In this document: piece after piece, positions 1-64,000 of the stretch
How the letters are laid out: the number at the start of each line of letters is the position of its first letter
How positions within the stretch are numbered: the first letter of the stretch is position 1
DNA from: a virus
Direction: 5' to 3' (one strand)
IMG/VR virus record: IMGVR_UViG_3300036828_000247
Coordinates: 3,961-67,960 of that record
DNA length: 64,000 nucleotides
The notes under the pieces: model-generated
Told to the model about the DNA's origin: nothing
What the model saw: only the letters and a program-made list of their open reading frames with translations
Databases searched by the model: none
Program-made: the position numbers and the translations under genes

Positions 1-233
1 TGGATGGAGCTCTTCCTGGTCTTGTCGTGCCGGACGAACTCCAGCTGGCGCATCCCAAGCTCGGTTGTGGTGTCAATCGTCAGTACGAACCCATACAGGA
101 AGTCGTCACACTCGTACTCCTCGCACGTGGCCGACCGCCAGTGCGTCCGGAGCGGAGCGCTGATCGTGTATGTCTTGTAGTGCTCCGGACCCACAGCCGG
201 AATGATCCGGCGGAGCTCGGGGGTGATATCCAT
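1..233 (-). CDS. Partial conserved tail-region protein (MDITPELRRIIPAVGPEHYKTYTISAPLRTHWRSATCEEYECDD...), runs off the window
   Basis: Hand-translated; ATG at 233 overlaps the major tail stop; absent from the ORF track because it is truncated. Confidence 0.7.
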   Translation of the reverse strand, partial: MDITPELRRIIPAVGPEHYKTYTISAPLRTHWRSATCEEYECDDFLYGFVLTIDTTTELGMRQLEFVRHDKTRKSSI

Positions 234-1180
234 CAGAACACCTGCCCTGCGATTGGATTCTGGACGAGGGCCACGGCAAATACTGCCTGCGTGAACGTCC
301 CGGCCGTTACGACCTTGACGAACTCGTTGACTGTCGTGACGTTTGATGTGGCTACCCGGTAGCCGTTGATGGCAGTCTGGCTCCCGAAGTCAAGCAGGGT
401 CGTATACGTCCCGCCCGAGGTTGTGGCGTGCGTGATGGTCACGTCGATGTTGGTGCCCACGAGCTCGATCAGCTGGAGATAGGCCTGCGCACCAAACGCG
501 CTACCGGCCCCGAGGTCAACAAAGGCTCCGGTGGTTGCCCCGTTATCGGTCCGGAGGCCCGGCGTGAGCGTCTTGCCCCACTCCATGCCGAAGGCGTTGG
601 CCTCAATGTCAATCTTGACCGTGATGCCACCCTTGTTGTCCCGGGTCGGATCGTAGTTGTCCTGCTTAGCTACGCACATCGCAGCCGCGTTCCCGATAGC
701 CGTGCCCCGGAAGTACATGGCCTGATCATCAGCCGTCGATGGGTTGGCGAATGCCTGGTGCGCGACCCCGAGGGAGAACCAGTTCCAGGTCGGGGCCACC
801 GTGTAGGTCAGGGTGATCGTCCCGAGCGGCGGGATGACGTAGGTGCCCGCTCCGGCTCCGACCGTTAGCCCGTTGATCGTCACGTTGCTCATCGTGCCGC
901 CCGTGATGGTCACGGTGACCGGCTGATTAAACGTGCTCACCACCGGGGTCCCCGAGGCAGGCACGCCCGGCGTGTTGACGGTCTGGATCGTCTCCAGCCA
1001 GGACGTGAAGCTCATCGAGGCATCTCGCGTTCCCCCGATCCTGGCGTTAGCGAACTGCTTGATCGGTGTGGTGTCCAGCAGAGCCGGGCCGCCGCTGATC
1101 TTGTCGACGCTCAAGATGGAACCAGAGACGTCAATCCCGCTGTAGTAGAGATTGTCACCGAGGCCGCTCTGCTTTGGCAT
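233..1180 (-). CDS. Major tail (tube) protein
   Basis: MPKQSGLGDNLY start; LDTTPI...ARIGGTRDASMSF; lies downstream of the tail terminator-like gene. Confidence 0.7.
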   Translation of the reverse strand: MPKQSGLGDNLYYSGIDVSGSILSVDKISGGPALLDTTPIKQFANARIGGTRDASMSFTSWLETIQTVNTPGVPASGTPVVSTFNQPVTVTITGGTMSNVTINGLTVGAGAGTYVIPPLGTITLTYTVAPTWNWFSLGVAHQAFANPSTADDQAMYFRGTAIGNAAAMCVAKQDNYDPTRDNKGGITVKIDIEANAFGMEWGKTLTPGLRTDNGATTGAFVDLGAGSAFGAQAYLQLIELVGTNIDVTITHATTSGGTYTTLLDFGSQTAINGYRVATSNVTTVNEFVKVVTAGTFTQAVFAVALVQNPIAGQVF

Positions 1181-1650
1181 TACGCCACCTGCTCCCACAT
1201 ATCGTTCACGATCACCGGGACCGCAATGGTCATCACGCGATGGATCCGCTTGTCTAGTTCTACATACCCGGCCTCGCCGAACAAGGAGGTCCCGTATGCC
1301 CCGAGGAGGTCCACGTTCCGGGTATCAGCGTCCCCGCCAAACTCAAAGTCGCCGCTCAGGGCTCCGATGAAGTCGGTCGCTGCCGCCATGACCTTCGGGT
1401 CAATCTGGTCAAACGGCTGCTGCGCGAACGGTGTGTAGATCCGGGCATCAAGCAAGACGAGGCCGGACGTGCTGGCGAGCCCACCGGCCCGGATCGGCTC
1501 GATGCGCTGCGTCCAGATGGAGCACACAAGGCCGTTCCCCGGAGCCCCCTTGGGCTCGTGGGTGTTAACCGAATCAAAGTGCCCGGTGCTCATGGCGTAG
1601 CTCACCACCCGGTCAAAGATCTCGTTGACAGCATCCTCGTCGAAGTTCAT
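1180..1650 (-). CDS. Tail terminator / completion protein
   Basis: FDSVNTHEPKGAPGNGL and GYVELDKRIHRVMTIAVPVIVND; synteny. Confidence 0.65.
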   Translation of the reverse strand: MNFDEDAVNEIFDRVVSYAMSTGHFDSVNTHEPKGAPGNGLVCSIWTQRIEPIRAGGLASTSGLVLLDARIYTPFAQQPFDQIDPKVMAAATDFIGALSGDFEFGGDADTRNVDLLGAYGTSLFGEAGYVELDKRIHRVMTIAVPVIVNDMWEQVA

Positions 1651-1994
1651 CCGGGCCTGCCTAGCTGGAGCCCGCTCCGGGTAGCGCGCTCAATGGGGCT
1701 CTCCTTCTTGGTCCGGAGATGCTCCAGACAGCTCGGGAGGGCAACGCAGTACATCAGCAGCTGCCCCAGGACTTCGGTCTGCTGCCAGGAGGGGGCGAGC
1801 GTGACTGCGGGCCGGATATCCGGGATAACCGGCTCCTCTCCGTCGTGCAGGATACCAGCCTCCTTGTCATCACGGGCCAGTAGGTACTCGCCCACGCACT
1901 GAAGGCAGGAGACGTTCATCTCCACGAGCCCGCGCGGTGGCTCGGGCCCGAGTCCGTTTGTGCTAGGCATTGCGTTTCCTCCGTCGTTAGTCAT
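1647..1994 (-). CDS. Hypothetical protein with CxxC motifs
   Basis: ATGA-coupled to both neighbours in the operon. Confidence 0.55.
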   Translation of the reverse strand: MTNDGGNAMPSTNGLGPEPPRGLVEMNVSCLQCVGEYLLARDDKEAGILHDGEEPVIPDIRPAVTLAPSWQQTEVLGQLLMYCVALPSCLEHLRTKKESPIERATRSGLQLGRPG

Positions 1995-3040
1995 ACCGCA
2001 CGGCTCCTTGCCTGACGACTGTATTGCCCGGCCAGCTTTATTCGGAGATCCCCAAGGCCGGAGCCTGGGCTGGCCTCCTTCTGCTGCCCAGACCCGGCCG
2101 AGTAGATCCCGGGCTCCTGCGTCAGCTGGACAATGGCCTCTGCCACCGCGTTGTCACGCACGAGCGGTGGGATGAGCTGGGTCACGCACGGGGCCGATAT
2201 CAGGTGTGTGGCTGCCGTGGTCCCGAAGTCTCCCCGGGTGGTTATCAGCTGTCGGGCCGCGTACAGCGTTCCTGAGGTATGGGAATCCAGCGCGGTCCCG
2301 TCCCACCCCCTCTTGACGATCAGCGTGTTGGCGGCGATGTCAACGATCAGCACCCGCTCGGCATCAACCAGCAGGATCTCCCCAATGTTGAACTTGGTCG
2401 AGTCCGGGACGTTCAGCGCGCTGTCCTTGACCTGGGCCGTACTGAGGCCGGACCACGTGACCCCGGTGCTAACCATCCGCTTATCGGTCACCAGCATTCG
2501 CTCGGTCCCAAGGATAAGGACATCTCCGGCTCCGATCTGGCTTCCATCTGTGACCTGGGCGATCCCAGTTGTGGTGTCGGCCATGGCTGCCGCGAGAAAG
2601 CCAGCTGGCCTGGTCCTCCCCCAGAACCCCCAGGTGCCTGTGAGGGCAAGGTCTTGCTGCCAGGTTGAGCTGTTACCGAAGGCGGAGCTCTTGTCCAGCC
2701 GAAGATCCACGCAGCGATAAGGGGGCCCGCTATTGGCTGGCTGGAGGATGTAATTGCCAGGAGGGATGACGATCGTGCCGGTGGTGAAGTTCGTCACGGC
2801 CACGAGATCGTTAGCATCCAGCCAGAGACGCCAGGAATAGCTACGCTGGAAGTTGGGCCAGTCAAACACCCGGGTCTCATCCGTGTTGTAGAACACCCGG
2901 CCGGTGCACCAATCGATGGTGTCACTAGCGGACTCGATTGCCCGGTCAACGGCGTCAAGGTTCCGGGCTGAGAACTTGAAGTCGGGTGCGCGCATGACGG
3001 TATCACGGTTGGCGTAGCAAGGACGGGTGACCGTCATCAT
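1991..3040 (-). CDS. Head-to-tail adaptor with inserted repeated beta domains
   Basis: N-terminal VDRAIESASDTIDWCTGRVFY; two internal GD/EILL-x-x-ER-L-V repeats; C-terminal YSRQARSRAV. Confidence 0.65.
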   Translation of the reverse strand: MMTVTRPCYANRDTVMRAPDFKFSARNLDAVDRAIESASDTIDWCTGRVFYNTDETRVFDWPNFQRSYSWRLWLDANDLVAVTNFTTGTIVIPPGNYILQPANSGPPYRCVDLRLDKSSAFGNSSTWQQDLALTGTWGFWGRTRPAGFLAAAMADTTTGIAQVTDGSQIGAGDVLILGTERMLVTDKRMVSTGVTWSGLSTAQVKDSALNVPDSTKFNIGEILLVDAERVLIVDIAANTLIVKRGWDGTALDSHTSGTLYAARQLITTRGDFGTTAATHLISAPCVTQLIPPLVRDNAVAEAIVQLTQEPGIYSAGSGQQKEASPGSGLGDLRIKLAGQYSRQARSRAV

Positions 3041-3045
3041 TCCTC

Positions 3046-3351
3046 CTACAGGGTTGTGGGCTCAACTTGCCACGAGTCGTTGCCGATGACAGCTACCTGC
3101 CCGGTCCCGGTCCACTGGGCAAGCCAGAGCTCCTGGTCGGGTCCGGTGAAGCCCGAGGAGTCGAGGTCGGCGTGATAGTTGCCGATGCTGTCCTTGACGA
3201 TGGGTGCGGCCGGGTAAGTCACGGTCGTGGTCGTGCCTGAGCCACGCCGGTACTTCAGCGTGACGGTTGTCGGGTCAGCTACCACGCCGTCTAGGCCACG
3301 GAAGTTCTGGGCCTGAGTGCGGACCACGGTGCCGCTCGGGTATACGTTCAT
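3046..3351 (-). CDS. Small virion protein (Ig/BppU-like)
   Basis: DPTTVTL...GNYHADLD...WTGTG pattern; operon-coupled. Confidence 0.55.
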   Translation of the reverse strand: MNVYPSGTVVRTQAQNFRGLDGVVADPTTVTLKYRRGSGTTTTVTYPAAPIVKDSIGNYHADLDSSGFTGPDQELWLAQWTGTGQVAVIGNDSWQVEPTTL

Positions 3352-4790
3352 GCCAGATTCCCTACCTGGACGCTGCCTGATTCGTTGCTGGTTCCTACGC
3401 TCCCGGCCGCGTTGCTTACGGCCAGGCTCCCGGCCCGGTTAGCCAGCGAGACGCTGCCTGTTGCCATATTGCTAAGTGTGACCGAACCTACCACGCGGCT
3501 GATGTCCACCTGCCCCGGGAAGACCCCGCCACCGCCAGTCACAGAGCCCTGCCCGCCGAGGACGGCCACCAGGGCAGCGGTGCCAGCGACATGAGCTGCC
3601 GCCGAGAGCTGACCGATGCCAGCGCTGACTAGAACGGACGCCGCTACCCCGGTGACCCTCGCGCCTCCGCCCGGGAGACCAATTCCACCAGCCACCGAGA
3701 TGGCAGCCCTGATACCAGTAGTGCCTGCGCCGCCAGAGGCATTCCCCACCCCGCCAGCTACAGACACCAGGGCTGCCACCCCGGTGACGCTTGCGCCGGC
3801 CGACGGAGACCCCGTCCCACCGGCCACGGCTACCTGGGCCGCTATGCCGCTGACATTGGCCGCCCCACCCGCTCCAGGCGAGCCGAGGCCGCCTGAGACC
3901 GTTACGGATGCGCCAACGCCGGCGATACCGACCCCTGCCGAGGCTGTGCCGGCCCCTCCGGCCACGGCCACGGCCGAGGCTACCCCGGTGACCCCCGCGC
4001 CGCCCGAAGCCGTACCGACCCCTCCAGCGACGACAACGGCCGCACCGACCCCGCTGACATTCACCCCTGCGCGCGGCGTGCCCGCTCCACCGGCAACCGT
4101 GACACCGGCACCGACGCCAGTGACGCCTGCCCCGGCCAGGAATGTCCCTATACCACCAGCAACAGGAACCCCGGCCGCTACCCCCACGACCCCGGCCCCG
4201 GCCGCGGACAGGCCCACGCCGCCCGTGACAACCACAGCAGCGCTGACGCCATTGACGTTGGCTGCTCCGCCAGCCCCGGCCGTGCCGATTCCGCCAGCCA
4301 CCGTAACCTGAGCGCCCACGCCGGTAACCAGTGCCCCACCCGAGGGGACGCCGATTCCGCCAGCCACCGTGACCGAGGCCCCAGTACCGCTGACGCTGTC
4401 TCCGGAAGAGAGCGCACCAGCGCCACCGGCCACGGTGACTGCGGCCGCGAGCCCCGTGACGTTTGCGCCAGCTAGGAATGTCCCGGCGCCACCAGCAACC
4501 GTGACAGCGGCCGCAACACCAGTGACGCCTGCGCCACCTCGTGCCGTACCGATGCCGCCAGCGACAGTGACCTGGGCACCGATCCCGGTGACCCCGGCCC
4601 CGGCCAGGAACGTCCCGGCCCCACCGGTGACGACAACAGCCGCACCGGTCCCTGTAACGAGGCCGCCAGCCAGAAATACCCCGGCTCCGCCCGTAATTAC
4701 AACAGCCGCAGACACGCCAGTAACGTTCGCACCGACTGCTGCTATGCCAGGCGGTACGAACTCGCGGCGTGTGTTACGGCTTCCAGGCAT
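3348..4790 (-). CDS. Gly/Ala/Val repeat fibre-like virion protein (~21-aa repeats such as GANVTGVAAAVTVAGGAGTFL)
   Basis: Clear tandem peptide repeat across most of the ORF. Confidence 0.7.
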   Translation of the reverse strand: MPGSRNTRREFVPPGIAAVGANVTGVSAAVVITGGAGVFLAGGLVTGTGAAVVVTGGAGTFLAGAGVTGIGAQVTVAGGIGTARGGAGVTGVAAAVTVAGGAGTFLAGANVTGLAAAVTVAGGAGALSSGDSVSGTGASVTVAGGIGVPSGGALVTGVGAQVTVAGGIGTAGAGGAANVNGVSAAVVVTGGVGLSAAGAGVVGVAAGVPVAGGIGTFLAGAGVTGVGAGVTVAGGAGTPRAGVNVSGVGAAVVVAGGVGTASGGAGVTGVASAVAVAGGAGTASAGVGIAGVGASVTVSGGLGSPGAGGAANVSGIAAQVAVAGGTGSPSAGASVTGVAALVSVAGGVGNASGGAGTTGIRAAISVAGGIGLPGGGARVTGVAASVLVSAGIGQLSAAAHVAGTAALVAVLGGQGSVTGGGGVFPGQVDISRVVGSVTLSNMATGSVSLANRAGSLAVSNAAGSVGTSNESGSVQVGNLA

Positions 4791-4793
4791 CGG

Positions 4794-5297
4794 CTACTCG
4801 TTCCACTGAAGCCAGGGTAGGACGTTCACGGCAGCCTGTGCTCTGCACCTGATACGGAGGAACCGGCTAGGGGCAACCCTTGGCCGACGGGTGTCAGGGT
4901 ACCAGATGGAGTAGCCGGACTGAGGATGGACGTGCTGCGTATCGAACTGGTGAATCGAGGTTATGACACCCTCTGTCGGGGTGACGCCTCCGCCGTGCCC
5001 TGTCAGCGCAGCCCCGCCAACACAGAAGCTAGGCTGGTAGCCAGGGTCCCAGGTATCCGGGGTGGCAGACGTTAGGGCCGAGGCCGCGACATCCCCGTCA
5101 AATAGCTGGCAGATCACCGGGGCAGCGGTGCCGAGCACGCCGTCAAAACTCACACCCCATGCACAGATACGGATGTCAACCGTGGACGGAGTTGCTATCT
5201 GAAGAACTGTCTTGGTTGTGTTCGCCACGAGCGCCACCACGACCGGCTCCCATGTGGTAGCGATACCGCGCGGGCCAAGGAAGTAATCGCCCATCAT
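4794..5297 (-). CDS. Putative virion structural protein
   Basis: Beta-rich protein in the structural operon. Confidence 0.6.
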   Translation of the reverse strand: MMGDYFLGPRGIATTWEPVVVALVANTTKTVLQIATPSTVDIRICAWGVSFDGVLGTAAPVICQLFDGDVAASALTSATPDTWDPGYQPSFCVGGAALTGHGGGVTPTEGVITSIHQFDTQHVHPQSGYSIWYPDTRRPRVAPSRFLRIRCRAQAAVNVLPWLQWNE

Positions 5298-6062
5298 TCA
5301 CCTTCCGTAGAATGCTGGAGCCGGAACCATTACCGGAGCAGCCCTGCGACGACCGCTCATCTGCTGGGGAAGAATGCCGCCAGGAACTGGTGGCTGGATA
5401 ACAACGATCAGCCCGATGCCAACCTGTATAGTCAGTGTGGTCGAGCCAGCGTTGCTGGCCGGGCTACCGGACGCGGGCGAACCATTCACATCCTGCGCCG
5501 CATGGGACCGCTGGGCTAGTGCCCCGTCGGTGTAGGCGTTGGTGAATCCCGAGCCCGGCGTCCAGGTCTCGGCAGCCGCCGTACTGGACGATATCTGGCA
5601 GGCGGTAAATGCATAGCAGCCAGCCTGCGGCACATTCCCACTGGTTGCCATCGTCAGCGTGGTGCCGGCGCTGGCGGTAACCGTGCCGGATGCCCCCTCG
5701 GGAGTTACGGGGTCGGCACCGGAGAATTCCTCCAGCCCTGCACCGAGCCGCGCGTTAGTTGCGGTGCCCGTGTTGGTCGCGGTCAGGACCGGGGCGGCAT
5801 CAGCGCCAGCAGCAATCTTACGAAACAGGATCGCCCGGGCCTGCACCGCATTCGTGACTGCCCCCGCATCCACGGCCGTCACCCATCCCGAGGGTGGGGC
5901 AATAGCGCCGGCAGTAGTGCCGCCCCACGCGACCGCCCAGCAGTACAGCACATTCCCGGCAGTACGGTTCTGCCCGGTGCCCCACGCCGTCGTGATAGAT
6001 GGCGTGTTGCTCCCCACCTGATTCACAGGTGCGGCAGGCGTACCAACGCGGGCGACGGCCAT
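5298..6062 (-). CDS. Putative virion structural/fibre protein
   Basis: TAGNVL...APPSGW...FRKIA pattern; Ala/Thr/Gly-rich. Confidence 0.6.
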   Translation of the reverse strand: MAVARVGTPAAPVNQVGSNTPSITTAWGTGQNRTAGNVLYCWAVAWGGTTAGAIAPPSGWVTAVDAGAVTNAVQARAILFRKIAAGADAAPVLTATNTGTATNARLGAGLEEFSGADPVTPEGASGTVTASAGTTLTMATSGNVPQAGCYAFTACQISSSTAAAETWTPGSGFTNAYTDGALAQRSHAAQDVNGSPASGSPASNAGSTTLTIQVGIGLIVVIQPPVPGGILPQQMSGRRRAAPVMVPAPAFYGR

Positions 6063-6065
6063 GGC

Positions 6066-6554
6066 TCAGCTCGTGGTAAAGAGAGCTAGGCCGTTGGTGG
6101 GGTCAACCGTGTAGGTGTACGGGCCAGCTGTGCTGGAGACCGTCACCCCGAAGTCAATCACCGCGATGACGGGGGTGGCGGAGTCCACGCCACCACCGAT
6201 CGTGAAGTCATAGATGCACATCGAGGCAGCCGAGATGGTGACGGCAGCGCCCCAGCTGATGGGGGCTGGGGCGGTGCACGTCCACTTGTCGGTGCCGGGA
6301 GCGGTGCCGGTAGTCAGCGTCAGCGTGGTTAGCGGAATCCGGCCCGAGTTTGTCGCGGCGAGATAGTCCGCGTTAGCGCATTCCGTGTACGCAGTCTTCA
6401 GGTCAGAGACGAACTGGTAGACCTGCTGCGTTGCAGTCCACGCCGATGCGCTACCGGTGAACAGAGCGCAGCGGAACGCATCAGTTGTGAGGTTGATGGT
6501 CTTCTTGTTGATCGCGTCTACAGCCTTTGGATAGACGTGACTGGTTACCGCCAT
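6066..6554 (-). CDS. Putative virion structural protein
   Basis: INLTTDAFRCALFT...VIAVIDFG pattern typical of phage structural accessories; RBS upstream. Confidence 0.6.
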   Translation of the reverse strand: MAVTSHVYPKAVDAINKKTINLTTDAFRCALFTGSASAWTATQQVYQFVSDLKTAYTECANADYLAATNSGRIPLTTLTLTTGTAPGTDKWTCTAPAPISWGAAVTISAASMCIYDFTIGGGVDSATPVIAVIDFGVTVSSTAGPYTYTVDPTNGLALFTTS

Positions 6555-6658
6555 GCCCTTGCTCCTGTACCCTTGCTTTCTTGGCCGCTCGCACCAGGCG
6601 AGAGGGAGTGGTATTCAGTTATGGGATGAGGAATCCGCCATCGGCCGGAACCTCACTG

Positions 6659-7234
6659 CTACTGCCTGCCGCCCCTCCCTTTAGTAAGCTGTTCGTCGCC
6701 GGGACTGGTCGCCCCCGAAGAGCTCTGCTGGCCGGGCTGGCTGGGTCCAGTCCCTCGGGTATGCCCACCCGTCGAACGAGCAGTAGAGGGTGAACCCTGG
6801 CTCGACTGCTGGTGCCCGCCTGAGTGGCTCCCCGCAGAGCTGGCAGGCGGTCGGGTCGACTGTCCCGTTTCCTGGGGTGTTGATCCACTCTTGTCTTGCT
6901 TGCTCTCTGATGCTGAGGAGCTGGTACCAGCTGATGACGATCCCTCCTCGTCGTCGTCGGCGTGCTCCAGGTCGATCAGGTCAGCCTTGGTCAGGCCTTC
7001 CGCGTCCTCCTGGGATAGGCCGAGGACCCTGACCGCGTAGTCAACGTGCTCGTCCTTCGGGGCTGACTTCGCCGGAGGGGTCTCCTCCACCACATCCGGG
7101 TCTGCGGCGTTGCTTGCGCCTTCGCCTACTGAGATCCTTGCCATGCTCGTCTCCCTCCGTGGAAGGCCGCAGTGCGGGCAGGCCATCAGATCACTGGCGA
7201 TTGCCTGGCAGCCGCAGCTGCGGCAATTCCACAT
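6659..7234 (-). CDS. Zn-ribbon plus small helical (Rho-N/HeH-like) protein; its Ser-rich tail overlaps another gene
   Basis: CRSCGC...CPHC; SAPKDEHVDYAVRVLGLSQEDAEGLTKADLI. Confidence 0.6.
   Translation of the reverse strand: MWNCRSCGCQAIASDLMACPHCGLPRRETSMARISVGEGASNAADPDVVEETPPAKSAPKDEHVDYAVRVLGLSQEDAEGLTKADLIDLEHADDDEEGSSSAGTSSSASESKQDKSGSTPQETGQSTRPPASSAGSHSGGHQQSSQGSPSTARSTGGHTRGTGPSQPGQQSSSGATSPGDEQLTKGRGGRQ
6681..6935 (-). CDS. Overlapping 84-aa Zn-ribbon protein with a probable ATC start (ISWYQLLSIREQARQEW...CQLCGEPL...YCSFDGWAYPRDW)
   Basis: Hand-translated; GAGGAGGG RBS at 6949-6942, ATC at 6935, TAA at 6683-6681; protein-like sequence, whereas the annotated frame is low-complexity here. 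Confidence 0.65.
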   Translation of the reverse strand: MSWYQLLSIREQARQEWINTPGNGTVDPTACQLCGEPLRRAPAVEPGFTLYCSFDGWAYPRDWTQPARPAELFGGDQSRRRTAY

Positions 7235-7243
7235 AGTTTGCTC

Positions 7244-7372
7244 CTAGCCCTTATCGGGCGGTGCCTTGGACTTGGGTGGGTGGTAGATATCCTGCCGCCC
7301 CTGCTGGGCCAGCAACGGCAGCTCCTTGGCCTGGTCGGCATTGCTGATCGTCTCACGGCTGTCCCGTGGCAT
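7244..7372 (-). CDS. Small hypothetical protein (42 aa)
   Basis: AGGAGG RBS then ATG; fills the operon gap. Confidence 0.4.
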   Translation of the reverse strand: MPRDSRETISNADQAKELPLLAQQGRQDIYHPPKSKAPPDKG

Positions 7373-7381
7373 GATTCCCTC

Positions 7382-7834
7382 CTAGCTGACAAACGCTCCG
7401 GGATCTAGTGGCGTGAACTGCAGATACCACTTCATCTGGCCGGTATCGTTCGCCGTAGTCGTCCAGGTTATCACCCCGGCCGGGACAATGGCCACGAACG
7501 AGCGGTCGAAGTTGATCACGTTGGTCTGGATCGGCCCGCTCGCAATTCCGGCAGCGAACGCCGGAACGAACAGGCCGCCGACGGCCGCACTGGTGACCAC
7601 GGCCGACGTCGCGATGGAGGCCGGGGCGCTGACCCCACCCGTAGGCGTGTTGCCCAGGGACAGGCTGGTGACCGTAGCGCCAAGCGCCGTAGTCACCAGC
7701 CCGGCCATGAACTGGACCAGCACCGATCCGCCCGTCACCGTGAACAACGTGGCAGTAGCCGTCTGGGGCAGCGCCTGTGCTGCCTTAACGACCATGGACC
7801 CCGAGAGGCCTGAGTTCTTCACGGTGACTGACAT
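7382..7834 (-). CDS. Putative capsid decoration protein (paralog of 7834-8316)
   Basis: ALPQTATATLFTVTGG...GLVTTALGAT. Confidence 0.55.
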   Translation of the reverse strand: MSVTVKNSGLSGSMVVKAAQALPQTATATLFTVTGGSVLVQFMAGLVTTALGATVTSLSLGNTPTGGVSAPASIATSAVVTSAAVGGLFVPAFAAGIASGPIQTNVINFDRSFVAIVPAGVITWTTTANDTGQMKWYLQFTPLDPGAFVS

Positions 7835-8316
7835 TAGACTGCCACCACCGATCCGGCAGCCTTGGGCACCAGCGGCGTGTAGCCGAGGACCCAGGTGATG
7901 TTGCCCGTCACCGTAGTCAGGGTCGTGATCGTAATGCTGGCTGCATTGACCGTGAACCTGTTCATGGCGGTGGCCGCTCCCGAGGCCACGACCGGGGCCG
8001 GTAGTGCGCCGCCCGGGGTCAGCGGCATCACGAGCACCGCGCCTACGGCCGTCGCGTTGAGCGGGGCAGCCGGGGCCGCAGCTATCGCGGCCGGCAGCCC
8101 AGTCACGCCGATCGTAGGCGAGACGTTGGATGCCTGCAGGGCCGTGCTAACGATCCCGAACAGCGCAGTCACCTGGATGACACCGGTCACGTTGAAGATG
8201 GCCCCGGTAGCGCTAGCCGGCAGAGCCTTCCCGACGTTGACGCAGTACCGGCCGGTCTCTGCCCGGCCCTTCTGGGAGATGTCCTTGAAAATGAATCCCT
8301 TGGTAAGGGAGCTCAT
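7834..8316 (-). CDS. Putative capsid decoration protein
   Basis: ALPASATGAIFNVTG...GIVSTALQAS. Confidence 0.55.
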   Translation of the reverse strand: MSSLTKGFIFKDISQKGRAETGRYCVNVGKALPASATGAIFNVTGVIQVTALFGIVSTALQASNVSPTIGVTGLPAAIAAAPAAPLNATAVGAVLVMPLTPGGALPAPVVASGAATAMNRFTVNAASITITTLTTVTGNITWVLGYTPLVPKAAGSVVAV

Positions 8317-8317
8317 G

Positions 8318-8764
8318 TCAGGCCCCCAGGAGTTCCAGGTTGGCCGGGGCCCGCTGAACGGTGAGGTCGGCCGTGATCACCGAGCAGAGCCCGGAACCAC
8401 CCGCCGTCACCTTGAGGTAGGAGTTGGGGTCAGCCAGCTCCGATGTGAAGACGTGGAAGCAGCTCATCGCTGCCGTGAGGAGCCCAGCCGTTGTGCCGTG
8501 CGTGTACGTCGATACGGCTGGGCTGATGATCAGCTTGCTCCAGGGAGCCGTACCATCGGTCGCCGTACTCCAGTAGACCACCCGGATAGCCGCGAGCGTG
8601 CTGGCGAAGCCACCGGCAAACGAGCTGTCCTGGTTGAGCGTGGCTACCGCCGTGGCGCCGGTCACTACCACCATGGCCGTGCTCGCACCGCGCAGACGGA
8701 ACGGCTTGGCACTTGCGATCGGGATGATGTTGACGAGCCTCCCGAGGGCTTCCATTCCTGCCAT
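8318..8764 (-). CDS. Putative capsid decoration/cement protein
   Basis: Immediately downstream of the capsid gene; MEALGRLVNI...DLTVQRAPANL. Confidence 0.6.
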   Translation of the reverse strand: MAGMEALGRLVNIIPIASAKPFRLRGASTAMVVVTGATAVATLNQDSSFAGGFASTLAAIRVVYWSTATDGTAPWSKLIISPAVSTYTHGTTAGLLTAAMSCFHVFTSELADPNSYLKVTAGGSGLCSVITADLTVQRAPANLELLGA

Positions 8765-8843
8765 TCTTTGATTCCTTCCTGCCGGGGTTTCAATGCCGGC
8801 GGATTCGGCCTACAGCCAGCGGTTGCTGGGGACGGCCTAGGGA

Positions 8844-10253
8844 TTACCGCTGTGCGAGCTGCACGAACGGGGTCAGTGTCGGGCCGTTGTTGTGCGGGGT
8901 GATCGGGCTCTGGATCCAGGGCCGACCATCCAGCCGCTCGATCACGCGGAATGCGGTCTTGTCGTTCTGGAACTTGTACTGCTCCGAGGACGCCGACTGC
9001 ATCATCTGCCGGTCACCGATCAGGTAGTACTGCATGTCCACGAACGAGAGGTCGCCAGGCGAGCCCAGGATCGGGGTCTTCTCCGTGAAGTACACCGGAC
9101 GACCCAGGATCGTGATCGGGGGAGTAGCCGAACCCGGGTTGGTGTAGTTACCCATCCACACCGGCCCACCACCCGTGCCCACGGACAGCGCCATGGTCGC
9201 GAGCTCGGGGAAGGTGTCGATGGAAGCCAGCCACACCGCGTTACCCAGCGCGGTCGGGAGCATGCGTGCGAACATCTTCACGACGTTCTCCCAGACGATC
9301 GTGCCGTTGGCCTGCGAGCCTTCCTTCGCCACGTTGACAGAGGCCGGGCAGTTGATGAAGCCCAGGGGCTCGCCCACGCCGGTCCCCGTCATGAACGCGA
9401 TGTCCTCGTACCAGGCGATGGCGCGCGGGAAGATCGTGTCGAAGAAACTGGCGAACGCCGGAGCGTCCGACAGCAGCTCGTTCGGCACTTCCGCGTAGCC
9501 GGTCAGCTTCTTGGCATCGAGCACGACGCGGCCGAACGTGGCCTGCGACTCGACCAGCTGCGCGGCCTCTTCGGTCCAGTAGCAGACCACGCCACCGAAC
9601 ACCGAGCTAACGTTGCTGGTTGTGTCGATCATCGGGATGGGAACCCGCAGCGAGTCCATCGGGATGACCTGGGCGCGCGGCCGCACCACGGCCGTTTCCA
9701 GCGCCACCTGGAGGATCTGGGTACGCAGGACTTCCGGGATCAGGAAGCCACCGTCGGCCGGGACCTCGGAGCCGAAGCTGTTCTGGATCTTCAGCATGTT
9801 CTGGCGCTTGCGCCCCAGTACCTCGGAGTTCTTGAGCACCTCGTACTTCGGCCAGATGGCCTGGAAGAACTCCGCCGTGTCCCTGAACCGCAGGTCCTCG
9901 GGGGTGTCCTTCTCCAGCCGGGCCCCGAACGAGCCGTGGTTGTAGGCTGCACCCTTCCCGTGGCTGACTGCCTTGACGTCGGCCGGGGAGTTCACGCCGC
10001 CCATGTTGAGCCGGCCGTTCATGGTCTGGCCGCCATTGGTCTTCATGAAGTCGGCCAGGCCGATCTGGACCTGCTCCTTGATCTGAGCCTGGAGGCTCTC
10101 GTCCTTGTTCATCTGGGCCTTGGCATAGACCCCGATGAACTCCTTGAACTTGCCCGGCTCGGACATCATTGCCCGGACGTTGCCGGTGTCGGCCAGGAAG
10201 TCTTCCAGCTCCTCAGCCTTGGTCGGAATATTGATTGTCGGCATCTCCGTCAT
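8844..10253 (-). CDS. Major capsid protein, HK97 fold with N-terminal delta domain
   Basis: DGGFLIPE, WTEEA, GTGVGEPLG, ILGRPV, FRVIERLDGRP motifs. Confidence 0.95.
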   Translation of the reverse strand: MTEMPTINIPTKAEELEDFLADTGNVRAMMSEPGKFKEFIGVYAKAQMNKDESLQAQIKEQVQIGLADFMKTNGGQTMNGRLNMGGVNSPADVKAVSHGKGAAYNHGSFGARLEKDTPEDLRFRDTAEFFQAIWPKYEVLKNSEVLGRKRQNMLKIQNSFGSEVPADGGFLIPEVLRTQILQVALETAVVRPRAQVIPMDSLRVPIPMIDTTSNVSSVFGGVVCYWTEEAAQLVESQATFGRVVLDAKKLTGYAEVPNELLSDAPAFASFFDTIFPRAIAWYEDIAFMTGTGVGEPLGFINCPASVNVAKEGSQANGTIVWENVVKMFARMLPTALGNAVWLASIDTFPELATMALSVGTGGGPVWMGNYTNPGSATPPITILGRPVYFTEKTPILGSPGDLSFVDMQYYLIGDRQMMQSASSEQYKFQNDKTAFRVIERLDGRPWIQSPITPHNNGPTLTPFVQLAQR

Positions 10254-11341
10254 GCTCCCTTCAGGGCTGCGAGGAACTGAGTGGCGTCCTCTTCGGTGGC
10301 CTCTGGCCATTCATTGATGACCGGAGGAGTCGGGTCCGCGTTGCCGTCCCCGCTGGGGAGGCCAAGCGCGCTGGCGTGCGCCAGCAGGTGGGCGTGCGCC
10401 GCATCCTTGTTCTTGAGATCCTGGGTCTGGTTCCAGCGGCCGAGGGCCGCAACCACGCCACCCTTGTCCGGGCCTGCGCCCGGGGACGAGTGATGCGGAA
10501 GGGCCCAGTGAGCCTGGGTTGCCGGGTCGCCGGAGCTCTTCTCACCGGCGCACACCTTGCTGTAGTCGCCGGCCGAGTGACAGGCAGCCATCGCGGCCGC
10601 AGCATCCCAGTCGAAAACCTCAACGTGGCCATCGGTGAACATGACCTGGATAAGGTTGCTGACCGGCTCGTTACCCCCGGTCGTGACCGGCTCGGGACGG
10701 TTCTGGCCCCGGAACACGCTCATGTCCCAGGTGTCCGCTGCCGGCACGACCTGTCGGCCAGCACCCGAGTCTAGGAACCGGTCAGCCAGGCCCACGTCGA
10801 TGGCCTCCTGGCCGCTGAACCAGGTCTCAGCCTTCATGATCTGGCGCCAGTAGTCAGGGGTACGGCCGGTGTGGTCGCTGTAGATGGAGGCGATGTTGTT
10901 GCTGGCGCGGTCCAGCCGCTCAGCCTGGTCCCGGAGGTCCTGGGCATTCCCGATGGCCATCGTGAAGCCATCGTGGACCATCATGGTTGCCTGCCGGGCG
11001 ATGAGAACCGGGTTGCCCGCCATAGCGATGACCGAGGCGATGGAGTACGCTGCCCCGTCAATCACGATGGAGACGTCCCGCCGCGAGCTCAGCGTGTTGT
11101 AGATGGCTATGCCGTCATCAACCTCGCCACCCGGGCTGTTGAGGTGAACCTCGATCGGCCCGGTGACGTCAGCCAGATCCCGGATCAGGTCCATGGCCGA
11201 TACGCCAAAGAATCCGATCTCGTCATAGATGTGAAGCTGAGTCGGCCCGCTGATCTGATTCCGGATCCTGTACCAGTCATTCCCGCCCTGGTGCAGGCCG
11301 TACATCTTCCTGGCCGTACGCCAGGGTGTGTTACGACTCAC
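10250..11341 (-). CDS. Capsid maturation protease, ClpP family
   Basis: HLNSPGGEV, AYSIASVIAMAG, MMVHD, ETWFSGQEAIDVGLAD. Confidence 0.93.
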   Translation of the reverse strand: MSRNTPWRTARKMYGLHQGGNDWYRIRNQISGPTQLHIYDEIGFFGVSAMDLIRDLADVTGPIEVHLNSPGGEVDDGIAIYNTLSSRRDVSIVIDGAAYSIASVIAMAGNPVLIARQATMMVHDGFTMAIGNAQDLRDQAERLDRASNNIASIYSDHTGRTPDYWRQIMKAETWFSGQEAIDVGLADRFLDSGAGRQVVPAADTWDMSVFRGQNRPEPVTTGGNEPVSNLIQVMFTDGHVEVFDWDAAAAMAACHSAGDYSKVCAGEKSSGDPATQAHWALPHHSSPGAGPDKGGVVAALGRWNQTQDLKNKDAAHAHLLAHASALGLPSGDGNADPTPPVINEWPEATEEDATQFLAALKGA

Positions 11342-11630
11342 TGTCCATTCCTTCCTCTTGGCGTTGATGGCCAGGATTGTTGAGGTGCATTAGCGCACCA
11401 CGATTGAAAACCATCCACGGAGGCATCGCTGGGCCGAAGACGGCCTGGTCCGGATCACCAGGCGGGTCTGGGTCGGGCTCCGTAACGACGACCGGCGGAG
11501 GGCTGGGCGTCTGCTCCTCTTCCGCACAGGCCTGGGCAAGGGCCAGCATGAGCCAGAGCCTGTCGAGATCTGCTGTCTTTGGCGTCGGCCGGTAGACCCC
11601 GGTCCGGAGCCACGGAGCATCACGTTTCAT
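11331..11630 (-). CDS. Hypothetical protein between portal and protease
   Basis: Fills the gap in operon orientation; start uncertain. Confidence 0.4.
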   Translation of the reverse strand: MKRDAPWLRTGVYRPTPKTADLDRLWLMLALAQACAEEEQTPSPPPVVVTEPDPDPPGDPDQAVFGPAMPPWMVFNRGALMHLNNPGHQRQEEGMDSES

Positions 11631-11644
11631 CCTCAGGATCCGGC

Positions 11645-13114
11645 TCACGACGTCAGCTCCAGGTGGCCATTGAGCCCGGCCCGTAGGACATTGGCCGCAC
11701 GCTCTGCCTCGATCTCGTTCACGGCATCCTGGAACGCTTCCCGGATATCCGCGGCAAACGTCAGGCCTGGAACCATGTCGGCCGGGGTGACAGATTTGCC
11801 AGGTGTAGGCGCTGGCGCCGGTTCGGTCTTGCCGCCAGCAGGTAGCGCTGGCTGTTCTGTGGCTCCCGGGACGGCAGCGGCACCAGCGGGGCTCGGGGTG
11901 GGCGGAGGCTTCCACGTCATGTCCGGAAGGCCCACTACCGTCAGCACCTCTGATGAGTCGTACCCAGCCTTGACAAGGGCAGCAGCCGCTGTAGACTTGA
12001 CGGTCAGCTCCTGTGCGGCCTCTGTAATGCTGTGTGTCTGTGGATCCTGGAAATCAAACTCAACGCCAGTCCCGGTGCTGCCGAACATCGGGAGGTAGAA
12101 CCCATTCATGGCGGTACGCTGCCGAGTCAGGCGTGGGATTTCCTGCCAGGCAATGTGGACATCCTCAGCCGTCTGGGCGTTGGCGCGGTTGACATCCTCG
12201 CTGTTACCCAACATTGCCTGGTGGACCCGGTATGCCTCACGGATGATGTCACGGCTGATCTTCCGGAGCTCCGGGAACTGCATGTCACGCATGGTGTAGG
12301 TATTGGCGATCCACTGGGCACCCTGCTCCAGGATGCCAACGCGGTGACCCCGAGCGACGCCCTGATGCTGCTCGCGCCAGCGGGAGGTGAACTCGTCAAA
12401 CTCGTCATCGCTCAGCCGCTTGCTGAACTGGACGATCCCGCCCGGGGTGGCTGAGTTGAGGAAGAAGTTGCGTGACCACTCGGCCGTGTACTTTGCCGCG
12501 TCGATATCCGCCATGATCGACTGGACCGGGCTGAGGCCCCGGTAAAGGTCACTGGGGTTGGGATACTTGATCTGGATGACCTCGTTAACATCCAGGGGCA
12601 CGGTCTCGCCGTTGGGGCCGGTGTAAACCCAGCCCTTCAGGAACTTGTCGCGGTCTGGTACCGGCTCCATCCTGTCAGGCCGCACCGGCCACATCTCGAT
12701 GGGAATCCCGAGGCCGGAGGCTCCGCGGTTCAGAACCCAGTACCATTCCCCGACCAGCTCCATGTGCTGCCAGCCGATCTCCATGAACATGTCGCCAGTC
12801 ATGAAGTCATTGGGCCGGTTCCAGAGCTTCAGCGCCTGATGCTGCAACACCTCGACCCGCTGGTCGCTACCAAGGTCCACGCTGGAATAGCGCACCCGAT
12901 TATCCTGGTTAATCCGGTACATATTCCACTGAGAGCGTGAGACCCCGGTACTCAGCAGCTGAACGATGGCGAACAGGGTGCCCTGGCCGCTCATGGCCGC
13001 CAGCTGGGTAGTCATGCCGGCCCCGGTCATACTGGTGCCACCGTAGCTGACCCGGTTCGGCGCCATGGGCAGCGGGCGGAGCGCCATGGCCTTGCTTATC
13101 AGAGACTTAGGCAT
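11645..13114 (-). CDS. Portal protein, HK97 family
   Basis: NRPNDFMTG, ELVGEWYW, YRGLSPV, FFLNSATPGG, DMQFPELR, NRANA. Confidence 0.93.
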   Translation of the reverse strand: MPKSLISKAMALRPLPMAPNRVSYGGTSMTGAGMTTQLAAMSGQGTLFAIVQLLSTGVSRSQWNMYRINQDNRVRYSSVDLGSDQRVEVLQHQALKLWNRPNDFMTGDMFMEIGWQHMELVGEWYWVLNRGASGLGIPIEMWPVRPDRMEPVPDRDKFLKGWVYTGPNGETVPLDVNEVIQIKYPNPSDLYRGLSPVQSIMADIDAAKYTAEWSRNFFLNSATPGGIVQFSKRLSDDEFDEFTSRWREQHQGVARGHRVGILEQGAQWIANTYTMRDMQFPELRKISRDIIREAYRVHQAMLGNSEDVNRANAQTAEDVHIAWQEIPRLTRQRTAMNGFYLPMFGSTGTGVEFDFQDPQTHSITEAAQELTVKSTAAAALVKAGYDSSEVLTVVGLPDMTWKPPPTPSPAGAAAVPGATEQPALPAGGKTEPAPAPTPGKSVTPADMVPGLTFAADIREAFQDAVNEIEAERAANVLRAGLNGHLELTS

Positions 13115-13162
13115 GGGGCACCCCATTCCCGCCCTTGTTGTGGATCCAGAGCAGCCAGATGA

Positions 13163-13429
13163 TCACGGCGGAGAGAATGAAGTCCCCGGCCGCAAGGATC
13201 GTTGCCAGCACCGCCCACATAATTCACCCCGCGTCACCTTCGCGAACTCCTCGCAGCACAGCACGACTACCCGGCTACGAATCTCATCGGGCAGGATGAA
13301 CTCCAGCCGGTCCCGGTACTCCTGGTAATCGGCCATGCTCGTCCGGAGCGGCAGCCTAACGGCCAGGTACTCGTCCGGGCCAACCACCAGGCTGGTCTGG
13401 AAGAGCTCATTGGCCGACGGCATGCCCAT
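13163..13429 (-). CDS. Hypothetical protein
   Basis: Operon-coupled small ORF. Confidence 0.45.
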   Translation of the reverse strand: MGMPSANELFQTSLVVGPDEYLAVRLPLRTSMADYQEYRDRLEFILPDEIRSRVVVLCCEEFAKVTRGELCGRCWQRSLRPGTSFSPP

Positions 13430-13674
13430 CAGTGGCTGCCGTTCTCATAAATCCTGGCCCGGATGAAGGCATCGCGGGCATCTGCGAGGGAGGTGAGGGC
13501 CCGTGTGAGCTCCGGATCGTCTCTGGTGATACGCACCAGCATCTCCTGCGCCACCCGGCCCATCGCCATAGCGATCTGGCGCGCGTCCGGATCGGTCAGG
13601 TGGTCCAGCTCGAATCGGCGCGCAGCATCCTGGACAGCCCGGTGCCGGCCGGTCGTGTCTAGCAGGCTCATCAC
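13429..13674 (-). CDS. Small helical protein
   Basis: PELTRALTSLADARDAFIRA; coupled stops and starts. Confidence 0.55.
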   Translation of the reverse strand: MMSLLDTTGRHRAVQDAARRFELDHLTDPDARQIAMAMGRVAQEMLVRITRDDPELTRALTSLADARDAFIRARIYENGSH

Positions 13675-14006
13675 TCACTCACCTTCCACTCGAAGACAAT
13701 GAACATCAGCCCGGTCAGCAGCAGCCCGGTGAACGTGCTGTGGACGAACCCAGCTGCGCTGATACAGCCCAGCCCTGCGATGGTGTAGAAGTGGTCTGCC
13801 AGCTGTGCGGCGCTTACCCTAGCCGTTGCCCGGAGGCTCGGCCCGACGACCGCTACAGCCCCAATCAGGGCCGCATAGGCGGCAGCCCGGGACCTAGCCA
13901 CTAGCCCCGGCCGCGCGAGTGTCTCGGTAGTCATACGGAACACCACCCGCATCCCGTCCGGTGCTGCCGCCTGTGTCCCCACAGAGGACGCCAGCGACAG
14001 CCGCAC
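13671..14006 (-). CDS. Membrane protein
   Basis: Two to three hydrophobic segments; between terminase and portal. Confidence 0.55.
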   Translation of the reverse strand: MRLSLASSVGTQAAAPDGMRVVFRMTTETLARPGLVARSRAAAYAALIGAVAVVGPSLRATARVSAAQLADHFYTIAGLGCISAAGFVHSTFTGLLLTGLMFIVFEWKVSE

Positions 14007-14055
14007 CGGCAGTCATGCCGCCAGACAGCAGCCCGTACGAGTGCCCTCTCAATGT

Positions 14056-15405
14056 TCATACCTGGAAGCTCCTGTAGATTACGCGGACGCCGAAGTCACG
14101 GTCGGCCACGACATAGCGCATCGCGTCACATCCGTGGTCATCATTCTTGACCGGGGCGTCCTTCCCGTTGGTAGCCCAGACATAGCCCGGAATTTCCTCG
14201 ATGGTGCAGCAAGGTCGTCCCGAGTCCACCAGCTCCGGATCCTTCCGCACGATGGCGTCCCGCAGGAAGTAGATGCGCCGCCGGCCATCGCCTGGGTCAC
14301 GGAATCGGATCTGGCACGCCTCGATGCCCTCCAGAACGCTCTTGTGTGCCGGCTGTGTAGACAGCCCAAGGTCCCGCTCTAGTACGGCCCGGCCCTCGGC
14401 GTCATGGTCGCACACGACAGCCGAGGGCTTTGGCTCCCGCCACTTCCCGCCCGGGGCCACGATGCCCAGGATCTCCTTCGCATGGACGTCCACCGTCCGG
14501 TGCGTGTGGTAGATCTCCCGGTACAGGTACAGCCGGCCATCGCCGTCCTCCGCCCAGCACTGGAGCACAAACGGGTTGACGTATCCGAAGTCAACGGCCC
14601 AGAACCTGCGCCACGACAGCGGCACCCCGCACCAGTCGGTCGGCTCGTTGCTGACCGGGATTGCGTCAATGACGTGGATCTCCTGCTCAAAGTCCTCGTA
14701 GATCACACCCTCAACAGCAGCCCACCGGCCCATGCGGAGCCGGAGATACCGCACGCCGCTCAGCCGGTCCAGCTTGCCCAGGTAGTCAGCCCCGCGCTCG
14801 GTCAGCTTCCCGTCCGGGGCGAACAGCACCGGGTTGTCCTCGTGCCACACTTCCAGCATCGTCGTGCGGCCGGTGTCGCACCTCTTCTTCAGCCAGTGCG
14901 TCGGCTGGGCAGGGTTGCAGTCACCCATGAGCTGCTGGAAGCTGACCTGCCAGTTCCTCAGCCGGGTCGTGAGCGCTTCCCAGTCACCCTCAGTCAGCTC
15001 GGTAGCTTCCTGGACATAGATCACGTCATACTCAGAGGACATGATCTTGGTAACCTTGTCCAGCCCACCAATAGCAATCACGGAGCCGTTGCTGTAGCGA
15101 TAAGCCGACGGCTCCTGCGTGCTCCCGCCGTAGTATGTTATGTCCCCAGTCAGCAGAGCCTCGTTAGCCACGAACCGTCTCCACGTCACGAGCGCGGTGG
15201 AGGACAGGGTGGCGGCCGTCTTGCGGCAGATCAGCCCGCGCATCCCCGGGTTGAGCAGCGCCATCACATGGAGCTTCTCCATGCAGGCTCGTGACTTGCC
15301 GGTTCCGGCCGGACCGCTCAGCAGGACCTCGGCGTCACGGCAGTCAAACAGCTCGTCACACTGGCCCCACGGCTCATAGACATGCTCAGCTGGCGCGGGC
15401 ACCAC
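14056..15405 (-). CDS. terL: Terminase large subunit (PBSX-like)
   Basis: Walker A GPAGTGKS, YVQEATE, DCNP, AVDFGYVNP, DDHGCDAMRY. Confidence 0.95.
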   Translation of the reverse strand: MVPAPAEHVYEPWGQCDELFDCRDAEVLLSGPAGTGKSRACMEKLHVMALLNPGMRGLICRKTAATLSSTALVTWRRFVANEALLTGDITYYGGSTQEPSAYRYSNGSVIAIGGLDKVTKIMSSEYDVIYVQEATELTEGDWEALTTRLRNWQVSFQQLMGDCNPAQPTHWLKKRCDTGRTTMLEVWHEDNPVLFAPDGKLTERGADYLGKLDRLSGVRYLRLRMGRWAAVEGVIYEDFEQEIHVIDAIPVSNEPTDWCGVPLSWRRFWAVDFGYVNPFVLQCWAEDGDGRLYLYREIYHTHRTVDVHAKEILGIVAPGGKWREPKPSAVVCDHDAEGRAVLERDLGLSTQPAHKSVLEGIEACQIRFRDPGDGRRRIYFLRDAIVRKDPELVDSGRPCCTIEEIPGYVWATNGKDAPVKNDDHGCDAMRYVVADRDFGVRVIYRSFQV

Positions 15406-15615
15406 CGCCCCGCTCCCTGCCCAGTTGTTCGGTGACCCGGTTCTTTCTCGGGAGTCCCGAGGAAGCCAGCCACAGACTCCGGAGCGTCGCCCCGGCGCTG
15501 ACCGTCATATCGCTGCCGTATGGCGAGCGGGACGGCCCACGGCCGTGCCCGGTCCAGACATGGCGCTGTCGCGTCAGCCTGCCGCCATTGAGCTGCCTCA
15601 GCCTTCTTGTGTTGC

Positions 15616-15837
15616 TCATAGTGCCACCCGGTATCCGTCGCAGCTGATACAGAATACAACGTCGTTCTTCTTCGGGGCTACCATGAACGTCCGTGTGTGC
15701 CCGCAGCCGAGCTTCCGCTGCAGTGCCCGGGGCCCAGCACTAGCCCGGTCCCATCCGTGGGGTGTCTCCGGGAGGTCAGTGGCCCGCTGCCCGCTGTGCG
15801 CCGTGTGCTTCCTTGGCCTCGCCCCGTTGCTAGGCAT
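15616..15837 (-). CDS. Small Zn-binding protein
   Basis: LGCGH...VFCISCDGY. Confidence 0.45.
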   Translation of the reverse strand: MPSNGARPRKHTAHSGQRATDLPETPHGWDRASAGPRALQRKLGCGHTRTFMVAPKKNDVVFCISCDGYRVAL

Positions 15838-16225
15838 GCAGCACCGTCTCCCGCACCTGGCTGTCAGCCCCGAGCCGGCGAAGCACCCTCTGCCTGACAT
15901 CGATCAGCAGTCCCTCGCTGAACATGGCCCGGTCTAGCGCCTCGGCAAGCGGTCCGACCAGAACCGGGTCCACGGCCCGCGTCGTCTCGCGTGGGTCAAC
16001 GGCGCCACTAACCGCAATCTCTGCATGGGCACAGAGCGGACAGCGATTTCGCAGGAGCCCGCCATTCGCTGCCGCGATGGCCCGCCAGGCAGCGTTACAC
16101 GCCGCACACTGCGCAATCTCGCGTCCCTCCACCGGGCAGACCCAGGCCACGACAGCATCCTGCCCGCACCCGGGGTAATCAGGGTTGTTCCGGGTATCGC
16201 AGTACCACCCGTGGGCCGTCCTCAT
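15830..16225 (-). CDS. Cys-rich hypothetical protein
   Basis: Several CxxC motifs; operon orientation. Confidence 0.5.
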   Translation of the reverse strand: MRTAHGWYCDTRNNPDYPGCGQDAVVAWVCPVEGREIAQCAACNAAWRAIAAANGGLLRNRCPLCAHAEIAVSGAVDPRETTRAVDPVLVGPLAEALDRAMFSEGLLIDVRQRVLRRLGADSQVRETVLHA

Positions 16226-16234
16226 GGCGCCGTG

Positions 16235-16747
16235 CTAGGTGAGGCTGTCACGGTGGCTCCCTGCCTCAATCACATAGCGGACAACGTTGGAGTCTTCCTC
16301 GTCCCGGGTGGCTGTTATATTACGCCCGCGAGGCTCGATCTCGTCCGCGACCGCCTTGAACAGCGCCAGCTTGGACTTGATCAGGGAGTGGTGCCGCCTG
16401 GATCCGAGCCCGCCAAGGATGATATCGCCGGTGTCTTCGCTGCCCGGCTCGGCCTGGGCCCGCATGGCCCGGAGCACAAGGTCCAGATCCTCGATGTCCG
16501 CCTGATATTCAGCCAGCCGATTCTGCTTCTTGGTGACCCACAGGCCGCTAGTCTCGATGGCGAGCCGTCCCGCCAGCGCAGCCCGGACCTCGGTCACCTC
16601 ATCAGCGAACGTCTCAGCGAACCGCGTAATGTCAGCGATGTCCGTTCCACAGGCGTCCGCGAGTTCCCGGCTGCTCCACTCACCCATGGCCAGGTCACGG
16701 ATCAGGGCAAGCCTCGCCCGCCCACGGTACTCCATGACATCCGCCAT
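16235..16747 (-). CDS. Probable terminase small subunit / HTH protein
   Basis: N-terminal HTH-like WSSRELADACG, coiled coil, C-terminal VVRYVIE; upstream of terL. Confidence 0.55.
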   Translation of the reverse strand: MADVMEYRGRARLALIRDLAMGEWSSRELADACGTDIADITRFAETFADEVTEVRAALAGRLAIETSGLWVTKKQNRLAEYQADIEDLDLVLRAMRAQAEPGSEDTGDIILGGLGSRRHHSLIKSKLALFKAVADEIEPRGRNITATRDEEDSNVVRYVIEAGSHRDSLT

Positions 16748-17068
16748 GCGCGCGCCTCCCCGCTGGGCCCGGACGGCACACTGGGCGGCACCGTCCGGGA
16801 GCTAAGGGCTCGTCACCGGCAGGCCGGGGCTGTGAGGACGAATCACCCGGGCCGGAAGGATACGCCACCGGATGTGGGTCCGGCTAGGGGCAAAGTCCGA
16901 CGAAATCTAGTGCGCGAAAGCCCCCATGTTACATGGTGGTTACCCATCAGTAACTGGGGGCTTCTTCGCGGATACCGCCTGGTTAGCGGGTGGTTAGCGG
17001 CTCATCGCTGAGATAGTTGTCCCCGATGCGGACACGGATGTGGTTCTGCTGGTCATGCACCTCTGTGC

Positions 17069-17257
17069 TCATGGGCGCGTGCTATCTGGGCTACCGTACC
17101 GCTGCCGGATATATCCGAGGCCCCAGGAAATCTGGTTCTCGGGCCGCATCCTGGTGCGTCGGCCGGTGGCGTCCCGCCACATCCACTCCCGGCGGAACGG
17201 GCCGGTCAGGTCAGCCCAGCGATATGTCCTGCCCCAGTGCCAGTTCTTCGGGTTCAT
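17069..17257 (-). CDS. Small ORF carrying a copy of the tape-measure transglycosylase motif (NQISWGLGYIRQRYGSP)
   Basis: GAGGAAG RBS; peptide match to the tape measure at 63841-63912. Confidence 0.45.
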   Translation of the reverse strand: MNPKNWHWGRTYRWADLTGPFRREWMWRDATGRRTRMRPENQISWGLGYIRQRYGSPDSTRP

Positions 17258-17351
17258 GGCTGCTTCCTCTCTCCTGGCGCCTGCTCACCGCGGCCGGGTC
17301 GTCCGCTGTTCTTCGGCCGGGTGTCGCGATACTGGCTTCTTGACCGCGCGC

Positions 17352-17615
17352 TCACAGGATGTCGCCCGTGCCCGGCTTGCGGGGCCTCAGGACACGGTGT
17401 GGTGCCGGGGCCTCCACCGCTAGACCCTGGCGCTCAGCGACGGGGGCCTCGGCCTGCTTCAGGACAGCGACAAAGTCGGTCATGAGGAATGGGTCAGACA
17501 CGCCATAACGTCTGGCCGTAGCGACGAGCTGGGCGACCTCTGCGCGGAAGTCATGGCGCGCGGCGTCCTGTAGGAAGTCGGACGTACCTTCCTCGGGGGT
17601 GGGGGTGGCTGTCAT
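17352..17615 (-). CDS. Hypothetical protein, probably leaderless
   Basis: TAGCCA-17-TAGGAT promoter with ATG 6 nt downstream. Confidence 0.55.
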   Translation of the reverse strand: MTATPTPEEGTSDFLQDAARHDFRAEVAQLVATARRYGVSDPFLMTDFVAVLKQAEAPVAERQGLAVEAPAPHRVLRPRKPGTGDIL

Positions 17616-17621
17616 CCCGCT

Positions 17622-17650
17622 ATCCTACGCCTCCGCCTCGTGCCTGGCTA
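17622..17650 (-). promoter_or_regulatory. Phage promoter TAGCCA-N17-TAGGAT
   Basis: Matches the genome-wide promoter family. Confidence 0.6.
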
Positions 17651-17869
17651 GGGCAGGGTGTGCCCCGCTGCCTCCTGCCGGATGTGACGACGGCCGCACT
17701 CTATGGCTGCTGTCTGGGTGCGGTGTCTGTGCTCGCACTCCCATCCCGGGGCCGTGCCGTGGAAAGCCGGAGCCTTCCTCTGTGATCTCCCGGTAAAGCT
17801 GCCGGACAGCAGGATCGTGCGGAACGGCCCGAGGTGCGGGCCTCGGACGTACCAGCGTGGACCTCTCAT
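17648..17869 (-). CDS. Small basic hypothetical protein
   Basis: TATAAT, then ACCGAGCGAAGGAGAAG RBS upstream. Confidence 0.55.
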   Translation of the reverse strand: MRGPRWYVRGPHLGPFRTILLSGSFTGRSQRKAPAFHGTAPGWECEHRHRTQTAAIECGRRHIRQEAAGHTLP

Positions 17870-17918
17870 TGTCTTCTCCTTCGCTCGGTGGCCTTATTAT
17901 ACGCGCGTACGCGGGGCA

Positions 17919-18215
17919 CTACCAGCGGGTCACCCGGGTGAGCTCGCTGAGGTGGGGGAGGCCGGGGATGGCAAGAACCTCGGGCATGGTGCGGACGAAC
18001 CAGATGGCCTGATTGCCTTCCTGCTGGTGGGTGACCTTGAACTGCTTTCCGTCGAGCGGTCGCGCCGTGCATGAGTCGCTGCCCTTTCCTGAGGTCATGC
18101 GCATGTCGATTGCCTCGATGGCCCAGCCTGCGCCACTGGCCTTCATGCCTGCCTCTCTCGGGAGGTACACCACGCCGCGCCATGGGCGCTTCTGGCTCAG
18201 CCGTTTTGCTATCAC
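17919..18215 (-). CDS. Hypothetical protein
   Basis: ORF in leftward orientation; no motif recognised. Confidence 0.35.
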   Translation of the reverse strand: MIAKRLSQKRPWRGVVYLPREAGMKASGAGWAIEAIDMRMTSGKGSDSCTARPLDGKQFKVTHQQEGNQAIWFVRTMPEVLAIPGLPHLSELTRVTRW

Positions 18216-18699
18216 AACGTAAGCCTATTTGCAATGCGAGGATGGTCTGACCTGCAATCCAGTGGAACTGCTGGATTGTGCGCTGGGGAGAGGTGGTACT
18301 GCATTCCAGGGGAACGCAGAAATTGAGCCCGGTGGAGAACAGGTACGCAATCTGCATGCAGGCATTCTTCTGGACTTCTCGCGCACACAGCACTGCCACG
18401 GCAGTCCCTGGCCAGGCACTCCTGGCCACGGGGGCCTCCCCAGGCACTCCGGCACCACCCCCGGTGGGTACCGTCCCTCCGGCGAGGTACCGTCCCTCCT
18501 GCCGACCTACCCGGTCGCGGGTCCTACCGGGTGCGTGAGCGGGCAGTGCCCGCACACTCAGCCCTAGCGCCATAGGCACCCACCCCACGGGGGTGGTAGC
18601 CAGGGTAACCCTCCTGCACCGAACCGCACACGCGCACCGGGACACACGTGCCAGTCCCGAGCCGGCGACCCATCTGGCCACTGTGGTTACTGCAGGTAA

Positions 18700-19220
18700 C
18701 CATACCTTGCCCATGGGTGGTAACTGTGCGTAATGCACAGCCACCGGGCGCTGTTAACTGTGCGTAATGCACCCCATTTCGGCCTTTGTTTCGGCCCCAT
18801 TTACCCTTTACTCTGGGTAATGGCGACATATGCAGACAATGCCGTTCCATCCCTTACCATTCACATAACAATGCATTGGCCTGAATGGTACAGAATAGGT
18901 CGGGATTTCGGTGGTAAAACACCTGGTTGCACCACATGTTTGCACGGAAAGGCGGCCATTTAAATGCATTGTTCGCCATTGTCTCAATGCATTTCCGAAA
19001 GTCGCGTTTTGTCGTCCGAATAGAGAAAATCGCTGTCTTTTACCTTACTTAGGGACCCCGCGCGAGCATCGCCATACCATGCTTACTTACCTTACTTACC
19101 TATATAACCTACTAAATAGGCTCTCCACCAGGCGAAAGGTCCTTTTTCTGTTATTTCACGACCCCACCTTAGTTAGGTAAGTTAGGTAACTAAGCATGGT
19201 ATGGGCGAGCCCCTAAGTAA
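18700..19220. other. AT-rich non-coding control region (candidate origin or packaging region)
   Basis: TAACTGTGCGTAATGCAC twice (18721, 18755); CTTAC/CTTACC runs at 19040-19100 facing GTAAG/GTTAG runs at 19171-19194; lies between divergent gene blocks. Confidence 0.5.
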
Positions 19221-19476
19221 CCCCCTTACGGCCCCGTTTGCTCCGAGCCGAGTCACGTCCCCGCGACCCAGACGGATACCCCAGTTTACCCCACCACCCA
19301 CACCCCAGTGCCCCACCCGGCCCACTGTAGGGCCGCATAACCCCAGCCCCGGCCCACCGACCCCAGCCCGGCCGCGCTCGGGGCGAGCGCGCCGACCCCG
19401 ATGGGCCATATGAACCCCCCAGTTAACGGCCGGCGAAACGGCCGACATTTACCCCAGGAAAGGCCGAGAGAAAGGC

Positions 19477-19505
19477 TAGCCATTCAGCAGGAGCGAGCGT
19501 AGACT
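19477..19505 (+). promoter_or_regulatory. Phage promoter TAGCCA-N17-TAGACT
   Basis: Family motif; ATG 6 nt after the -10. Confidence 0.6.
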
Positions 19506-19511
19506 AGGGGT

Positions 19512-19889
19512 ATGACCGGGCGAAGGAAAACCAGGAAGAGCAAATCCGACGAAACAACGGCCGCCTTTATTGTTGCGGCCGCAGCGGTGTTCGCGATTTA
19601 CACCGCCCACCTGTGGGGCTGGGTTTGCGTTACGGCCGCCATCGCGCTAGTCAGCTACGCGGCCGGCCGACGCCGTAAGCGGCACCGCGCCCCGGCCGCG
19701 CGCCGACCCCCACGGCTACGCGCCCCGCGCGGCCGACGCCGTACCGTTACGCTCAGCGCCGCGTGCGCCGGTAACGACCACCCCCTGTGCCGCGACCGGC
19801 TGTGTAACTGCCTTTGCGACCACCCCCACCGCCAGCGCGCCTACGCGGGCGACGCCCCGCTACCCGCCGACGACGTGCCCCCGTTCTAA
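19512..19889 (+). CDS. Membrane protein with C-terminal Cys cluster
   Basis: Two TM segments; CRDRLCNCLCDH. Confidence 0.55.
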   Translation: MTGRRKTRKSKSDETTAAFIVAAAAVFAIYTAHLWGWVCVTAAIALVSYAAGRRRKRHRAPAARRPPRLRAPRGRRRTVTLSAACAGNDHPLCRDRLCNCLCDHPHRQRAYAGDAPLPADDVPPF

Positions 19890-19946
19890 AAAAGTTCAGG
19901 AAAACCGGCCGCGCGGGTAGCGCGCGCCCCATTCCTGAGGTACACT
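19888..19946 (+). promoter_or_regulatory. Cassette promoter: AAAAAAGTTCAGGAAAA upstream element + TAGCGC-N17-TACACT
   Basis: Near-identical copy at 20356-20414; variants with -10 at 20941, 21598, 22478, 23084 and 23512. Confidence 0.7.
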
Positions 19947-19952
19947 AAGGCT

Positions 19953-20141
19953 ATGAGCGAAACGCTGAGGGTGATGATGAGGTTCCCGACCGTAGACCGC
20001 GCCGTCCGTAGTGCGGCCGCTTCGGCCCGTAAGTACGGCCCTAAGTTCGCGGTGATTGAGGACCGCGACCCGGCCGGGGGCGGCGACGCCTACCCGTACG
20101 CGGTAGTTACCCCCTACGCCTACCCTTACAACGCGCGCTAG
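19953..20141 (+). CDS. Small early protein, leaderless
   Basis: ATG 6 nt after TACACT. Confidence 0.6.
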   Translation: MSETLRVMMRFPTVDRAVRSAAASARKYGPKFAVIEDRDPAGGGDAYPYAVVTPYAYPYNAR

Positions 20142-20191
20142 CAAAAACCGGGCCCCGGCTACGCGGGGCCCTAAACCGGGCGAAGGAGAAA

Positions 20192-20356
20192 ATGATGCTT
20201 GCGATTATCAACCTGCTGATCGTTCACCTGATCGGCGCGATTCACGGTGACGTGGGGCCGAGCGGGTTCTGGCTCTGGGTTCAGCCGCCGCACGCCTACC
20301 TAGGCGCGGGGATTACCGGCTACCACCCCAGCGCGATCTGGCAGTACCAGCGCTGA
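20192..20356 (+). CDS. Small early protein (54 aa, MMLAIINLLIVHLIGAIHG...)
   Basis: CCGGGCGAAGGAGAAA RBS; hand-translated; below the track cut-off. Confidence 0.6.
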   Translation: MMLAIINLLIVHLIGAIHGDVGPSGFWLWVQPPHAYLGAGITGYHPSAIWQYQR

Positions 20357-20448
20357 AAAAAGTTCAGGAAAACGGCCCCGCGCGGTAGCGCGCGGCCCGT
20401 TCCTGAGGTACACTAGGCGTAGGACGAACCGGGCGAAGGAGAAAACTG

Positions 20449-20694
20449 ATGGACGCACGACCGACTTTCACTGAGTGGCTTAGGGCTAACGCTGCGCTTG
20501 AGCGCGCGGAGCGCCGTTACCCGCGCGGGGACGCTAGGCTGGCCCCGTACCAGGATCGCGTTGCGGCCGCTAGCGTAGCCGATACCACCGCCGTGTACGC
20601 GCTGTACGGCCGGGCCCGTTACTACCGGCCGGGGCACTTCAACTACCACCGGTCGCTAAGCGGCCGGGTATTCCTTGAGCTGACCGCGCGCTAA
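20449..20694 (+). CDS. Small early protein
   Basis: Promoter + CCGGGCGAAGGAG RBS + terminator cassette. Confidence 0.65.
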   Translation: MDARPTFTEWLRANAALERAERRYPRGDARLAPYQDRVAAASVADTTAVYALYGRARYYRPGHFNYHRSLSGRVFLELTAR

Positions 20695-20706
20695 CCGCGC
20701 GCCCCG

Positions 20707-20738
20707 ACGGCCCGCCAGCTACGGCTAGCGGGCCGTTT
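20707..20738 (+). terminator. Intrinsic terminator with c(UACG)g loop
   Basis: ACGGCCCGCCAGC-TACG-GCTAGCGGGCCGT-TT. Confidence 0.65.
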
Positions 20739-20969
20739 GCGCACCCGGGGTCGGCGCAGAAAACCGGGCGGAACCGACCCGATGGGCTGCACGGCCCGCA
20801 TCTGTCCCCTGCCGGCACGACCCCACGTTCGCACCCACTTACCCACGGGGTCGGCTGCAGTGCGCCCCTGGGACAGATTACGGCGGAAAAATTTCTTGAA
20901 AATAGTTCAGGGAAACGGGCGCAGCGCGCCTGCAGTACGGTACACTAAGGGCGTAGGCAAAACTGAACA

Positions 20970-21089
20970 GGGGCTGGGAGCGCGAACGTAGTCTGGCGAC
21001 CCCCGATGAGTAGGATTTGGTTCCTGCCAGTAGGGTCCGGGTGAATCTGAACTTCAGTACCGACCAGCGTTAATCGTGCTCCCGGCCCC
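20970..21089 (+). ncRNA. Candidate ~120-nt structured RNA or leader
   Basis: 16-bp closing stem GGGGCTGGGAGCGCGA/TCGTGCTCCCGGCCCC with two G-U pairs and internal stems, directly after a promoter. Confidence 0.55.
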
Positions 21090-21114
21090 GGCTCCGACCA
21101 GCGAAAGGAATCTC

Positions 21115-21246
21115 ATGTTTTCCGACTCAGCGTTTGACCCGTTCGACGAGATGTACCAGGACGACGAGCCGCTGTCGCCACTTGACGCTGAGTATGAGGC
21201 GTCAGAATACGCGGACGAGGACGAGGACGAGGACGGCGAAAACTGA
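21115..21246 (+). CDS. Extremely acidic 43-aa peptide
   Basis: GAAAGGA RBS; MFSDSAFDPFDEMYQDDEPLSPLDAEYEASEYADEDEDEDGEN. Confidence 0.6.
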   Translation: MFSDSAFDPFDEMYQDDEPLSPLDAEYEASEYADEDEDEDGEN

Positions 21247-21488
21247 TGACGACCCCGTACCGCCGCGATGACGTTGAGCGCCGCGTGATGAACGACCGCG
21301 ACGACATTCCGCTGGTGACCTTCACCACCACGGGTAACGGCTACGTTGACGTGTGGGTGGCCGGCCAGCTGGTTCACAGCGAGTACGCGGCCGAGGATGG
21401 GCGTACTACCGGCCGCGACCAGTTCACCGCCGACGCCATCGCCCGCGCGCTAGCCCGCGTGACCGCGATGGGCTGCCTGGACGACTAG
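21246..21488 (+). CDS. Small early protein
   Basis: TGATG coupling to the upstream peptide; terminator follows. Confidence 0.6.
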   Translation: MTTPYRRDDVERRVMNDRDDIPLVTFTTTGNGYVDVWVAGQLVHSEYAAEDGRTTGRDQFTADAIARALARVTAMGCLDD

Positions 21489-21500
21489 GCCCCGCGCGCT

Positions 21501-21525
21501 AGGCCCGGCTACGGCCGGGCCTTTT
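21501..21525 (+). terminator. Intrinsic terminator with c(UACG)g loop
   Basis: AGGCCCGGC-TACG-GCCGGGCCT-TTT. Confidence 0.8.
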
Positions 21526-21646
21526 GCGTCCCGGCCCCGATGCAAAAAAATCTTGAAAAAGATCAGCTAAACCGACGCCAGTACGCTGATCCTGAGGTAA
21601 GGTTGGGGTTGTAAGGTTAACCGGGCGAAAGAGGAGGGAAGGGGCC

Positions 21647-22261
21647 GTGAAGGTTGAGCTGATCTACGGGCCGAACACCAAGGGTGCGGAGCTCCGGGTT
21701 CACAAGGCCGGCTGCCGGGATATCGGCCGCGAGCGTAAGGGAGCCACCAGCTCAACGATCCAGGAAGTTTCCAGCGCCGCGATGGCGGCCGAGGACTTCT
21801 ACCAGGACTTTATCGCCGAAGGCAGTATGACGGCCGAGGACGCCCTCGGCTACACCGAATTCCTGCCCTGTACCGCAGGGCTCCCAACCGAGGAGAACGA
21901 AATGACTACCGCTACCAAGACCCCCGTGACCGCGACCACCCCGGCCCAGGACGCCGAAGCCGCGCTGCTCGCCGGCGTGCGTACCGACCCGAAGCCGGCG
22001 AAGGCGACCCCCGCGAAGAAGACCCCGGCGAAGGCTGCCGCGAAGACCCCGGCCCCGGCGAAGACTGCCGCGAAGACCCCGGCCCCGGCGAAGACCGCGA
22101 CCGAGAAGATCCTGCGGCCCGCGTCGAAGACCGTCGTGGCCTACGTGAGCTGGCTGAAGGCCGAGCTCGGCCCGGCCGAGTGGGCGAAGCTGGCGAAGGA
22201 CCCTGAGCGCCTCGCCCAGGTTTCCCTGACGAACTACGGCGCGTACCGCGCGCAGAAGTAG
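21647..22261 (+). CDS. Two-domain protein with PAK(T/A) histone-like repeats; probable internal start at 21902
   Basis: AKTPAPAKTAAKTPAPAK repeats; GAGGAG RBS before ATG 21902. Confidence 0.65.
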   Translation: MKVELIYGPNTKGAELRVHKAGCRDIGRERKGATSSTIQEVSSAAMAAEDFYQDFIAEGSMTAEDALGYTEFLPCTAGLPTEENEMTTATKTPVTATTPAQDAEAALLAGVRTDPKPAKATPAKKTPAKAAAKTPAPAKTAAKTPAPAKTATEKILRPASKTVVAYVSWLKAELGPAEWAKLAKDPERLAQVSLTNYGAYRAQK

Positions 22262-22276
22262 GCGCGCGACGCGGAG

Positions 22277-22302
22277 GGCCCCGGCTACGGCCGGGGCCTT
22301 TT
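22277..22302 (+). terminator. Intrinsic terminator with c(UACG)g loop
   Basis: GGCCCCGGC-TACG-GCCGGGGCC-TTTT; identical copy at 22867-22892, variant at 23427-23452. Confidence 0.85.
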
Positions 22303-22519
22303 GCGTCCCAGAACGGGGCTGCCCCCGTGCGGCCCTGCATTGGCACCTGTGGCCACTACCCCCATCCCCCACCCACTTACCCACCGGCGAGCTGCAGTGC
22401 GTTTTCCCTGGTCAGCGCATCGCGAAAATTTCCTGAAGAAATCCGCCGAAATCGCCCCGCGCGCCCCATTCCTGAGGTACACTTGCCGTGTAGGCGGAAC
22501 CGGGCAAAGGAGAAAACTG

Positions 22520-22855
22520 ATGATCAAGGCTACTGAGACCCAGATCGAGTACCTCGAGAAGACCCTGACCCAGCACGAGCTGTACTGGGGCCACTACGAC
22601 CGGCTGTGGGCGATGCTTGAGGCCCACCGGATTGCCGAGGCCGCCGACGCGCGGGGCGTCGAGCGTGACGGAGCCCTGATGAGCCGGTACCAGACCGACC
22701 TGATCATCGGCTGGGTGAACCGTCAGATCGGCCACCGTAACCTGCGGCCGCTGCCCGAGGGCCCCGCGCGTCGGCCCGGCTGCCGGCACCGCGCCGACCG
22801 GAACGGTAACTGCGTGACCTGCGGCGCTGAGATGGCCGACCCCGGCCTGCGGTAG
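22520..22855 (+). CDS. Small early protein with C-terminal Zn ribbon
   Basis: CCGGGCAAAGGAGAAAA RBS; ATETQIEYL; CRH...CVTCG. Confidence 0.65.
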   Translation: MIKATETQIEYLEKTLTQHELYWGHYDRLWAMLEAHRIAEAADARGVERDGALMSRYQTDLIIGWVNRQIGHRNLRPLPEGPARRPGCRHRADRNGNCVTCGAEMADPGLR

Positions 22856-22880
22856 TCGCTAGCGAGGGCCCCGGCTACGG

Positions 22881-23018
22881 CCGGGGCCTTTTGCGTACAG
22901 GCCATCCTAGGGCCGAGCAGCCCCACCCCGGCTAGCCCGACCCACACCCGGGGCCTTTTGCGTACAGGCCATCCTAGGGCCGAGCAGCCCCACCCCGGCT
23001 AGCCCGACCCACACCCGG
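22881..23018. repeat. Perfect 67-bp tandem duplication
   Basis: 22881-22947 is identical to 22948-23014. Confidence 0.9.
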
Positions 23019-23126
23019 TCGGCCCGGCATAAAGAATCTTGAAAATAGTTCAGGAAAACGGGCGCAGCGCGCCTGCAGTACGGTACACTAAGGGCGTAGG
23101 CAAAACCGGGCGGAAGGACCTAGGAA

Positions 23127-23408
23127 ATGACCATTGACAACCTGATCGCTGAGCTTGAGGACGCGCGCGAGAACCTGGGCGGCAACGCCGAGGTGCGTAT
23201 CGCGTACCAGGAAAACTACCCGCTGCGCGGTACCGTCGCGCGGGTGACCGTGCCTGAGGACGAGGACCCGTACGACGAGGGCGAGCGGGCCGTGGGCCAG
23301 GACGCTGACGGCGGAATGGTCTGGATCGCGGTCGGGTCGGCCCCGTATGACGAGAACCCGTACGGGCCCCGGTGGGCCTGGGGCGGCGGAAGCGAGTGGG
23401 ACCGCTAG
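23127..23408 (+). CDS. Small acidic early protein
   Basis: MTIDNLIAELE...EVRIAYQENYPL; cassette context. Confidence 0.7.
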   Translation: MTIDNLIAELEDARENLGGNAEVRIAYQENYPLRGTVARVTVPEDEDPYDEGERAVGQDADGGMVWIAVGSAPYDENPYGPRWAWGGGSEWDR

Positions 23409-23523
23409 GCCCCGCGCGCTAGCTAAGGCCCCGGCTACCGGCCGGGGCTTTTGCGCATAAAGAATCTTGAAGAAGTTCAGGGAAACGGCGCGCAGCGGGC
23501 CTGCAGTAGGGTACGCTTGGGCT

Positions 23524-23817
23524 ATGAGCGTTAATGAGATTACCTGGGGCCGGAAGATGCGGCCGAAGAAGGCCGATCAGGGCCACTCCGTGGTACGTTA
23601 CGGCTGGCGCCGTGACCCGTTCTACGCGCCGCGTACCCGTAGCTACGTCCGCTGTGAGTGCGGCCGCTGCTACTCGAGCCAGGGCGAGGGCGGCGAGCGT
23701 GCCCACCGTAGCTGGGAGGCCCACCGCGCGGCCGAGATCGAGAAGAACCAGAACTGCTCAATCACCGCGCCGCACCTGGCCCACTCGGGTCGGCTCGAGC
23801 TTTGCCGGGGCCGGTGA
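23524..23817 (+). CDS. Small Zn-finger early protein, leaderless
   Basis: ATG 6 nt after TACGCT; CECG...WEAH. Confidence 0.6.
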   Translation: MSVNEITWGRKMRPKKADQGHSVVRYGWRRDPFYAPRTRSYVRCECGRCYSSQGEGGERAHRSWEAHRAAEIEKNQNCSITAPHLAHSGRLELCRGR

Positions 23818-24047
23818 ACTGCGCCGAGTGCGGCGGCCGGGCCCACCTTCCCGAGGAGTGCCCGGCCGCTGTGTGGTACGCGGCGGGCACCACCGGGGCC
23901 TGCGAGGACTGGTTCGTCCGGCACGACCCCGAGGGCCGCGCGCTAGCGCCGACCCACGGCTACGGCACGGTGGCCTACCACCAGGCCGTCGCTGACGGCG
24001 TGGAGATGGCGCACCTGGCCGGAGGCTGCGGCGCGCACGGGCTCTAG
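23814..24047 (+). CDS. Small Cys/His protein
   Basis: GTGA coupling; CAECGGRAHLPEECP. Confidence 0.5.
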   Translation: MNCAECGGRAHLPEECPAAVWYAAGTTGACEDWFVRHDPEGRALAPTHGYGTVAYHQAVADGVEMAHLAGGCGAHGL

Positions 24048-24167
24048 CCCGGCCGCGCGCCCACCCCGCCAGCCCCAGCCAGCCCAGCCAGCCGAGAGGG
24101 CCAATTCCCTACCAACCCGCCCGGGATTAGCGGCAGGAGCCCAGCCGGCCCAGCAGGCCGTGCAGCC

Positions 24168-24268
24168 AGCATGGGTCCAGCCAGCATGGTGCATGTGGGT
24201 GCATGTGCATGTGGGTGCATGTGGCATGCGGGTGCATGTGGCATGTGCATGTGTGCGTGCGTGCGTGC
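24168..24268. repeat. GCATGT/GCGT low-complexity tandem array
   Basis: Repeated GCATG(T) units followed by GTGC repeats. Confidence 0.8.
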
Positions 24269-24449
24269 CTCAGTCTAGCGAGCGGATGCGCAGGGGCACA
24301 AGCCACGGCATCAGCACCGCGTCGGCGCGCCACAGCGCGCAGCACTCCTCGCATAGCGGCAGCTCGTTGCCCGATGGCTGCGCGGTCCATATGTACGCGG
24401 CAGGCTCGCCGCAGTAGCACTTCACGCCGCACACACCGGGCAGAATTTC

Positions 24450-24536
24450 TCGCGCAAACTCAAGCATGCTTCGCGCAAACTCAAGCATGATTCGCTGAAA
24501 CTCAAGCATGCTTTGTGCCCCCGGGAAAGCATGCTT
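24450..24536. repeat. Three 21-bp tandem repeats TCGCGCAAACTCAAGCATGCT plus a fourth AAGCATGCTT palindrome (iteron-like)
   Basis: Units at 24450, 24471, 24492; palindrome at 24527. Confidence 0.85.
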
Positions 24537-24630
24537 CGCCTAGCACTCCGACCACCGGTGCGCGGCCATATCCCAGCACCCGGCCGCAAAGGTCCAGGCA
24601 GCGATATCGAACCATGTACCAGCATCCAGC

Positions 24631-26661
24631 TCACAGCTTCTCCTTGGTCGTGGTCCAGTAGTGCGTGAGGATGCCGCCTACCTGGCCACGGCGTCCCTTG
24701 CGCTCGTTGCGGATACCCATGTCCGCCTTGATGGGATCGTACATGTGGTTGTCCCACTTGAGCCCGGCCGCTAGCGCACGCCGCTTAACCTCCGGCACGG
24801 TGTAGGTGTCCTCCTGATCGAACAGTGCCTCAAGGAACTCACGCCACGCGTTCTTGGCCACCGGCTCAGGCCCACGCCGTTTCGGCTCACCGTTGGCCAG
24901 AATGTCGGCCGTGATACTGACCTCACCGTGCCACTCCACCCGGGGCACAAACCCACCGACATCATCGGCCACGATCTCGCTGTCCTCGATCGTGTACGCC
25001 AGCGCGACATCCTTGCGCCGCTTGACGTTGTTGGCCTTGACAACCGCAATGGCCCGGCCGTCCTCGATCTCATACGACTCGGGCAGCCTACCGGCGATCA
25101 GGTGGGTGCGGGCAACCGCACCGAACGCTACCGACCCTCCACCGCGCGAGGATGCCCCCTGCTTGGCGTCCTTGTTGAAGTGCCTAATTAGCCACGCACC
25201 GCATCGTTCCTGGCCCAGGGCAACAACTAGCGGCGCGAGCGCACGCCGTACCGACGCATCGTTATAGCTGTTGATGCTCTCACCGAGGAACGCCGCCACG
25301 GGGTCCACGATCACCAGGCCGATCTTCCACTGGCGTATCCACTGATGGAACGTCCGCACGTCCTCCGGGAAGGTAATCAGGTTGCCACCGAAGTATGCCT
25401 TCTGCTGCTTCGGCTTCCCGCGCGCCCCAGACACTTCACGCAGCTCAATGTCCGGGGAGAAGATCCGCGCCAGGTCAGCCCCGGCCGCAACCAGCCGATC
25501 GGCCTGGACCGACTCCTGATCCTCGGGCGCGAGGAACAGCACGTTGCCGGCCGGCACCAGCACCTCGCTCTCACACGGCATACCGCGCCCCTGGCTAAAC
25601 CGCGCGGCGATGTCATCACTCACCACAGACTTCCCGGCCCCGGCCTCGGCGTCCACGATCGTGGCGTCACCCTCGGCGATGTAGCGGTGCCAGATCCACT
25701 TTGTCCGCTTGCGCTTCACCGTGGCGAACGAGTGAAGCCCGACGCGAGCAGCAACCTGTGGCGCCAGGGGCCTGCTTGCATCGATCAGCGCGGCTTCCTC
25801 GGGGGTGGCATCCGCGATGGGACGCCGGCCAGGGCGATGGAGCAGCCCACGCACATCGTCCTCGGTCCACGGCTCACTGCGCCGGAACAATGGCATCTGC
25901 TGCGCAATCTTCCAGGCCCGGAAGAACACGTACTCATCATCCTCGTGCGTGCGCGCTAGCTCATCAATCAGCTCCAGCAGCGCACCGTGCTGCTCACCGG
26001 AGATCGCATCCAGGCAGGCCTGCTCGAGCACACCGAGCTCTTCCCGGCCGCGCGAGCCGTTACCGCGCGCACCACGCTTGGCAGCCAGGGCTGCCTCGAT
26101 GTAGGAGCGTATGCCGTCGGAGGACGGATTGCCGTTGGGTGCCACTAGAGCTGACTTGGCTTTGTAGCGCACCATGCGGCCGCCATTGACGGGGTCCTTG
26201 CTCGGGCGCACCGTGGGCGGGATGAAGCAGAAGCCACCCTCGGCCTTGAGGTCAAGACCCGGAGCGAACGATGGGTGCATGCCGATCCCGAGCGGCGCGA
26301 TGTAGAGGTGCGTGCCGCCCGAGGACGTGCTCACCTCCCAGTAAACCTCCGGGCCGTCGTCCCCGAGGTCCCGGGACATCTGGGCAAATGAGAGCTGCCC
26401 GCCTGAGCGCGGATCAATGTCAATAACGTCATACGCAACACCGGTGACTGCGCCCAGCGCGTCCCGGGCATCGAACCTGTCAATGGGCCTGAGATTCGGC
26501 CGTGTCTTCTCCCACGACTTCCAGCGCGGGTCGCGCCTGCCGTCAGGATTGCCGAGTCGGTCCAGGCGTCCAGTGATGATGGGAACACCAAGGCCAACGA
26601 GGGTCCGCGCGTCATCAAGCGCTCGGACTAGCGCTTCATCGCGTGGTACGGTATCATTCAA
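24631..26661 (-). CDS. Bifunctional primase-polymerase fused to a RepA/AAA_25-type helicase
   Basis: DVIDIDPRSGG and TSSGGTHLY (Prim-Pol); AEAGAGKS, LVIVDP, IRHFNK (helicase). Confidence 0.9.
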   Translation of the reverse strand: MNDTVPRDEALVRALDDARTLVGLGVPIITGRLDRLGNPDGRRDPRWKSWEKTRPNLRPIDRFDARDALGAVTGVAYDVIDIDPRSGGQLSFAQMSRDLGDDGPEVYWEVSTSSGGTHLYIAPLGIGMHPSFAPGLDLKAEGGFCFIPPTVRPSKDPVNGGRMVRYKAKSALVAPNGNPSSDGIRSYIEAALAAKRGARGNGSRGREELGVLEQACLDAISGEQHGALLELIDELARTHEDDEYVFFRAWKIAQQMPLFRRSEPWTEDDVRGLLHRPGRRPIADATPEEAALIDASRPLAPQVAARVGLHSFATVKRKRTKWIWHRYIAEGDATIVDAEAGAGKSVVSDDIAARFSQGRGMPCESEVLVPAGNVLFLAPEDQESVQADRLVAAGADLARIFSPDIELREVSGARGKPKQQKAYFGGNLITFPEDVRTFHQWIRQWKIGLVIVDPVAAFLGESINSYNDASVRRALAPLVVALGQERCGAWLIRHFNKDAKQGASSRGGGSVAFGAVARTHLIAGRLPESYEIEDGRAIAVVKANNVKRRKDVALAYTIEDSEIVADDVGGFVPRVEWHGEVSITADILANGEPKRRGPEPVAKNAWREFLEALFDQEDTYTVPEVKRRALAAGLKWDNHMYDPIKADMGIRNERKGRRGQVGGILTHYWTTTKEKL

Positions 26662-26799
26662 GGGGTAGTCCTTCGTGGTTGTTGCTATCTCCCGTTTCGG
26701 GTGGCGCTACTGCGAAACTCCTTCCTCCGCCCGGTGGAAGCTGTGGGGGGCCGGTGACTTAGGTCGCCGGCTCCCCTCAAACTTTTCTTAGGGGCTTCT

Positions 26800-26828
26800 A
26801 TCCTACTCCGCTACCTGCCTGTACGCTA
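26800..26828 (-). promoter_or_regulatory. Primase promoter TAGCGT-N17-TAGGAT
   Basis: Family motif on the minus strand; leader hairpin at 26746-26776. Confidence 0.55.
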
Positions 26829-26862
26829 GGCGTAGTATAACCGGGAGACTAGAGGAGGGGCA

Positions 26863-27429
26863 ATGCCACCAGAGGCACTACACGTTATTGGATTCGATCC
26901 CGGTGGAACAAGCGGGTGGGCCCGGCTGACCGTTCCACGGCTGAGCCTGTACGACGACGAACCGGGCGAGATACTGGAGTGGGACTACGGTGAGATCACG
27001 GGCCCCGAGCCACAGCAGATCATCGAGCTGGCGCGCCTAGTGCGCGGCGTCCAGTCACTGGACTACCGCGTTGGGCCGCTCATCGTCGGCGAGGACTTTG
27101 ACGTTGCTGAGACCGTCACCACCGACGCCGAGGTCCTGTACTCACCTGTCCGCCTCATTGCGATGATCCGCATGACAATGGCGCTGGCGGAGATCCCGAG
27201 CTACACACCGCTGTTTGCCGACGCCGAGCTCATCGTCCAGTCCCGGGGCATGGCCAAGTCCACGGCCACCGATGACCGGCTCAAGGCCTGGGGCCTGTAC
27301 GATGAGCACTCAGGCAAGCACTGCCGTGATGCTACCCGGCATGCCATAACGATGATCCGCAGGTTCGACGGCAGCCCAGAGCTCCTGGATGCCGCGTGGC
27401 CCTACCTTGCAAGGGAGCCGGTCCATTGA
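26863..27429 (+). CDS. RuvC-like Holliday junction resolvase
   Basis: VIGFDPGGTSGWA, VGEDF, HCRDATRHA. Confidence 0.75.
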   Translation: MPPEALHVIGFDPGGTSGWARLTVPRLSLYDDEPGEILEWDYGEITGPEPQQIIELARLVRGVQSLDYRVGPLIVGEDFDVAETVTTDAEVLYSPVRLIAMIRMTMALAEIPSYTPLFADAELIVQSRGMAKSTATDDRLKAWGLYDEHSGKHCRDATRHAITMIRRFDGSPELLDAAWPYLAREPVH

Positions 27430-27722
27430 GAGCCCAGCTCGGCCCGGCCGCACCCGGCTGGATCATCTACCATCTTGTGATGCGGTTCTGCTTCGGCCTC
27501 CGCCCCACGCGGGTACTGCCGATGCCGGAGACCGAAGCTAGGGAACAGTCACGCCGTGGCCAGGTCGTCTGGCAGGATTCCGGACAGGGCTTCTATGTGG
27601 AGGCGTACCTCAGTGAATCGACCAGGTACTGGATGGAGGGGGCTGACGCAGATTACCAGCGGGAAAAGATTAGGGCCGAGGTTGAGGAGACTTTGCGTAG
27701 CTTCCTGAAAGATGGGCTGTGA
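27426..27722 (+). CDS. Hypothetical protein
   Basis: TTGA coupling to the resolvase stop. Confidence 0.4.
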   Translation: MRAQLGPAAPGWIIYHLVMRFCFGLRPTRVLPMPETEAREQSRRGQVVWQDSGQGFYVEAYLSESTRYWMEGADADYQREKIRAEVEETLRSFLKDGL

Positions 27723-27823
27723 CCAGGCGAAACGCACTGCAGCTTCGCAATGGGTAACTGTACCTGGCAGACCACTTATCCCCACACACGCCAATGCAGG
27801 GCCATACAGGAGGTACCACGGAA

Positions 27824-28111
27824 ATGGGCAAGTTCGCAGCGCACTTCTACTTCGCAGCTGAGGCTCACGATGATGAGGAGCCGTTGAGTAAGGCTCTTCT
27901 GGAGATGACACGCGAGAGAGCTACGCGACAGGGCTACCACCCTACCGGCGATGGTGACGCAGTCATCTGGTATGGGATCAGTGACTTCGAGGTCAGGCTG
28001 ATGCCGGAGTCTGGGCTCAACCCGGGAGACTGGCGCGTCCGGGCCGTCGTTGGCGTTGCGGAGGAGGAGGAAATTAACAGCCCAGAAGGTAGCGCAGAAG
28101 CTACAGAGTAG
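27824..28111 (+). CDS. Acidic hypothetical protein
   Basis: AGGAGG RBS. Confidence 0.55.
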   Translation: MGKFAAHFYFAAEAHDDEEPLSKALLEMTRERATRQGYHPTGDGDAVIWYGISDFEVRLMPESGLNPGDWRVRAVVGVAEEEEINSPEGSAEATE

Positions 28112-28125
28112 GGTAGGGTTGCGGT

Positions 28126-28737
28126 ATGAATGAATATACGGTGAAGGTCCCGGGCTCGTGGGCTCTGGGTACGGTAGCGGTTGACTTCGAAACGGTGAAG
28201 GTGCCGGCCCCGGCTGGCTTCCGAATGAGGAATGGTGAGCCCCTCCGGCGTCGCTGGTCTATCGTGATGGCCGGTATCGGTCGGCGCGGTGAGATCGTGA
28301 TGCTTGACCGGGACGGTGATCCTGAGGCTGAGTTCCTAGCCTCGGTCGGTGCTGGGTTCGGGTTCGCTACGTCGGTGATCTACGCTGCTACCCGTGAGTT
28401 TGATGAAATGATCGCTCGCGGCCGGTTTACGAACGCGCGCCGTGCCCATGAGCTAGTTCCGTTCTTCCCGGCCGTCCCTGGGGCCGAGTCCCTGCCGTGG
28501 CGTAACGTCGGCGTGCTGCCGAGCTACCGTGACGCTGACTACGTTCGTGCGGCTGACGTTGAGAGCGCGATTCTCGCCCGGGGCTGGTCTGCCGATGGTA
28601 TCGGCGTCGTCCTGATTCATCTTATGCGTGACGTCGCTGAGCTGATCCTGATGGCTGATCCTGACCTTAAGTGCCGCGCCTGGTGCCTGCGGGTGCTCGC
28701 TGACTCCGCCTTCGCTGCTGCGGCGCTGACGTCGTGA
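28126..28737 (+). CDS. Hypothetical protein, possibly RNase H/DnaQ-like fold; leaderless
   Basis: VAVDFET resembles the ExoI motif; TAGCGC-N18-TAGGGT promoter with ATG 6 nt later. Confidence 0.55.
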   Translation: MNEYTVKVPGSWALGTVAVDFETVKVPAPAGFRMRNGEPLRRRWSIVMAGIGRRGEIVMLDRDGDPEAEFLASVGAGFGFATSVIYAATREFDEMIARGRFTNARRAHELVPFFPAVPGAESLPWRNVGVLPSYRDADYVRAADVESAILARGWSADGIGVVLIHLMRDVAELILMADPDLKCRAWCLRVLADSAFAAAALTS

Positions 28738-28937
28738 GCTGCGTCGTGATCGTGACCGGCCAGATTGAGGAGAAGCCTGCGGGCTCGTTCCTCCTGGCCG
28801 TGACCACGGCCCATCAGGGTGACGAGTGGACCACTCCCCAGAGCAAGCTGGACGCCACCACGTGGGATGAGGCTAGGGCCGAGGCCCAGCTTGTGCTGGC
28901 CCGCTACGAGGCTGCGATCCTCGGTGCAGCCGATTAG
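28734..28937 (+). CDS. Small hypothetical protein
   Basis: GTGA coupling. Confidence 0.5.
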   Translation: MSCVVIVTGQIEEKPAGSFLLAVTTAHQGDEWTTPQSKLDATTWDEARAEAQLVLARYEAAILGAAD

Positions 28938-29000
28938 CCATTTCGCGGGAACTGGGGTAAGGTTGGTTCTGTAAGGTTACCGGGCGATGAAGGAGCGGAA

Positions 29001-29162
29001 ATGGCTAAGTACGTGACGATGGGTGCCGGTGGGACTTACGGCTCATCCTTCGAGGCCGAGACCGATGAGGAAGCTACCGCGCTGGCCGAGACGGCCGGGT
29101 ACGAGGTGCTTGACGTTGCCGTCCTGGGCGACGAGAACGAGCTGATCCTGGTGGTGGCGTGA
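29001..29162 (+). CDS. Small acidic protein (53 aa, MAKYVTMGAGGTYGSSFEAETDEEA...)
   Basis: Promoter at 28935, CCGGGCG + AAGGAG RBS; hand-translated. Confidence 0.6.
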   Translation: MAKYVTMGAGGTYGSSFEAETDEEATALAETAGYEVLDVAVLGDENELILVVA

Positions 29163-29392
29163 TGGCTAAGATCAGTGCGCGAGGCGCAAAGGAAGTGGCT
29201 CGGTTCCAGACTACCCACCCCGAGAGCGACGTAAAGACAACTCTTGTGCTGACCAGTGACCGGCGTGTCCTGCGTAAGTGGGACGGCCTGAGCGGGTACT
29301 CCGTGCTCTGCCGGGTGAAGGTCCTGGACGTCGGCAACCCCCAGGCTCAGCTGGAGCGTGTGGCGGCTCGGTTCGGCTACGTGAACGAGTAG
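29162..29392 (+). CDS. Small hypothetical protein
   Basis: TGATG coupling; LTSDRRVLRK. Confidence 0.6.
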   Translation: MAKISARGAKEVARFQTTHPESDVKTTLVLTSDRRVLRKWDGLSGYSVLCRVKVLDVGNPQAQLERVAARFGYVNE

Positions 29393-29451
29393 CCACCACG
29401 CATTATCTGTAGTAAGGTTGACGAGTAAGTACCGGGCGAAGGAGAAGGACG

Positions 29452-30672
29452 ATGGAATCAGAGACGATGACGCCGGAGGCTAAGGCCGAGGCCAGGGCAA
29501 AGAAGCTCCACAAGACGATGGAGCGGGTGCGGAAGCTGATCGCGATGGCCGAGGCCGAGATCAGCCCGAGCGCTACCCCCGAGGAACGCGCTGCTACCGA
29601 GGTCGAGCAGAACCGAGCGCGCCAGCAGGCCGATGCGCTGATGCTGGAGAACGCAATCGAAGAGGCCATGGTGAACGACGCCATGCCTGCGTCCCAGCGC
29701 AGCAAGCCGGGGATCCTGGACGTTGCCATCGCGGGTGGCGACACTGACGTGGTCGGCTGGATCGGCTCGCTAGCGACGAACGTTGCGCGGCACTGCCGCT
29801 GTATCATCAAGCTGTACTCCGGCTTCCAGGACGGCCAGTGGATGGCGAGGGTCTACGGGCACGAGGGTGACCTGGCTTACTTCGAGGTCCTGTACACGAC
29901 CGTCCGGCTCCACATGGTTGGCGCGCTGCGGCCCGAGGTTAGGCTGAGCGAGTCGCTGGAGGACAACGCCTACCGGCTGCATAACGCTGGCTACAACTGG
30001 TTCGAGATCGCCCGCATGTACGGCTGGGTGAAGTTCAAGGACCTGCCGTATGGCCGGCGGGAAGAGCTCCGCGAGCGCTGGAACTGGGTCCGCGATTACA
30101 CCGGGAAGAACGATCTGTACTACAACAAGCGCGAGGACCGGGTGGAGCCGAGCCAGAAGGTTGGCGACCCGATCAAGCGTGCCTACGAGCGGGTGATCAA
30201 GGGCCGTGGCGAGCCCTTCCTGAAGATCAGCGCATCCGGCAGCAAGACCTACCGGCGCTCGGCCGCGCGTGGCTACTCAACCCGGCTGTCCCAGCGCCTG
30301 CGGGAAGCGGAGCGCGGCCGGCAGACCGGTGGGGCCGAGGTCCTCCTGGCCAGCGCGGCCCAGGACCTGAACGACTTCTTCCGGGAGGACAACGAGCACG
30401 CCTACTCCCGCTGCCCGCGCTGCCACAAGCTGAGCAGCGACCCGTACACCTGCGAGTTCTGCGGCCAGTTCATCAAGGACAAGCCCGAGGAATGCCCGCG
30501 CTGCGCCAAGAACCCGAGCGGCACCTGCCGTGATCACCCGATGGGGCGGAGCGGCCGGTACAAGGAGGAGCCATTTGACCAGCGCGCGTACCAGGCTGGC
30601 GTGGCCCACGCGAACACGGCCGACCTGGGCACCCAGAACCGTGCCCCCTCGGGCTCCCGCAAGGAAATCTAG
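29452..30672 (+). CDS. DUF2786-like protein with C-terminal Zn ribbons
   Basis: MERVRKLIAMAE...ARQQADALMLENAI; AYQAGVAHANTADLG. Confidence 0.7.
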   Translation: MESETMTPEAKAEARAKKLHKTMERVRKLIAMAEAEISPSATPEERAATEVEQNRARQQADALMLENAIEEAMVNDAMPASQRSKPGILDVAIAGGDTDVVGWIGSLATNVARHCRCIIKLYSGFQDGQWMARVYGHEGDLAYFEVLYTTVRLHMVGALRPEVRLSESLEDNAYRLHNAGYNWFEIARMYGWVKFKDLPYGRREELRERWNWVRDYTGKNDLYYNKREDRVEPSQKVGDPIKRAYERVIKGRGEPFLKISASGSKTYRRSAARGYSTRLSQRLREAERGRQTGGAEVLLASAAQDLNDFFREDNEHAYSRCPRCHKLSSDPYTCEFCGQFIKDKPEECPRCAKNPSGTCRDHPMGRSGRYKEEPFDQRAYQAGVAHANTADLGTQNRAPSGSRKEI

Positions 30673-30709
30673 TAAGGCCCACCCCGGGCGATAACAGGAA
30701 AGAAAGGTA

Positions 30710-31006
30710 TTGCTCATGAACCCATACACCAGCCTTGCGCTCGATGCCTTCAGGAAGTTTGAGGCTGCTAAGCGGCGCGCGGACAAGGCCGAGGCCGGGC
30801 TGACCGAAGCGATGCTGCGCGTGCCAGAAGAGGATCGCACACTCTACGTCATATACACCGAGATCATGCGCTTCGAGCAGGACCGCAAGGACAGCGCGGC
30901 TGCGCATGACGACGAGGGTGTGCAGGCAGCCGAAGCACTTTTGACCGATTACCGCAGGGCCCTCAAGGACCTTGAGGCGGAAACCACCATCAAGGAGAAG
31001 CTGTGA
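30710..31006 (+). CDS. Hypothetical helical protein
   Basis: CCGGGCG motif + GAAAGG RBS. Confidence 0.55.
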   Translation: MLMNPYTSLALDAFRKFEAAKRRADKAEAGLTEAMLRVPEEDRTLYVIYTEIMRFEQDRKDSAAAHDDEGVQAAEALLTDYRRALKDLEAETTIKEKL

Positions 31007-31497
31007 AGAAGATCATTCCGGTTGCTGCGACCCTAGGTGCCCTGACAGCCGTCGTAATTGGTTGCGGTAGCAGTACCCCGGCCGCCAACGAGAGCAGGGC
31101 ACAGCCCGCTACAGCCGCGCCAGCCCCCAGCGCCGCACCGACCGCTAACCCGGACGGCAGCTGGTCCGCTAGCTGCGACACGAGCCTGGGCGCTGGCATC
31201 AACGATGCCAACTACCTGACCGGCGAGGTTGACCTGGTTAACACTGGCAACGTCGGCACGGTCGTGCGGGTCCGGTTTGCCTGGAAGCAGGAGGCCTACC
31301 CCAGCATCGTGCTGTTCAAGACCGTGCGGACTCACCCGGGTCAGCACTACGTCGTGCGGTTCCACTACAACGCCGGAACCTTCGCCACGAGCACGGCCCC
31401 TCTGGACAGGGACCAATCGTGGCAGGAGAACCACGGCTTCCGTATGCCGTGCTCTGCGAGCGCCACGATCATGCGCTCGTTCGGCCCGGCCCAGTAA
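31003..31497 (+). CDS. Putative lipoprotein
   Basis: MKK + hydrophobic core + VIGC lipobox-like; Ala/Pro linker. Confidence 0.65.
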   Translation: MKKIIPVAATLGALTAVVIGCGSSTPAANESRAQPATAAPAPSAAPTANPDGSWSASCDTSLGAGINDANYLTGEVDLVNTGNVGTVVRVRFAWKQEAYPSIVLFKTVRTHPGQHYVVRFHYNAGTFATSTAPLDRDQSWQENHGFRMPCSASATIMRSFGPAQ

Positions 31498-31506
31498 GGA
31501 GGAGCC

Positions 31507-31755
31507 ATGCCAGTATTCCGCGCGACGATCGGCCCGAAGGCCGAGGCCGCAGCACTCGGGCAACACGACGCATTCATCCACGGTGAGCTGACGTTCCGTG
31601 CAGCCACGACGGAGGACGCCCAGACCACGCTGCGCTACCTCACCAACTTCATGTCCCCCGGCAACCTCTGGTTCCGGGTGGAGGAAGTCCCGGAGGCCGA
31701 GGCGCATGGCCCCGAGGTGCCCCTAGGCGGCACGGAGCCAGGCACGCTAGGGTAG
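31507..31755 (+). CDS. Hypothetical protein
   Basis: AAGGAGGAG RBS. Confidence 0.55.
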   Translation: MPVFRATIGPKAEAAALGQHDAFIHGELTFRAATTEDAQTTLRYLTNFMSPGNLWFRVEEVPEAEAHGPEVPLGGTEPGTLG

Positions 31756-31829
31756 GTGAACCACCGCTAGCCCAGCACCACACAGACCACCTGAGGGCCG
31801 TCCGTGCCCCAGGGGAGAAGGAGAAGCAC

Positions 31830-32513
31830 ATGTTCAGTTTCACCAAGGCAGGCCTGGTCGGCCTGGTCGGCTCCGGAGCACTGGCCGCAGCCCTCGTCGG
31901 CGCTGCCAGCCCGGCCGGAGCTTCCACTCACCCGGTCAGCCCGAAGGACGCGACACTGTCGTGCCAGACCGACCCGAACTGCTTCGAGCCCGTGGTCGCG
32001 GTCAGCCAGACCAGCGGCACGGACTTCACCCCGCCCAACGACGCTGCCCTCTCGGTCGTCGGGAGCCAGCTCTGGACCCGGACCCGCAACAGCCTGCAGG
32101 ACGGGACGCAGGACTTCGGCAACATCAGCGTCGGGACGGTCCCGTCATCCGGGCCCGGCGACTACGGATTCACCGCGTTCGACAACTCGCACTACGCGGG
32201 CGACCAGCTCGTGCAGATCACGTCAAGGCCGTTTGCCCAGGACACGGGCAACTGCGGCAACATCACCAAGACGACCCACCTGGGCGTCGTCCAGCCGTGC
32301 GGCACGGGCCTGGGTCAGGTGTTCATCCTGGCACCGACCGCGCCTGGCCTCACCAGCCCGCCCAGCGGGTACCACTTCATGATCAGCGTCCGGCACGCCA
32401 ACAACCTGCAGCGCCACCTCCTGGTGACCGCACAGCAGGACGGCTCGGGCCAGATCTCCGCCATCAACGGCCACAGTGGCCTGCACGAGCAGATGTGGAG
32501 CCAGCTCCCCTAG
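31830..32513 (+). CDS. Secreted protein, possibly ricin-type beta-trefoil
   Basis: Signal peptide ending AGA-S; VVQPCGTG...QVF and terminal QMW. Confidence 0.6.
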   Translation: MFSFTKAGLVGLVGSGALAAALVGAASPAGASTHPVSPKDATLSCQTDPNCFEPVVAVSQTSGTDFTPPNDAALSVVGSQLWTRTRNSLQDGTQDFGNISVGTVPSSGPGDYGFTAFDNSHYAGDQLVQITSRPFAQDTGNCGNITKTTHLGVVQPCGTGLGQVFILAPTAPGLTSPPSGYHFMISVRHANNLQRHLLVTAQQDGSGQISAINGHSGLHEQMWSQLP

Positions 32514-32597
32514 TGCCGCACCCGTAGGCACGCATCCGTAGCACAACACCACACAGGACACCTGGGGGCCGTGTGGCCCCCGGGTGGAAGGAGACGC

Positions 32598-32975
32598 ATG
32601 ATCGGCAAGATCCTCGCGGCCGCAGGAATGACCGCAGCGCTGGCCCTGCCGGTGGCGGCCACAACGGCCGCATCAGCTTCGGCCGCGCACCCCGCGCACC
32701 GCTCGTGCAACATTAGCTGGAAGCACCGGGTCGTCACGGGGTTCGGCGGGAACGTCCAGTCCTGGGTGGACGCGATGAGCCCGCAGGGCTGCGGCACAAT
32801 CCACAGCAAGGCGCTGTGCCGTAACCGGACCGGTGGCGTCACGGAGTACGGCCAGAACATCACGGCCGCGCAGGGTGGCACGTCGGTCGCCCAGTGCCCG
32901 GCCGCGTACTCCCTCGCGACCGGGTGGGTGGTGGTGAACAACGGCACATCCACCGCGCACAAGATTTACCCCTGA
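32598..32975 (+). CDS. Secreted small disulfide protein
   Basis: Signal peptide ending ASA; four Cys. Confidence 0.6.
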   Translation: MIGKILAAAGMTAALALPVAATTAASASAAHPAHRSCNISWKHRVVTGFGGNVQSWVDAMSPQGCGTIHSKALCRNRTGGVTEYGQNITAAQGGTSVAQCPAAYSLATGWVVVNNGTSTAHKIYP

Positions 32976-33017
32976 CCGCAAGCAGGCAAGCCAATGCTGA
33001 TACCAGAGAGGTACGAA

Positions 33018-33335
33018 ATGAACTGGTCACCGCAGAACATGACCGCTACCGGCCGCATCGTCTTCTGTGGCGGCACGGCACCGAGCAACTGCCCCGCGCT
33101 GCGGGTGCTCGACCGTGACGGCCACGTCGTGCCCGAGGACGCCCCGCTGCCCGACGACCCCCGCATCGGCCTGTCCCTGGCCGGGGACGAGGGGCCGGCC
33201 ACCGAGCTGGTCATGCCGCCGCACGAGATCGTGCAGCTCGTGTCCGCTTACGAGAAGGGCCTGACGCCGCAGCTGATGGCCGCCATCGGGATCGACATGC
33301 GCCGCCTGGAGCGCGGCGACTACAACGGCACGTAA
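33018..33335 (+). CDS. Hypothetical protein
   Basis: GAGAGG RBS; CGGTAPSNCPAL. Confidence 0.55.
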   Translation: MNWSPQNMTATGRIVFCGGTAPSNCPALRVLDRDGHVVPEDAPLPDDPRIGLSLAGDEGPATELVMPPHEIVQLVSAYEKGLTPQLMAAIGIDMRRLERGDYNGT

Positions 33336-33391
33336 CTGACCAGGCCTTATCCTGGGCTGCAAAAGTTCCTTACTGAAATCCCCAGAATGGG

Positions 33392-33420
33392 TAGCGCCAG
33401 CGTCCGGGGTAGGGTATACT
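33392..33420 (+). promoter_or_regulatory. Phage promoter TAGCGC-N17-TATACT driving a non-coding region
   Basis: Family motif with upstream AAAAGTTC A-tract. Confidence 0.7.
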
Positions 33421-33426
33421 GGTAGT

Positions 33427-34025
33427 TGTAGGGCCGAGGGGGTGGGCTACCCCGGAAAACTGAATAGCGGTTAGGGGCCGGTAATCAGGGTCGGGCGTTA
33501 AATCCACTGGTTGCCCGGAGGCCGGTCCCGAGGGCGGTGGGTCGCCAGTGTTCCCCAAATCCGGGTTGCTCCCGGGCGGGTTCCGTTGCTGGTGCCAGGC
33601 GATTAGGTCGTGGCCCACCCTCCTCTCCCCCGTGACCGGGGTAGGTAGGAACCAGACGGAAAAGACCGTCATCATGGTAACGCCAGGCCTTAGAGGCTGG
33701 CGGTCCCCGCGAGGGGATTGGGACGCCCAGCTACGGCCCCGGTCATGTTTGGCTGGTTAGCTCAGGAGGAACGATGCCTCCTGCTACGCCAGGGTATCCG
33801 GGAGGACCCTGGGGCGCCAGTTCGTGGGGCTCCGTGTCTAGAATCGCAGGACGGTGCCGGCCGAGGCCGGGCAACGCTGATCTGGGCGCTACACGGAGCC
33901 CCACCCCCTAAGCTCCCGGCCCGGCAAATGTCCTGTCACAGGCTCTGCCGGTAACCGGGGTGGCTGGCGCCATCCTCAACGAGTACCCGCGTTAACTCCG
34001 GGGAAGGGCGAGGGTGGCGCCAGAC
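33427..34025 (+). ncRNA. Candidate large (~600 nt) structured non-coding RNA
   Basis: No credible ORF; more than 10 nested stems including two 14-bp helices and GNRA loops; dedicated promoter. Confidence 0.65.
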
Positions 34026-34045
34026 TGCTATCCCAGGAGGAGCAG

Positions 34046-34291
34046 TTGAGCGAGAGCGAGTGGCGTGCGGTGCCTCCGGGCGGAGCCGAGATGGCCCGCC
34101 TGGAGATTCTGCATCAGCGCTCGGTACACTTCTGGCGCCTCGCCTACTCTGAGTGGCTGACTGTGGCTGTGGGCCTGGGGATGGGCATGTGGCCCGACGA
34201 GTCCGACGCCGAGCGAGCCACGGCCGCTATCCGCGTGGCCATGCAGGCCCAGGACGACTGGTACGACGCCATCGGCGAGACCAGTCTCTAA
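34046..34291 (+). CDS. Hypothetical protein
   Basis: AGGAGG RBS, TTG start. Confidence 0.5.
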   Translation: MSESEWRAVPPGGAEMARLEILHQRSVHFWRLAYSEWLTVAVGLGMGMWPDESDAERATAAIRVAMQAQDDWYDAIGETSL

Positions 34292-34362
34292 ACCGGGTAG
34301 CGCTTACGCCTAGGCGTAAGGTATAGTCAGTTACGTAAGAACCGGGCGAACGAGGAGTTACC

Positions 34363-34797
34363 GTGATCAACTGCCGGAACGGTGGAAAGATCCACCAGCA
34401 CGAGACAGTCACCGAAGTCAAGACCTGCTATAGCGTCCCTCGGGGAGCAACCCAGCGCGCTACCCGTTCTGCTGCCATGCCGGATGTGCCTGCTGGTTAC
34501 TACGCCACCCCCAGCCTCACCGGCAACAATGACCTGGACTTCTGGAAGGTCGACAGGCCGACCGAGGGCCGGTGGGCTGGGCGTACGTTCGTGAAGCGAG
34601 TCATCGGCGGGAAGCCGAACGTCGCAGTGCGCGGCGCGACCGCTAGTTCGGCCCTAGCGGCAATCCTGAAGGCCGACCCGGCGAAGGCAGCTCAGCGGTA
34701 TGGCCAGGAGATCGGCCGCTGCTCCCGCTGTAACCGTCACCTCACCGACGAGACCTCCCGCGCGGCCGGTATGGGCCCCGAGTGCCGGAGTAAGTGA
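34363..34797 (+). CDS. DUF6011-like Zn-binding protein
   Basis: IGRCSRCNRHLTDETSRAAGMGPEC; promoter at 34298 + CCGGGCGAA. Confidence 0.7.
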   Translation: MINCRNGGKIHQHETVTEVKTCYSVPRGATQRATRSAAMPDVPAGYYATPSLTGNNDLDFWKVDRPTEGRWAGRTFVKRVIGGKPNVAVRGATASSALAAILKADPAKAAQRYGQEIGRCSRCNRHLTDETSRAAGMGPECRSK

Positions 34798-34989
34798 TGA
34801 ACTGGGCGCAGTGGGGCGAGCAAATGGGATTCGTAGTCCTTGGCTGGGCTATCGTGATGGTCATTATTTACGTGACATGGAGGCGGATCAAGTGAGCTAC
34901 CAGGAGATGTGCCTCGTGGCCTACTATGACGCGTTCCGGCGCGCGGTGACCGCCGCGCTCCTGATCCTGATGAGCATGGGAGTTATCTG

Positions 34990-35307
34990 ATGCCGGCTGA
35001 CCTTGAGCACCTCTCGCTGAAGTGCCGCCTGTACCGCGATCGGGAGATGGCGCACCAGCCGTGCTCCGGTAGCTGTGACCGTTCCCACGGCACGCCTGGG
35101 ATCTTCTGCGACCAGCCCTGTCAGTGCGGATGTCACGGGGCCGCCCAGGAGCCCGAAGGTGCCTGGCAGTGCAGCGATGGCCACATGTTCCGCTACGAGC
35201 CTCCGCCCGCGTGGCCACCCTTCTGCGCCGTAGCGGGCTGCTTCGCTAGGGGCGAGTTCCGCTGGATCCTCAAGGACGATGTCACCTCAAGAGATTGGAT
35301 CAGGTAA
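34990..35307 (+). CDS. Cys-rich protein
   Basis: CDQPCQCGCH and further CxxC motifs. Confidence 0.5.
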   Translation: MPADLEHLSLKCRLYRDREMAHQPCSGSCDRSHGTPGIFCDQPCQCGCHGAAQEPEGAWQCSDGHMFRYEPPPAWPPFCAVAGCFARGEFRWILKDDVTSRDWIR

Positions 35308-35476
35308 TGCCTACGTTGCGCGGCCGGGGATCAGCCAAGTGGGGCCAACCAGAGGAGTAGCAAGATGGGTAGGAATGACAAGACCGAAAAGCGTAGTTGC
35401 GGATGCATATATGTCGGTTCCGTACTTATCGCCTCGTGCAGGAGCCACCGTAAGTGATAGGGCAATAGGAGGAAGA

Positions 35477-35650
35477 ATGCTAATCGTAATTCTTCAGTTT
35501 CAGGATGATGAGGACCGCACCCCCGAAGTCATCGGCCCGTTCGATGACGAGGCGAAGCGGGGGGCCTGGGTGGAGGAAGTCAGGCACCAGATGCCGTGGA
35601 CTTGGTTCATCATGACCAAGACGTCCGATCCCTGGGAGCCGCAGCGATGA
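35477..35650 (+). CDS. Small hypothetical protein
   Basis: AGGAGG RBS; VIGPFDDEAKR. Confidence 0.55.
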   Translation: MLIVILQFQDDEDRTPEVIGPFDDEAKRGAWVEEVRHQMPWTWFIMTKTSDPWEPQR

Positions 35651-35747
35651 AAATGCCTGACCGACTATGCTTCCGCTGCCGTAAACACTGGGGCAAGCGC
35701 CTCCACTGGTGCATCCGGCTGGCCTGCGACTGCCCTTGCCGAGGCCG

Positions 35748-36287
35748 CTAGCCGTTCTCGCCGTGCTCGAACCGGGCGGAGCGGGCAGCGCTCAGTGCTT
35801 CAACGGCAGACTCAGGAACGCCAGACATGAACCCTTCTAGCAGGAAGCTGATCTCAACGGGGCCGCGCATCTTCTTGCGCATCGTGCCCTGCTCCAGCGG
35901 GCAGCCCGGGGCCACGGTCCACGGAACGGCCCAGAGGTCGCCGTGCTTGTGTAGCTGGACCGGCCAGCGTAGGCTGTCGCGCCTCGGGATGTGCCCTAGG
36001 ACCACGACGTCGGTACCCGTGCCGCAGTCGCTGACTCCCGAGGCTAGGTACAGCAGCCGCAGGGCTGACTCCTGGTCTAGCTGCCCCTTGACCTCGGCCC
36101 ACTGGCCCGAGCCGAGCCAGAAGTCTGGCAGCCACCGGAGGTGCCTGGAACCTATGTCAACCTCCAGCCCCTCCGGCTCATACTGCCACTCAATGCCGGC
36201 GTGGTCCAGGAACACAGCCCAGCGTGCCTCAAGCCGGGACCGCATCCGGAACCCCGCGTACCGCGTCTCAATCGCTCGCACAGTCAT
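35748..36287 (-). CDS. PD-(D/E)XK family endonuclease-like protein
   Basis: RSRLEARWAVFLD...YEPEG...LPDFWL...EVKG. Confidence 0.75.
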   Translation of the reverse strand: MTVRAIETRYAGFRMRSRLEARWAVFLDHAGIEWQYEPEGLEVDIGSRHLRWLPDFWLGSGQWAEVKGQLDQESALRLLYLASGVSDCGTGTDVVVLGHIPRRDSLRWPVQLHKHGDLWAVPWTVAPGCPLEQGTMRKKMRGPVEISFLLEGFMSGVPESAVEALSAARSARFEHGENG

Positions 36288-36341
36288 GGAATAAGGGTAA
36301 CCTAGTCGGAGCACGCTACGCTCAGCGTACAGGGAGGCGCA

Positions 36342-36923
36342 GTGTCTGAACGTGTTGCGGAGATCGTGGCCCTAGAAGGGTACGCGAATGTGGACCGTGA
36401 GGCTCGCAGCGCACAGCGCTGGGCTGCGGCCAGGCTGATCTACGAAGAGCTCCAGGAGAAGTCCTTTGGGGCACTGTCCATCGAGATCAAGGCGGCCGGG
36501 GGCAAGGGCAGCATCGGCCATCTGACGTGCATGCGGCGCTGCTGGGACCTTGTGGTTATCCAGGGAGGTATCGAGCCGGCCGACTACTCTGAGCTGCCCT
36601 TCTTTGGGACTGTCTACAACAGCGATGAGGTGCGCCGCCCAGCCGACCGGAAGCGCAGGAAGGCAACGACCGGCCACACGGACCGGGGGCACCGACACGG
36701 GCAAGGTAAGGGCCCGTGCCTTCACGAGTCCGCGAGCGCCTGGATCACGGCAGCCGACGAGGCCCTGAACACCCTAGCTGAGCACCGGGTAGCCTGGGCG
36801 TTCCTGAAAGGGTCCGACCTAAACCGCCTTAAAGGTCTCATACCGAAGGTGGAAGGGCTGGTTGACCTGATCGAACCTGACCCGGAGATGGAGGCATCCC
36901 GAAAGGGTAGCGCTACCGCGTGA
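36342..36923 (+). CDS. Hypothetical protein, possible DNA-binding
   Basis: GGGAGG RBS; HTH-like KSFGALSIEIKAAGGKGSIGHL. Confidence 0.5.
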   Translation: MSERVAEIVALEGYANVDREARSAQRWAAARLIYEELQEKSFGALSIEIKAAGGKGSIGHLTCMRRCWDLVVIQGGIEPADYSELPFFGTVYNSDEVRRPADRKRRKATTGHTDRGHRHGQGKGPCLHESASAWITAADEALNTLAEHRVAWAFLKGSDLNRLKGLIPKVEGLVDLIEPDPEMEASRKGSATA

Positions 36924-37019
36924 AACAGCGTATCGTTGCGTTAGTTTTACCTACGGTGCCCCGGCCGACAGCCCGACCGGGGCACCTGTCCCAGAACCTA
37001 CCCAAGATAGGAGCCGGGC

Positions 37020-37874
37020 ATGCCTAAGCCTAACTCCGGCCGAGCCGATCGGGCTAGGACGTTCGTCAGCGCGGCCGCAAGCCGTTTCCTGTGGATGATC
37101 GTGCTCGGCGTGATCCTTGCCATCAGTGCCTACTCCCTGTATTTCGTGGCGCGCCACCTGGGCGTGCCCAAGATCTTTGCCATCGGCATGAGCACCGCGT
37201 TCGACGGCACGGCGATGATCCTCGCGCAGCAGAGCCTGGCCCGTGCCATCGCTGGGATCTCCAGCGCAGCGCCGAAGCTGTGGATGTACCTGTTCGCCGG
37301 GCTCTCGTCCTGGCTCAACAGCCTCCATGCCCTCCTCGGGCACGAGACCTTGCTGGCTGTACCGCTGTGGGCCGGCCTGCCCATCGGGGCTGTCGTGGTG
37401 TTCGACATCAACACGTCATTCGCCAGGCGCAAGGCACTCGTCCAGTCGGGCCGCCAGTACGCTGACCGGCTGCCCAAGTTCGGCGTGGCTTCCTGGGTGT
37501 TCTTCCCTGCCAATGCGCTCACGTCGATGCGCACGATCGTGGGCCGACGGATGAAGGCCGTTACCGATCACGCTATCGCCCGCGCAGACGCCCAGCCCGT
37601 TACCGGAAGCGTTACCCGGCCGCGCAAGACGATACCTGCCAGAAGCGTTACTGAACCCGAGCCGGGGAGCGCTACCCCCGAGCCCGCCACAGTAGTCGCT
37701 ACTGTGGAAACGATACGGGAAGAATCGGATGCCCCCGGGCTGTCGCAGATCGTGACTTGCGAGTCCCCGGATTGTGGCGAGACCTTCATCAGGAGGAGGT
37801 CCGATCAGAGGTACTGTGGCTCCCGGTGCCGGACGGCCGCTACTCGGGCTCGTCAGCGGGAAGCGGAGGGGTGA
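37020..37874 (+). CDS. DUF2637/SpdA-like membrane protein with C-terminal Zn finger
   Basis: Four TM segments, AISAYSLYFVA...FDG...WLNSLHA; CESPDCG...YCGSRCR. Confidence 0.7.
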   Translation: MPKPNSGRADRARTFVSAAASRFLWMIVLGVILAISAYSLYFVARHLGVPKIFAIGMSTAFDGTAMILAQQSLARAIAGISSAAPKLWMYLFAGLSSWLNSLHALLGHETLLAVPLWAGLPIGAVVVFDINTSFARRKALVQSGRQYADRLPKFGVASWVFFPANALTSMRTIVGRRMKAVTDHAIARADAQPVTGSVTRPRKTIPARSVTEPEPGSATPEPATVVATVETIREESDAPGLSQIVTCESPDCGETFIRRRSDQRYCGSRCRTAATRARQREAEG

Positions 37875-37950
37875 TGAGCTACCGGCAAGCCGTTACCGGC
37901 GAAGCGATACCCGGAAGCGCTACCGGCGAAGCGCTTCCAGGAAGCGCTAC
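37606..37950 (+). repeat. Cluster of GAAGCGNTAC-type direct repeats (clt-like)
   Basis: Copies at 37606, 37642, 37666, 37901, 37914, 37928 and 37941. Confidence 0.7.
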
Positions 37951-37965
37951 CGAGGAGGTAACGCC

Positions 37966-39618
37966 GTGACGAACCCCTTCTTCTTCTGGTCGCTGATGAT
38001 GATCGTGTACTACGTAGCCGTAGGCGCGGTGATCGGTGATGGCTACTTCCGCTCGCTGATCGGGCACAGCCACGGGAGTGGACACAGCCACAGCAAGCTC
38101 CACATCGTCCTATGGCAGATCCACAGCGGCATGCATGTTAACCCGAACCGGAGCTATGGGGACGAGGCCAGGCTCAAGCGCGCGGCCGGGGCAACCAACC
38201 GGGCCACCCCCGAGGGGGCCATCGTCTACTTCACCCGCTGGAAGCGTGGCAGGCGAGCTCTTCGCAACAACGCGATCGTCTGGGCATTCCTTAGCTCCTG
38301 CTTCGGCCTCGTGGCCGCACCCGGCGTTACCGTCAACGTTCTGGTCGTCGCGCTCATCCTTGGCATCACGGCCTGGATTGCCTGGATGGTCCAGAAGGCA
38401 CGCAAGCGAGCCCGGGATCAGCCTGCCCGGAAGATCGCCAAGACACTGCCGTCGTTCCGGCCCGGAGCCCGTGCCGTGCCTCGTGTTGATACACCACAGC
38501 TGTTCCGGGCGCAGGGCACCGTGGTTGAGGCCAAGCCAAAGCTAGACGGTGGCATCCCGACCAGCGTCATGGCTGTATTGCTCTCTGAGCCCATTGGCTG
38601 TAGCCCCATGGAAACGTCTGACCGGCTAACCATCGGGGCTGACATGGGCACCCTAGCTCTGCCTGACACGTTCCCTGCCCTAGAGAAGCAGAAGGAGCAC
38701 GTCCAGGACATCATCCGGGCGCAGACCGGCGCGCGGCTCCAGTTTACCTGGAGCACGAGCTCGGTACCGCGCACGGTCAGCTGGGTCCCGGTCGTGCGTA
38801 GCCTGCCCGGCTATGCCAGGTTCCGGGACTACCTGCCCCAGATGGAGAAGCTCCCTCATGGCGACTTCGGGGTTGGCCTGGACACCGATCACGAGATGTA
38901 CGTGGCCAGTCACCGGGGCGAGACGCCGTGGATCCTGCGCTCAGCCAGCCCGGGCACCGGGAAGTCAACCGCGTTCCAGGTGAAGCTGGCGCAGATCTGC
39001 CACCGTGACCCTAGGGCTGAGGTCTACTGCGTTGACACCAAGCAGGTCAGCTTCCACGACATGCACGGTATCCCCGGGGTCCACATCTACGAGGACCCGG
39101 TCACCGGGATGGGGCAGATCTACAAGCTGTTCTTTACCCTCCACAAGGTCATGCTAGACCGTTACACGGCCGTCCGGACGCACCAGGCTAGCTACGAGGA
39201 CTTCGATGACATCTGGCTCCTGATAGATGAGGGCAACGATCTCGCCACGAACCTGCGCACGTACTACACCAATGAGATCAAGGAGACCGGAGGCCCGGCC
39301 CAGCCACCCGTGTGGTCGGAGGCCATTGAGCCGATCCGTAACCTTGGCCGGCAGGTTCACATCCGCGGAGAGTGGATGTTCCAGAACATGACCGACAAGG
39401 CTCTGGGCGGCATCAGCCTACGGGACGGCTGGGGCGAGATCGGCATGGCCGGCTACAACCGTAACCAGTTCGGCAGGATTATCGGCAACCCGTACGAGGA
39501 GCCAAAGGGAGGAGTTGGGCGTATCCTTATGGTGAGAGGAAACAAGAGGACATGGGTTCAGGGATTCCACGATGAGCCCGAGTACCTGCGCAACTACGCG
39601 CTGGTAGGAAGAAGGTAG
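37966..39618 (+). CDS. FtsK/SpoIIIE-family DNA translocase resembling actinomycete plasmid Tra/TraB
   Basis: N-terminal TM segments; SPGTGKS, VYCVDTK, LLIDEGN, LGRQV; GAGGAGG RBS before GTG 37966. Confidence 0.75.
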   Translation: MTNPFFFWSLMMIVYYVAVGAVIGDGYFRSLIGHSHGSGHSHSKLHIVLWQIHSGMHVNPNRSYGDEARLKRAAGATNRATPEGAIVYFTRWKRGRRALRNNAIVWAFLSSCFGLVAAPGVTVNVLVVALILGITAWIAWMVQKARKRARDQPARKIAKTLPSFRPGARAVPRVDTPQLFRAQGTVVEAKPKLDGGIPTSVMAVLLSEPIGCSPMETSDRLTIGADMGTLALPDTFPALEKQKEHVQDIIRAQTGARLQFTWSTSSVPRTVSWVPVVRSLPGYARFRDYLPQMEKLPHGDFGVGLDTDHEMYVASHRGETPWILRSASPGTGKSTAFQVKLAQICHRDPRAEVYCVDTKQVSFHDMHGIPGVHIYEDPVTGMGQIYKLFFTLHKVMLDRYTAVRTHQASYEDFDDIWLLIDEGNDLATNLRTYYTNEIKETGGPAQPPVWSEAIEPIRNLGRQVHIRGEWMFQNMTDKALGGISLRDGWGEIGMAGYNRNQFGRIIGNPYEEPKGGVGRILMVRGNKRTWVQGFHDEPEYLRNYALVGRR

Positions 39619-39627
39619 GAGGAAGTC

Positions 39628-40008
39628 ATGCCCAAGTGGGTTGAGCGATGGTGGCTTCGGGCCATCAACCGCACCCAGTGCTCCCCGAGCATCATCGTCG
39701 CGATAGCCATCGTCTTCCTGGCGGTGGTTGTGTTCCAGCACCGCGAGGCAATCATCCACACCGTCGTGATCACGATGCTGTGCATTGTCGGAGCGCTGGC
39801 CCTGGCCGGTCTCGGGATCCTGGCCCACACGGTGTGGATCTGGAACCACGACAAGAACCGCACCATGGTTCAGCGCATCGCTACGGTACGTGGCGGCGCC
39901 AGCCCGGCCGACGACAGCATCGTTGATGTGCCCGACGACATCAGCGACCAGGGCTCGGTGCTAGCCGATGAGACGGAGGCTTTCCTGAGGAAGGCCGGAA
40001 AGGAATAA
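39628..40008 (+). CDS. Membrane protein (Spd-like)
   Basis: Two TM segments; directly after the translocase. Confidence 0.55.
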   Translation: MPKWVERWWLRAINRTQCSPSIIVAIAIVFLAVVVFQHREAIIHTVVITMLCIVGALALAGLGILAHTVWIWNHDKNRTMVQRIATVRGGASPADDSIVDVPDDISDQGSVLADETEAFLRKAGKE

Positions 40009-40082
40009 CAATTCGGTAGCTTCCACCGGGCGGATGGGGTATACTGGTACTAGGCAATACCGGGCGAATGAGGAGTACCACG

Positions 40083-40265
40083 ATGACCTGCCAGAATCCC
40101 GCAACGTTTGTTGTGTACCAGCACAGCCCCGAGCTTGACGCGCGGATGACCTGCGACTACCACCTGCCAGAGGAGATCCGGAGCCGTCCGGGCCTGACCG
40201 TTTCTGTGTTCAACGTTGATCCTCCGTCTCCCGGCTACAACTGCGAGGACGGGAGCCCGCGATGA
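40083..40265 (+). CDS. Small Cys/His protein
   Basis: Promoter at 40017 + CCGGGCGAA + GAGGAG. Confidence 0.55.
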   Translation: MTCQNPATFVVYQHSPELDARMTCDYHLPEEIRSRPGLTVSVFNVDPPSPGYNCEDGSPR

Positions 40266-42217
40266 CTGTTACCTGCACCACGGACGGCCGGAAGATCCTG
40301 GTGCGCTTCCCCTACTCCAAGACTGCGGTTGACCAGATTCATAAGGTTCCTGGCGCACGCTGGAATGGCGATGACAAGGTATGGCGCTGCCCGCTGGCCA
40401 TGGATACCTGCCGCGTCCTGCGCCGCGTATTTGGCCAGGAGCTGGAGATCCTGCCGCCGCTGGTTACCTGGGCACGGGCCGAGCTCGTGGCCGAGGCCGC
40501 GCTGGAGGATATCCGGGCCGGGAAGGCTACGGCCCGGCTGGTCCGTGTTGAGGAGCAGGCTCCGCAGCTAGCCCTGGCGATGGATGCCCGACCGTACCAG
40601 AAGGACGGTGCTGCGTTCCTGTCCCTGGGCCAGCACGTTCTGCTGGGCGACCAGCCCGGCCTGGGCAAGACACTTCAGACCCTGGCCGCTCTGGTTGAGA
40701 CCGGTGCCCGCCGCATCCTCGTGGTCTGCCCGCGTACCGCTACCCGGACCGTCTGGGCCCGCGAGACGAATCGCTGGTCCCCCACGATCATGCCGTTCGT
40801 GGCGCAGGGCACCCGCGCCCAGCGCGAGCAGGCGATGCAGTCCTTCGCCGAGATGCCGTATGCCGGCCCCAAGATGCTGATCATCAACACCGAGATGATG
40901 CGGGTGCGGAAGACCTGGGTGTGCAAGCAGCCTCCTTCGGGCGGGAACGTCCCGGGTGGCGGGTACAGCCTGACCCGAGTCAAGGGCAAGAAGAATCTCC
41001 AGTGGGACCCTCCCCTGCCGACGTGGAACAAGGCCCCGGGTCTCAAGGGTGGTTGCCCCCTCGCGCATGACCACGAGGTCGTGCCCGAGCAGGAGTGGCC
41101 GTGGCTGTTCGGGCAGACCTGGGATGCGATCGTGGTGGACGAGAGCCACAACGCGCTGGCCACGACCAAGAATGTCCAGAGCAAGGGAATCACCCAGGTC
41201 CGGTATGGCGCTGTGCTGTTGCGTAAGCGCCTAAGCAAGGACGCGGGTAGCCTCGCCATAGCCCTGTCGGGAACTCCCTTCAGGAGCAACCTGGCGAAGG
41301 CATGGGGCACGCTAAACTGGCTCCGGCCCGACGTGTTCACTAGCTTCTGGAACTACGCCAAGACTCACTTCGGTGTCGAGAGTGACGGCTATGGCCTGAC
41401 GGTCGGCCGGGAGCCGCTGGACCAGGAAGCGTTCGACCGGGCTATGCGGCCGTACTTCCTGGCCCGTACCAAGGCCGAGGTTGCCACCGACCTGCCCCCG
41501 ATCGTCTACGCGGGAACTCCTCCCGAGGGCAATCCCGAGGCCGGCAACTACGTGTGGCTGCCGATGGACGGGAAGCAGGCTGACGCTTACGACGACATGG
41601 TGAAGCTGGCCACGGTCCGACTCGGGGACCGGACGCTGACCGCCAACGGCGTCCTGGCCGAGATCACCCGGAGGCGCCAGTTCGCATGCGCCTACGCGAC
41701 AGCTGGGGCCGGCAACCAGATGCGGATGGCCCTGCCGAGCAACAAGCTGGACTGGATCCTGGAGTTCCTTGAGGAGCGGGCCGGCCAGGAGGGTAAGGTA
41801 GTCATCGCCACCGGGTTCACCCAGCTGGTGAAGCTGTTCAGCGACGAGCTAGCCAGGGCTGGCTATGAGAACCTGACTCTGACCGGCGAGACAAACGACC
41901 GTGACCGTGCAACCCTGGTTGAGCGCTTCGCTGACCCGGACGACACGGCCCGGGTTGCCATCATCAACATGAAGGCCGGGGGCGTGGCTATCACGCTAGA
42001 CCAGGCCGACGATATGATCCTGGTGGACCAGCCGTGGACGTCGGACGAGGAGGAGCAGGTTGTTGACCGGATTCACCGCGTGAGCAGGATTCACAACGTG
42101 ACCGTCTACCGGCTCCTGTCCGAGGGAACTGTGGATGAATGGATGGCTAGCAACGGGGCCGACCAGCGCCGTATCCTGCTGGAGGCCAGGCCCGAGATGC
42201 TCAGGGAGGTGCCATAA
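40262..42217 (+). CDS. SNF2-family DEAD/H helicase with N-terminal HARP-like domain
   Basis: DQPGLGKT, VVDESH, LSGTP, AGGVAITL, QVVDRIHR. Confidence 0.9.
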   Translation: MTVTCTTDGRKILVRFPYSKTAVDQIHKVPGARWNGDDKVWRCPLAMDTCRVLRRVFGQELEILPPLVTWARAELVAEAALEDIRAGKATARLVRVEEQAPQLALAMDARPYQKDGAAFLSLGQHVLLGDQPGLGKTLQTLAALVETGARRILVVCPRTATRTVWARETNRWSPTIMPFVAQGTRAQREQAMQSFAEMPYAGPKMLIINTEMMRVRKTWVCKQPPSGGNVPGGGYSLTRVKGKKNLQWDPPLPTWNKAPGLKGGCPLAHDHEVVPEQEWPWLFGQTWDAIVVDESHNALATTKNVQSKGITQVRYGAVLLRKRLSKDAGSLAIALSGTPFRSNLAKAWGTLNWLRPDVFTSFWNYAKTHFGVESDGYGLTVGREPLDQEAFDRAMRPYFLARTKAEVATDLPPIVYAGTPPEGNPEAGNYVWLPMDGKQADAYDDMVKLATVRLGDRTLTANGVLAEITRRRQFACAYATAGAGNQMRMALPSNKLDWILEFLEERAGQEGKVVIATGFTQLVKLFSDELARAGYENLTLTGETNDRDRATLVERFADPDDTARVAIINMKAGGVAITLDQADDMILVDQPWTSDEEEQVVDRIHRVSRIHNVTVYRLLSEGTVDEWMASNGADQRRILLEARPEMLREVP

Positions 42218-42347
42218 AATAGGCCGGAAACGAGCCCGGGTTAAACTAGTAGGCCCCGCAACGAGGAGGCCCCCATCGCCAGAGCGAGGAGTCCGCCCAC
42301 GGAGATAGACGGGACCGCAACGGCTATCTCTGGAGAGGAGGAAGGAA

Positions 42348-42569
42348 ATGATGCAGATCCGAGCACGCGTCATCGCAGCAGCCGCCGCACTCGCCCTGGG
42401 CGCTGGCCTGGGCGGTGCGGTCGCAGCCGCCGCACCGGCCGCACCGGTCACGCCCAAGATGTATTACAAGATGTATTACAAGGGCCCGGCCACCCATGCG
42501 CCGTCGCTGGCCATGTATTACAAGGGCCCGGCCGGCGAAGGCTGGACCCGCTCGATCGTCGGAGACTAA
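42348..42569 (+). CDS. Secreted peptide precursor with three MYYK repeats
   Basis: Signal-peptide-like N-terminus; PKMYYKMYYKGPATHAPSLAMYYKGPAG. Confidence 0.6.
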   Translation: MMQIRARVIAAAAALALGAGLGGAVAAAAPAAPVTPKMYYKMYYKGPATHAPSLAMYYKGPAGEGWTRSIVGD

Positions 42570-42688
42570 CCAGTCTCCGATAGGCTAGAATAGAGAGGTG
42601 GGAAGCCATTTGCGTCGGTAGTTGAAACGTCCGGCAAATGGCCCGGTGTAGCGGCCGGGCCATTTGTCTGCCCGGCCAAGGAGGAACG

Positions 42689-42823
42689 ATGAAGCAGTTC
42701 ACGGTGACAGTCACCCGGGACGGCCAGCGGGTAACGATCACCTCCAAGACAGCATATGATCTGGCGGCCGTGATCCGGGACCTCCGGATCGGGGACAAGG
42801 CAACGATCGAGAGGAAGCGCTAG
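42689..42823 (+). CDS. Small hypothetical protein
   Basis: AAGGAGG RBS. Confidence 0.5.
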   Translation: MKQFTVTVTRDGQRVTITSKTAYDLAAVIRDLRIGDKATIERKR

Positions 42824-42825
42824 CC

Positions 42826-43038
42826 ATGAGCAAGGGCCAGCCGTACCCGGGGGCCGAGGAACACATCCTGGAAGCCAAGCGAATGTCAATTGTGATCCAG
42901 GAAAGCATCGAAGACCCGAGCGACAACGTGACCAACGATGACCTGATCCTGCTCGCTCAGCTCGGCATCCTACACGCAGTGACGGCGATAGCCGACCGGC
43001 TGAACCGGCTGACCGAGCTGGCGGAGGAGGCATCATGA
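42826..43038 (+). CDS. Small hypothetical protein
   Basis: HAVTAIA motif; operon-coupled. Confidence 0.55.
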   Translation: MSKGQPYPGAEEHILEAKRMSIVIQESIEDPSDNVTNDDLILLAQLGILHAVTAIADRLNRLTELAEEAS

Positions 43039-43319
43039 CTGAGGGGATCCGCCCCGGATCGCTGGATCACGTTATGTCGCTGGCCACTCCCGGTGATCCG
43101 TGGAAGCTTGACCCGGATGCCGACGTCGAGGATTACCTGGACGCAGTCCGCGCGTCGATTGCCCGGGGTGTCTGCCCGTGGTGCCTGGATACCCTGATGG
43201 CGTTCGGGCCAGGAGAGTACTGTTGCCTCGGGAACGGCCCCGGTACCGGCAGCCACGGCCCCCATATGGCGATGTACTGGTATCGTGACGGGATAGCCTG
43301 GCCGCTAGTGGCCGGGTAA
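43035..43319 (+). CDS. Small Zn-ribbon protein
   Basis: GVCPWC; ATGA coupling. Confidence 0.5.
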   Translation: MTEGIRPGSLDHVMSLATPGDPWKLDPDADVEDYLDAVRASIARGVCPWCLDTLMAFGPGEYCCLGNGPGTGSHGPHMAMYWYRDGIAWPLVAG

Positions 43320-43356
43320 GCTAGACCTCACCGACCGGGCGAAACGAGAGGAAGCC

Positions 43357-44157
43357 ATGACCGCCTACGTAGTAACCAGGAACAGACCCAACAACCTCAA
43401 GAAGGTCATCCCGTTCTGGCTGGACCAGGAGATTCCAGTCAGGCTGGTGGTTGAGTCATCCGAGTACCAGGAGCACAGGGATCTAATCCGGGGGATGGGG
43501 TGGCGTGGCTGGGTCACGGCAATCCGGCCGAAGTCCCGTGAGCGTGGCATCGGCTATGCCAGGAACTTCGCCGTGCGTGATGCCGCATCAGAGGGTCTGG
43601 CCTCCTTCATTATGAGCGATGACGATATGCGGCCGCAGGAAGGATCAGACATGCGCCTCCTGCTCGAGGAGGCCGCTGAGAATAACGTCCTGGGCATCGG
43701 GGCCGTGCGCCGGCTCCATGACTGGTTCTCGGGAGGGGCTGTCAGCGCCAACAGCGGCGTGATCCTGTGCCCGTCCGGCTGGGGCATGCAGCTGTTTGCG
43801 CTCAACACGCTGAAGGCCCTGGAAGTGGGCAACTTCGACAAGCGGCTGGACTGCCTCGGGGAAGACCATGAGCTCATGCGGCAGGGCATCTCCCGGAAGA
43901 TTCCATGGCTGGTTCACTGCGACGTCTACTGTGACGCCATCGGGGCCCGTTACGCACCGGGCGGCCTCAACACCTACGCAGGCGGTAGGGTGGCCCGTAC
44001 GGAACGGGAGCTCGCGTGCCACACCCTCGTACACGACATGTGGCCGCAGTACGTTAGCGAGCCAGGCAGGGCCATGCGCGTGTCCTGGCAGCGGATGCTT
44101 AATGACTACATCCCCGGCTGGAAGGCCCGGAGCGCTATCCACGGTGGTAAGTGGTGA
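43357..44157 (+). CDS. GT-A glycosyltransferase resembling phage base-glycosylating (TAGT/GREB1/JGT-like) enzymes
   Basis: VVTRNRP, GIGYARNF, FIMSDDDM, GEDHEL, GGLN. Confidence 0.7.
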   Translation: MTAYVVTRNRPNNLKKVIPFWLDQEIPVRLVVESSEYQEHRDLIRGMGWRGWVTAIRPKSRERGIGYARNFAVRDAASEGLASFIMSDDDMRPQEGSDMRLLLEEAAENNVLGIGAVRRLHDWFSGGAVSANSGVILCPSGWGMQLFALNTLKALEVGNFDKRLDCLGEDHELMRQGISRKIPWLVHCDVYCDAIGARYAPGGLNTYAGGRVARTERELACHTLVHDMWPQYVSEPGRAMRVSWQRMLNDYIPGWKARSAIHGGKW

Positions 44158-44459
44158 AGACTCTCGATGGCCCGGCTACGCGCCGAGTGCTGACCGGATA
44201 CTACCGGCTACCTACAGCTACGGCTCTGCGCATCCTTGAGATTGTCAGCGAGCACGGCGTCAGCGTTGAGCCCTGGGAGAGAGGGGCCGTGACCGTCAGG
44301 GCGGCCGGTAAGAGCCTGTTCACCATTGAGAATGGCGCATCCGGGGCCGTTGATGGACTTCGTCCGGGAAAACCGGCCAAAACGGTAGCGCCAGGCCAGG
44401 GCAGGGGGTATAGTTCTAGCCCTGGACATCATATCAGCACCAAGCAAGGAGTGAGAACA

Positions 44460-44849
44460 ATGGCAAAGGTCGCAGCGCCTGCTGCCGACGAGTACGACGT
44501 CGAGCGTGACCTCACCGGCTACCTGGACAAGGCCCCCACCGCCAAGATGGAGGACTACCACGAGTGGCTGGAAGGGGTCCTGGGTGTCGAGATCGACAAG
44601 GACTCGATGTTCCTGGGCGTCACGCTCTACCCGGACTTCCAGCGGTCGCAGTTCAACCGAGGCCGCACCGCCGCGCGGCGTGAGGCGCGCGCAGCGGGCA
44701 ACGGCGAGGCCGAGGCCGAGACCGAGACCCCGGCCAAGGCCACTCCCGCCAGGCGCGGTCGTCCGCCCGGCAAGGCTGCGGCTGGCAAGGCCACGCCGGC
44801 CAAGCGTGGCCGTGGCAAGGCAGCTGCGGGTACCGCAGCGCCGTACTAG
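44460..44849 (+). CDS. DNA-binding-like protein with basic PAK tail (in-frame upstream extension from 44154)
   Basis: Promoter at 44386-44414 + AAGGAG RBS; YHEWLEGVLG...DFQRS; ATPAKRGRGK. Confidence 0.6.
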   Translation: MAKVAAPAADEYDVERDLTGYLDKAPTAKMEDYHEWLEGVLGVEIDKDSMFLGVTLYPDFQRSQFNRGRTAARREARAAGNGEAEAETETPAKATPARRGRPPGKAAAGKATPAKRGRGKAAAGTAAPY

Positions 44850-44856
44850 AAGGACC

Positions 44857-44895
44857 CCGGAGCACCGGGTTGGCCGACCCAGCCCGGTGCTCTGG
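44857..44895 (+). terminator. Long hairpin before the tRNA (terminator or processing site)
   Basis: CCGGAGCACCGGGTTGG / CCAGCCCGGTGCTCTGG. Confidence 0.5.
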
Positions 44896-44899
44896 TCAA

Positions 44900-44973
44900 G
44901 GCGGAGTAGAGCAGCTCGGTAGCTCGGTTGGCTCATAACCAACAGGTCACTGGTTCAAATCCAGTCTCCGCCC
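44900..44973 (+). tRNA. tRNA-Met (CAT), CCA not encoded
   Basis: Cloverleaf GGCGGAG/CTCCGCC; D arm GAGC/GCTC; anticodon GTTGG-CTCATAA-CCAAC; T arm ACTGG-TTCAAAT-CCAGT. Confidence 0.92.
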
Positions 44974-44991
44974 CGAAGCCGCGTGCGCACA

Positions 44992-45050
44992 GGGGTGCCC
45001 GAGAGCGGCATGGATATGTGGGAATCAAAGCCTACCCGGGCACCCCACCC
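44992..45050 (+). ncRNA. tRNA-like mini-structure
   Basis: 10-bp GGGGTGCCCG/CGGGCACCCC stem + T-arm-like GTGGG-AATCAAAG-CCTAC, followed by ACCC. Confidence 0.35.
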
Positions 45051-45069
45051 TAACTGGGCGAGAGGAACG

Positions 45070-45339
45070 ATGGTGCATCCAATGACGCTTCCGACGATCA
45101 AGCTGGGCGTGCCCGCCAGGAAAATGCCCGAGAAGGCCCCGGCTGCTAAGCATGACAGCATGCACATGATGGAGGGCCTCCGGTACTGCTGGTGTCGTTG
45201 CCGTAACTGCTGGAACCCCTCCTTCCCCGCTCAGGGTCACCTCACCGGCTTCTGTATCTGCCCCGAGTGCCCGTGCCGCAACGAGACAGCCGAGGCCATC
45301 AGTGCGCTCAAGCTTGGCCGTGGGCGGCATGGCCACTGA
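45070..45339 (+). CDS. Cys-rich small protein
   Basis: CWCRCRNC...CICPECPC. Confidence 0.5.
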   Translation: MVHPMTLPTIKLGVPARKMPEKAPAAKHDSMHMMEGLRYCWCRCRNCWNPSFPAQGHLTGFCICPECPCRNETAEAISALKLGRGRHGH

Positions 45340-46336
45340 TACCGGAAACCTCCCGGTCATTACCACGACCGAGCGGAACACCGTCAAGACGTGCCCTCAG
45401 AAATGGTGGTGGCGCTTCCGGGAGGGGCTGGTGCCTAACGGTGAGGTAGCCGATGCCCTGTGGTTTGGGACCGGCGTTCACATTGCGCTAGCCGAGTGGT
45501 ACCTAAATGGCTACAAGCGCGGGCCGCATCCGGCCGATACGTTTGAGGCCTGGGCCGGCGACGAGATGCGTGAGATCCGAGCCCAGCTGACCGAGCGTGA
45601 CGCTGAGTGGTATGACGAGCCGAAGTACATGGACGCCGTGGAGCTCGGCATCGCTATGCTGGAGAACTACGTCAACACGTACGGCAAGGATCCCGGCTGG
45701 CAGATCATCGCTATTGAGCAGCCGTTCAACGTCAAGGTCACTAGCCACGGGAAAGCCATCGCCTGGTTCTTCAGCACGTTCGACGGCGTGATGCGCAGCA
45801 AGGACGACGGCCGCATCTACCTCATTGAGCACAAGACCGCTAGCCAGATTGACCTGGCGTACCTGGAGCTTGACGATCAGGCTGGTGGCTACTGGGCCGT
45901 AGCAACGGCCGTCCTTCGGGGCATGAAGGTGCTCAAGCCCAATGAGGAGATCGCAGGCATCGTCTACAACTTCCTCAGGAAGGCCAAGCCCGACCCCCGG
46001 CCGCGTAACGCCGATGGGGCATACCTCAACCTGAACGGTGAGGTGAGCAAGAAGCAGAGCTCACCCCCGTTCGTGCGCCACACGGTTGAGCGGAACCAGG
46101 GCGAGCTCAGGTCGCAGATGCAGCGGCTGGCAGACGAGGTCACCTGGATGAACGCGATGCGGGACGGGACGATGCCCGTACTCAAGTTCACCGGCCGCCA
46201 CTGCGCCCGGTTCTGTGACTACTTCAACATGTGCAAGCTTCATGAGAACGGTGGCGATGCCTGGCTGGAGCTAGCCGATTCCCTGTACACGAGACGTTCA
46301 CCATACGACAGATACCAGAAGTCTGCGAGCGAATGA
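45329..46336 (+). CDS. Cas4/RecB-like PD-(D/E)XK exonuclease with probable 4Fe-4S cysteines
   Basis: TCPQKW, FGTGVHIAL, FDGV...IEHKT, HCARFCDYFNMC. Confidence 0.85.
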   Translation: MATDTGNLPVITTTERNTVKTCPQKWWWRFREGLVPNGEVADALWFGTGVHIALAEWYLNGYKRGPHPADTFEAWAGDEMREIRAQLTERDAEWYDEPKYMDAVELGIAMLENYVNTYGKDPGWQIIAIEQPFNVKVTSHGKAIAWFFSTFDGVMRSKDDGRIYLIEHKTASQIDLAYLELDDQAGGYWAVATAVLRGMKVLKPNEEIAGIVYNFLRKAKPDPRPRNADGAYLNLNGEVSKKQSSPPFVRHTVERNQGELRSQMQRLADEVTWMNAMRDGTMPVLKFTGRHCARFCDYFNMCKLHENGGDAWLELADSLYTRRSPYDRYQKSASE

Positions 46337-46737
46337 TGAGAATTTACCTGGCTGCATCCTGGGCCCAGAAGAAAACCATGTGCGACGTAGCCGACCACCT
46401 GGCTGCGCTCGGGCACGAGGTTACCAGCCACTGGATCCGCTCCGTCGAGCCCGTGGGGATGGACGGCCCGGCCGTGGAGGCGGACGAGGAGAAAGCCATT
46501 GACGGGGCCATCCGTGACCTGCTGGATATCGACAAGGCCCAGCTCGTGGCCGTGTTCACGGGTGTCCCGAGTAGCACCGGAGGGCTCCACGTCGAGTACG
46601 GCTACGCAATCGGACAGGGCAAGCCCATCGCGATTATCGGCCCGAGGCCAAACGTGTTCTATGCGCTGAGCCGAGCCAGTCACTACACGGATGCGGGCCA
46701 GTTCTTTGACTGGCTCTGGGATTTCAAGGAGGACTAG
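46333..46737 (+). CDS. Nucleoside 2-deoxyribosyltransferase-like nucleotide N-glycosidase
   Basis: IYLAAS, DLLDIDKAQL, STGGLHVEYGYAIGQGKPI. Confidence 0.8.
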   Translation: MMRIYLAASWAQKKTMCDVADHLAALGHEVTSHWIRSVEPVGMDGPAVEADEEKAIDGAIRDLLDIDKAQLVAVFTGVPSSTGGLHVEYGYAIGQGKPIAIIGPRPNVFYALSRASHYTDAGQFFDWLWDFKED

Positions 46738-47568
46738 ATGCCAGCAGCAGCTAAGCGGGGCCAGCGGACCACCCGCGCCAAGACCCACTCCCAGGAGAGG
46801 GAAAACCCAACTGGGATCGAGGTCACCCCGGTCTCCATCGAGATTGAGTCGCTCGGGGCTACCAACCCCAGCATCAACTGGCTGATCTACGGCCCGAGCG
46901 GCGTGGGCAAGACCATCGTAGCGGGCGGAGCGCCCAACGCCTACTTCCTGGATACCGAGCAGGGCACCGTGAGCGCCAAGCGGGCCGGGAGCAAGGCTGG
47001 GCTGATGCGGGCCCCCGACTGGGAGCACGTCGTGGCTGCGGCCACCGTGGCCAAGGAGAAGCTCGGCCCAGAGGATTGGCTGATCGTCGACAGCCACACC
47101 AAGGGCCAGATCCTCTACATGCGGTGGCTCCTCCGGATGCGGAATGCGGAGAACGCATCCCGGGACCTTGACATCCCGGCAATCCAGGACCACCAGAAGT
47201 GGCAGAATGGCTTCACGCGCTGGACCGATGAGATGGTGGCCGCCCAGTTCAACACGATCTTCATCTGCACGGAGATGTACAAGACCGATTCCGAGGGCGA
47301 AGACATCGTGCTGCCGGCAATCACCGGCAAGGACTACGCCATCTGTAACTACATCAGGGCGCAGATGGGTATCGTTTCCTGGTACAACATCTCCGGCCCG
47401 GCCAGCGAGGCCGCCGGCGAAACGATCCGCAGGATGCTGTTCCAGCCCTATCCGCCGTACGTGGCGAAGGACCGCTACAGCGTGTTCGGCAACCACCAGG
47501 ACGTTCACGAGGGTGAGTTCGGGGTGATGGCCGAATTCATCGATATGATCAGGGATTCCATCAGGTAA
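46738..47568 (+). CDS. AAA_24/Sak4-like ATPase (recombinase)
   Basis: IYGPSGVGKT, LDTEQG, LIVDS, AKDR. Confidence 0.8.
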   Translation: MPAAAKRGQRTTRAKTHSQERENPTGIEVTPVSIEIESLGATNPSINWLIYGPSGVGKTIVAGGAPNAYFLDTEQGTVSAKRAGSKAGLMRAPDWEHVVAAATVAKEKLGPEDWLIVDSHTKGQILYMRWLLRMRNAENASRDLDIPAIQDHQKWQNGFTRWTDEMVAAQFNTIFICTEMYKTDSEGEDIVLPAITGKDYAICNYIRAQMGIVSWYNISGPASEAAGETIRRMLFQPYPPYVAKDRYSVFGNHQDVHEGEFGVMAEFIDMIRDSIR

Positions 47569-47617
47569 GGTAGGTCGTACATCCCACAGACCGGGACTAC
47601 CGGGCAAGGAGAACAGC

Positions 47618-48376
47618 ATGCCAAGGCTCAAGGTAACAGAAGGCTTCGACATCGATGAACTGGAGAGCGCAGAGTTCACCGAGGACGGAACGCCCAGGGA
47701 AGACTATGAGGGCGAGATCCCGCCGTCCGATCTCATCCTGGCCGGCTACATCAAGAAGATGTGGTTCACCTACACCGCTGCTAAGGCAGACGGTACCGGC
47801 GAGGACCCCATGCTCAAGATCCTGTTCGTCGCAGAGGGCAACGAGGATGATGACGAGCTCGCGGAGTACGAGGGCTGCCCGTTCTGGGACAACTACCCGC
47901 TGATCACCAGCGCCAAGTTCAAGTGGGCACCGTTCCTGCGCAACTTCGGCCTCAAGCTCACGGACGTCCTGGGGCCCAAGTCCAAGCTGTACGTCGAGGA
48001 CGATGACGACAACAACGGCGCTCCGATCGAGAAGATCGCATCCCTGGTGCCCGGCGATGACGAGTCGTCCTGGTGCCGGATCGTCACGGCCCGGGAGAAG
48101 TACCAGGGCAACTGGCAGGCCCGCGTCGGCCAGTGGCTCCCCTTCGACGCGGCTGACGATCAGTCCGAGAACGGCAGCGAGCCCGATGAGCCCGAGGAGC
48201 CCGCTACCCCGGCCCGGGGCCGTGGCGCTAGGACGGCCGCTAAGCCGACGGCCGCCAGGGCCACACCTACCCGTGGGGGCCGGGCTGCCAAGGCCGCACC
48301 TGCCAAGGCAGCCGCGCCAGCGCGTGGCCGTCGGGGAGCCCGCGCGGCCGGCGACGACACCGAGCCTCCGTTCTAG
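47618..48376 (+). CDS. Single-stranded DNA-binding protein-like
   Basis: Follows the Sak4-like gene; acidic, ends DDTEPPF. Confidence 0.65.
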   Translation: MPRLKVTEGFDIDELESAEFTEDGTPREDYEGEIPPSDLILAGYIKKMWFTYTAAKADGTGEDPMLKILFVAEGNEDDDELAEYEGCPFWDNYPLITSAKFKWAPFLRNFGLKLTDVLGPKSKLYVEDDDDNNGAPIEKIASLVPGDDESSWCRIVTAREKYQGNWQARVGQWLPFDAADDQSENGSEPDEPEEPATPARGRGARTAAKPTAARATPTRGGRAAKAAPAKAAAPARGRRGARAAGDDTEPPF

Positions 48377-48463
48377 CCCACCTCCCCTGAGCGGACCGGC
48401 CCGGCACCCCGTCGCTGGGCCGGTCCCCTGAGGGAAGGAACCGGGCGAGACAAGGAGAGAACA

Positions 48464-49240
48464 GTGCGCGTAGCAATTCTTGGGTGTGGGCCAGCCGGGC
48501 TCGTGGCCGCGTTCGCGGCCGAACGGACCGGGGCCCAGGCTCACATCTTCAGCAAGCCCCGGAAGAGCGAGATGTTCGGAGCCCAGTACCTTCACGAGCC
48601 GATCCCGGGCATTCCGCCCGGCGTGCCCCAGGAGATCAGCTATCAGCTCCGCGGGAGCCAGGATGACTACCGTCTCAAGGTCTATGGCCCAGGCTACTCC
48701 GGCCCGGTCAGCCCGGGCACGCTGGAGGAGGCGCACGCTGCCTGGGACATCCGGCACACCTACGATCAGCTGTGGAACATCTACGGGCCGTCCGTCGTGC
48801 CCGCCGATATCAGCCCGGCCTGGATCACGAGCAAGATCCTGATTGGGTTTGACACCGTCATCAGCACAGTCCCGCTCCCGGTGATATGTGAGAACGACCA
48901 CCACCGTTTCGTGTCCCAGGAGATAGCAGCACTGGGTGACGCTCCCGAGCGGGGTCAGTTCGTCCCGGAGGATCTCCCCGAGGGCACCGTGATCTGTAAC
49001 GGGCTCCGGCACCCGTCGTGGTACCGGGCCAGCAAGATCTTCGGGCACGCCACCCTAGAGTGGAGCGACGCCAACGGGGCCATGGCGCCAGCCAACGCAT
49101 CCCGCGTCCGGAAGCCGCTGAGCACAACCTGTGACTGCTGGCCTACCATCGCCCGGACCGGCCGCTATGGCCAGTGGAAGAAGGGTGCTCTGGTCCACGA
49201 GGCTTACCGCGCGACCATCGACCACATCGCAAGCCTGTGA
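48464..49240 (+). CDS. FAD-dependent oxidoreductase (UDP-galactopyranose mutase/HemY-like)
   Basis: VAILGCGPAGL, DTVISTVPL, GRYGQWK. Confidence 0.75.
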   Translation: MRVAILGCGPAGLVAAFAAERTGAQAHIFSKPRKSEMFGAQYLHEPIPGIPPGVPQEISYQLRGSQDDYRLKVYGPGYSGPVSPGTLEEAHAAWDIRHTYDQLWNIYGPSVVPADISPAWITSKILIGFDTVISTVPLPVICENDHHRFVSQEIAALGDAPERGQFVPEDLPEGTVICNGLRHPSWYRASKIFGHATLEWSDANGAMAPANASRVRKPLSTTCDCWPTIARTGRYGQWKKGALVHEAYRATIDHIASL

Positions 49241-49881
49241 CCGATATGACGATCCGGACTACCATGCCCCGGCCGGTCGTGGCCCTAGACATTGACGGGA
49301 CCCTCGGGGATTACCACGGTCACTTCACCCGGTTTGCCCAGGAGTGGACTGGGCGTGAGATGCCCGACCCAGCCGACATCAACCCGGCTCTGCCGTTCCA
49401 CAGGCACCTCGGGATGAGCAAGGCAACCTACCGGCAGTGCAAGCTGGCCTATCGGCAGGGCGGCATGAAGCGGAGCATGCCGGTGTACCCGGGTGCGGCC
49501 GACATGATTCGTGACTTCCGGCACGCCGGAGCCAAGGTCTGGTTGTGTACCACACGGCCGTATCTCCGGCTTGACAACATCGACCCTGACACCCGGCACT
49601 GGCTCCGCCGGAACCACGTCCAGTTTGACGGACTGCTCTACGGCCCGAACAAGTACCGGGATCTTGTGAAGCTGGTGCCGGCCTTTTCGGTCGTGGCCGT
49701 CCTGGACGACCTAGTTGACCTGGTTTACCAGACGCATAAGCTGGGGCTTAACGGATTTGTCCGGGATCAGCCTTACAACCGTTACCCTGCTGATCTTCCC
49801 CGGGTCAGTGATTTCACGGACGACCCATGGCGCAAGACGATGCTTGCCGTAATAGAGACGGCAGATAGGTGGCTGAAATGA
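49237..49881 (+). CDS. HAD-family phosphatase (5'-nucleotidase-like)
   Basis: VALDIDGTL, LCTTRP, VLDD, QPYN. Confidence 0.8.
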   Translation: MTDMTIRTTMPRPVVALDIDGTLGDYHGHFTRFAQEWTGREMPDPADINPALPFHRHLGMSKATYRQCKLAYRQGGMKRSMPVYPGAADMIRDFRHAGAKVWLCTTRPYLRLDNIDPDTRHWLRRNHVQFDGLLYGPNKYRDLVKLVPAFSVVAVLDDLVDLVYQTHKLGLNGFVRDQPYNRYPADLPRVSDFTDDPWRKTMLAVIETADRWLK

Positions 49882-50597
49882 AGGTCTGGGTAATTGGCGG
49901 TACCTCGGGGATCGGGGAGGCTGTGGCTAACCGCTGCATGTACGCGAATGACGAGGTGATCTCTACCGGGGCCGCTGAGGTGGATGTCCGGGAGCAGGAC
50001 GACATCGAGGGCTTCTGGCGGGAGGTCGGAGGGTTTGAGGGCATCGTCTACTCGGCAGGCATCAACACGCTGAGCTGGATCAGGGACCTAGACCCGGACG
50101 AGGCGATGGACATTATGAACGTCAACGTCATGGGATTCATGCGGGTGCTCCAGGTCGTCACCGATATCGCAGTGCCGATGCCGCTCCCGCGTCGTTCCGG
50201 CTACATGAGCCGGCTCGGGCCGCCGATGCTCCGGTCTGTCGTGGCAGTCAGTAGTGACGCCGCTACCCGGCCGATGCGGACCAGCATGGCCTACTGCGCC
50301 AGTAAGGCTGCACTCGATATGGCTGTGCGGTGCGCCGCCCGCGAGCTTGCGCCGTTCATCCGGGTCAACGCAGTCTCGCCCGGCATGATCGACAACACCG
50401 GGATGACAGAGTACATTGACCGGACCGTCCCGAAGATCAGGGACTGGACCCCGGAGCACGCAGACAAGTACGAGCGGTCCCAGTGCCCGGCCGGTAGGCG
50501 CGGCATGCCAGCCGAGGTAGCTGACCTTGTCTTCAACACCCTCAGGGGGCCGGAATACCTAACCGGCTCCATCATCACGATGAATGGCGGCAGATGA
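49878..50597 (+). CDS. Short-chain dehydrogenase/reductase
   Basis: GGTSGIG, YCASKAAL, VNAVSPG, YLTGSIITMNGG. Confidence 0.9.
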   Translation: MKVWVIGGTSGIGEAVANRCMYANDEVISTGAAEVDVREQDDIEGFWREVGGFEGIVYSAGINTLSWIRDLDPDEAMDIMNVNVMGFMRVLQVVTDIAVPMPLPRRSGYMSRLGPPMLRSVVAVSSDAATRPMRTSMAYCASKAALDMAVRCAARELAPFIRVNAVSPGMIDNTGMTEYIDRTVPKIRDWTPEHADKYERSQCPAGRRGMPAEVADLVFNTLRGPEYLTGSIITMNGGR

Positions 50598-51172
50598 TGG
50601 CTGAAGAACTGTGGTGGGGCAAGCCACCAACACACAAAGGCGAGAAGGAAGTTCTGGCGTACTTCCAGAAGTTGGGTATCGGTAAGCACAGACAACGTGA
50701 CAGAATTGCGCGCGAACTCGATATGCCAAGGGATTCCGTGTCGAGCTATGCTTCTGTGTTGTGTAGGACAGGATGGCTCCTTGGTCATAAGCAGGAAGAA
50801 CACCACCTACCGGGGTGGTATTCCCTCAACAGACCCCCGACCGAGGACAAGTTGAATGTGGTACGCCGTGACAACAGCGCAGAAGGTACCGTGAGCACGG
50901 TTCTCAGCGACAAAACGCTGATGGCCATCCAGGACGAGGCGACCAGGGCACACCTGCTTCACCGGTCCAACTCAATGCTCAACCCGGATATTGAGGGTGG
51001 CGATGACAGGCGTCTGGCTATCCTGGCCGAGGAGTTTGGCGAGGTGGCCCGGGAGCTCAACGATGCCAGGGTTGAGCATCGCCTAGTTGACATCGACAAG
51101 CTAGTCAAGGAACTGGTCCAGACGGCCGCAATGGCAGCCAGCTGGGCCGAGGTCCGGGACGGGAAGTCATGA
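50594..51172 (+). CDS. HTH-like domain fused to a MazG-like NTP pyrophosphohydrolase
   Basis: ILAEEFGEVARE...KELVQTAAMAASW. Confidence 0.7.
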   Translation: MMAEELWWGKPPTHKGEKEVLAYFQKLGIGKHRQRDRIARELDMPRDSVSSYASVLCRTGWLLGHKQEEHHLPGWYSLNRPPTEDKLNVVRRDNSAEGTVSTVLSDKTLMAIQDEATRAHLLHRSNSMLNPDIEGGDDRRLAILAEEFGEVARELNDARVEHRLVDIDKLVKELVQTAAMAASWAEVRDGKS

Positions 51173-52059
51173 GCGGCGAGATGGAGCGGTGGGCTGACGA
51201 GGCGATGTACCTTGCCGAGCCCGATAACAGCGCTGAGGTCTTCGGGCACGTTGAGCCGTGCGTGACGCTGGTGAGCATGACGGCCAACCCGCTCCGGGTG
51301 ATGGCGAGCGCAACCGAGCTCTACCGGGGCCGCGTCGTGCGCCGCCCGGACGAGATCTCGCGGGAGACGGCCGAGAACTGGCTGACCGACATGACCCGGA
51401 CCACGCTCAGCGCGGGGCTGGAGTTCATTGATCTCCACTTCCTGATCGAGGGGGTTACCCGGGCATTCACGCATCAGCTAGTTCGGCAGCGGACGGCCGT
51501 GTTCGTCCAGGAGTCGCAGCGCTTCGCCGTCAAGGCCGACGCGCAGTGGGAGGTGGCGATGCCGCCGACGATCGCAGCTCTGGCCGACGATGACCCACGC
51601 CGCGTCCGGTGGGCCGAGGCCGTGATCGACGTAACTCATGCCTACAACGCTCTCGTTAGCGCGGGCGTCCCGGCCGAGGACGCGCGTAGCCTCCTGCCGA
51701 CCAACATCACAACCCGTATCCACTACAAGACCAACCTCCGGAACCTCGCCGACCATGCAGGGATGCGGCTGTGCTCTCAGGCTCAGGCCGAGTGGAAGAA
51801 CGTCTGGGCCAGGATGATCCACGCCATCCAGAGCTACGGCCCTATCGAGGAGCGCTGGCAGCAGGAAGCAATCGGCCGCCTGTTCAAGCCGGTCTGCTTC
51901 CTCACCGGGAAGTGTGAGTTCATGGCCGCTACCGATCGCTGGTGCGCAATCCGGGAACGGGTGGAAGCACACCACGCGGCCGGGGACCCGGTCGCAACCT
52001 GGGTCGACATCGACCCAATGGAGCCGCTCCGTGAGGGCGCAGCAAGGAGGGCATCATGA
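51169..52059 (+). CDS. thyX: Flavin-dependent thymidylate synthase homolog (RQR variant motif)
   Basis: HQLVRQRTAVFVQESQRF, EDARSLLP, RLCSQAQAEW. Confidence 0.85.
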   Translation: MSGEMERWADEAMYLAEPDNSAEVFGHVEPCVTLVSMTANPLRVMASATELYRGRVVRRPDEISRETAENWLTDMTRTTLSAGLEFIDLHFLIEGVTRAFTHQLVRQRTAVFVQESQRFAVKADAQWEVAMPPTIAALADDDPRRVRWAEAVIDVTHAYNALVSAGVPAEDARSLLPTNITTRIHYKTNLRNLADHAGMRLCSQAQAEWKNVWARMIHAIQSYGPIEERWQQEAIGRLFKPVCFLTGKCEFMAATDRWCAIRERVEAHHAAGDPVATWVDIDPMEPLREGAARRAS

Positions 52060-52484
52060 CATCTAGCGTTGACCGGTGCGCCCGCTGTACCGTCGTGCGG
52101 CGCTCGCACGATCCGTCCGATCACCCGTTCATCGAGTCCGACCGGGAGAAGGACGTTGACGCGGCGCACGAGTTCCTGGAGCGCTGCTGCCTGACCCCGA
52201 CCCCGGACGCGGTGGATCAGCTAGTGGATGCAATCCTCCCCGCTCTCCGGATCATGTGCGAGCGCGGGTATGACCCGGAGGGAGGAAGCTGGCGCGAGTC
52301 CGGCTGGATGGGACAGATGGCCGAGATCCGGAAGCGTGCCTCACGGCTCGTTCACCACAGCTGGCGACACGGCCGGTTCGACTTCGGGGACGCAGTTGAC
52401 ATGATCAACTACTGCGGATTCTACCTCCGCCTGGAGGGCAAAGGCAAGCCCTGGGGCGAGTGGGGCGAGCCCGGAGACGGGTGA
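52056..52484 (+). CDS. Nucleotide-modification-associated helical domain (DUF1599/Nmad1-like)
   Basis: GYDP...W...GWMG...IRKRASRL...DMINYCGF. Confidence 0.55.
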   Translation: MTSSVDRCARCTVVRRSHDPSDHPFIESDREKDVDAAHEFLERCCLTPTPDAVDQLVDAILPALRIMCERGYDPEGGSWRESGWMGQMAEIRKRASRLVHHSWRHGRFDFGDAVDMINYCGFYLRLEGKGKPWGEWGEPGDG

Positions 52485-52633
52485 ACTGGTTTTTGAATTA
52501 CCAGCTTGACCAGGGAAAACTCACTGCAGTCTTTCAATGGGTCATTGTACCCGGGAGAGGGTAAGTGGCCACAGAGGACAATGCAGGGCCGTGCAGGGGC
52601 TAGCCCGGTTTATACCGATTCTGGAGAAGCGAG

Positions 52634-53014
52634 ATGTGCTGCTGGACTCACGAGAACGTCACCGAGGCCACCGCGCCTCAGCACGAGGAGTGGCGCTGCC
52701 GGTGTGGATACGGCTTCGCCCAGTGCCATCGGCAGGCCACCCGGGAGGACCTGCTGTGTGACATCTGCGGCGGCCGGGAGAAGTGTCCTCCTCAGCCCGA
52801 ACCTCTGTACCGGACCGAAGCTAGCCGAGGCATGATGCAGATCATAGACGAGTCATGGGAGAGGCTGCCGCCCCGGACCCCGGAGCAATACGGGTGGACG
52901 CCTTCCGGTGAGATTCCGGACTGGTACCGGAGGCTGGCGGCCGGCGAGATCAAGTTCGATATCAAGGACATCAAGAACATGCCGAAGGACTGGCCCCCGA
53001 AGCCGGAGGCATGA
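52634..53014 (+). CDS. Cys-rich hypothetical protein
   Basis: CRCG...QCHRQATREDLLCDIC; ATGA coupling. Confidence 0.5.
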   Translation: MCCWTHENVTEATAPQHEEWRCRCGYGFAQCHRQATREDLLCDICGGREKCPPQPEPLYRTEASRGMMQIIDESWERLPPRTPEQYGWTPSGEIPDWYRRLAAGEIKFDIKDIKNMPKDWPPKPEA

Positions 53015-53949
53015 TGGACTTCGCAAACCTCCACGGGCACACCACGTTCAGCTTTGGTGACGGCTTCGGGACCCCGGCCCAGCACTTCCAGCGCGCGGCC
53101 GAGCTCGGCTATACGGCTATGGCGGTGACCGAGCACGGCAACACCTCCTCTCACTTCCAGGCAGAGAAGGCTGCGAAGAAGGCAGGCATCAAGGCGGTCT
53201 TCGGACTGGAGGCCTATACCGGGCCGACCAATATTGAGGGGTCCCCGGCCCGGAGCCAGTGGAAGCATCACCTCACAATCCTGGCGGCAGATGATGAAGG
53301 GTACAGGAACCTCAACAGGATCGTCACGCAGAGCTACATCGACTTCCATTACCATCCAACAGTTGGTGGACGATCCCTGGCGGAGCATGCCGAAGGTCTG
53401 GTTGTACTCTCTGGCTGTTCCGGCTCGCAGCTTGCTTGTGCGCTCCTGGGCGGCAAGGGCACACCGGAGCATATTGACGATCCGGATTTCGAGGCCGCCA
53501 GAGCGGTGATTGAGAAGTTCGTTAATATCTTCGGGGACAACTACTATCTGGAGGTTCAGCCGTTCTACGAGCTTCCTCGTTCACGCGCCATGAATGCGGC
53601 ATACACTGTGCTGAGCCAGGACATGGGCGTGCCGCTCGTGGTGACGCATGACGTCCACTACCCGGCGATGGCGGACGCTGAGATGCAGGCCGTGCTTCAC
53701 GCGGTCCACCGGGGAAAGGCGAGCGTGGACGATGCTATGCGTGAATGGAATTACGAGGTACCCTTGACGCTACCCGCGTCCGATGATGAGCTGCTTGCCA
53801 GGCTCCTCAGGACCGGCATCAACGAGTGGTCGGCCCGGTCCGCTATCGAGACTAGCGGCGCCATCGCTGACCGGTGCAACGTGACGCTCCCGAGGGCGGA
53901 CCGGCTGCGCTACCCGGCCACAGAGGAGGACATGGAACCATGGGTATGA
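53011..53949 (+). CDS. dnaE: DNA polymerase III alpha, stand-alone PHP domain
   Basis: LHGHTTFSFGDG, AVTEHG, GLEAY, HLTILA, THDVHY. Confidence 0.9.
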   Translation: MMDFANLHGHTTFSFGDGFGTPAQHFQRAAELGYTAMAVTEHGNTSSHFQAEKAAKKAGIKAVFGLEAYTGPTNIEGSPARSQWKHHLTILAADDEGYRNLNRIVTQSYIDFHYHPTVGGRSLAEHAEGLVVLSGCSGSQLACALLGGKGTPEHIDDPDFEAARAVIEKFVNIFGDNYYLEVQPFYELPRSRAMNAAYTVLSQDMGVPLVVTHDVHYPAMADAEMQAVLHAVHRGKASVDDAMREWNYEVPLTLPASDDELLARLLRTGINEWSARSAIETSGAIADRCNVTLPRADRLRYPATEEDMEPWV

Positions 53950-54221
53950 TCAAGCGGGCCATCGCCATTATCATCGGTCCCGGTATCAACAAGCTGATGG
54001 ACATGACGAATGCCTGCCGCTGCATTAGCTGCTGCGCCAAGGAGAACTGGGTTCCCTGCGAGAACAAGACCCGGGACGGCCAGAAGGTATGCGACTGGTG
54101 CATCGGGTCTAACAACGGTGAGTACCCGCACTGCCACTCCATCGGGAATGCCATGGTGAAGGCAGGCTGGGCTCTCGGCCGGGCCGACATTAAGGCGAAG
54201 GACTCTTCATGGCCGGAATGA
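53946..54221 (+). CDS. Cys-rich ORF inserted between the DnaE halves
   Basis: ATGA overlaps on both sides; CRCISCC, CDWC, HCH. Confidence 0.55.
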   Translation: MIKRAIAIIIGPGINKLMDMTNACRCISCCAKENWVPCENKTRDGQKVCDWCIGSNNGEYPHCHSIGNAMVKAGWALGRADIKAKDSSWPE

Positions 54222-56470
54222 CGAGCGCTGACCTACTGCTTCAGTGGGCCCGGTTCGGCTGGGCTTACCGTGGGCTGGGGCAGCGGCCGAAGGTAGAGCG
54301 TGACTGGTATGCCGGGCGTGTGAAGTATGAGCTCGGCCTGATTCTAGAGAAGGACTTCCAGGATGTATTCCTTGTCGTATCGGATGCTATCAGGTGGGCA
54401 AAGGACCACGGCATCGTTGTTGGTCCTGGACGAGGAAGCGTGGCTGCTAGCGTCGTGGCGTGGCTTCTCCGCATCCATGAGGTTGACCCGTACCAGCACC
54501 CCGGCCTCCTGTTTGAGCGTTTCCTGGACTCGTCCCGAGCGGACCCTCCAGACATTGACACTGACTTTGAAGATGAACGCCGCTGGGAGGTTCGCGAATA
54601 CCTGGAGGGAAAGTATGGCCGAGAGTGCGTCGGCCAGGTCGGCAACTTCATCAGGTACCGGGGCAAGAACGCGCTCCTTGATGTCTGCCGCGTCTACAAT
54701 ATCCCGATCCAGGCCAAGGAAGCCGTAGGCAGCCTGGTCATCGAGCGCTCGGGCGGTGACTCCCGGTTCGATGCCACGCTGGCTGATACCGTCGAGATGT
54801 TCCCCCAGGCAAAGGCTGCGTTCGAGGCCTTCCCGGATATGCGGAAGGCAACCCGGCTGGAGGGTAACGTCCGCGGGATGAGCGTCCACGCGGCCGGGCT
54901 CGTGGTGTGTAACGGGCCGCTCACCGACATCTGCTCCATCTACGAGCGGAACGGCGTCCAGGTAATGAGCCTGGACAAGTATGACGTTGAGGACGCTGGC
55001 GCCATCAAGCTGGACTTCCTCGGGCTCACGACCATGAGCGTGATCGCCCGGTGCCTTGAGGCCGTCGGCATGAGCCTGGAGGATCTGTACGCGCTACCGC
55101 TTGATGACGAGGACGTCATGGATGCGTTCCGAGCGGCCGACGTCGTGGGCGTGTTCCAGTTCGAGGGCCGAGCTACCCGGCTCGTCACCCGCGATGTCCA
55201 GGCTCGGGACTTCACCGAGCTGAGTGACGTCAACGCGCTGAGCCGGCCGGGGCCGCTGTTCTCGGGCACGACCGCCACCTACGTTGCCGTCCGGCACGGC
55301 AAGCAGAAGGCAGCCCGGCTCCACCCGCTCGTGGACGAGGTAACGGACCGAACCAAGGGCCAGATCATCTACCAGGAGCAAATTCTCCGGATCCTCCGGG
55401 ACCTCGGGGGATTTGACTGGTTCTCAGTCGGGCAGATCCGGCGCATCATCAGCAAGAAGGTCGGTGAAGCAGCCTTCCAGATGAGCGAGGAGAAGTTCCT
55501 GGAGGGAGCCGAGCGCCTCCATGGTATGGACAGGAAGCTGGCCGACCGGATCTGGAAGCTGATGGTGACCTCGGGCACGTACTCGTTCGTCACGGCCCAC
55601 TCGGTTAGCTACACGCTAATTGGCTACTGGTGCATGTGGCTTAAGGTTCACTACCCACGACAGTTCCTGGCTGCGGCGCTAGCCAAGGCCGGTGACGAGG
55701 AGCAGCAGTACAAGCTGATGCAAGACGCGCTAGCGCACGGCATCACGATCACGCCGCCCCGGCTCCGGCTGAGCGGCATGACCTGGCAGGCCACCGTCGG
55801 CCGGGACGACATCGTGGCTGGCTGGATGCAGATCCCAGGCATCGGCGAGCGAACCGCGCAGTCCATCGAGGCAGACAAGTCCGAGTTCGGTGAGTTTGAG
55901 GACTGGTCCCAGCTTGAGGAGATTAAGGGCATTGGCCCGAGGACGATCCAGGTCATGCAGACCTTCTCTGTGGCGGACGATCCGTTCGGGCTCCGCATCA
56001 CCCAGGAGCGTATGGGGAAGGTCAACAAGTGGCTCCGGGACCAGAAGCGGATACCCTGGCCGACCCACAACGGTACCGAGCTGGCAGCCATCGTGATGGA
56101 GCAGAGCTTCGGCGATACCGGCCGCCAGAACTACGGCAAGGGCCCGAAGGTTGTCTACGTCGGGATCGTCAAGACCCGCAACTACCAGGACGCGGTTGAG
56201 AACCGTCGCTCGCGGACAGGCGAGGAAGCAGAGGATATCCTCAGGACACTCAAGCGGCCGGACCTGCTGGCATACTGCTCCCTGCGCTGTTACGACACGA
56301 CCGATGAGGAGGTCTACCTACGGATTAGCCGGTGGGTGTTCCCGAAGCTCAAGAAGGCCATCGACGGTATCACCGAGGGCCATGATGTCGTGATAGCAGA
56401 AGGCAGCCGCATCTCAGGATTCGGCACCCCTGTCCTAGTGGACAGGCTGTACGTTGTTGACCCTGACTAA
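54218..56470 (+). CDS. dnaE: DNA polymerase III alpha, catalytic portion
   Basis: GPGRGSVAAS, FERFL, PDIDTDF, HAAGLV, KLDFLGL, YQEQI, YSFVTAHS. Confidence 0.93.
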   Translation: MTSADLLLQWARFGWAYRGLGQRPKVERDWYAGRVKYELGLILEKDFQDVFLVVSDAIRWAKDHGIVVGPGRGSVAASVVAWLLRIHEVDPYQHPGLLFERFLDSSRADPPDIDTDFEDERRWEVREYLEGKYGRECVGQVGNFIRYRGKNALLDVCRVYNIPIQAKEAVGSLVIERSGGDSRFDATLADTVEMFPQAKAAFEAFPDMRKATRLEGNVRGMSVHAAGLVVCNGPLTDICSIYERNGVQVMSLDKYDVEDAGAIKLDFLGLTTMSVIARCLEAVGMSLEDLYALPLDDEDVMDAFRAADVVGVFQFEGRATRLVTRDVQARDFTELSDVNALSRPGPLFSGTTATYVAVRHGKQKAARLHPLVDEVTDRTKGQIIYQEQILRILRDLGGFDWFSVGQIRRIISKKVGEAAFQMSEEKFLEGAERLHGMDRKLADRIWKLMVTSGTYSFVTAHSVSYTLIGYWCMWLKVHYPRQFLAAALAKAGDEEQQYKLMQDALAHGITITPPRLRLSGMTWQATVGRDDIVAGWMQIPGIGERTAQSIEADKSEFGEFEDWSQLEEIKGIGPRTIQVMQTFSVADDPFGLRITQERMGKVNKWLRDQKRIPWPTHNGTELAAIVMEQSFGDTGRQNYGKGPKVVYVGIVKTRNYQDAVENRRSRTGEEAEDILRTLKRPDLLAYCSLRCYDTTDEEVYLRISRWVFPKLKKAIDGITEGHDVVIAEGSRISGFGTPVLVDRLYVVDPD

Positions 56471-56480
56471 GGAGCAAGCC

Positions 56481-56759
56481 ATGGACCCCGTTGTGGTATC
56501 CCCTGACAACATGGATGACGAGACGTTCGCCAGGCACATGACCCACAGACACGGTGAGAGCCTGGGAGGGCTGGGCGAGCTCCAGTTCCGCCGTAACGAT
56601 GGCATGGCTGTGATGTGGCGATCGTTTCACCGCAGGCTCCACGAGGTGCGGGTGACCCTGGATGTACCGCATGAGCACGCCGCCTACGAGCCGCCTGAGG
56701 ATGAGGACAGCCCGGGGCACAGCCCCCTCCCGGCTAGCCGGATCAAGGCGGCATCCTAG
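56481..56759 (+). CDS. Small His-rich protein
   Basis: AAGGAG RBS; FARHMTHRH...FHRRLH. Confidence 0.55.
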   Translation: MDPVVVSPDNMDDETFARHMTHRHGESLGGLGELQFRRNDGMAVMWRSFHRRLHEVRVTLDVPHEHAAYEPPEDEDSPGHSPLPASRIKAAS

Positions 56760-57000
56760 CTTGTGGCAGCACGGAGGGCTCGTGTGGCTGTGCGGCCACG
56801 GAAGGGTCGGCCCGGTAGGTAGCGGCGGGAACGTGGTCCGTGGCCGCACAGCTGATCCTAGGGCCGCACGGGGCCTCGTAACGGAACGGTAACGAGGGGT
56901 AGCCGGCACAGTAACGGGCCGCGTAGCTTACCCCGGGTAAGGTGCGCTGAAGCCCCGTGATCTGCAAGTAGGCGCACTCAGCCGCTACAAGTGGAGAAGC

Positions 57001-57711
57001 GTGAACTGTGTACGGAGGAAATCTGCGGTAATTGCGACTCTCGGCCTAATCATCGCCGGGATAGTGCTCAGCACATCAGCCCAGGCCTCAACGGCTGGCC
57101 AGAGGACGACGGCAGTAACGGCGTCCGCTACGATCCGGACCCAGGCCCGCCACGCAAGTGTTCACTACACTGTGCGCTCGGGCGATACCCTCAGCTCGAT
57201 AGCGCGGAAGGTTTACGGCCACGCGAGCCGATGGCCAGCGCTATGGTGGAAGAATCGCGGCGCGGTCCCCAACCCAGACTCGATCCGGGTAGGCCAGCGC
57301 CTGTACGTCAGCCGGTGGCACCCCATCAGGGCCTGGCTGATGACCCGGGCGACACGGGCCATACCGGCCCCGGCCCCGGTGAGGCAGCATTCATCTTCCC
57401 CGGCTGCCCCATCCGCACCCGCCCCGGTAGCCTCAGCCGCCCCAGTCGCCGCCCAGCCGGTAGCTGTCACCAGCGGTGCCCCCGGTAGCTTCCAGTCCTG
57501 CGTAATCCAGCGCGAGTCTGGCGGTAACGCCTCTGCGGTCAACGCAAGCTCGGGAGCGGGTGGGCTGTACGGCTTCCTGCCTAGCACCTGGGCTTCCCTC
57601 GGCCACTCCGGGCTGCCGGAGAACGCTAGCGTGGCCGAGCAGAACCAGGCATTCGCCCAGGAGTACGCGCAGTCGGGCGGATCAGCCTGGTCAGCTTACG
57701 ATGGCTGCTAG
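57001..57711 (+). CDS. Secreted LysM + resuscitation-promoting-factor-like transglycosylase
   Basis: Signal peptide; YTVRSGDTLSSIA...NPDSIRVGQRL; CVIQRESGGN...GLYGFLPSTW...EQ...W. Confidence 0.85.
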   Translation: MNCVRRKSAVIATLGLIIAGIVLSTSAQASTAGQRTTAVTASATIRTQARHASVHYTVRSGDTLSSIARKVYGHASRWPALWWKNRGAVPNPDSIRVGQRLYVSRWHPIRAWLMTRATRAIPAPAPVRQHSSSPAAPSAPAPVASAAPVAAQPVAVTSGAPGSFQSCVIQRESGGNASAVNASSGAGGLYGFLPSTWASLGHSGLPENASVAEQNQAFAQEYAQSGGSAWSAYDGC

Positions 57712-57720
57712 GGGTTAACC

Positions 57721-58173
57721 ATGATACGGCTAACAGCTGTGTTCAGCGCACTCATTCTTGGGCTAGCCCTGGCGCTCACGGCACCGTCCGCCCCGGCCCG
57801 TGCCGATACGGCCGGCGAGGCACTAGCTGCCCTTCACTGGGCCGAGTACCACGAGACAGGCCACTGGTACTGCTGGGGAGGAGCCGGGCCGTCCTGCTAT
57901 GACTGCTCCGGTGCGGTGATTGCCGCCTACGCGCATGCGCTCGGGATCAGCCTACCGCACAGCACATACGCGATGCTGGCCAGCTCCCGGCTCTACCGCA
58001 TCCCGCTCCGGGACGCCCGGCGTGGTGACCTAGCCTTCTACGGCTCCGGCCACGTTGAGTTCTTTACCAGACACGGAACCTTCGGGGCTGAACAGACCGG
58101 CACCCAGGTCGGCTGGCATCGGCCCAATGCCTGGTGGCATCCAACTATGGCGTTTCGGGTGGCGGTCCGATGA
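57721..58173 (+). CDS. Secreted NlpC/P60 peptidoglycan endopeptidase
   Basis: Signal peptide; YCWGGAGPSCYDCSG, GDLAFY, GHV. Confidence 0.88.
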   Translation: MIRLTAVFSALILGLALALTAPSAPARADTAGEALAALHWAEYHETGHWYCWGGAGPSCYDCSGAVIAAYAHALGISLPHSTYAMLASSRLYRIPLRDARRGDLAFYGSGHVEFFTRHGTFGAEQTGTQVGWHRPNAWWHPTMAFRVAVR

Positions 58174-58360
58174 CATAGGCCAGCCGGCAGTCGGCCTTGC
58201 CGAACTCAATGGACGACCGGATGTCGTTGACGATCTTATCCGGGTCCATGGTCTCGGGCAGCTTCAGGACAACCATGACCCCGATCACCTGAATACCCAC
58301 CTTCTTGGGTGATGGGTCGGTGACCGGGGCCACGGCGTCCTCGCTCCAGGGCATGCTCAT
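58145..58360 (-). CDS. Small hypothetical protein, probably leaderless
   Basis: GGGG-TATACT with ATG 6 nt later. Confidence 0.5.
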   Translation of the reverse strand: MSMPWSEDAVAPVTDPSPKKVGIQVIGVMVVLKLPETMDPDKIVNDIRSSIEFGKADCRLAYVIGPPPETP

Positions 58361-58382
58361 GCGTTGAGTATACCCCGAACGC

Positions 58383-59207
58383 CTACTTGCTAAAGCAGGC
58401 AGCGATGGGCTTGGCGCCCGAGTCGCGGCGGACATACAGGACCTTCTTGCCGTCGGGGATACCGGCTCCGTCCGACTCCCCTGCCTTGAGCGTGATGTTC
58501 GCCGTGTCCGATCCAGGAATGTTGACGCGCACAGCGCTCGTCTCCTCGCACCCCAGGCGTAGGCGTGCCTTGCCGTCCGCGAAGTAGTTGGGCACGACCA
58601 CGGTTGCGTTCCCGTCCGCGTCGAATACCAGATAGAACATGTCGTTGTACCTCTCTGGGTTGTAGTCCTTGGCCGGCTCGGTGCCGCCACCTCTGGCCCA
58701 TTCCAGGACCTTGTCCATCGGGAAGCCGTCACCGCAGTTGACGTGGCCGCCACCCCACGCCCCGAAGTCGATGTGCTGACAGACACCCCGGCCGCTACCC
58801 TGGGCCTGGGACGGGGACAGCTCGGTGATCGGCAGGCCAAACTTCTTGGCCTCCTCGGCAATCCAATCGGCCGCGTTGTGGAGCATGTTGCCGTGGCTGT
58901 TGAGCCAGGTGTTCCGCGACCACGATGCGAAGCCGCAGAGCTCCAGCTGGACCGCGATTGGGTTAGCGTTCGCAGCAGTCCAGGCCTTGTTGCCCCGGGT
59001 GACGTACTCACCGATCATGCCACGCTTGTCGTCGGCCCCGGTGTGGGAGCTGACCTGGTTAGCTGTGTTCTGGAAGAAGTGCCCGAGATCCTCGATCGTC
59101 TGGGCCCCCTCAGCGGTGTGCAGCACGATCGTCCGGACCGTTGCGCCGCCCCGGCTGCTGTAGGACTGCGTTGGGATCCAGAGTCGGTTAAGCGCCATCG
59201 TGCTCAT
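58383..59207 (-). CDS. Endolysin, N-acetylmuramoyl-L-alanine amidase (Amidase_2)
   Basis: IVLHTAEG, SSH, AWTAANAN, QLELCG, HVNCG. Confidence 0.88.
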   Translation of the reverse strand: MSTMALNRLWIPTQSYSSRGGATVRTIVLHTAEGAQTIEDLGHFFQNTANQVSSHTGADDKRGMIGEYVTRGNKAWTAANANPIAVQLELCGFASWSRNTWLNSHGNMLHNAADWIAEEAKKFGLPITELSPSQAQGSGRGVCQHIDFGAWGGGHVNCGDGFPMDKVLEWARGGGTEPAKDYNPERYNDMFYLVFDADGNATVVVPNYFADGKARLRLGCEETSAVRVNIPGSDTANITLKAGESDGAGIPDGKKVLYVRRDSGAKPIAACFSK

Positions 59208-59385
59208 CCGCCCGCCAGTCAGCCAGCTCCTCCGCCAGCCTCGCGATCTCCTCGGGCGAGCGCATCACGTGAACCTGCCGCTCCACCTCCGGCTCCTCCA
59301 CCGGCATGACCTGCGGCCGGTCATCGGTGTCCGGGTCGAGCCCGGCGAACCGGCCACGGCGCTCCCGCCAGTCTTGTTCCGACAT
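59188..59385 (-). CDS. Small hypothetical protein
   Basis: GGAGAGG RBS; overlaps the lysin start. Confidence 0.45.
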   Translation of the reverse strand: MSEQDWRERRGRFAGLDPDTDDRPQVMPVEEPEVERQVHVMRSPEEIARLAEELADWRADEHDGA

Positions 59386-59444
59386 TGCCTCTCCCTCTGA
59401 GTAGGGTCTCATGAACGCTTTCCTGATCTCCCTCCATCGCCTCC

Positions 59445-59765
59445 TCATCCAAGAGCCGAGCCCCACGCCAGGAGGTACCCGGCATCGTTCTGGAGACCGG
59501 ATGGCATGGTGACCTGGGTCCCGGTGAACGTGGCAGCGATCTCCACGAACGACGTCACCGAGATGATTGCCGCCCGGTCGACAGTCTGCAGGACGCCCAT
59601 CCCGGCGCTCCCGACATCAAGCGTGTCACCGGTCGTGACGTTCCGGAGGGCAATCAGGACGATCTTGTCAGCCGCCCCGAACTGAAATACGGTGACCGCA
59701 TCAATCCCCACGGGTACCTGTGCCTGTCCCCCTGGTGCGATCGGCCCCGTTGCTATCTGTGCCAT
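59445..59765 (-). CDS. Minor tail protein
   Basis: AGGAGG RBS; beta-rich. Confidence 0.55.
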   Translation of the reverse strand: MAQIATGPIAPGGQAQVPVGIDAVTVFQFGAADKIVLIALRNVTTGDTLDVGSAGMGVLQTVDRAAIISVTSFVEIAATFTGTQVTMPSGLQNDAGYLLAWGSALG

Positions 59766-59773
59766 GGTTCCTC

Positions 59774-60490
59774 CTATGAGACCTTTCCTGGTATTGATGC
59801 CAGTACGGTGAGTGTTGGAGCCCCGGCCGTGGCTCCCCACGCAAGCCCAACACGGAACGTCTCGCCAGTAGTCGTGTCTACCGAGATCGGCGCGACAGCG
59901 CCAACGACGATAGCAGCAGCCTGAACCGCTGTCGGAAGGATGTTGGCCCCGACCGCCGTTATCGACCAGTTGGCGTACGCGAGCAGGGTACCGCCAACCC
60001 CGTTCGTGAGGCAGACCAGGTATGCATCGATGAAGAACCGGAAGCCAGAGTTGGTCCCGAACAGAGCACTCCCGGCCGTCTGGACCCCTCCGTTGACGCC
60101 GCCAAGACTCAGCTGGCAGGTAATCGTGTTAGACGTGCCAGTGCTGCCAGTCGTGCCGTACCCGAAGCAGGTTACCTTGTACGTGCTCCCCGGGATGCTG
60201 TCCCCACCAGGAACGAAAACAGACGCTACGGTCTGGGACGTAGCCTGGGTGACGACCACCGGCGCGACCGTCGCTAGCTGGGCCCCGACGTACTCCATGA
60301 CCATGCCGTTGTCGTTGATATAGCTCGGCTGGCCGGCCGCCGAAAACTGCGTGTAGCCGTTCGGGTCGGGCGTGTTGGGAATCGTCCCGCCGTCAACCTG
60401 GGTGATTGACTCGCCATGGGCATCAAGCTGGCCACGTACGTCAGACAGGTCTTCCCCGGCCTGCTCTAGGGTGTAGGGTGCAAGGGGCAT
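59774..60490 (-). CDS. Minor tail / fibre protein
   Basis: Thr/Gly-rich; follows the large tail protein. Confidence 0.6.
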   Translation of the reverse strand: MPLAPYTLEQAGEDLSDVRGQLDAHGESITQVDGGTIPNTPDPNGYTQFSAAGQPSYINDNGMVMEYVGAQLATVAPVVVTQATSQTVASVFVPGGDSIPGSTYKVTCFGYGTTGSTGTSNTITCQLSLGGVNGGVQTAGSALFGTNSGFRFFIDAYLVCLTNGVGGTLLAYANWSITAVGANILPTAVQAAAIVVGAVAPISVDTTTGETFRVGLAWGATAGAPTLTVLASIPGKVS

Positions 60491-60491
60491 G

Positions 60492-63400
60492 TCACCACTT
60501 CCGGATGTTGGTGATTACCTGGACATACGGGGCATAGGGGACGCAGTTCCACTCAATGATCCAGTTGAAGGTGTTGATCGTTTCTGTGTAGCCGATAACC
60601 AGCTGCTTGGCAGTGGAGGCCGGGAACCAGAATGGCAGGTTACTCAGCTGTACCATGTCCCCAATTTCCACCCCGGCGATTGCCGACATGAGTGGGGCTA
60701 GGCCGTTTCCGGTGAATCCGGCCAGGGCCATGTTAATTCTGATCGGGCTGTACCGCTCCGTGTCCTTGGCCGTCCCGTCTGAGCTCGTGCCGATCAGCAG
60801 GAGATGGGACGCCAGGGCTGCTAGCTGCTCGTCCGCGGACGCGATTGCCTTGTGGGTCTTCTTGCTCCGGCCGTGCCCCTGGGGTGGCTCCAGGATCGAC
60901 ATGGCCCCGTTCAGGAGTGCCACCTCAACCTTGTTGCCCTTGTGCCGGTGAACGATGATATTGTTCCACAACTGAAGATGGTCAAAGGACGGGACGAGGT
61001 CTGGCGCGATGTAGCCCGCGCTGTGGTTAAGCGTCACCGAAGCTGTCTGGTTGATGAGGCGCATACGGGTCCGGTAGGCAAGTCCCCAGAGCGTCTTGGC
61101 CTCCCGCATGATTCCCTGCTCGAGCTCGCTGATCTCCTTGTGGAGGTCAAGCAGGTGCTTGTGGGTCTGCGGACCCATGTGCGGGTTGGTATGTGCGTGG
61201 TCGATGTAGATCTTGGTCCCGTTAGCCAGGGTAGAGTGCGCCCCAGCAACCAGAGCATAGAATGCCGATCCTGGGGGAGCCAGCGAGTCGGATCCGTGCA
61301 GGGTGAATGTGTGGATCTCATTCGCCCCGATGGTGAAGTCAGGCGTATCAACCTCGCTAAGGAACGTCCCGGCCCCGTTATACCAGGCGATGCCGATGTA
61401 GGCGTTCGTGATGGAGACGTTGCTGTAGTAGTCGATGGAGGTTGAAAGCGTGTCCCCGGCTACGATGTTGCCACCACCCGTCCCGGTGGGGGATATCGTC
61501 CGTGGCTGTCCTGCGCCGTTAGCTGTGAGCAACAGGCTGTGGGTGCCATGCGTGGGCCAGGTATCCCCGCCCACGTCCGTGAACGTCGTTGTGGGAGTAG
61601 TCAGGGCTCCGTTGGTGACTGTCCAGCCCTGGACGCCAGCCTCAAAGCTGAAGTGGTCGTTGCCCTCGCTGTATTCCTCGATGTGGCCCATGACCTGCTC
61701 ATTGGCCAGACGCCGGAATCGGTTGATCCCGGTCTCAATGTGGTGGCCATCGAGAGCCCGGCTGACCTTCCACAGCGGGATCAGCGCGTACTGTATGCTG
61801 AAGTGCCCCATGGCCGTCTTGGTGATGTCCCCGTTAGGGGCCACAACGACCTGGGATACCGACCCCATCGTTGCTGACGCTACCGTTCCGGTTGCCCGGT
61901 CAACAACGCCATGCGCCCCAGGCTGGATAGCCGAGATGGAGTAGGCAATACTGGTACCGGACTGGGCGAGCTCGGCGCTGACCATGAGTGTCTGTCCGTC
62001 CGCTCCTGCGGTAATGTTCCCGGAGTCAAAGACCTGGGCCCCGACGCTGTTATACCCGAGCATCCGGAGGTTGCCGCCGCCACGGTACTGGACGTCAACA
62101 GTCTTGACCCCGGTACTGGTAGTTAGCATCCGGGCAAGAACCTTGCCGCCATTCCCGCCCTTCCTCGGGACTTTCAGGATGAACCGCATCACGTTGTTGT
62201 TGGGCTGGGTACCGCCACCGGAGCTCGTGTAGACCAGCTCAACAGAGCCCGAGGCACCCTGGCCACCCTGGCCAAAGTTAGTAACGTTTGCCCAGCCAGC
62301 TCCTGCGCCCCCACCCGGGCTAAAGCCGTCCTGGCCATCCTGTGTGACGTTACCGCCACCGTTACCGCCATTACCGCCACCAGCGGGGGCAACGCCGCCT
62401 GCGCCACCGAATGACCCAGATGGCGGGTTACCCGGGGCACCTGCAGCGGATGGTCCGCCCGAGCTCCCGCCACCGGGTCCGCCGTTAGCGTGAGATGCGT
62501 TGCCGAGGCCATCCCCGCCATCGTGGGTGACCGTCCCGGTGGATGCCGAGGCAAGGCCCCTCGTCCCGGCTACCGCGTTAGCCTGGGCGCCATGTCCCGG
62601 GTCGGCCAGGACAGTTGCGACGTCCCCGACGATCGAGCTAGGCATGCCGTCACTCGCCCCGGTCTGCCAGTTGCCTGGCCCGCCACCCTGGCCCACTATC
62701 AGCGTGTATGGCTGGCCCGGGGTCATAGCTAGGGCCGCGTTCCCGGCCCACGCGCTACCGCCACCTGAGGAGCCCCCAGCGGCCGTCCCCGCCTGCCCCT
62801 TGGTCGCCCCTCCCGCTCCCGAGATTACCTTTGCGTTAACAGATGTCGTGGAGGCGATGAACGTGTAGATCCCAGGGACGCTGTATATGTCATCGCCCGA
62901 GGTCCCGAACGAGCTCGTGATGCCGGTCCAGATGGACCTGTTGAGCACCCCAATCGGGGCTGAGCCATTAAAGTCGCTGACTGCCTTGAACTTGGGGGCA
63001 CCTGAGATAATCGACATGTTTGCGCCGGCCTGGACCCCGGCGCCAATCAGGCCTGTGTTCGGGTCCTCCTCGCAGGGCCAGTAGGCGATCGGGGCATAGC
63101 TGCCCTTCAGCGCCGCATAGTACCGCTGGAGCGCCGACCCCTCGCCACCTCCTGCCCGTAGCCTGCGGAGCGGGCCAGACGCCACGACCTTGGCATACAC
63201 GTCCGACTCGCTCGGGTCTGACGCGAGCGGCCAGGTCTTGACGTCACCCCAGAACCGGAAGCCCGTGTACGTGTTGCCGGAGGAAGACGTTGCGCCGTTG
63301 ACGCTCAGCCGGATCTGGACGTTGCGCTGAAGGAATGGGTAATACTGGCCGCTGACGTAGTTCGGGGTGAACCGGCCGTCCCGGTTGTTAAGCGTTATCA

Positions 63401-63551
63401 GCATACTAGCCGGGGTCTGCTGCTCATGGATGCTGGACTGCTTGCCGCCGGAGATTACGATGTCGTCCCGCTGGTAGACGAAATCGCTGATGTCAATCCA
63501 GGTCCCGTTGATCAGGATCTCGCATGTGATGTTGAGCGGGTAGAGCGGCAT
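60492..63551 (-). CDS. Large minor tail protein with Gly-rich and carbohydrate-binding-like inserts
   Basis: TLNNRDGRFTP, AYWPCEE, poly-Gly block, FEAGVQGW, GYTETI. Confidence 0.8.
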   Translation of the reverse strand: MPLYPLNITCEILINGTWIDISDFVYQRDDIVISGGKQSSIHEQQTPASMLITLNNRDGRFTPNYVSGQYYPFLQRNVQIRLSVNGATSSSGNTYTGFRFWGDVKTWPLASDPSESDVYAKVVASGPLRRLRAGGGEGSALQRYYAALKGSYAPIAYWPCEEDPNTGLIGAGVQAGANMSIISGAPKFKAVSDFNGSAPIGVLNRSIWTGITSSFGTSGDDIYSVPGIYTFIASTTSVNAKVISGAGGATKGQAGTAAGGSSGGGSAWAGNAALAMTPGQPYTLIVGQGGGPGNWQTGASDGMPSSIVGDVATVLADPGHGAQANAVAGTRGLASASTGTVTHDGGDGLGNASHANGGPGGGSSGGPSAAGAPGNPPSGSFGGAGGVAPAGGGNGGNGGGNVTQDGQDGFSPGGGAGAGWANVTNFGQGGQGASGSVELVYTSSGGGTQPNNNVMRFILKVPRKGGNGGKVLARMLTTSTGVKTVDVQYRGGGNLRMLGYNSVGAQVFDSGNITAGADGQTLMVSAELAQSGTSIAYSISAIQPGAHGVVDRATGTVASATMGSVSQVVVAPNGDITKTAMGHFSIQYALIPLWKVSRALDGHHIETGINRFRRLANEQVMGHIEEYSEGNDHFSFEAGVQGWTVTNGALTTPTTTFTDVGGDTWPTHGTHSLLLTANGAGQPRTISPTGTGGGNIVAGDTLSTSIDYYSNVSITNAYIGIAWYNGAGTFLSEVDTPDFTIGANEIHTFTLHGSDSLAPPGSAFYALVAGAHSTLANGTKIYIDHAHTNPHMGPQTHKHLLDLHKEISELEQGIMREAKTLWGLAYRTRMRLINQTASVTLNHSAGYIAPDLVPSFDHLQLWNNIIVHRHKGNKVEVALLNGAMSILEPPQGHGRSKKTHKAIASADEQLAALASHLLLIGTSSDGTAKDTERYSPIRINMALAGFTGNGLAPLMSAIAGVEIGDMVQLSNLPFWFPASTAKQLVIGYTETINTFNWIIEWNCVPYAPYVQVITNIRKW

Positions 63552-64000
63552 CAGTTCCGCCACCCAATCGCATCCTGGACGTTGCCGCCTTCATCATAGA
63601 CGGCAATCCGGAGCTGGTTAATAATCTCCTTCATGATCTTGCCATCGCCGTACCCCTGCGCCAGCCCGATCGTCATGTGGAGCTTCCGGGGGCCTCCTCC
63701 ACCAGCCATCATCGTAGCGCTATCGGCCGCCGAGTAGACGTGGCTGGACGGGGGCACCCTGATTAGCTCCCGGCCGTGCTCTCCGACACCGATCAGGCCA
63801 CTGGCCGGCCCGCCAGCGCCGTACCAGTTGTTAGCAACCTCGTGCGCCCACGCGGCCGACGGCGAACCGTACCGCTGGCGAATGTAGTTGAGGCCCCAGA
63901 TAATCTGGTTCTTGTAGTCCCCGAGCGCATATGGATGACCATGTCCAAGGCTCTGCGGGATGCCGTATGCGCCCGAGCTTGGGTTCACCGCGTTGGCGTT
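63551..64000 (-). CDS. Tape measure protein C-terminus with lytic transglycosylase motif (partial)
   Basis: NAVNPSSGAYGIPQ...QIIWGLNYIRQRYGSP...NWY; VGEHGREL. Confidence 0.8.
   Translation of the reverse strand, partial: NANAVNPSSGAYGIPQSLGHGHPYALGDYKNQIIWGLNYIRQRYGSPSAAWAHEVANNWYGAGGPASGLIGVGEHGRELIRVPPSSHVYSAADSATMMAGGGGPRKLHMTIGLAQGYGDGKIMKEIINQLRIAVYDEGGNVQDAIGWRN

Follow-up and report, generated by a model that had tools for sequence, protein, structure and literature searches.

A second copy of the capsid N-arm peptide as a probable frameshift-encoded C-terminal tail in the head module of a soil phage

Why would a phage encode the same short capsid peptide twice, in different codons, the second time directly in front of a stop codon and in a frame that offers it no start codon of its own? 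The genome that raises this question is a single contig of 67,960 bases, with about 64% G+C, from a soil metagenome assembly. What we call the window is the whole stretch of DNA that was analysed, i.e., this genome minus 3,960 bases (64,000 bases); its features discussed below lie on the minus strand unless stated otherwise. The head module is found within the first 16 kb and comprises the large terminase (14056-15405), the portal (11645-13126), a ClpP-type head maturation protease (10250-11341) located directly 5' of the capsid gene, and the major capsid gene itself (8844-10310), which encodes an HK97-family protein of 488 aa whose N-terminal 180 residues or so are scaffold-like. This protein belongs to PF05065, which it matches over residues 187-470 with an E-value of 4e-46 and 158 bits, for a cut-off of 24.2. 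Its original SEVPADGGFLIP segment occupies residues 181-192 (9735-9770), at the start of the conserved HK97-family domain, i.e., in the N-arm. The 12-mer hardly varies among relatives and is identical in most of them; G187, G188, F189, L190, and P192 are invariant in 28 aligned capsids. As listed, the capsid ORF and the protease gene share 61 bases (10250-10310); since the alignment with the capsids of relatives begins only around residue 21, the Met at residue 20 (10253) is probably the true start.

The second copy had been pointed out in an earlier note on this DNA, and it is real. Indeed, positions 6657-6622 contain 12 codons for SEVPADGGFLIP, identical to capsid residues 181-192 and directly followed by a TAA (6621-6619), and the stop also abuts the motif in most relatives. 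The recoding is also as had been claimed: 9 base changes, spread over 7 codons, separate the two 36-mers, all of them synonymous and corresponding exactly to the codon pairs listed. A six-frame translation of all 67,960 bases contains GGFLIP at two sites only, the tail copy and the capsid, and the identity over 12 residues rules out chance. The reading frame of the copy is +1 relative to a Ser-rich ORF of 191 aa closed by a TAG (6661-6659), and -1 relative to a nested ORF closed by a TAA (6683-6681); its nearest ATG, GTG, or TTG is at 6888, so that the copy is without its own start codon. Its codon use is poor for this genome (GC3 of 0.60). The out-of-frame layout is not an assembly error. The sequence of 6300-7400 was reproduced, at a depth of 30.6, by an independent assembly of the probable source run, and two strains from other soil runs (X2 and X4, about 91-93% identical) span the site with no indel over 6611-6849 and 6611-7078, respectively. 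Streptomyces phage Dagobah, the named phage closest to this one (its capsid is 46% identical), carries no second copy in the 14.5 kb examined, and a blastn search of 6000-7400 against GenBank phages gave no match. An Rfam search of 6300-7400 found nothing, the promoter and terminator scan gave nothing useful, and the full-text literature search on the tail motif and on the motif of the nested ORF family brought up two unrelated papers only and no mention of either in print.

The earlier note had proposed looking for the same peptide at this locus in related phages. It is indeed found there, as the extreme C-terminus of a homologous Ser-rich protein. The related loci were collected through a capsid search (40 loci), a conserved 15-mer (27 loci in which the nested ORF is present), and a nested-ORF profile (80 of 334), with four distant metagenome contigs and four genome contigs in addition. 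Lineages were tallied by hand, contigs seen twice being merged, among about 80 distinct loci that contain the nested ORF (81 were counted, including a false one, and the strict automatic count took in 76). A capsid-like tail is present in 28 lineages. In 14 of them it lies in the Ser-rich frame (L005, L010, L014/17, L015, L016, L059, L114, L136, L142, L152, L169, L175/179, L176, and L177), while six lineages have it in the -1 frame (L012, L143, L107, L110, L122, and L102), six in the +1 frame (the window, L187, L117, L180, L167, and L166), and two near the end of an upstream zinc-ribbon ORF (L036 and L026). The strict automatic count retained 21 tails among the 76 distinct loci, i.e., 12 in frame, three at -1, four at +1, and two upstream. 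In L015, the motif is internal and a helical domain follows it. In L036 (L147, around 4866) and L026 (L140, around 4856), the motif near the C-terminus of the zinc-ribbon ORF is followed by a short Trp-Gly-Lys-type ending, which is also seen on the zinc-ribbon ORFs of other relatives. About two-thirds of the related loci are without a tail, some being cut off too early to tell, and the closest relative (L002) has none and is 43 bases shorter here; the tail is thus dispensable.

The tails share a consensus consisting of Gly, x-Ser-Glu-x-(Asp or Val)-Pro-x-x-Gly-Gly-Phe-(Leu or Val)-(Val, Ile, or Ala)-Pro, and a stop. The residue preceding Ser-Glu is variable (Pro, Tyr, Ala, Thr, or Ser), and the GGF-L/V-x-P core and the extreme C-terminal position are kept. 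We built a position matrix from the tails of 14 relatives, leaving the window out, and scored with it the 95,898 stop-free 14-mers of the genome. The window copy came first (17.06) and the capsid site second (14.75), with 6.24 for the third site, for a mean of -16.0 and a standard deviation of 4.35. Hence, it is the tail of the whole family that resembles the capsid arm, and the window copy is its most exact version. From this comparison of sequences, the 12-mer is very probably the C-terminal tail typical of this family, belonging to a disordered, Ser-rich protein of the head module. A link between Ile-type tails and out-of-frame coding was considered and dropped, L177 having GGFLIP in frame.

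The Ser-rich ORF, which would carry the tail, spans 6659-7234. It encodes an N-terminal zinc ribbon (7145-7234), then a short helical segment and a Ser-rich low-complexity stretch, and its likely internal start is an ATG (7144-7142) preceded by GGAGG. A short segment of the protein matches the end of PHROG 2322 and 12035, and Pfam searches with the carrier and four homologues returned only sub-threshold zinc-ribbon and TPR matches. In many relatives, a single ORF spans the conserved N-terminus, the Ser-rich stretch, and a C-terminal helical domain that is weakly TPR-like. The N-terminus of a 42-aa ORF (7244-7372) resembles that of the Ser-rich protein; this small ORF is fused to the Ser-rich protein in L005, L010, L012, and L025, the modules of the locus being shuffled among relatives.

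Inside the carrier gene, and in its -1 frame, lies the nested ORF (6681-6935), which encodes a zinc-ribbon protein of 84 aa that we call the WYQLL family; it begins with an ATC (6935-6933) and ends at the TAA 6683-6681. Its third-position G+C is the highest of the three frames. It is conserved in all the related loci that reach it, with 334 relatives in IMG/VR and prophage copies in Streptomyces and Kitasatospora. At the start position, an ATC is found in 46 of the 72 distinct loci, an ATG, GTG, or TTG in 18, and another codon in eight. In most of the ATC loci, the interval from the upstream stop to the nested ORF contains no ordinary start, and in many of them this stop is only 4-6 codons 5' of a conserved Trp. 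Since an NTG start followed by the conserved AGC would put a TGA in the Ser-rich frame, the ATC is explained, and the odd start of the nested ORF looks forced by dual coding. Moreover, in 42 of 45 ATC loci no stop interrupts the Ser-rich frame anywhere along the nested ORF, versus 25 of 45 for the third frame, and both overlapping genes look real on these sequence grounds. A model of the nested protein (pLDDT of 77) matched nothing in the PDB when searched with Foldseek at E <= 0.001; the PDB profile search returned generic zinc fingers and ribbons only, and Pfam weak zinc-ribbon matches only.

How would ribosomes then reach a tail that lies in the +1 frame of its carrier? The comparisons point to the sequence ACT AAA GGG A (6685-6676), i.e., to one of the two junctions proposed earlier, a +1 shift at AAA GGG AGG. 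The Ser-rich frame reads here ACT (6685-6683), AAA (6682-6680), and GGG (6679-6677), and its unshifted stop, the TAG, comes six codons past GGG. As at a shift-prone site, both tRNAs could re-pair after a +1 movement, AAA GGG A becoming AAG GGA. AAAGGGA occurs once on the minus strand of the genome, AAA is a rare codon (19 versus 454 AAG in 56 long ORFs), and the next codon, AGG, is not rare (10.2 per thousand). To our knowledge, ACT-AAA-GGG-A stands outside the classic +1 sites. In the peptide frame, homology to the family begins immediately after AAA, in a linker of Gly, Ala, and Ser codons (6681-6658, from AAG 6681-6679 to AGC 6660-6658) that aligns with the Gly-rich linker preceding the motif in relatives; homology to L002 in the Ser-rich frame continues up to the junction Lys. 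The lineage L187 is distant, its nested-ORF protein being 56% identical to that of the window, and yet it presents the same 11-mer at its junction, ACTAAAGGGAG, and the same +1 layout. In L187, the +1 frame is closed by a TGA directly before the 11-mer, so that a shift there must fall within ACT-AAA-GGG. Its sequence was found in two samples, identical over 3,300 bases.

The same kind of junction recurs in the other out-of-frame lineages. Twelve of the 28 lineages have an out-of-frame tail with intact motif and stop, and in 10 of these 12 the junction is a Lys codon within an A-run. Three types of junctions can be distinguished, i.e., CCCAAAA in L012, L107, L110, and L143 (all at -1); CCAAAAG, read as (T)CC-AAA-AGx, in L117, L166, L167, and L180 (all at +1); and ACTAAAGGGA (ACT-AAA-GGG-AG) in the window and L187 (both at +1). 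In the strict count, an A-run lies at most 19 bases before the scored motif in seven of the seven out-of-frame tails, and a run of at least three A within 75 bases is seen in two of the 12 in-frame tails. The tails behind CCCAAAA lie at 11041-11097 in L012, 2960-3016 in L107, 1308-1373 in L110, and around 5255-5320 in L143. In these -1 lineages, the Ser-rich frame reads C-CCA-AAA, which is the classic pattern, directly 3' of the stop of the nested ORF, and the zero-frame stop comes right after the Lys codon (L143) or up to six codons later; more generally, the zero-frame stop of the relatives is close to the Lys codon, coming either immediately after it or no more than about 10 codons later. 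For the -1 lineages, where a -1 frameshift is a candidate, readthrough of the nested stop is the alternative, since it would give the same frame as a -1 slip. A search of IMG/VR with the pattern CCCAAAA...GGGTAY...GGNGGNTTY brought no new true case. The RNA fold after the site is not significant in the window (z of -0.8), nor are those of relatives (-1.7, +0.2, and -1.3). A GGGAGGGG run overlaps the proposed shift site of the window, at a spacing that differs from that of the prfB +1 site.

Substitutions in the tail offer another view of this frame. Between the window and L187, we counted eight synonymous and two non-synonymous codon changes in the tail frame, versus 0/8 and 0/7 in the other two frames. 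The window and L117 gave 7/2 in the tail frame versus 1/8 and 2/6, and L187 and L117 gave 4/2 versus 1/5 and 1/5. This comparison, made over 12 codons only, shows, by the measure of codon changes, purifying selection on the tail reading frame. The synonymous pattern could be partly inherited from in-frame ancestors.

We lean toward a reading in three parts, i.e., a family tail, made by a +1 slip, that docks on the capsid or procapsid, the first two parts weighing most. In the window, the tail is probably translated by the +1 slip, as the end of a minor isoform. Most ribosomes would terminate at the TAG 6661-6659. A minority would slip by +1 at ACT-AAA-GGG-A (6685-6676), where Lys-tRNA would exchange AAA for AAG and Gly-tRNA GGG for GGA. 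The shifted ribosomes would then read the short Gly/Ser linker and the exact N-arm peptide of the capsid, up to the TAA 6621-6619. The resulting tailed isoform would most likely be tethered to the capsid or procapsid at the site that normally holds the N-arm of a neighbouring subunit. Such a docking by N-arm mimicry is a prediction that we hold tentatively. It comes from the form of the tail only: a free C-terminal strand after a long disordered linker, copying the first residues of the mature HK97-type subunit. An AlphaFold2 model of the capsid made with 28 sequences had a mean pLDDT of 47 and was unusable for placing the motif structurally, and the predicted complex of two mature capsid chains with a 35-residue tail scored 0.00, which speaks neither for nor against binding.

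The main functional rival accepts the translation of the tail and gives it another partner. The tail would be a recognition signal shared with the capsid and read by the ClpP-type protease, as a substrate or cleavage-site mimic, by the scaffold part, or by the portal. We consider it unlikely, although several observations are in its favour: the copied capsid segment starts at the likely maturation cleavage point, the gene of the protease adjoins that of the capsid, and the residues before the motif (Gly, then Ser-Glu) are also like those of the capsid junction. A cleavage-site mimic should nevertheless keep its upstream side. In the tails, it is precisely the residue before Ser-Glu that varies, the GGF core and the C-terminal position being fixed, and this speaks mildly against such a mimic.

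Another explanation, also rather unlikely, denies translation altogether. The tail would have been in frame in an ancestor and become an untranslated relic when one A was inserted in AAG; the protein would now end at the TAG 6661-6659, and the 12-mer would simply not have decayed. A single inserted A (AAG to AAAG) is enough to explain the frame, and the rarity of AAA next to AAG, the absence of the tail from L002 and most related loci, and the poor codon use of the tail (all given above) go in the same direction. On the other hand, the distant L187 shares this out-of-frame layout, 11-mer included; the changes in the tail frame of the +1 lineages are mostly synonymous (eight against two), with 0/8 and 0/7 elsewhere; the motif and its stop, although out of frame, are unbroken in 12 of the 28 lineages, and in 10 of these they stand behind a Lys A-run, which is unlike the appearance of relics; and the two strains at 91-93% show the layout without indels.

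The tail could also be reached from the nested zinc-ribbon ORF, by the other route proposed in the earlier note, a -1 slip near TTC GGG GGC. The relation of the frames permits it, and in the -1 lineages the tail does lie in the nested frame, past the nested stop. This route is nonetheless very improbable in the window. The sequence offers no heptamer on which both tRNAs could re-pair, the stretch of the peptide frame from that point to the linker contains two rare codons, TTA (0.5 per thousand) and CTA (5.8 per thousand), family homology begins only after AAA, the peptide frame of L187 is closed by the TGA until ACT-AAA-GGG, and the Ser-rich ORF is the carrier in the relatives with in-frame tails. 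The proposal of a capsid-mimic peptide reached by a frameshift thus stands, on comparative grounds, for its frame, its site, and the selection on it, and is not supported for this -1 route.

As for the other possibility raised in the earlier note, an unread scar of recombination with the capsid gene of a related phage, the capsid 12-mer is identical in most relatives and written in 48 distinct 36-mers, so that a foreign copy would differ only synonymously and the synonymous-only pattern alone is no proof of selection at the locus; it is still barely credible and we reject it, because none of the 48 is an exact donor (the nearest differs at 4 bases), a pattern search of IMG/VR found no other copy of the peptide with its TAA, the similarity ends exactly at the motif with flanks unlike the capsid and a stop where the family tails end, and the motif follows a family-type linker, with diverged tails at the same place in 27 other lineages, i.e., an old trait of the locus.

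Within the preferred reading, a translated and docking tail, a more precise role can be imagined, which we consider quite improbable at this stage. The tail would be a dose-limited, putative surrogate for the capsid N-arm, the slip keeping the isoform scarce enough to fill only the few N-arm sites that are left without a partner, for example, the five hexon sites that surround the portal and lack a penton beside them. The zinc-ribbon and disordered protein would be anchored there without poisoning the assembly of the shell, and lineages with more diverged tails could afford to have them in frame.

By its form alone, the tail may be likened to the cargo-loading peptides of encapsulins. These are short peptides located at the extreme C-terminus, behind a flexible linker, which direct a protein to an HK97-fold shell and bind a pocket on its inner face. 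The tail is likewise a short C-terminal peptide behind a disordered linker. The differences are that its motif copies the N-terminal arm of the shell protein itself, that the shell is a phage capsid, and that the shell gene has as its neighbours the terminase, the portal, and the maturation protease of a phage head module, and not a cargo enzyme as in encapsulin systems. The encapsulin cargo-loading consensus also differs from the tail motif. The capsid targeting sequences of the internal proteins of T4, which are N-terminal, bring passengers into the prohead and are removed by the prohead protease. They resemble the tail, in the role suggested for it, as short peptides on a passenger protein, and differ from it by their N-terminal position, by their removal by the protease, and because they copy no capsid arm.

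Attachment to a shell by a thin arm is described for the Dec protein and the PVP of phage P74-26, whose arms pair with the E-loop, N-arm, or P-domain of the capsid, adding strands to its sheets (PMC12407722). The predicted likeness is that of an accessory protein held on the shell by such an arm; the arms of Dec and PVP are N-terminal, stand on folded proteins, and involve neither a copy of a capsid arm nor recoding. For the recoding itself, the lambda gpG/gpGT pair offers a parallel: it is made by a -1 frameshift with a Lys codon in the slippery site and a close zero-frame stop, which gives a fixed small share of the long product (PMC5009743). A candidate slippery site with a Lys codon and a zero-frame stop close behind is what the tail loci have in common with it. 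The genes, their place, and their role (tail assembly chaperones in lambda) are others, and the window needs a +1 shift, not a -1 shift.

A precedent is given by the C-terminal additions of phage structural proteins, which are found in frame, at -1, or at +1 among relatives, whatever the direction (PMC5009743). Additions made by programmed frameshifts include those of T3/T7 gene 10, of Lactobacillus phage A2, and of Listeria phages A118, A500, and PSA, as well as Ig-like domains. As with these structural proteins, the tail would mark a minor long isoform that shares its N-terminal part with the major product. The differences are that the addition consists here of 12-20 residues forming a linear copy of the capsid N-arm, and not of a folded Ig-like domain, that the carrier is disordered, and not a coat or tail-tube protein, and that the proposed slip sites are Lys A-runs. 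We would thus place the tail in a known kind, that of C-terminal additions made by recoding on phage head proteins, with an unusual cargo, i.e., a copy of the capsid's own arm. The genetic setting, a dual-coding locus with an ATC-started nested gene, is unusual too.

If this reading is true, a short linear motif would let phage proteins borrow the arm of the capsid to attach to the shell, at a dose set by the slip of the ribosome, the direction of the slip (-1, +1, or none) flipping between relatives at a Lys A-run. Such a motif could be a simple tag for placing passengers on or into HK97-type shells, and the lineages described here would form a natural series in which +1 and -1 slipping can be compared on one type of site in high-GC hosts. 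The locus would also be a warning for annotation. Standard gene callers miss the tail, the ATC-started nested gene, and the long isoform.

Several minor observations concern the surroundings of the locus. Between the capsid gene and the tail locus lie three tandem genes of about 150 aa each (7382-7834, 7834-8316, and 8318-8764), for which no family match was found; the first two match each other (tblastn, relatives) and are thus paralogues, and one to four copies are found per relative. A 321-aa ORF (233-1198) matches the C-terminal end of a tail-spike PHROG (phrog_11182, E of 4.5e-11), and none of the minus-strand ORFs listed for the first 16 kb was seen to be of tape-measure length. A tRNA-Met (anticodon CAT, 44900-44974, plus strand) is the sole tRNA found in the window. 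Finally, the tail is followed by a conserved intergenic stretch (6555-6618), which starts with the TAACTGAATACC word and reaches the next gene, whose start is at 6554. It has no Rfam match and also contains a AAGAAAGCAAGGG-type run before the start of this gene. The TAACTGAATACC word is found after the tail locus in many relatives, and the stretch is kept even where the neighbouring genes are about 60% identical among relatives.

What the first reader, a model, noticed from the sequence alone, without database searches (positions are those of the whole stretch)
33427..34025. Candidate novel large ornate ncRNA (~600 nt) with its own promoter
Seen: a full family promoter (33392-33420) is followed by ~620 nt without an RBS-led ORF in an otherwise gene-dense genome. 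Long-range stems: GGGGCCG 33474/CGGCCCC 33734; GGGCGT 33493/ACGCCC 33723; CACTGG 33505/CCAGTG 33545; a perfect 14-bp GTGGGGCTCCGTGT 33824/ACACGGAGCCCCAC 33891; a 14-bp CTGGCGCCATCCTC 33964/GAGGGTGGCGCCAG 34010 with one G-U. Local hairpins: GACGG/CCGTC 33655-70; CGCCAG/CTGGCG 33681-702; GTCCCC-GCGA-GGGGAT 33703-18 (GNRA); CAGGAGG/CCTCCTG 33763-83; CCAGGG..TCC-GGGA-GGA-CCCTGG 33789-812 (GNRA); CCGGC-CGAG-GCCGG 33857-70. GGCGCCAG at 33813 offers an alternative partner for 33964. I see no hallmark of RNase P, tmRNA, SRP or group I/II introns. Known: phages carry large structured RNAs of unknown function (GOLLD, ROOL). Inference: a member or new class of such RNAs.
Basis: partly seen in the sequence, partly recalled or inferred. 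Interest (0 to 1): 0.88.

Follow-up and report, generated by a model that had tools for sequence, protein, structure and literature searches.

The report
New large structured RNA in soil phages
A soil phage carries a roughly 600-base stretch behind its own promoter that encodes no protein but folds into RNA helices kept by compensating mutations in its few known relatives, so it looks like a new family of large structured phage RNA whose function is unknown.

Summary
The stretch matches no Rfam family.

Only two related loci exist in the collections I could scan, both uncultivated phage contigs: L002, where the element is about 1,250 nt, and L003, cut off after about 390 nt. Soil-metagenome contigs add near-identical variants.

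Across these, conservation is at nucleotide level and not frame-specific. Single-base indels occur. The conserved helices keep pairing through double changes:
- a three-way-junction core, 10 of 34 pairs;
- a rod hairpin, 5 consecutive double changes.

The + strand gives the better consensus fold (-57.3 against -35.7 kcal/mol). One variant lacks one whole helical domain and another relative has about 630 nt extra, so the element is modular.

Best reading: a new family of large modular structured RNA. It is transcribed ahead of a conserved 81-aa gene. Whether it acts in trans or as a giant leader is open. The evidence is thin (three loci, no RNA data).

The parts
33390..33420 (+). Promoter: -35-like GGTAGCGC (33390-33397) and extended -10 GGGTATACT (33412-33420). 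Start of transcription inferred near 33427.
   Evidence: Motif is 3x in the window against 0.01 expected. Four + strand family members. GGGTATA(C/G)T precedes the element in L002 and L003 as well; L002 also carries GGTAGCGC, L003 does not. Among the differences shown, none falls inside 33390-33420 in the soil variants.
33421..33433 (+). Conserved 5' leader (GUAGUUGUARGG).
   Evidence: Near-identical in the three loci. 33431 G>A in variants X3 and X5 gives the base that L002 and L003 have.
33434..33455 (+). P1 hairpin: conserved base (CYG-A-GGG / CCC-CRG) with a variable tip.
   Evidence: Pair 33435:33454 is C-G in the window and L003 and U-A in L002. The tip is 14 nt longer in L002. Variants X3 and X5 carry 3 substitutions plus a +1/-1 indel pair here. 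By my hand pairing, which no tool checked, these still allow a hairpin.
33456..33471 (+). J1: conserved unpaired GAAAACUGAAUAGCGGU-type segment.
   Evidence: 22-nt degenerate pattern found only in L002 and L003 among IMG/VR contigs. Alignment.
33472..33529 (+). V1: variable region (58 nt here, longer in L002 and L003).
   Evidence: Alignments A1 and A3. Fold z of 33427-33528 is -0.36.
33530..33625 (+). Conserved three-way-junction core. Helices: 33530-37/33618-25, 33538-43/33612-17, 33544-49/33588-93, a variable hairpin 33553-33580, and an invariant hairpin 33599-33611 with the conserved joiner GCCAG.
   Evidence: 34 consensus pairs, 10 kept through changes on both sides, covariation term -4.21. 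It holds the 23-nt string identical in all three loci bar one position. In X3, at most one unseen substitution can fall in 33530-33620.
33631..33747 (+). V2: optional multi-branch domain closed by GUGACCGGGG/CCCCGGUCA. Holds the GACGG, CGCCAG and GCGA-tetraloop hairpins.
   Evidence: z -5.12, 0 of 200 shuffles. Variant contig X3 replaces 33621-33745 by 5 letters. L002 has a domain closed by the same UGACCG/CGGUCA stem.
33751..33822 (+). V3: three-way junction with the CAGGAGG/CCUCCUG and CCAGGG..CCCUGG hairpins.
   Evidence: z -2.41, 3 of 200 shuffles. Not alignable with confidence to L002.
33824..33904 (+). Conserved rod hairpin: 14-bp outer stem, conserved internal loops, YGAG-capped tip.
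   Evidence: Columns 17-93 of A5 hold 30 pairs, 7 kept through double changes. Five of these are consecutive in the outer stem (CCGUG/CACGG against AGCGC/GCGCU). z -4.46. Variant changes 33872-33874 fall in a bulge.
33908..33922 (+). Conserved CUAAGCUCCC motif plus RGC. It is complementary to the 5' leader.
   Evidence: Identical 10-mer in the window and L002. Duplex with leader 33426-33439 has E -20.5. Position 33435:33918 is C-G here and U-A in L002 (read). This single covariation competes with P1.
33923..34023 (+). 3' tail with the 14-bp stem 33964-33977/34010-34023.
   Evidence: Stem present. z of 33905-34045 is -3.32. Not supported and not refuted by L002.
34024..34291 (+). RBS (AGGAGG 34035-34040), TTG start at 34046 and the conserved 81-aa gene that follows the element.
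   Evidence: Homolog follows the element in L002 (52% identity). All 7 substitutions shown in 34046-34291 (X3, most also X5) are at third codon positions. The model is a helical hairpin, pLDDT 86.

Best explanation
The stretch 33427-34045 is the DNA for a new family of large, modular, structured RNA of uncultivated soil actinophages. It is read on the + strand from a phage promoter of a small family.

The RNA has five conserved parts:
- a 5' leader;
- a P1 hairpin;
- a three-way-junction core with an invariant hairpin and joiner;
- a rod-like hairpin;
- a 3' CUAAGCUCCC motif.

Between these sit helical domains that can be lost or gained: one is absent in a natural variant, and a relative carries about 630 nt more.

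Shown: conservation without a reading frame, compensatory changes, strand preference and modular indels.

Inferred: that it is transcribed from the promoter; that the transcript runs on into the conserved 81-aa gene; and that the RNA itself is the functional product. I take it to be a folded scaffold or decoy that binds a phage or host partner during infection, as is suspected for GOLLD and ROOL, rather than a mere switch for the small gene.
For: - No Rfam family at gathering score in the window except one tRNA. Within 33300-34100 there are only 3 sub-threshold chance hits.
- Relatives: L002 (syntenic; element about 1,255 nt between the same promoter type and the 81-aa homolog) and L003 (5' end, about 390 nt, at a contig end).
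- Not coding: tblastx scores the conserved blocks alike in all six frames, and frames are not kept from block to block. In the 5' part variant X3 carries +C, -1 and +T, a net +1. The substitutions shown in the RNA fall 9/6/3 over the three phases, while 7 of 7 in the 81-aa gene are third positions.
- Structure: the 5' domain has 61 consensus pairs, 15 with changes on both sides. 90.7% of cells pair, against 43-52% when partners are slid, and 0 of 500 shuffles reach the observed values. In the core, 10 of 34 pairs covary. In the rod hairpin, 7 of 30 pairs do.
- Strand: the consensus energy is -57.3 on the + strand and -35.7 on the - strand. Single-sequence MFE is -326 against -291 for the window and -628 against -607 for L002. 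Many invariant G-U pairs are present.
- Modularity: X3 lacks 33621-33745, which is one self-contained domain, and has 90 extra letters at 33907-33911.
- Two other promoters of the family (34320, 40038) have leaders of about 35 nt ending in an RBS; the copy at 44407 has about 45 nt before its ATG; this one has 620 nt.
Against: - Only three loci plus near-identical variants, so covariation cannot be given a proper significance.
- The consensus structures were derived from the same alignments that were then counted.
- The conserved 5' part and core are not thermodynamically unusual (z -0.36 and -0.81).
- A coding control reaches z -3.9.
- There is a mild GC periodicity at 33520-33600 and 33720-33830.
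- A stop-free-frame scan did not single the stretch out.
- The simple terminator scan of 32500-35000 found no + strand site, so none lies between the element and the 81-aa gene, and the gene is linked in every locus whose 3' side is visible (window, L002, variant X3). A cis-acting leader therefore fits as well.
- No evidence of transcription.
Confidence: 0.5

Rival explanations
1. It is a giant cis-acting 5' leader of the 81-aa gene. The folded RNA controls stability, processing or translation of the mRNA that it heads (a sensor, thermometer or protective 5' structure) and has no role of its own.
For: - The 81-aa gene follows directly in the window, in L002 and in variant X3.
- The simple terminator scan found no + strand site between the element and the gene.
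- In the window the RBS and start lie in or next to a small hairpin, 34026-34045.
- The next family promoter comes only after that gene, at 34320.
Against: - A leader of 620-1,255 nt for an 81-108-aa gene is out of scale with the short leaders (about 35-45 nt) behind the sister promoters.
- The most conserved parts (5' end and core) are far from the RBS, while the RBS-proximal part is the least conserved.
- Whole domains come and go without loss of the gene.
Confidence: 0.27
2. It is GC-rich spacer DNA shaped by recombination. The hairpins form easily at 66% G+C, the shared blocks reflect recent common descent, and there is no selected RNA function.
For: - High G+C makes stable folds common; the coding control gives z -3.9.
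- Large indels occur between close variants.
- Very few relatives are known.
Against: - Double compensatory changes are concentrated in helices: 5 in a row in one stem, and 15 of 61 pairs against 1-6 in slid controls.
- The strand asymmetry includes invariant G-U pairs.
- The core carries at most 1 substitution in X3, against 9 in the 108 nt before it.
- Between the window and L002 the neighbouring protein genes differ by about 25-30% at DNA level, while a 59-column block of the element is 88% identical.
Confidence: 0.1
3. It is a replication element: a promoter-driven structured pre-primer or R-loop transcript at an origin, in the manner of ColE1 RNA II or the T4 origin transcripts (mechanisms recalled, not tested here).
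For: - A promoter followed by a long non-coding transcript inside the DNA-metabolism arm of the genome: primase-polymerase at 24631-26661 and SNF2 helicase at 40262.
- The linked 81-aa protein is a helical hairpin, a shape shared with Rop. That is a recalled likeness; no specific fold match was found.
Against: - No iterons or direct repeats of note, and none in L002.
- No AT-rich stretch.
- The cumulative GC-skew minimum lies near 25-26 kb, not here.
- Length varies two-fold between relatives.
Confidence: 0.06
4. It encodes one or more small or decayed proteins. Candidates are the 101-aa ORF on the - strand (33370-33675) and the 70-, 78- and 45-aa ORFs on the + strand.
For: - ORFs of 45-101 aa exist.
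- Weak GC periodicity is compatible with two of them.
- AGGAGG lies 4 nt before the ATG at 33774.
Against: - None of the four ORFs tested (101, 70, 78 and 53 aa) has a Pfam or PHROG hit; the 45-aa ORF was not scanned.
- There is no frame-specific similarity to L002 or L003.
- The +T at 33529 breaks the 101-aa ORF, and the loss of 33621-33745 removes its start and the 3' end and stop of the 70-aa ORF.
- The 45-aa ORF has its highest GC at the second codon position and no counterpart in L002.
Confidence: 0.03

Closest known systems
GOLLD and ROOL RNAs (large ornate RNAs of bacteria and phages)
   Same: Size class (about 600 nt to over 1 kb), phage-borne, many GNRA-type loops and multi-branch junctions, a conserved part joined to variable parts, and function unknown. 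Both were reported to form RNA-only nanocages (abstract of bioRxiv 10.1101/2024.12.08.627333).
   Different: No match to either Rfam model even at E up to 10. Not next to a tRNA; the only tRNA is about 10.9 kb away. High-GC soil actinophage rather than the sources the names GOLLD and ROOL record (lake, Lactobacillales, rumen). It sits directly 5' of a conserved small gene. Oligomerisation is untested.
OLE RNA
   Same: A large conserved structured RNA with protein partners encoded nearby (recalled). Here a conserved small gene is linked.
   Different: No Rfam match. Different host group. The linked protein has no family.
Long structured 5' leaders and processive-antitermination RNAs (put of HK022, EAR; recalled)
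   Same: The structure begins within a few bases of the transcription start, and the highest conservation is at the extreme 5' end.
   Different: Those are about 70-120 nt. This is 620-1,255 nt with a second conserved module near its 3' end.
Candidate structured RNAs mined from IMG/VR (PMC10690425)
   Same: Same data source and same kind of evidence (covariation in phage intergenic regions).
   Different: Those candidates are 29-151 bases long and needed at least 3 unique IMG/VR regions (passages read). Whether a sub-domain of this element is among them could not be checked, because the supplements are closed.

Membership tests
GOLLD RNA | Match to the Rfam covariance model | tested here: not met
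   No hit at gathering score in the 64-kb window, and none at E up to 10 in 33300-34100.
GOLLD RNA | Frequent position beside tRNA genes in phage DNA (recalled trait) | tested here: not met
   The only tRNA in the window is at 44900-44974.
ROOL RNA | Match to the Rfam covariance model | tested here: not met
   no hit.
GOLLD/ROOL kind (RNA-only homo-oligomeric cage) | Self-assembly into a defined multimer | not testable with these tools
   Needs mass photometry or cryo-EM of the transcript, as in 10.1101/2024.12.08.627333 (abstract read).
Group I / group II introns | Match to Rfam intron models | tested here: not met
   no hit.
Group I / group II introns | Interrupts a gene whose exons join into one frame | tested here: not met
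   The upstream gene ends with a stop at 33335, then comes a promoter. Upstream genes differ between the window and L002.
RNase P RNA, tmRNA, SRP RNA, 6S, Ms1, raiA, HEARO, OLE | Match to the Rfam models (and to ARAGORN for tmRNA) | tested here: not met
   That all of these names are in Rfam 15 is recalled.
Cis-regulatory leader (riboswitch-like) | Stands directly upstream of the same gene in relatives | tested here: met
   The 81-aa gene homolog follows in the window, L002 and variant X3. L003 is cut off.
Cis-regulatory leader (riboswitch-like) | Conserved expression platform (terminator or RBS-sequestering helix) | tested here: inconclusive
   No + strand terminator-like site. There is an RBS-adjacent hairpin in the window, but that part is the least conserved.
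Protein-coding gene | Conserved frame and third-position substitution bias | tested here: not met

The most novel reading that the evidence does not exclude
This is the first example of a new class of giant ornate RNA specific to soil actinophages, 0.6-1.25 kb long. It has a conserved three-way-junction core and rod hairpin, held together by a long-range pairing of its 5' leader with the 3' CUAAGCUCCC motif. It acts on its own, as an RNA-only assembly, an RNP scaffold with the linked 81-aa helical protein, or a decoy for a host factor or defence. The leader's two alternative partners (local P1 against the distal motif) would give it a built-in conformational switch.
Probability: 0.25. Interest if true: 0.85.

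Novelty: new variant of a known kind. Interest (0 to 1): 0.6.

Why it matters
Bacterial and phage RNAs above about 500 nt with conserved structure are few (GOLLD, ROOL, OLE and a handful more), and the known ones have proved to be remarkable. The three named were reported to form RNA-only assemblies (abstract). A further, unrelated family from high-GC soil phages would widen that set to a new host group.

It would also give a natural series of size variants: minus one domain, plus 90 nt, plus about 630 nt. That series is useful for dissecting what the core does.

As it stands the element is known only from metagenomes. The closest cultured phage, by portal protein, is Streptomyces phage Dagobah at 41% identity, and its annotation shows no comparable gap. 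Any test therefore needs synthetic DNA.

Tried and rejected
Searches for more homologs that found nothing new:
- blastn of the window, L002 and L003 elements against INPHARED phages and of the window element against plasmids: no match.
- blastn of 30000-37900 against phages: only 8 records, all matching about 100 nt inside the DUF6011 gene.
- Neighbour proteins as anchors in IMG/VR (81 aa, 113 aa, 406 aa): no relative.
- The FtsK-like protein alone and as an alignment found only L002. Its tblastn against phages gave nothing.
- Pattern scans. The core 20-mer in IMG/VR gave L003 only. The 5' motif gave L002 and L003. The rod-hairpin pattern gave L002 only. The core pattern in metagenome contigs gave 12 loci that share only the 20-29-nt seed and are chance. 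Two patterns in genome contigs gave 0.
- The 81-aa protein profile against 5.8 billion proteins found 2 clusters, its own and L002's.
- The other end of the L003 contig does not continue the element.
- The scan's earlier notes hold no look-alike.

No RNA holder was listed among the sequencing runs.

The fold of the 81-aa protein gave only generic helical-hairpin matches, best E 0.83.

My crude GC3 gene caller covered only 47% of the window and was useless for judging gene density. A scan for stretches without a stop-free frame of 125 codons did not list this stretch, so by that measure it is not exceptional.

I considered a covariance model of the core.

Literature searches gave no description of such an RNA:
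- GOLLD/ROOL/phage;
- actinobacteriophage/noncoding RNA/structured;
- structured RNA/phage/covariation/novel RNA/metagenom;
- Streptomyces phage/non-coding RNA/intergenic region.
I saw listings only, except PMC10690425 (passages) and 10.1101/2024.12.08.627333 (abstract and outline). Supplements are closed, so the candidate lists of PMC10690425 could not be checked.

Full report
**Where the window lies.** The window is bases 3961-67960 of a 67,960-nt IMG/VR virus record. The record encodes a portal and an HK97-type capsid on the - strand, and a primase-polymerase, a DUF2637 protein, a weak FtsK-like protein (below the Pfam cut-off) and an SNF2 helicase. By portal protein the closest cultured phage is Streptomyces phage Dagobah, at 41% identity. 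The host is therefore probably an actinomycete; this is inferred. G+C is about 64%. Five soil-metagenome studies hold the stretch or parts of it.

**Observation.** The promoter motif GGTAGCGC-N-GGTATA occurs at 33390, 34296 and 44384, which is 3 matches against 0.01 expected. A looser look gives four + strand copies of GGTAGC..GGGTATAST, at 33413, 34320, 40038 and 44407. The copies at 34320 and 40038 are followed by leaders of about 35 nt ending in ACCGGGCGAAYGAGGAG, and the copy at 44407 by about 45 nt up to an AAGGAG RBS and an ordinary gene. The copy at 33413 is followed by 620 nt before the next credible start, TTG at 34046 behind AGGAGG.

Every stem in the finding is at its stated place. 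ORFs inside the stretch are at most 101 aa, and none of the four tested has a family hit. One detail was missed: AGGAGG-N4-ATG at 33764-33776 opens a 45-aa ORF. It lies in a hairpin loop, has its highest GC at codon position 2 and has no counterpart in L002.

**Energetics.** The + strand folds at -326.2 kcal/mol, z -5.75 (0 of 20 shuffles). The - strand folds at -290.7, z -2.06. After correcting for G+C, the + strand ranks 2nd among 320 strand-windows of 619 nt in the whole window. By part, the z-scores are:
- 33427-33528: -0.36
- core: -0.81
- V2 (33627-33748): -5.12
- V3: -2.41
- rod hairpin: -4.46
- tail: -3.32

A coding control with a terminator (44415-44899) gives -3.9. Energy alone therefore proves little in this genome.

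**Known families.** Rfam 15 at gathering score finds only tRNA-Met at 44900. At E up to 10 the stretch gives three sub-threshold chance hits: a CRISPR repeat model on a 17-nt hairpin, MEG3 and RAGATH-5. ARAGORN finds no tmRNA.

**Relatives.** They are very few.
- L002 is an IMG/VR contig. Its FtsK-like protein is 63% identical in the best segment, and 64% in the full alignment. It is syntenic: the same promoter type (L002 4198-4226) is followed by about 1,255 nt without an ORF of note, and then by the homolog of the 81-aa gene, which is 52% identical.
- L003 is another IMG/VR contig. It has GGGTATACT followed by the first 390 nt or so of the element, running off the contig end. The other end of that contig does not continue it.
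- Contigs of soil runs X2-X5 laid on 32500-35000 give near-identical variants.

**Not coding.** Between the window and L002 or L003 the shared blocks score about equally in all six frames, and the frame relation changes from block to block. The X3 variant has +C after 33445, -1 at 33449 and +T after 33529, a net +1. The 18 substitutions shown in 33421-34045 fall 9/6/3 over the three phases and often lie side by side. In the 81-aa gene, 7 of 7 substitutions shown are at third codon positions (127 further differences were not shown). The +T breaks the 101-aa - strand ORF, and the deleted block removes its start.

**Conserved structure.**

(a) *5' module.* The leader GUAGUUGUARGG is nearly invariant. 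P1 has a conserved base with pair 33435:33454 as C-G, C-G and U-A, and a tip that differs in length and sequence. In X3 and X5 the tip carries three substitutions and a +1/-1 pair. By my hand pairing, which no tool checked, these still allow a hairpin.

(b) *Core, 33530-33625.* This is a three-way junction of 34 consensus pairs. Ten of them are kept through changes on both sides, with a covariation term of -4.21. One example is 33547:33590, which is A-U in two loci and G-C in L002. The hairpin 33599-33611 and the joiner GCCAG are invariant. In X3, at most one unseen substitution can fall in 33530-33620, against nine in the 108 nt before it.

(c) *Rod hairpin, 33824-33904.* There are 30 pairs, 7 of them with double changes. 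Five are consecutive in the outer stem, and the internal loops are conserved. The variant changes at 33872-33874 fall in a bulge.

(d) *The 10-mer CUAAGCUCCC (33908-33917).* It is identical in L002.

For the whole 5' domain:
- 61 pairs, 15 of them with double changes.
- 90.7% of cells are paired, against 43-52% with slid partners.
- 0 of 500 shuffles reach the observed values.

The structure came from the same three-sequence alignment, so these figures lean towards it.

**Strand.** The consensus fold of the reverse complement is -35.66 with covariation term +0.34. The + strand gives -57.3 with -1.66. L002 folds at -628 on the + strand and -607 on the - strand. Many invariant pairs are G-U. These would be A-C on the other strand or in a DNA cruciform.

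**Modularity.**
- X3 replaces 33621-33745 by five letters. That block is almost exactly the self-contained V2 domain closed by GUGACCGGGG/CCCCGGUCA. L002 has a domain closed by the same UGACCG/CGGUCA stem.
- X3 also has 90 letters in place of 3 at 33907-33911.
- L002 has about 630 nt more overall than the window, with about 760 nt between core and rod hairpin against about 200 nt here, and no internal repeat.

- The 3' partners of 33474/33734 and 33493/33723 lie in the dispensable block.
- 33505/33545 competes with the covarying helix 33544-49/33588-93, and the changes at 33507 and 33508 are uncompensated among the differences shown, with one X3 difference in 33245-33620 unseen.
- 33824/33891 is strongly supported.
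- 33964/34010 is undecided.

**A possible closing helix.** The leader (33426-33439) is complementary to 33915-33927, just after CUAAGC (E -20.5). Position 33435:33918 is C-G here and U-A in L002 (read). The same leader bases also pair locally in P1 with the same covariation. These are either alternative pairings or a coincidence, and two sequences cannot decide.

**Transcription unit.** The simple terminator scan found no + strand site between the element and the 81-aa gene, and the next promoter follows that gene. The gene is real, given its third-position bias and its conservation. Its product is modelled as a helical hairpin (pLDDT 86) with only generic fold matches and no family.

**Reading.** I am confident (about 0.8) that this is a selected, + strand RNA structure and a new family. 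Whether it works in trans (my preference, 0.5) or as a giant leader (0.27) is open. Three points favour an RNA with a role of its own:
- Its scale is out of proportion to the gene and to the sister promoters' leaders.
- Its most conserved parts are far from the RBS.
- Its domains evolve like expansion segments.

Three points favour a leader: the fixed linkage to the gene, the absence of a terminator, and the lack of any RNA data. Spacer DNA, an origin transcript and coding are less likely, for the reasons given under the rival explanations.

**Novelty.** No Rfam model and none of the four paper searches describes it. A sub-domain might be among the 29-151-base IMG/VR candidates of PMC10690425 (passages read), but the supplements could not be seen. 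In kind it resembles GOLLD, ROOL and OLE (abstract). It shares no tested defining feature with them.

Noticed in passing
window 18401-19420, - strand: The most over-stable 619-nt window in the whole 64 kb after GC correction (residual z -3.49 at 18801 and -2.57 at 18401, - strand only). It overlaps one of the few stretches with no long stop-free frame (18754-19502).
   Followed up: no
window 32593-33019: Soil variants X3 and X4 join 32593 to 33019 with 6 other letters. They therefore lack the 134-aa gene 32571-32975 just upstream of the element's neighbour.
   Followed up: no
window 33413, 34320, 40038, 44407 (+) and 58374 (-): A small family of GGGTATAST -10 elements. The four + strand copies carry GGTAGC about 22 nt upstream. 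The copies at 34320 and 40038 are followed by near-identical short leaders, ACCGGGCGAAYGAGGAG.
   Followed up: partly
window 44460-44974: The promoter at 44407 drives an ordinary gene (ATG at 44460). The gene ends in a long GC-rich hairpin without a U-run, directly before tRNA-Met. The stretch is 72% identical to L002 16389-16851. Its fold z of -3.9 shows how easily coding DNA here scores as 'structured'.
   Followed up: partly
window 33763-33783: The hairpin CAGGAGG/CCUCCUG presents AGGAGG and an AUG in its loop region. It mimics the real RBS at 34034 (13-nt repeat, 85% identity).
   Followed up: partly
window 34366-34800: The DUF6011 gene (34363-34797) is far more variable among the soil runs than its neighbours: 46 differences in 287 nt in X3, plus several replaced segments.
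   Followed up: no
L027 (Streptomyces phage Dagobah): The closest cultured relative by portal protein (41% identity) has no unannotated gap above about 270 nt, so it offers no stand-in for experiments.
   Followed up: partly

What the first reader, a model, noticed from the sequence alone, without database searches (positions are those of the whole stretch)
43357..52484. Putative pathway for a glycosylated/hypermodified pyrimidine
Seen: a TAGT/JGT-like glycosyltransferase (FIMSDDD), an NDT-like nucleotide hydrolase, then a tightly coupled run of FAD oxidoreductase (mutase-like GRYGQW), HAD phosphatase, SDR, MazG-like, ThyX and Nmad1-like genes, followed by the phage's own DnaE. Known: JGT-type enzymes glycosylate hydroxymethyl-pyrimidines; MilB/DNPH1-type NDT-fold enzymes cleave hydroxymethyl-pyrimidine nucleotides; FAD oxidase + SDR pairs can epimerise sugars (as DprE1/DprE2 do). 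Inference: the phage makes an unusual sugar donor and/or a modified dNTP and decorates its DNA against restriction. The chemistry is unknown.
Basis: partly seen in the sequence, partly recalled or inferred. Interest (0 to 1): 0.72.

Follow-up and report, generated by a model that had tools for sequence, protein, structure and literature searches.

The report
Phage replication operon with orphan glycosyltransferase
A soil phage carries, inside its DNA-replication operon, a sugar-transferring enzyme of the type that decorates phage DNA and a widely conserved but unstudied trio of flavin enzyme, phosphatase and reductase, yet it lacks every known enzyme that makes the base such a transferase normally decorates.

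Summary
The genes are real, but they are not one dedicated pathway. The interval 43357-52484 is part of a co-directional early operon of a 68-kb, 64% GC, actinophage-like virus: SNF2 helicase, GT, AT-hook protein, Cas4-like nuclease, NDT-fold protein, Sak4/RecA-like ATPase, SSB-like protein, FAD protein, HAD phosphatase, SDR, unknown ORF, ThyX-like, unknown ORF, split DnaE.

The GT is a TAGT-family GT-A enzyme. Its nearest viral folds are TAGT proteins and a T-even-type beta-glucosyl-HMC alpha-glucosyltransferase.

The FAD protein belongs to a family found almost only in phages. No Pfam model covers it beyond the FAD-binding start. UDP-galactopyranose mutase is its best fold match, but it is not a member of that family.

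FAD protein, NT5C-like phosphatase and SDR form a conserved block next to DnaE in 126 isolated actinophages. None of those has this GT. Conversely, the GT occurs almost only in phages that carry the block.

No TET/JBP or ThyA-type enzyme is present here or in four near-complete relatives.

'MazG-like' is unproven. 'Nmad1-like' is plausible only through an indirect link.

Best reading, confidence about 0.45: an accessory DNA glycosyltransferase layered on a conserved nucleotide-metabolism block, with the acceptor base unknown.

The parts
40262..42217 (+). SNF2-family helicase, the upstream member of the same replication module
   Evidence: Pfam SNF2-rel_dom and Helicase_C. Present in 36 of 40 full-flank FAD-protein loci.
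43357..44157 (+). GT-A fold glycosyltransferase of the TAGT family (FIMSDDD; R10, D88-D90, E169-D170 conserved)
   Evidence: Pfam TAGT 23.1 bits; orthologues pass the cut-off. Alignment A1. AF2 model pLDDT 92. PDB fold hits are GT-A enzymes. Best viral fold hits are TAGT proteins and a beta-glucosyl-HMC alpha-glucosyltransferase.
44151..44849 (+). Unknown protein overlapping the GT stop by 7 nt. Its C-terminal tail has RGRP-type basic repeats, read here as AT-hook-like.
   Evidence: Sequence. Only PHROGs of unknown function match. Homologues seen in 24 of 36 GT loci.
45302..46336 (+). Cas4-like PD-(D/E)XK exonuclease
   Evidence: Pfam PDDEXK_1 and phrog_1218 at E 7e-88. Present in 40 of 40 full-flank FAD-protein loci.
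46333..46737 (+). NDT-fold protein (nucleoside deoxyribosyltransferase / nucleotide N-glycosidase fold) with a conserved GG-H-x-E-x-G motif
   Evidence: Pfam 26.6 bits; orthologue 34.9 bits. MilB at E 3e-4. The Glu is conserved in 15 of 15 aligned sequences, and the gene always lies between Cas4 and Sak4.
46738..47568 (+). Sak4 / RecA-like AAA_24 ATPase
   Evidence: Pfam AAA_24 and phrog_124. Present in 40 of 40 loci.
47618..48376 (+). Unknown protein with an Ala/Pro/Arg-rich tail ending in an acidic ...DDTEPPF tip, read as SSB-like
   Evidence: Sequence. No family match. The SSB-tip resemblance is recalled, not tested.
48464..49240 (+). FAD-binding protein of an uncharacterised, almost phage-only family (phrog_8720)
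   Evidence: phrog_8720 at E 1e-84. 797 cluster representatives. Only the N-terminal Rossmann motif matches Pfam or PDB sequences. AF2 model pLDDT 96. Folds: UGM Z 14.2, then PPOX, DAAO and class A monooxygenases at about 12.
49246..49881 (+). HAD phosphatase with a DIDGT motif, of the NT5C (5'(3')-deoxyribonucleotidase) type
   Evidence: Pfam Hydrolase/HAD/NT5C weak for this protein; phrog_415 at E 4e-19. Orthologues pass the NT5C cut-off: 31.9 and 41.0 bits, 39.5 and 25.9 bits.
49869..50597 (+). Classical short-chain dehydrogenase/reductase (GGTSGIG and YxxxK present)
   Evidence: Pfam adh_short and adh_short_C2. NCBIfam SDR/FabG-type hits, none reaching an equivalog cut-off.
50594..51172 (+).
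   Evidence: phrog_2831 (unknown function) on the C-terminal half. No Pfam, NCBIfam or PDB match. MazG at E 0.19 in an orthologue. Only 7 homologues found.
51169..52059 (+). ThyX-like flavin-dependent thymidylate synthase with RQR in place of the canonical RHR
   Evidence: Pfam Thy1 121 bits; TIGR02170 90.2 against 87.9. Alignment to solved ThyX. The R[QST..]R variant is present in both GT+ and GT- relatives.
52056..52484 (+). Unknown small protein, possibly Nmad1/DUF1599-like
   Evidence: No direct hit. hhalign 93.9% to L079:12341-12751, which hits DUF1599 at E 6.9e-4. The Atlas lead is weak.
53011..56470 (+). DnaE-type polymerase split into a PHP gene (53011-53949) and a core gene (54209-56470)
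   Evidence: Pfam. The same split in two frames occurs in close relative L077, whereas more distant relatives have one ORF of about 1060 aa.

Best explanation
The interval is the middle of a phage early operon for replication, recombination and nucleotide metabolism. It holds two separable layers.

Layer 1, the conserved block. It consists of the FAD protein, an NT5C-type HAD phosphatase, an SDR and a ThyX-like enzyme, here with an NDT-fold protein and two small unknown ORFs. This block travels with the Cas4/Sak4/DnaE replication module across a large group of actinophage-like viruses, and it works without any glycosyltransferase. Most likely it acts on pyrimidine (deoxy)nucleotides or their sugar moiety:
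- the phosphatase removes a 5'-phosphate;
- the NDT-fold enzyme cleaves or exchanges a base;
- ThyX methylates dUMP;
- the flavoprotein and the SDR form an oxidise-then-reduce pair on a hydroxyl-bearing carbon.
The substrate is unknown.

Layer 2, the accessory transferase. A TAGT-family GT-A enzyme is present only in a sub-lineage. Most likely it transfers a sugar from an NDP-sugar to phage DNA after replication. The acceptor cannot be made by the known routes, because TET/JBP and ThyA-type enzymes are absent. It is either a product of layer 1 or something not yet recognised.

Shown: gene identities at fold or family level, translational coupling, and the co-occurrence pattern.
Inferred: all substrates, DNA as the GT's target, and any link between the two layers.
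For: Operon structure:
- Co-directional genes with overlaps or gaps of 5 nt or less from the FAD protein to orf52056.

The block is conserved and independent of the GT:
- The FAD protein was found in 126 phage records (Gordonia 46, Microbacterium 36, Mycobacterium 32, Streptomyces 9, Arthrobacter 2, Nocardia 1), always annotated within helicase-Cas4-RecA-like-oxidoreductase-phosphatase-FabG-like-DnaE-ThyX neighbourhoods.
- The GT found 0 records in the same collection.
- In 40 IMG/VR FAD-protein loci with full flanks: Cas4 40, Sak4 40, PHP/DnaE 40, SNF2 36, HAD 36, ThyX 34, SDR 27, GT 1.

The GT is nested within block-carrying phages:
- Of 36 GT loci, 27 show the FAD protein downstream, 7 are cut off before that position, and 2 lack the module.
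- The association holds at 31-32% GT identity and 48-50% GC (L035 and L036).

The GT is of the DNA-glycosyltransferase kind:
- TAGT Pfam hits in orthologues.
- The best viral folds are TAGT proteins and a beta-glucosyl-HMC alpha-glucosyltransferase, TM 0.61-0.71.
- R, DDD and ED positions are conserved. They match the R...DDD...EDY/F motif that bioRxiv 10.1101/2023.12.21.572611 reports for phage GT-A DNA glycosyltransferases and JGT (passages read).
- The GT sits among early replication genes in all relatives.

Nucleotide enzymes:
- HAD orthologues pass the NT5C cut-off.
- The NDT-fold Glu motif is conserved and aligns to MilB.
- The same slot in relatives holds dCMP deaminase, dCTP deaminase, UDG, a SAM methyltransferase, a PP-loop ATPase and a DUF1599-like ORF.
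Against: - No acceptor-making enzyme was found. There is no Tet_JBP or Thymidylat_synt match in the window's own record (77% complete by CheckV) or in 5 GT-bearing relatives, 4 of them 94-100% complete. No DNA methyltransferase or dNMP kinase appears in the window.
- The ThyX-like motif variant is shared by GT+ and GT- phages, so it does not mark a GT-specific chemistry.
- A TAGT-family member in animals, GREB1, glycosylates a protein (PMC7968844, search listing and abstract only).
- The bioRxiv survey notes that about 65% of phage GT contigs have no neighbouring base-modifying enzyme and are 'less likely' to be DNA enzymes (section 9 read).
- The nesting of the GT within block-carrying phages could reflect shared descent only.
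- No function of the FAD protein has been tested anywhere that I could find.
Confidence: 0.45

Rival explanations
1. Single dedicated pathway. The FAD protein acts as a mutase or oxidase, and with the SDR and the phosphatase it builds an unusual NDP-sugar that the GT then puts on a hydroxymethyl-pyrimidine in DNA.
For: - UGM is the top fold match of the FAD protein: Z 14.2 with 250 of 258 residues aligned. Three of the top four rows are pyranose mutases.
- The GT has a weak NCBIfam hit to galactofuranosyltransferase GlfT1, E 1.2e-4 and far below the cut-off.
- A phage UGM feeding a DNA galactosyltransferase is proposed for Rhizobium phage RL38J1 in PMC13326640 (sections 25 and 28 read).
- The FAD protein, phosphatase and SDR are translationally coupled.
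Against: - The trio occurs in 126 isolates with no homologue of this GT, and in 39 of 40 full-flank loci without it.
- 0 of 41 family members hit Pfam GLF.
- hhalign against E. coli Glf aligns only the N-terminal Rossmann motif, probability 1.6%.
- The protein has 258 aa, against 365-473 aa for the matched mutases.
- No nucleotidyltransferase or sugar kinase was found.
- No hydroxymethylase or TET was found.
- The phosphatase is of the NT5C deoxyribonucleotidase type.
Confidence: 0.12
2. The GT does not act on DNA. It glycosylates a protein (virion or replication protein) or a small molecule, and the neighbouring nucleotide enzymes are unrelated to it.
For: - The best solved folds are polypeptide GalNAc-transferases and other GT-A enzymes.
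- GREB1, of the TAGT family, is reported as a protein O-GlcNAc transferase (PMC7968844, abstract in the search listing).
- Virion glycosylation by mycobacteriophage GTs is cited in papers listed; I saw listings only.
- No acceptor-making enzyme was found.
Against: - The GT always sits among early replication genes, next to SNF2 or Cas4. The only partial exception is L027/L028, where it lies beside an AAA_25 helicase-type gene with a small-terminase gene two ORFs downstream.
- The best viral fold matches are TAGT proteins and a T-even-type DNA glucosyltransferase.
- The active-site motif is shared with proven phage DNA GT-A enzymes.
Confidence: 0.2
3. There is no DNA modification. The block is ordinary nucleotide supply and host-nucleotide scavenging for replication: ThyX makes dTMP, the phosphatase and the NDT-fold enzyme recycle host nucleotides, and the flavoprotein and SDR serve redox or cofactor needs. 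The GT has some other accessory role.
For: - ThyX passes the equivalog cut-off and keeps the RxRX7S...R and ARxxLP elements that align to solved ThyX.
- Isolated phages with the block were sequenced routinely, and I found no report of modified DNA in them (searches; the Xenia2 table read lists only generic names).
- Relatives carry repair genes in the same slot: an endonuclease V-type Pyr_excise directly upstream of the FAD protein in 4 of 10 loci examined, and UDG.
Against: - It gives no reason why a flavoprotein family found almost only in phages stays next to DnaE. The family has 797 clusters, but only 3 hits reach beyond the N-terminal third (2 full-length, 1 cut off by a contig end) among one genome each of 185,579 species, all on MAG contigs; the two full-length ones carry the phage module.
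- It gives no reason for the GT being confined to block-carrying phages.
- A SAM methyltransferase, a PP-loop ATPase and a DUF1599-like ORF in the same slot suggest modification chemistry.
Confidence: 0.25

Closest known systems
TET-associated glycosyltransferases (Pfam PF20691) and phage GT-A DNA glycosyltransferases / JGT
   Same: GT-A fold, DxD (SDDD) motif, conserved R...DDD...ED positions and a size of about 270 aa. Viral TAGT models are the best fold matches. Orthologues pass the Pfam cut-off.
   Different: There is no TET/JBP, no C5-methyltransferase and no ThyA-type hydroxymethylase in the genome or in near-complete relatives. The residue after ED is His here and varies among homologues, instead of Tyr/Phe. 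The window's own protein scores below the Pfam cut-off.
T-even-type beta-glucosyl-HMC alpha-glucosyltransferase (phrog_842; BFVD model of Klebsiella phage PKO111)
   Same: Weak PHROG match at E 2e-4. Fold match at rank 6, TM 0.64/0.61.
   Different: That enzyme extends glucosyl-hydroxymethylcytosine (recalled). No hydroxymethylcytosine pathway exists here.
MilB / DNPH1-type nucleotide N-glycosidases of the NDT fold
   Same: Local alignment over the catalytic PGVPxSxGxHVExG region at E 3e-4. The Glu is conserved in 15 of 15 aligned sequences.
   Different: Only 44 residues align. The Pfam score is below the cut-off for the window's protein. Neither substrate nor phosphate-binding residues were tested. 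The gene was seen in 14 related loci only.
UDP-galactopyranose mutase
   Same: Best overall fold match, and a C-terminal GRxGx[WY] FAD-motif position.
   Different: About 110-210 residues shorter. No sequence relation beyond the Rossmann motif. Z is only 1.3-2 above unrelated oxidases and monooxygenases.
DprE1/DprE2 (with a preceding phosphatase) epimerisation of decaprenyl-phosphoribose
   Same: The logic of phosphatase, then flavin oxidase, then SDR reductase on a pentose 2'-OH is the closest functional analogy. This is recalled knowledge.
   Different: DprE1 is recalled to be a VAO-type flavoenzyme and the phosphatase a PAP2 enzyme. Here the flavoprotein is Rossmann-type and the phosphatase is HAD/NT5C-type. 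No lipid carrier or membrane segment is evident.
The 'oxidoreductase - phosphatase - (methyltransferase) - FabG-like' genes of actinophage clusters such as D, DV and EF (e.g. PBI1 gp58-62)
   Same: Orthologous block, with FAD-protein identity of 44-47% and the same position between the RecA-like gene and DnaE.
   Different: Those phages have no homologue of this GT, and many carry a SAM methyltransferase in the block. Their functions are unstudied as far as my searches show.

Membership tests
TAGT (PF20691) | Score at or above Pfam's gathering cut-off (27.5 bits) | tested here: inconclusive
   The window's protein scores 23.1 bits. Orthologues score 38.1 and 31.6, 43.9 and 39.6. 53 of 85 homologue clusters carry PF20691.
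TAGT (PF20691) | Genomic association with a TET/JBP dioxygenase | tested here: not met
   Tet_JBP found in 0 of 1 (own record) and 0 of 5 GT-bearing relatives at E<=1. None in the Pfam scans of neighbourhoods.
Phage GT-A DNA glycosyltransferases / JGT | R...DDD...EDY/F active-site motif | tested here: inconclusive
   R10 is invariant, D88-D90 and E169-D170 are conserved in 34 sequences, but the Y/F position is His or variable. The motif is taken from bioRxiv 10.1101/2023.12.21.572611. No direct alignment to those enzymes was made.
Phage GT-A DNA glycosyltransferases / JGT | Sugar transfer to a base in DNA | not testable with these tools
   Needs a biochemical assay or nucleoside mass spectrometry.
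UDP-galactopyranose mutase (Pfam GLF) | Sequence membership in GLF, and the full three-domain architecture | tested here: not met
   0 of 41 members hit GLF. hhalign to E. coli Glf gives probability 1.6%, N-terminus only. 258 aa against 365-473 aa.
UDP-galactopyranose mutase (Pfam GLF) | Fold similarity | tested here: met
   Z 14.2, rmsd 3.6 and 250 residues aligned to 4dsg; Z 12.6 and 12.5 to two other mutases. Unrelated flavoenzymes score 11-12.9.
Nucleoside 2-deoxyribosyltransferase fold (PF05014) / MilB-like hydrolases | Pfam cut-off and a conserved catalytic Glu | tested here: inconclusive
   26.6 bits against 28.8 for the window's protein, 34.9 for the L031 orthologue. The Glu in GGxHxExG is conserved in 15 of 15 sequences and aligns to the HVE of MilB. 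Hydrolase versus transferase cannot be told.
NT5C 5'(3')-deoxyribonucleotidase (PF06941) | Pfam cut-off (24.8 bits) and the DxDxT motif | tested here: inconclusive
   The window's protein scores 15.4 bits and has DIDGT. Orthologues score 31.9, 41.0, 39.5 and 25.9 bits; two others score 23.5 and 21.3.
ThyX (PF02511 / TIGR02170) | Family cut-offs | tested here: met
   Thy1 121.3 bits against 24.8; TIGR02170 90.2 against 87.9.
ThyX (PF02511 / TIGR02170) | Canonical RHRX7S motif (the motif is recalled) | tested here: not met
   RQRX7S in the window. Q, S, T, N or E stands at the His position in all 66 related loci listed, GT+ and GT- alike.
MazG (PF03819) | Significant profile match | tested here: inconclusive
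   No hit for the window's protein. E 0.19 and 12.4 bits in a 95%-identical orthologue. An EEFGE string is present.
Nmad1 / DUF1599 (PF07659) | Significant profile match | tested here: inconclusive
   0 of 38 members hit at E<=0.1. There is an indirect link: hhalign 93.9%, E 1.5e-7, to an ORF with DUF1599 at 20.3 bits against a cut-off of 25.
DprE1/DprE2-type epimerase pair | VAO-type (FAD_binding_4) flavoenzyme plus an SDR partner | tested here: not met
   The flavoprotein has a Rossmann-type N-terminus and a UGM/PPOX/DAAO-like fold, with no FAD_binding_4 hit. The SDR partner is present. The analogy is functional only.

The most novel reading that the evidence does not exclude
The conserved block next to DnaE (FAD protein, NT5C-like phosphatase, SDR, ThyX-like enzyme) is present in more than a hundred isolated actinophages, including cluster D mycobacteriophages, and in hundreds of soil viral contigs. 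It may encode an unrecognised route that alters a deoxynucleotide. One possibility is dephosphorylation, flavin oxidation and SDR reduction of the sugar or base, giving an epimerised or hydroxylated nucleoside. The product would either enter phage DNA or poison host replication. Sub-lineages would then cap it differently: a TAGT-type sugar transfer in this phage, a SAM-dependent methylation in cluster D-like phages.
Probability: 0.2. Interest if true: 0.85.

Novelty: new variant of a known kind. Interest (0 to 1): 0.55.

Why it matters
Known phage DNA glycosylation starts from a hydroxyl placed by a ThyA-type enzyme or a TET/JBP dioxygenase. A TAGT-type transferase conserved in a lineage that has neither would point to a new source of acceptor, or to a new target for this enzyme family.

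Separately, the flavoprotein/phosphatase/SDR block is one of the most conserved unexplained features of a large, well-sampled group of actinophages. Many isolates with genetic tools are available, so its function is directly testable.

If the block changes DNA or nucleotide pools, that bears on restriction and CRISPR evasion, and on the use of such phages against mycobacteria.

Tried and rejected
- **Near-identical DNA in isolated phages:** none found.
- **GT, orf50594 and orf52056 by tblastn in 50,697 phage records:** no match.
- **Sequence searches of solved structures:** nothing for the GT, orf50594 or orf52056. For the FAD protein and its profile, only the Rossmann motif matched.
- **Protein Atlas:** orf50594 gave only unnamed viral clusters at 0.80-0.83. 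orf52056 gave a DUF1599-bearing cluster at rank 11 with score 0.82, which is a lead only.
- **FAD protein as a class A monooxygenase (base hydroxylase):** considered, because VioD, MHPCO, KMO and HpxO appear among the fold hits. I ranked it lower because the FAD motif lies at the very C-terminus, as I recall for UGM, PPOX and DAAO. That argument rests on recall and was not tested.
- **A GT-specific ThyX variant that could make a hydroxymethyl base:** rejected. The RQR-type motif is shared by GT- phages, including PBI1.
- **Cellular homologues of the FAD protein that might reveal function through their neighbours:** only MAG contigs were found. The two full-length hits carry the same phage module and the third is a 116-residue piece at a contig end. 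The other 34 hits cover only the N-terminal part (107 query residues or fewer).
- **Promoter and terminator scan of 42000-57000:** counts at chance level.
- **Sequencing runs:** four soil-metagenome runs held as contigs, one possibly the source, and no RNA holder listed.
- **Earlier notes of this scan:** none for this genome.
- **Literature:** searches found no paper on the function of this flavoprotein family or of the block. The mycobacteriophage structural-annotation paper PMC12363180 has no passage with the terms searched.
- **Failed call:** the first attempt to scan genomes with the 41-sequence alignment failed for lack of a conserved stretch. It was repeated with 13 closer sequences.

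Full report
**What the window is**

The window is 64 kb at about 64% GC. It is positions 3961-67960 of a 67,960-base IMG/VR virus record that CheckV rates 77% complete. It carries capsid, portal and terminase genes, a PrimPol-AAA_25 gene and lysis genes. The relatives among isolated phages infect Gordonia, Microbacterium, Mycobacterium, Streptomyces, Arthrobacter and Nocardia. I therefore read it as an actinophage-like siphovirus from soil. The only sequencing runs that hold it are soil metagenomes.

**Gene map of the finding**

All genes are on the + strand.

| Coordinates | Gene |
|---|---|
| 40262-42217 | SNF2 helicase |
| 42348-43319 | four small unknown ORFs |
| 43357-44157 | GT |
| 44151-44849 | unknown ORF with a basic RGRP-repeat tail, overlapping the GT by 7 nt |
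| 45302-46336 | Cas4-like PD-(D/E)XK nuclease |
| 46333-46737 | NDT-fold protein |
| 46738-47568 | Sak4/AAA_24 ATPase |
| 47618-48376 | unknown ORF ending ...DDTEPPF |
| 48464-49240 | FAD protein |
| 49246-49881 | HAD phosphatase |
| 49869-50597 | SDR |
| 50594-51172 | unknown ORF |
| 51169-52059 | ThyX-like |
| 52056-52484 | unknown ORF |
| 52634-53014 | unknown ORF |
| 53011-53949 | PHP domain of DnaE |
| 54209-56470 | DnaE core |

From the FAD protein to orf52056 the spacings are +5, -13, -4, -4 and -4 nt.

**The glycosyltransferase**

- The window's protein hits Pfam TAGT below the cut-off and GT2 weakly. It also hits PHROGs named glycosyltransferase and beta-glucosyl-HMC-alpha-glucosyltransferase weakly.
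- It has 85 homologue clusters in metagenomes, 53 of them with a precomputed PF20691 hit. It has 36 IMG/VR loci. It has no homologue in 50,697 phage records.
- Orthologues pass the TAGT cut-off.
- A 34-sequence alignment shows invariant R10 and D89, and conserved D88, D90, E169 and D170.
- The AF2 model (pLDDT 92) is a GT-A fold. Solved neighbours are polypeptide GalNAc-transferases and other GT-A enzymes.
- In the viral model library the best named neighbours are TAGT-domain proteins and a beta-glucosyl-HMC alpha-glucosyltransferase, with TM 0.61-0.71.
- A preprint that tested TET-associated phage GTs reports an R...DDD...EDY/F motif shared by phage GT-A DNA glycosyltransferases and trypanosome JGT (passages). 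The first three elements are present here.
- The same preprint cautions that about 65% of GT-bearing viral contigs have no base-modifying neighbour (section 9).
- An animal TAGT-family protein, GREB1, is reported to glycosylate a protein (abstract in listing).

**The FAD protein**

- It matches phrog_8720 (function unknown) at E 1e-84. Pfam, NCBIfam and PDB sequences match only over the first ~35 residues.
- An exhaustive search found 797 cluster representatives, nearly all of about 260 aa.
- Among one genome for each of 185,579 prokaryote species, only three loci match beyond the N-terminal third, all on MAG contigs. Two are full-length and carry the phage module. The third is a 116-residue piece at a contig end. 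The family is in practice phage-only.
- The AF2 model is confident (pLDDT 96).
- By VIA-align the best match is UDP-galactopyranose mutase (Z 14.2, 250 residues aligned). Next come an uncharacterised Pyrococcus protein (12.9), two more mutases (12.6 and 12.5), protoporphyrinogen oxidase (12.5), and many class A monooxygenases and amino-acid oxidases at 11-12.5.
- Foldseek ranks D-amino-acid oxidase, VioD and MHPCO first, with the mutase at ranks 12 and 22.
- hhalign against E. coli Glf aligns only the Rossmann motif, at probability 1.6%.
- 0 of 41 members hit Pfam GLF.

It is a compact two-domain flavoprotein whose fold is nearest to the mutase/oxidase side of this superfamily. It is not a member of any described family.

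**The other enzymes**

- **HAD phosphatase.** It has DIDGT, and its orthologues pass the NT5C (pyrimidine 5'(3')-deoxyribonucleotidase) cut-off in four loci.
- **SDR.** It is a classical type with the glycine-rich and YxxxK motifs.
- **NDT-fold protein.** It aligns to the catalytic region of MilB. It keeps the Glu in 15 of 15 aligned sequences and always lies between Cas4 and Sak4.
- **ThyX.** It passes both family cut-offs. It has RQR where solved ThyX enzymes have RHR. The same kind of substitution is found in all 66 related loci listed, whether or not they carry the GT, so it says nothing about the GT.
- **orf50594.** It could not be assigned. The MazG idea rests on an EEFGE string and an E 0.19 hit in an orthologue.
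- **orf52056.** It is linked to DUF1599/Nmad1 only through a relative's ORF.

**Comparative genomics, the decisive part**

- In isolated phages the FAD protein lies in a constant neighbourhood: helicase, Cas4, RecA-like, hypothetical, oxidoreductase, phosphatase, sometimes a methyltransferase, FabG-like, DnaE, ThyX-like. A genome announcement lists the same series, with the phage clusters that share each gene family (table read).
- In 40 IMG/VR loci with full 10-kb flanks around the FAD protein: Cas4 40, Sak4 40, PHP/DnaE 40, SNF2 36, HAD 36, ThyX 34, SDR 27, GT 1. These are tblastn counts and therefore lower bounds.
- In the reverse direction, of 36 GT loci, 27 show the FAD protein downstream. 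Seven end before that position. Two (L027 and L028) lack the module and have the GT beside an AAA_25 gene, with a small-terminase gene two ORFs downstream.
- The association holds in the most distant GT homologues, at 31-32% identity and 48-50% GC.
- The block is therefore independent of the GT, while the GT is nested within block-carrying phages. That pattern fits an accessory enzyme acting on something the block or its module provides. Shared descent alone could also produce it.
- In most relatives the GT lies just upstream of SNF2 rather than downstream as here.
- The slot around the block is a hot spot for nucleotide and repair genes in relatives: dCMP deaminase, and dCTP deaminase, UDG, an endonuclease V-type glycosylase, a SAM methyltransferase, an Asn-synthase-like PP-loop ATPase and a DUF1599-like ORF.

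**What is missing**

- No Tet_JBP and no ThyA-type thymidylate synthase or hydroxymethylase was found in the window's own record, or in five GT-bearing relatives, four of which are 94-100% complete.
- No DNA methyltransferase, dNMP kinase, sugar nucleotidyltransferase or sugar kinase was found in Pfam or PHROG scans of the window's ORFs.
- For comparison, the arabinosyl-5-hydroxycytosine systems described in 2026 pair a ThyA homologue with GT-B transferases and an isomerase, kinase-uridylyltransferase and HAD phosphatase route to UDP-arabinose. Rhizobium phage RL38J1 has a full-length UGM (sections 25, 27 and 28 of PMC13326640). None of that architecture is present here apart from a HAD phosphatase of a different subtype.

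**Verdict**

I commit, at about 0.45, to a two-layer reading: a conserved nucleotide-metabolism block with unknown redox chemistry, plus an accessory DNA glycosylation enzyme whose acceptor is unknown. The rivals are:

| Rival | Confidence |
|---|---|
| Dedicated sugar-donor pathway | 0.12 |
| Non-DNA target for the GT | 0.20 |
| No modification at all | 0.25 |

The boldest reading still open, at about 0.2, is that the block is an unrecognised nucleotide-modifying route shared by many isolated actinophages.

**Limits**

- All functional statements are homology-based or fold-based.
- The window's record is incomplete.
- tblastn co-occurrence counts are lower bounds.
- The 80 FAD-protein loci are the tool's selection from 231.

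Noticed in passing
window 53011-53949 and 54209-56470; L077 7441-8355 and 8636-10513: DnaE is split into a PHP-domain gene and a polymerase-core gene, in different frames with a 259-nt spacer. The same split occurs in a close relative on an independent contig. More distant relatives have a single ORF of about 1060 aa. No residues seem to be missing at the junction.
   Followed up: partly
window 51169-52059 and 66 related loci: The whole phage group has a ThyX-like enzyme with Q, S, T, N or E in place of the His of the RHR motif seen in solved ThyX enzymes. Whether these enzymes still make dTMP is untested.
   Followed up: partly
window 47618-48376: An unknown protein conserved between Sak4 and the FAD protein. 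It has an Ala/Pro/Arg-rich tail ending in an acidic ...DDTEPPF tip, which recalls the C-terminal tip of bacterial SSB (recalled).
   Followed up: no
window 44151-44849: An unknown protein translationally coupled to the GT. It has two RGRP-type AT-hook-like repeats in its tail. In relatives its homologue lies after SNF2, not next to the GT.
   Followed up: partly
L097 8968-9528, L090 9225-9836, L127 9238-9822, L041 7268-7978: In 4 of 10 relatives examined, a T4 endonuclease V-type pyrimidine-dimer glycosylase gene sits directly upstream of the FAD-protein gene.
   Followed up: no
L120 11416-11946 (= phage PBI1), L097 11273-12025, L078 12535-13143: A SAM-dependent Methyltransf_11 gene lies between the phosphatase and the SDR in GT-less relatives. 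L079 10804-11688 instead has an Asn-synthase-like PP-loop ATPase next to the FAD protein.
   Followed up: no
L040 and L041 (genome contigs): The only full-length cellular hits of the FAD protein are MAG contigs binned as Saccharibacteria and Scandinavium. Both carry the phage Cas4-Sak4-FAD protein-HAD-DnaE module, so they are probably phage contigs binned with bacterial genomes.
   Followed up: partly
window 60492-63563 (- strand): A 1023-aa protein with a weak Gly-rich domain hit. Its C-terminal part matches a PHROG named phosphodiesterase. It lies next to a tape-measure-like fragment and is probably a tail protein.
   Followed up: no
window 57001-58173 and 58383-59207: Three cell-wall enzymes lie close together: a LysM plus transglycosylase-like protein, an NlpC/P60 peptidase and an amidase-type endolysin on the opposite strand.
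   Followed up: no
window 34363-34797; L010 9402-9995 and equivalents: A DUF6011-containing protein lies directly upstream of the GT in most GT-bearing relatives, but about 8.5 kb upstream of the GT in this window. This shows that the GT has moved within the early region.
   Followed up: no
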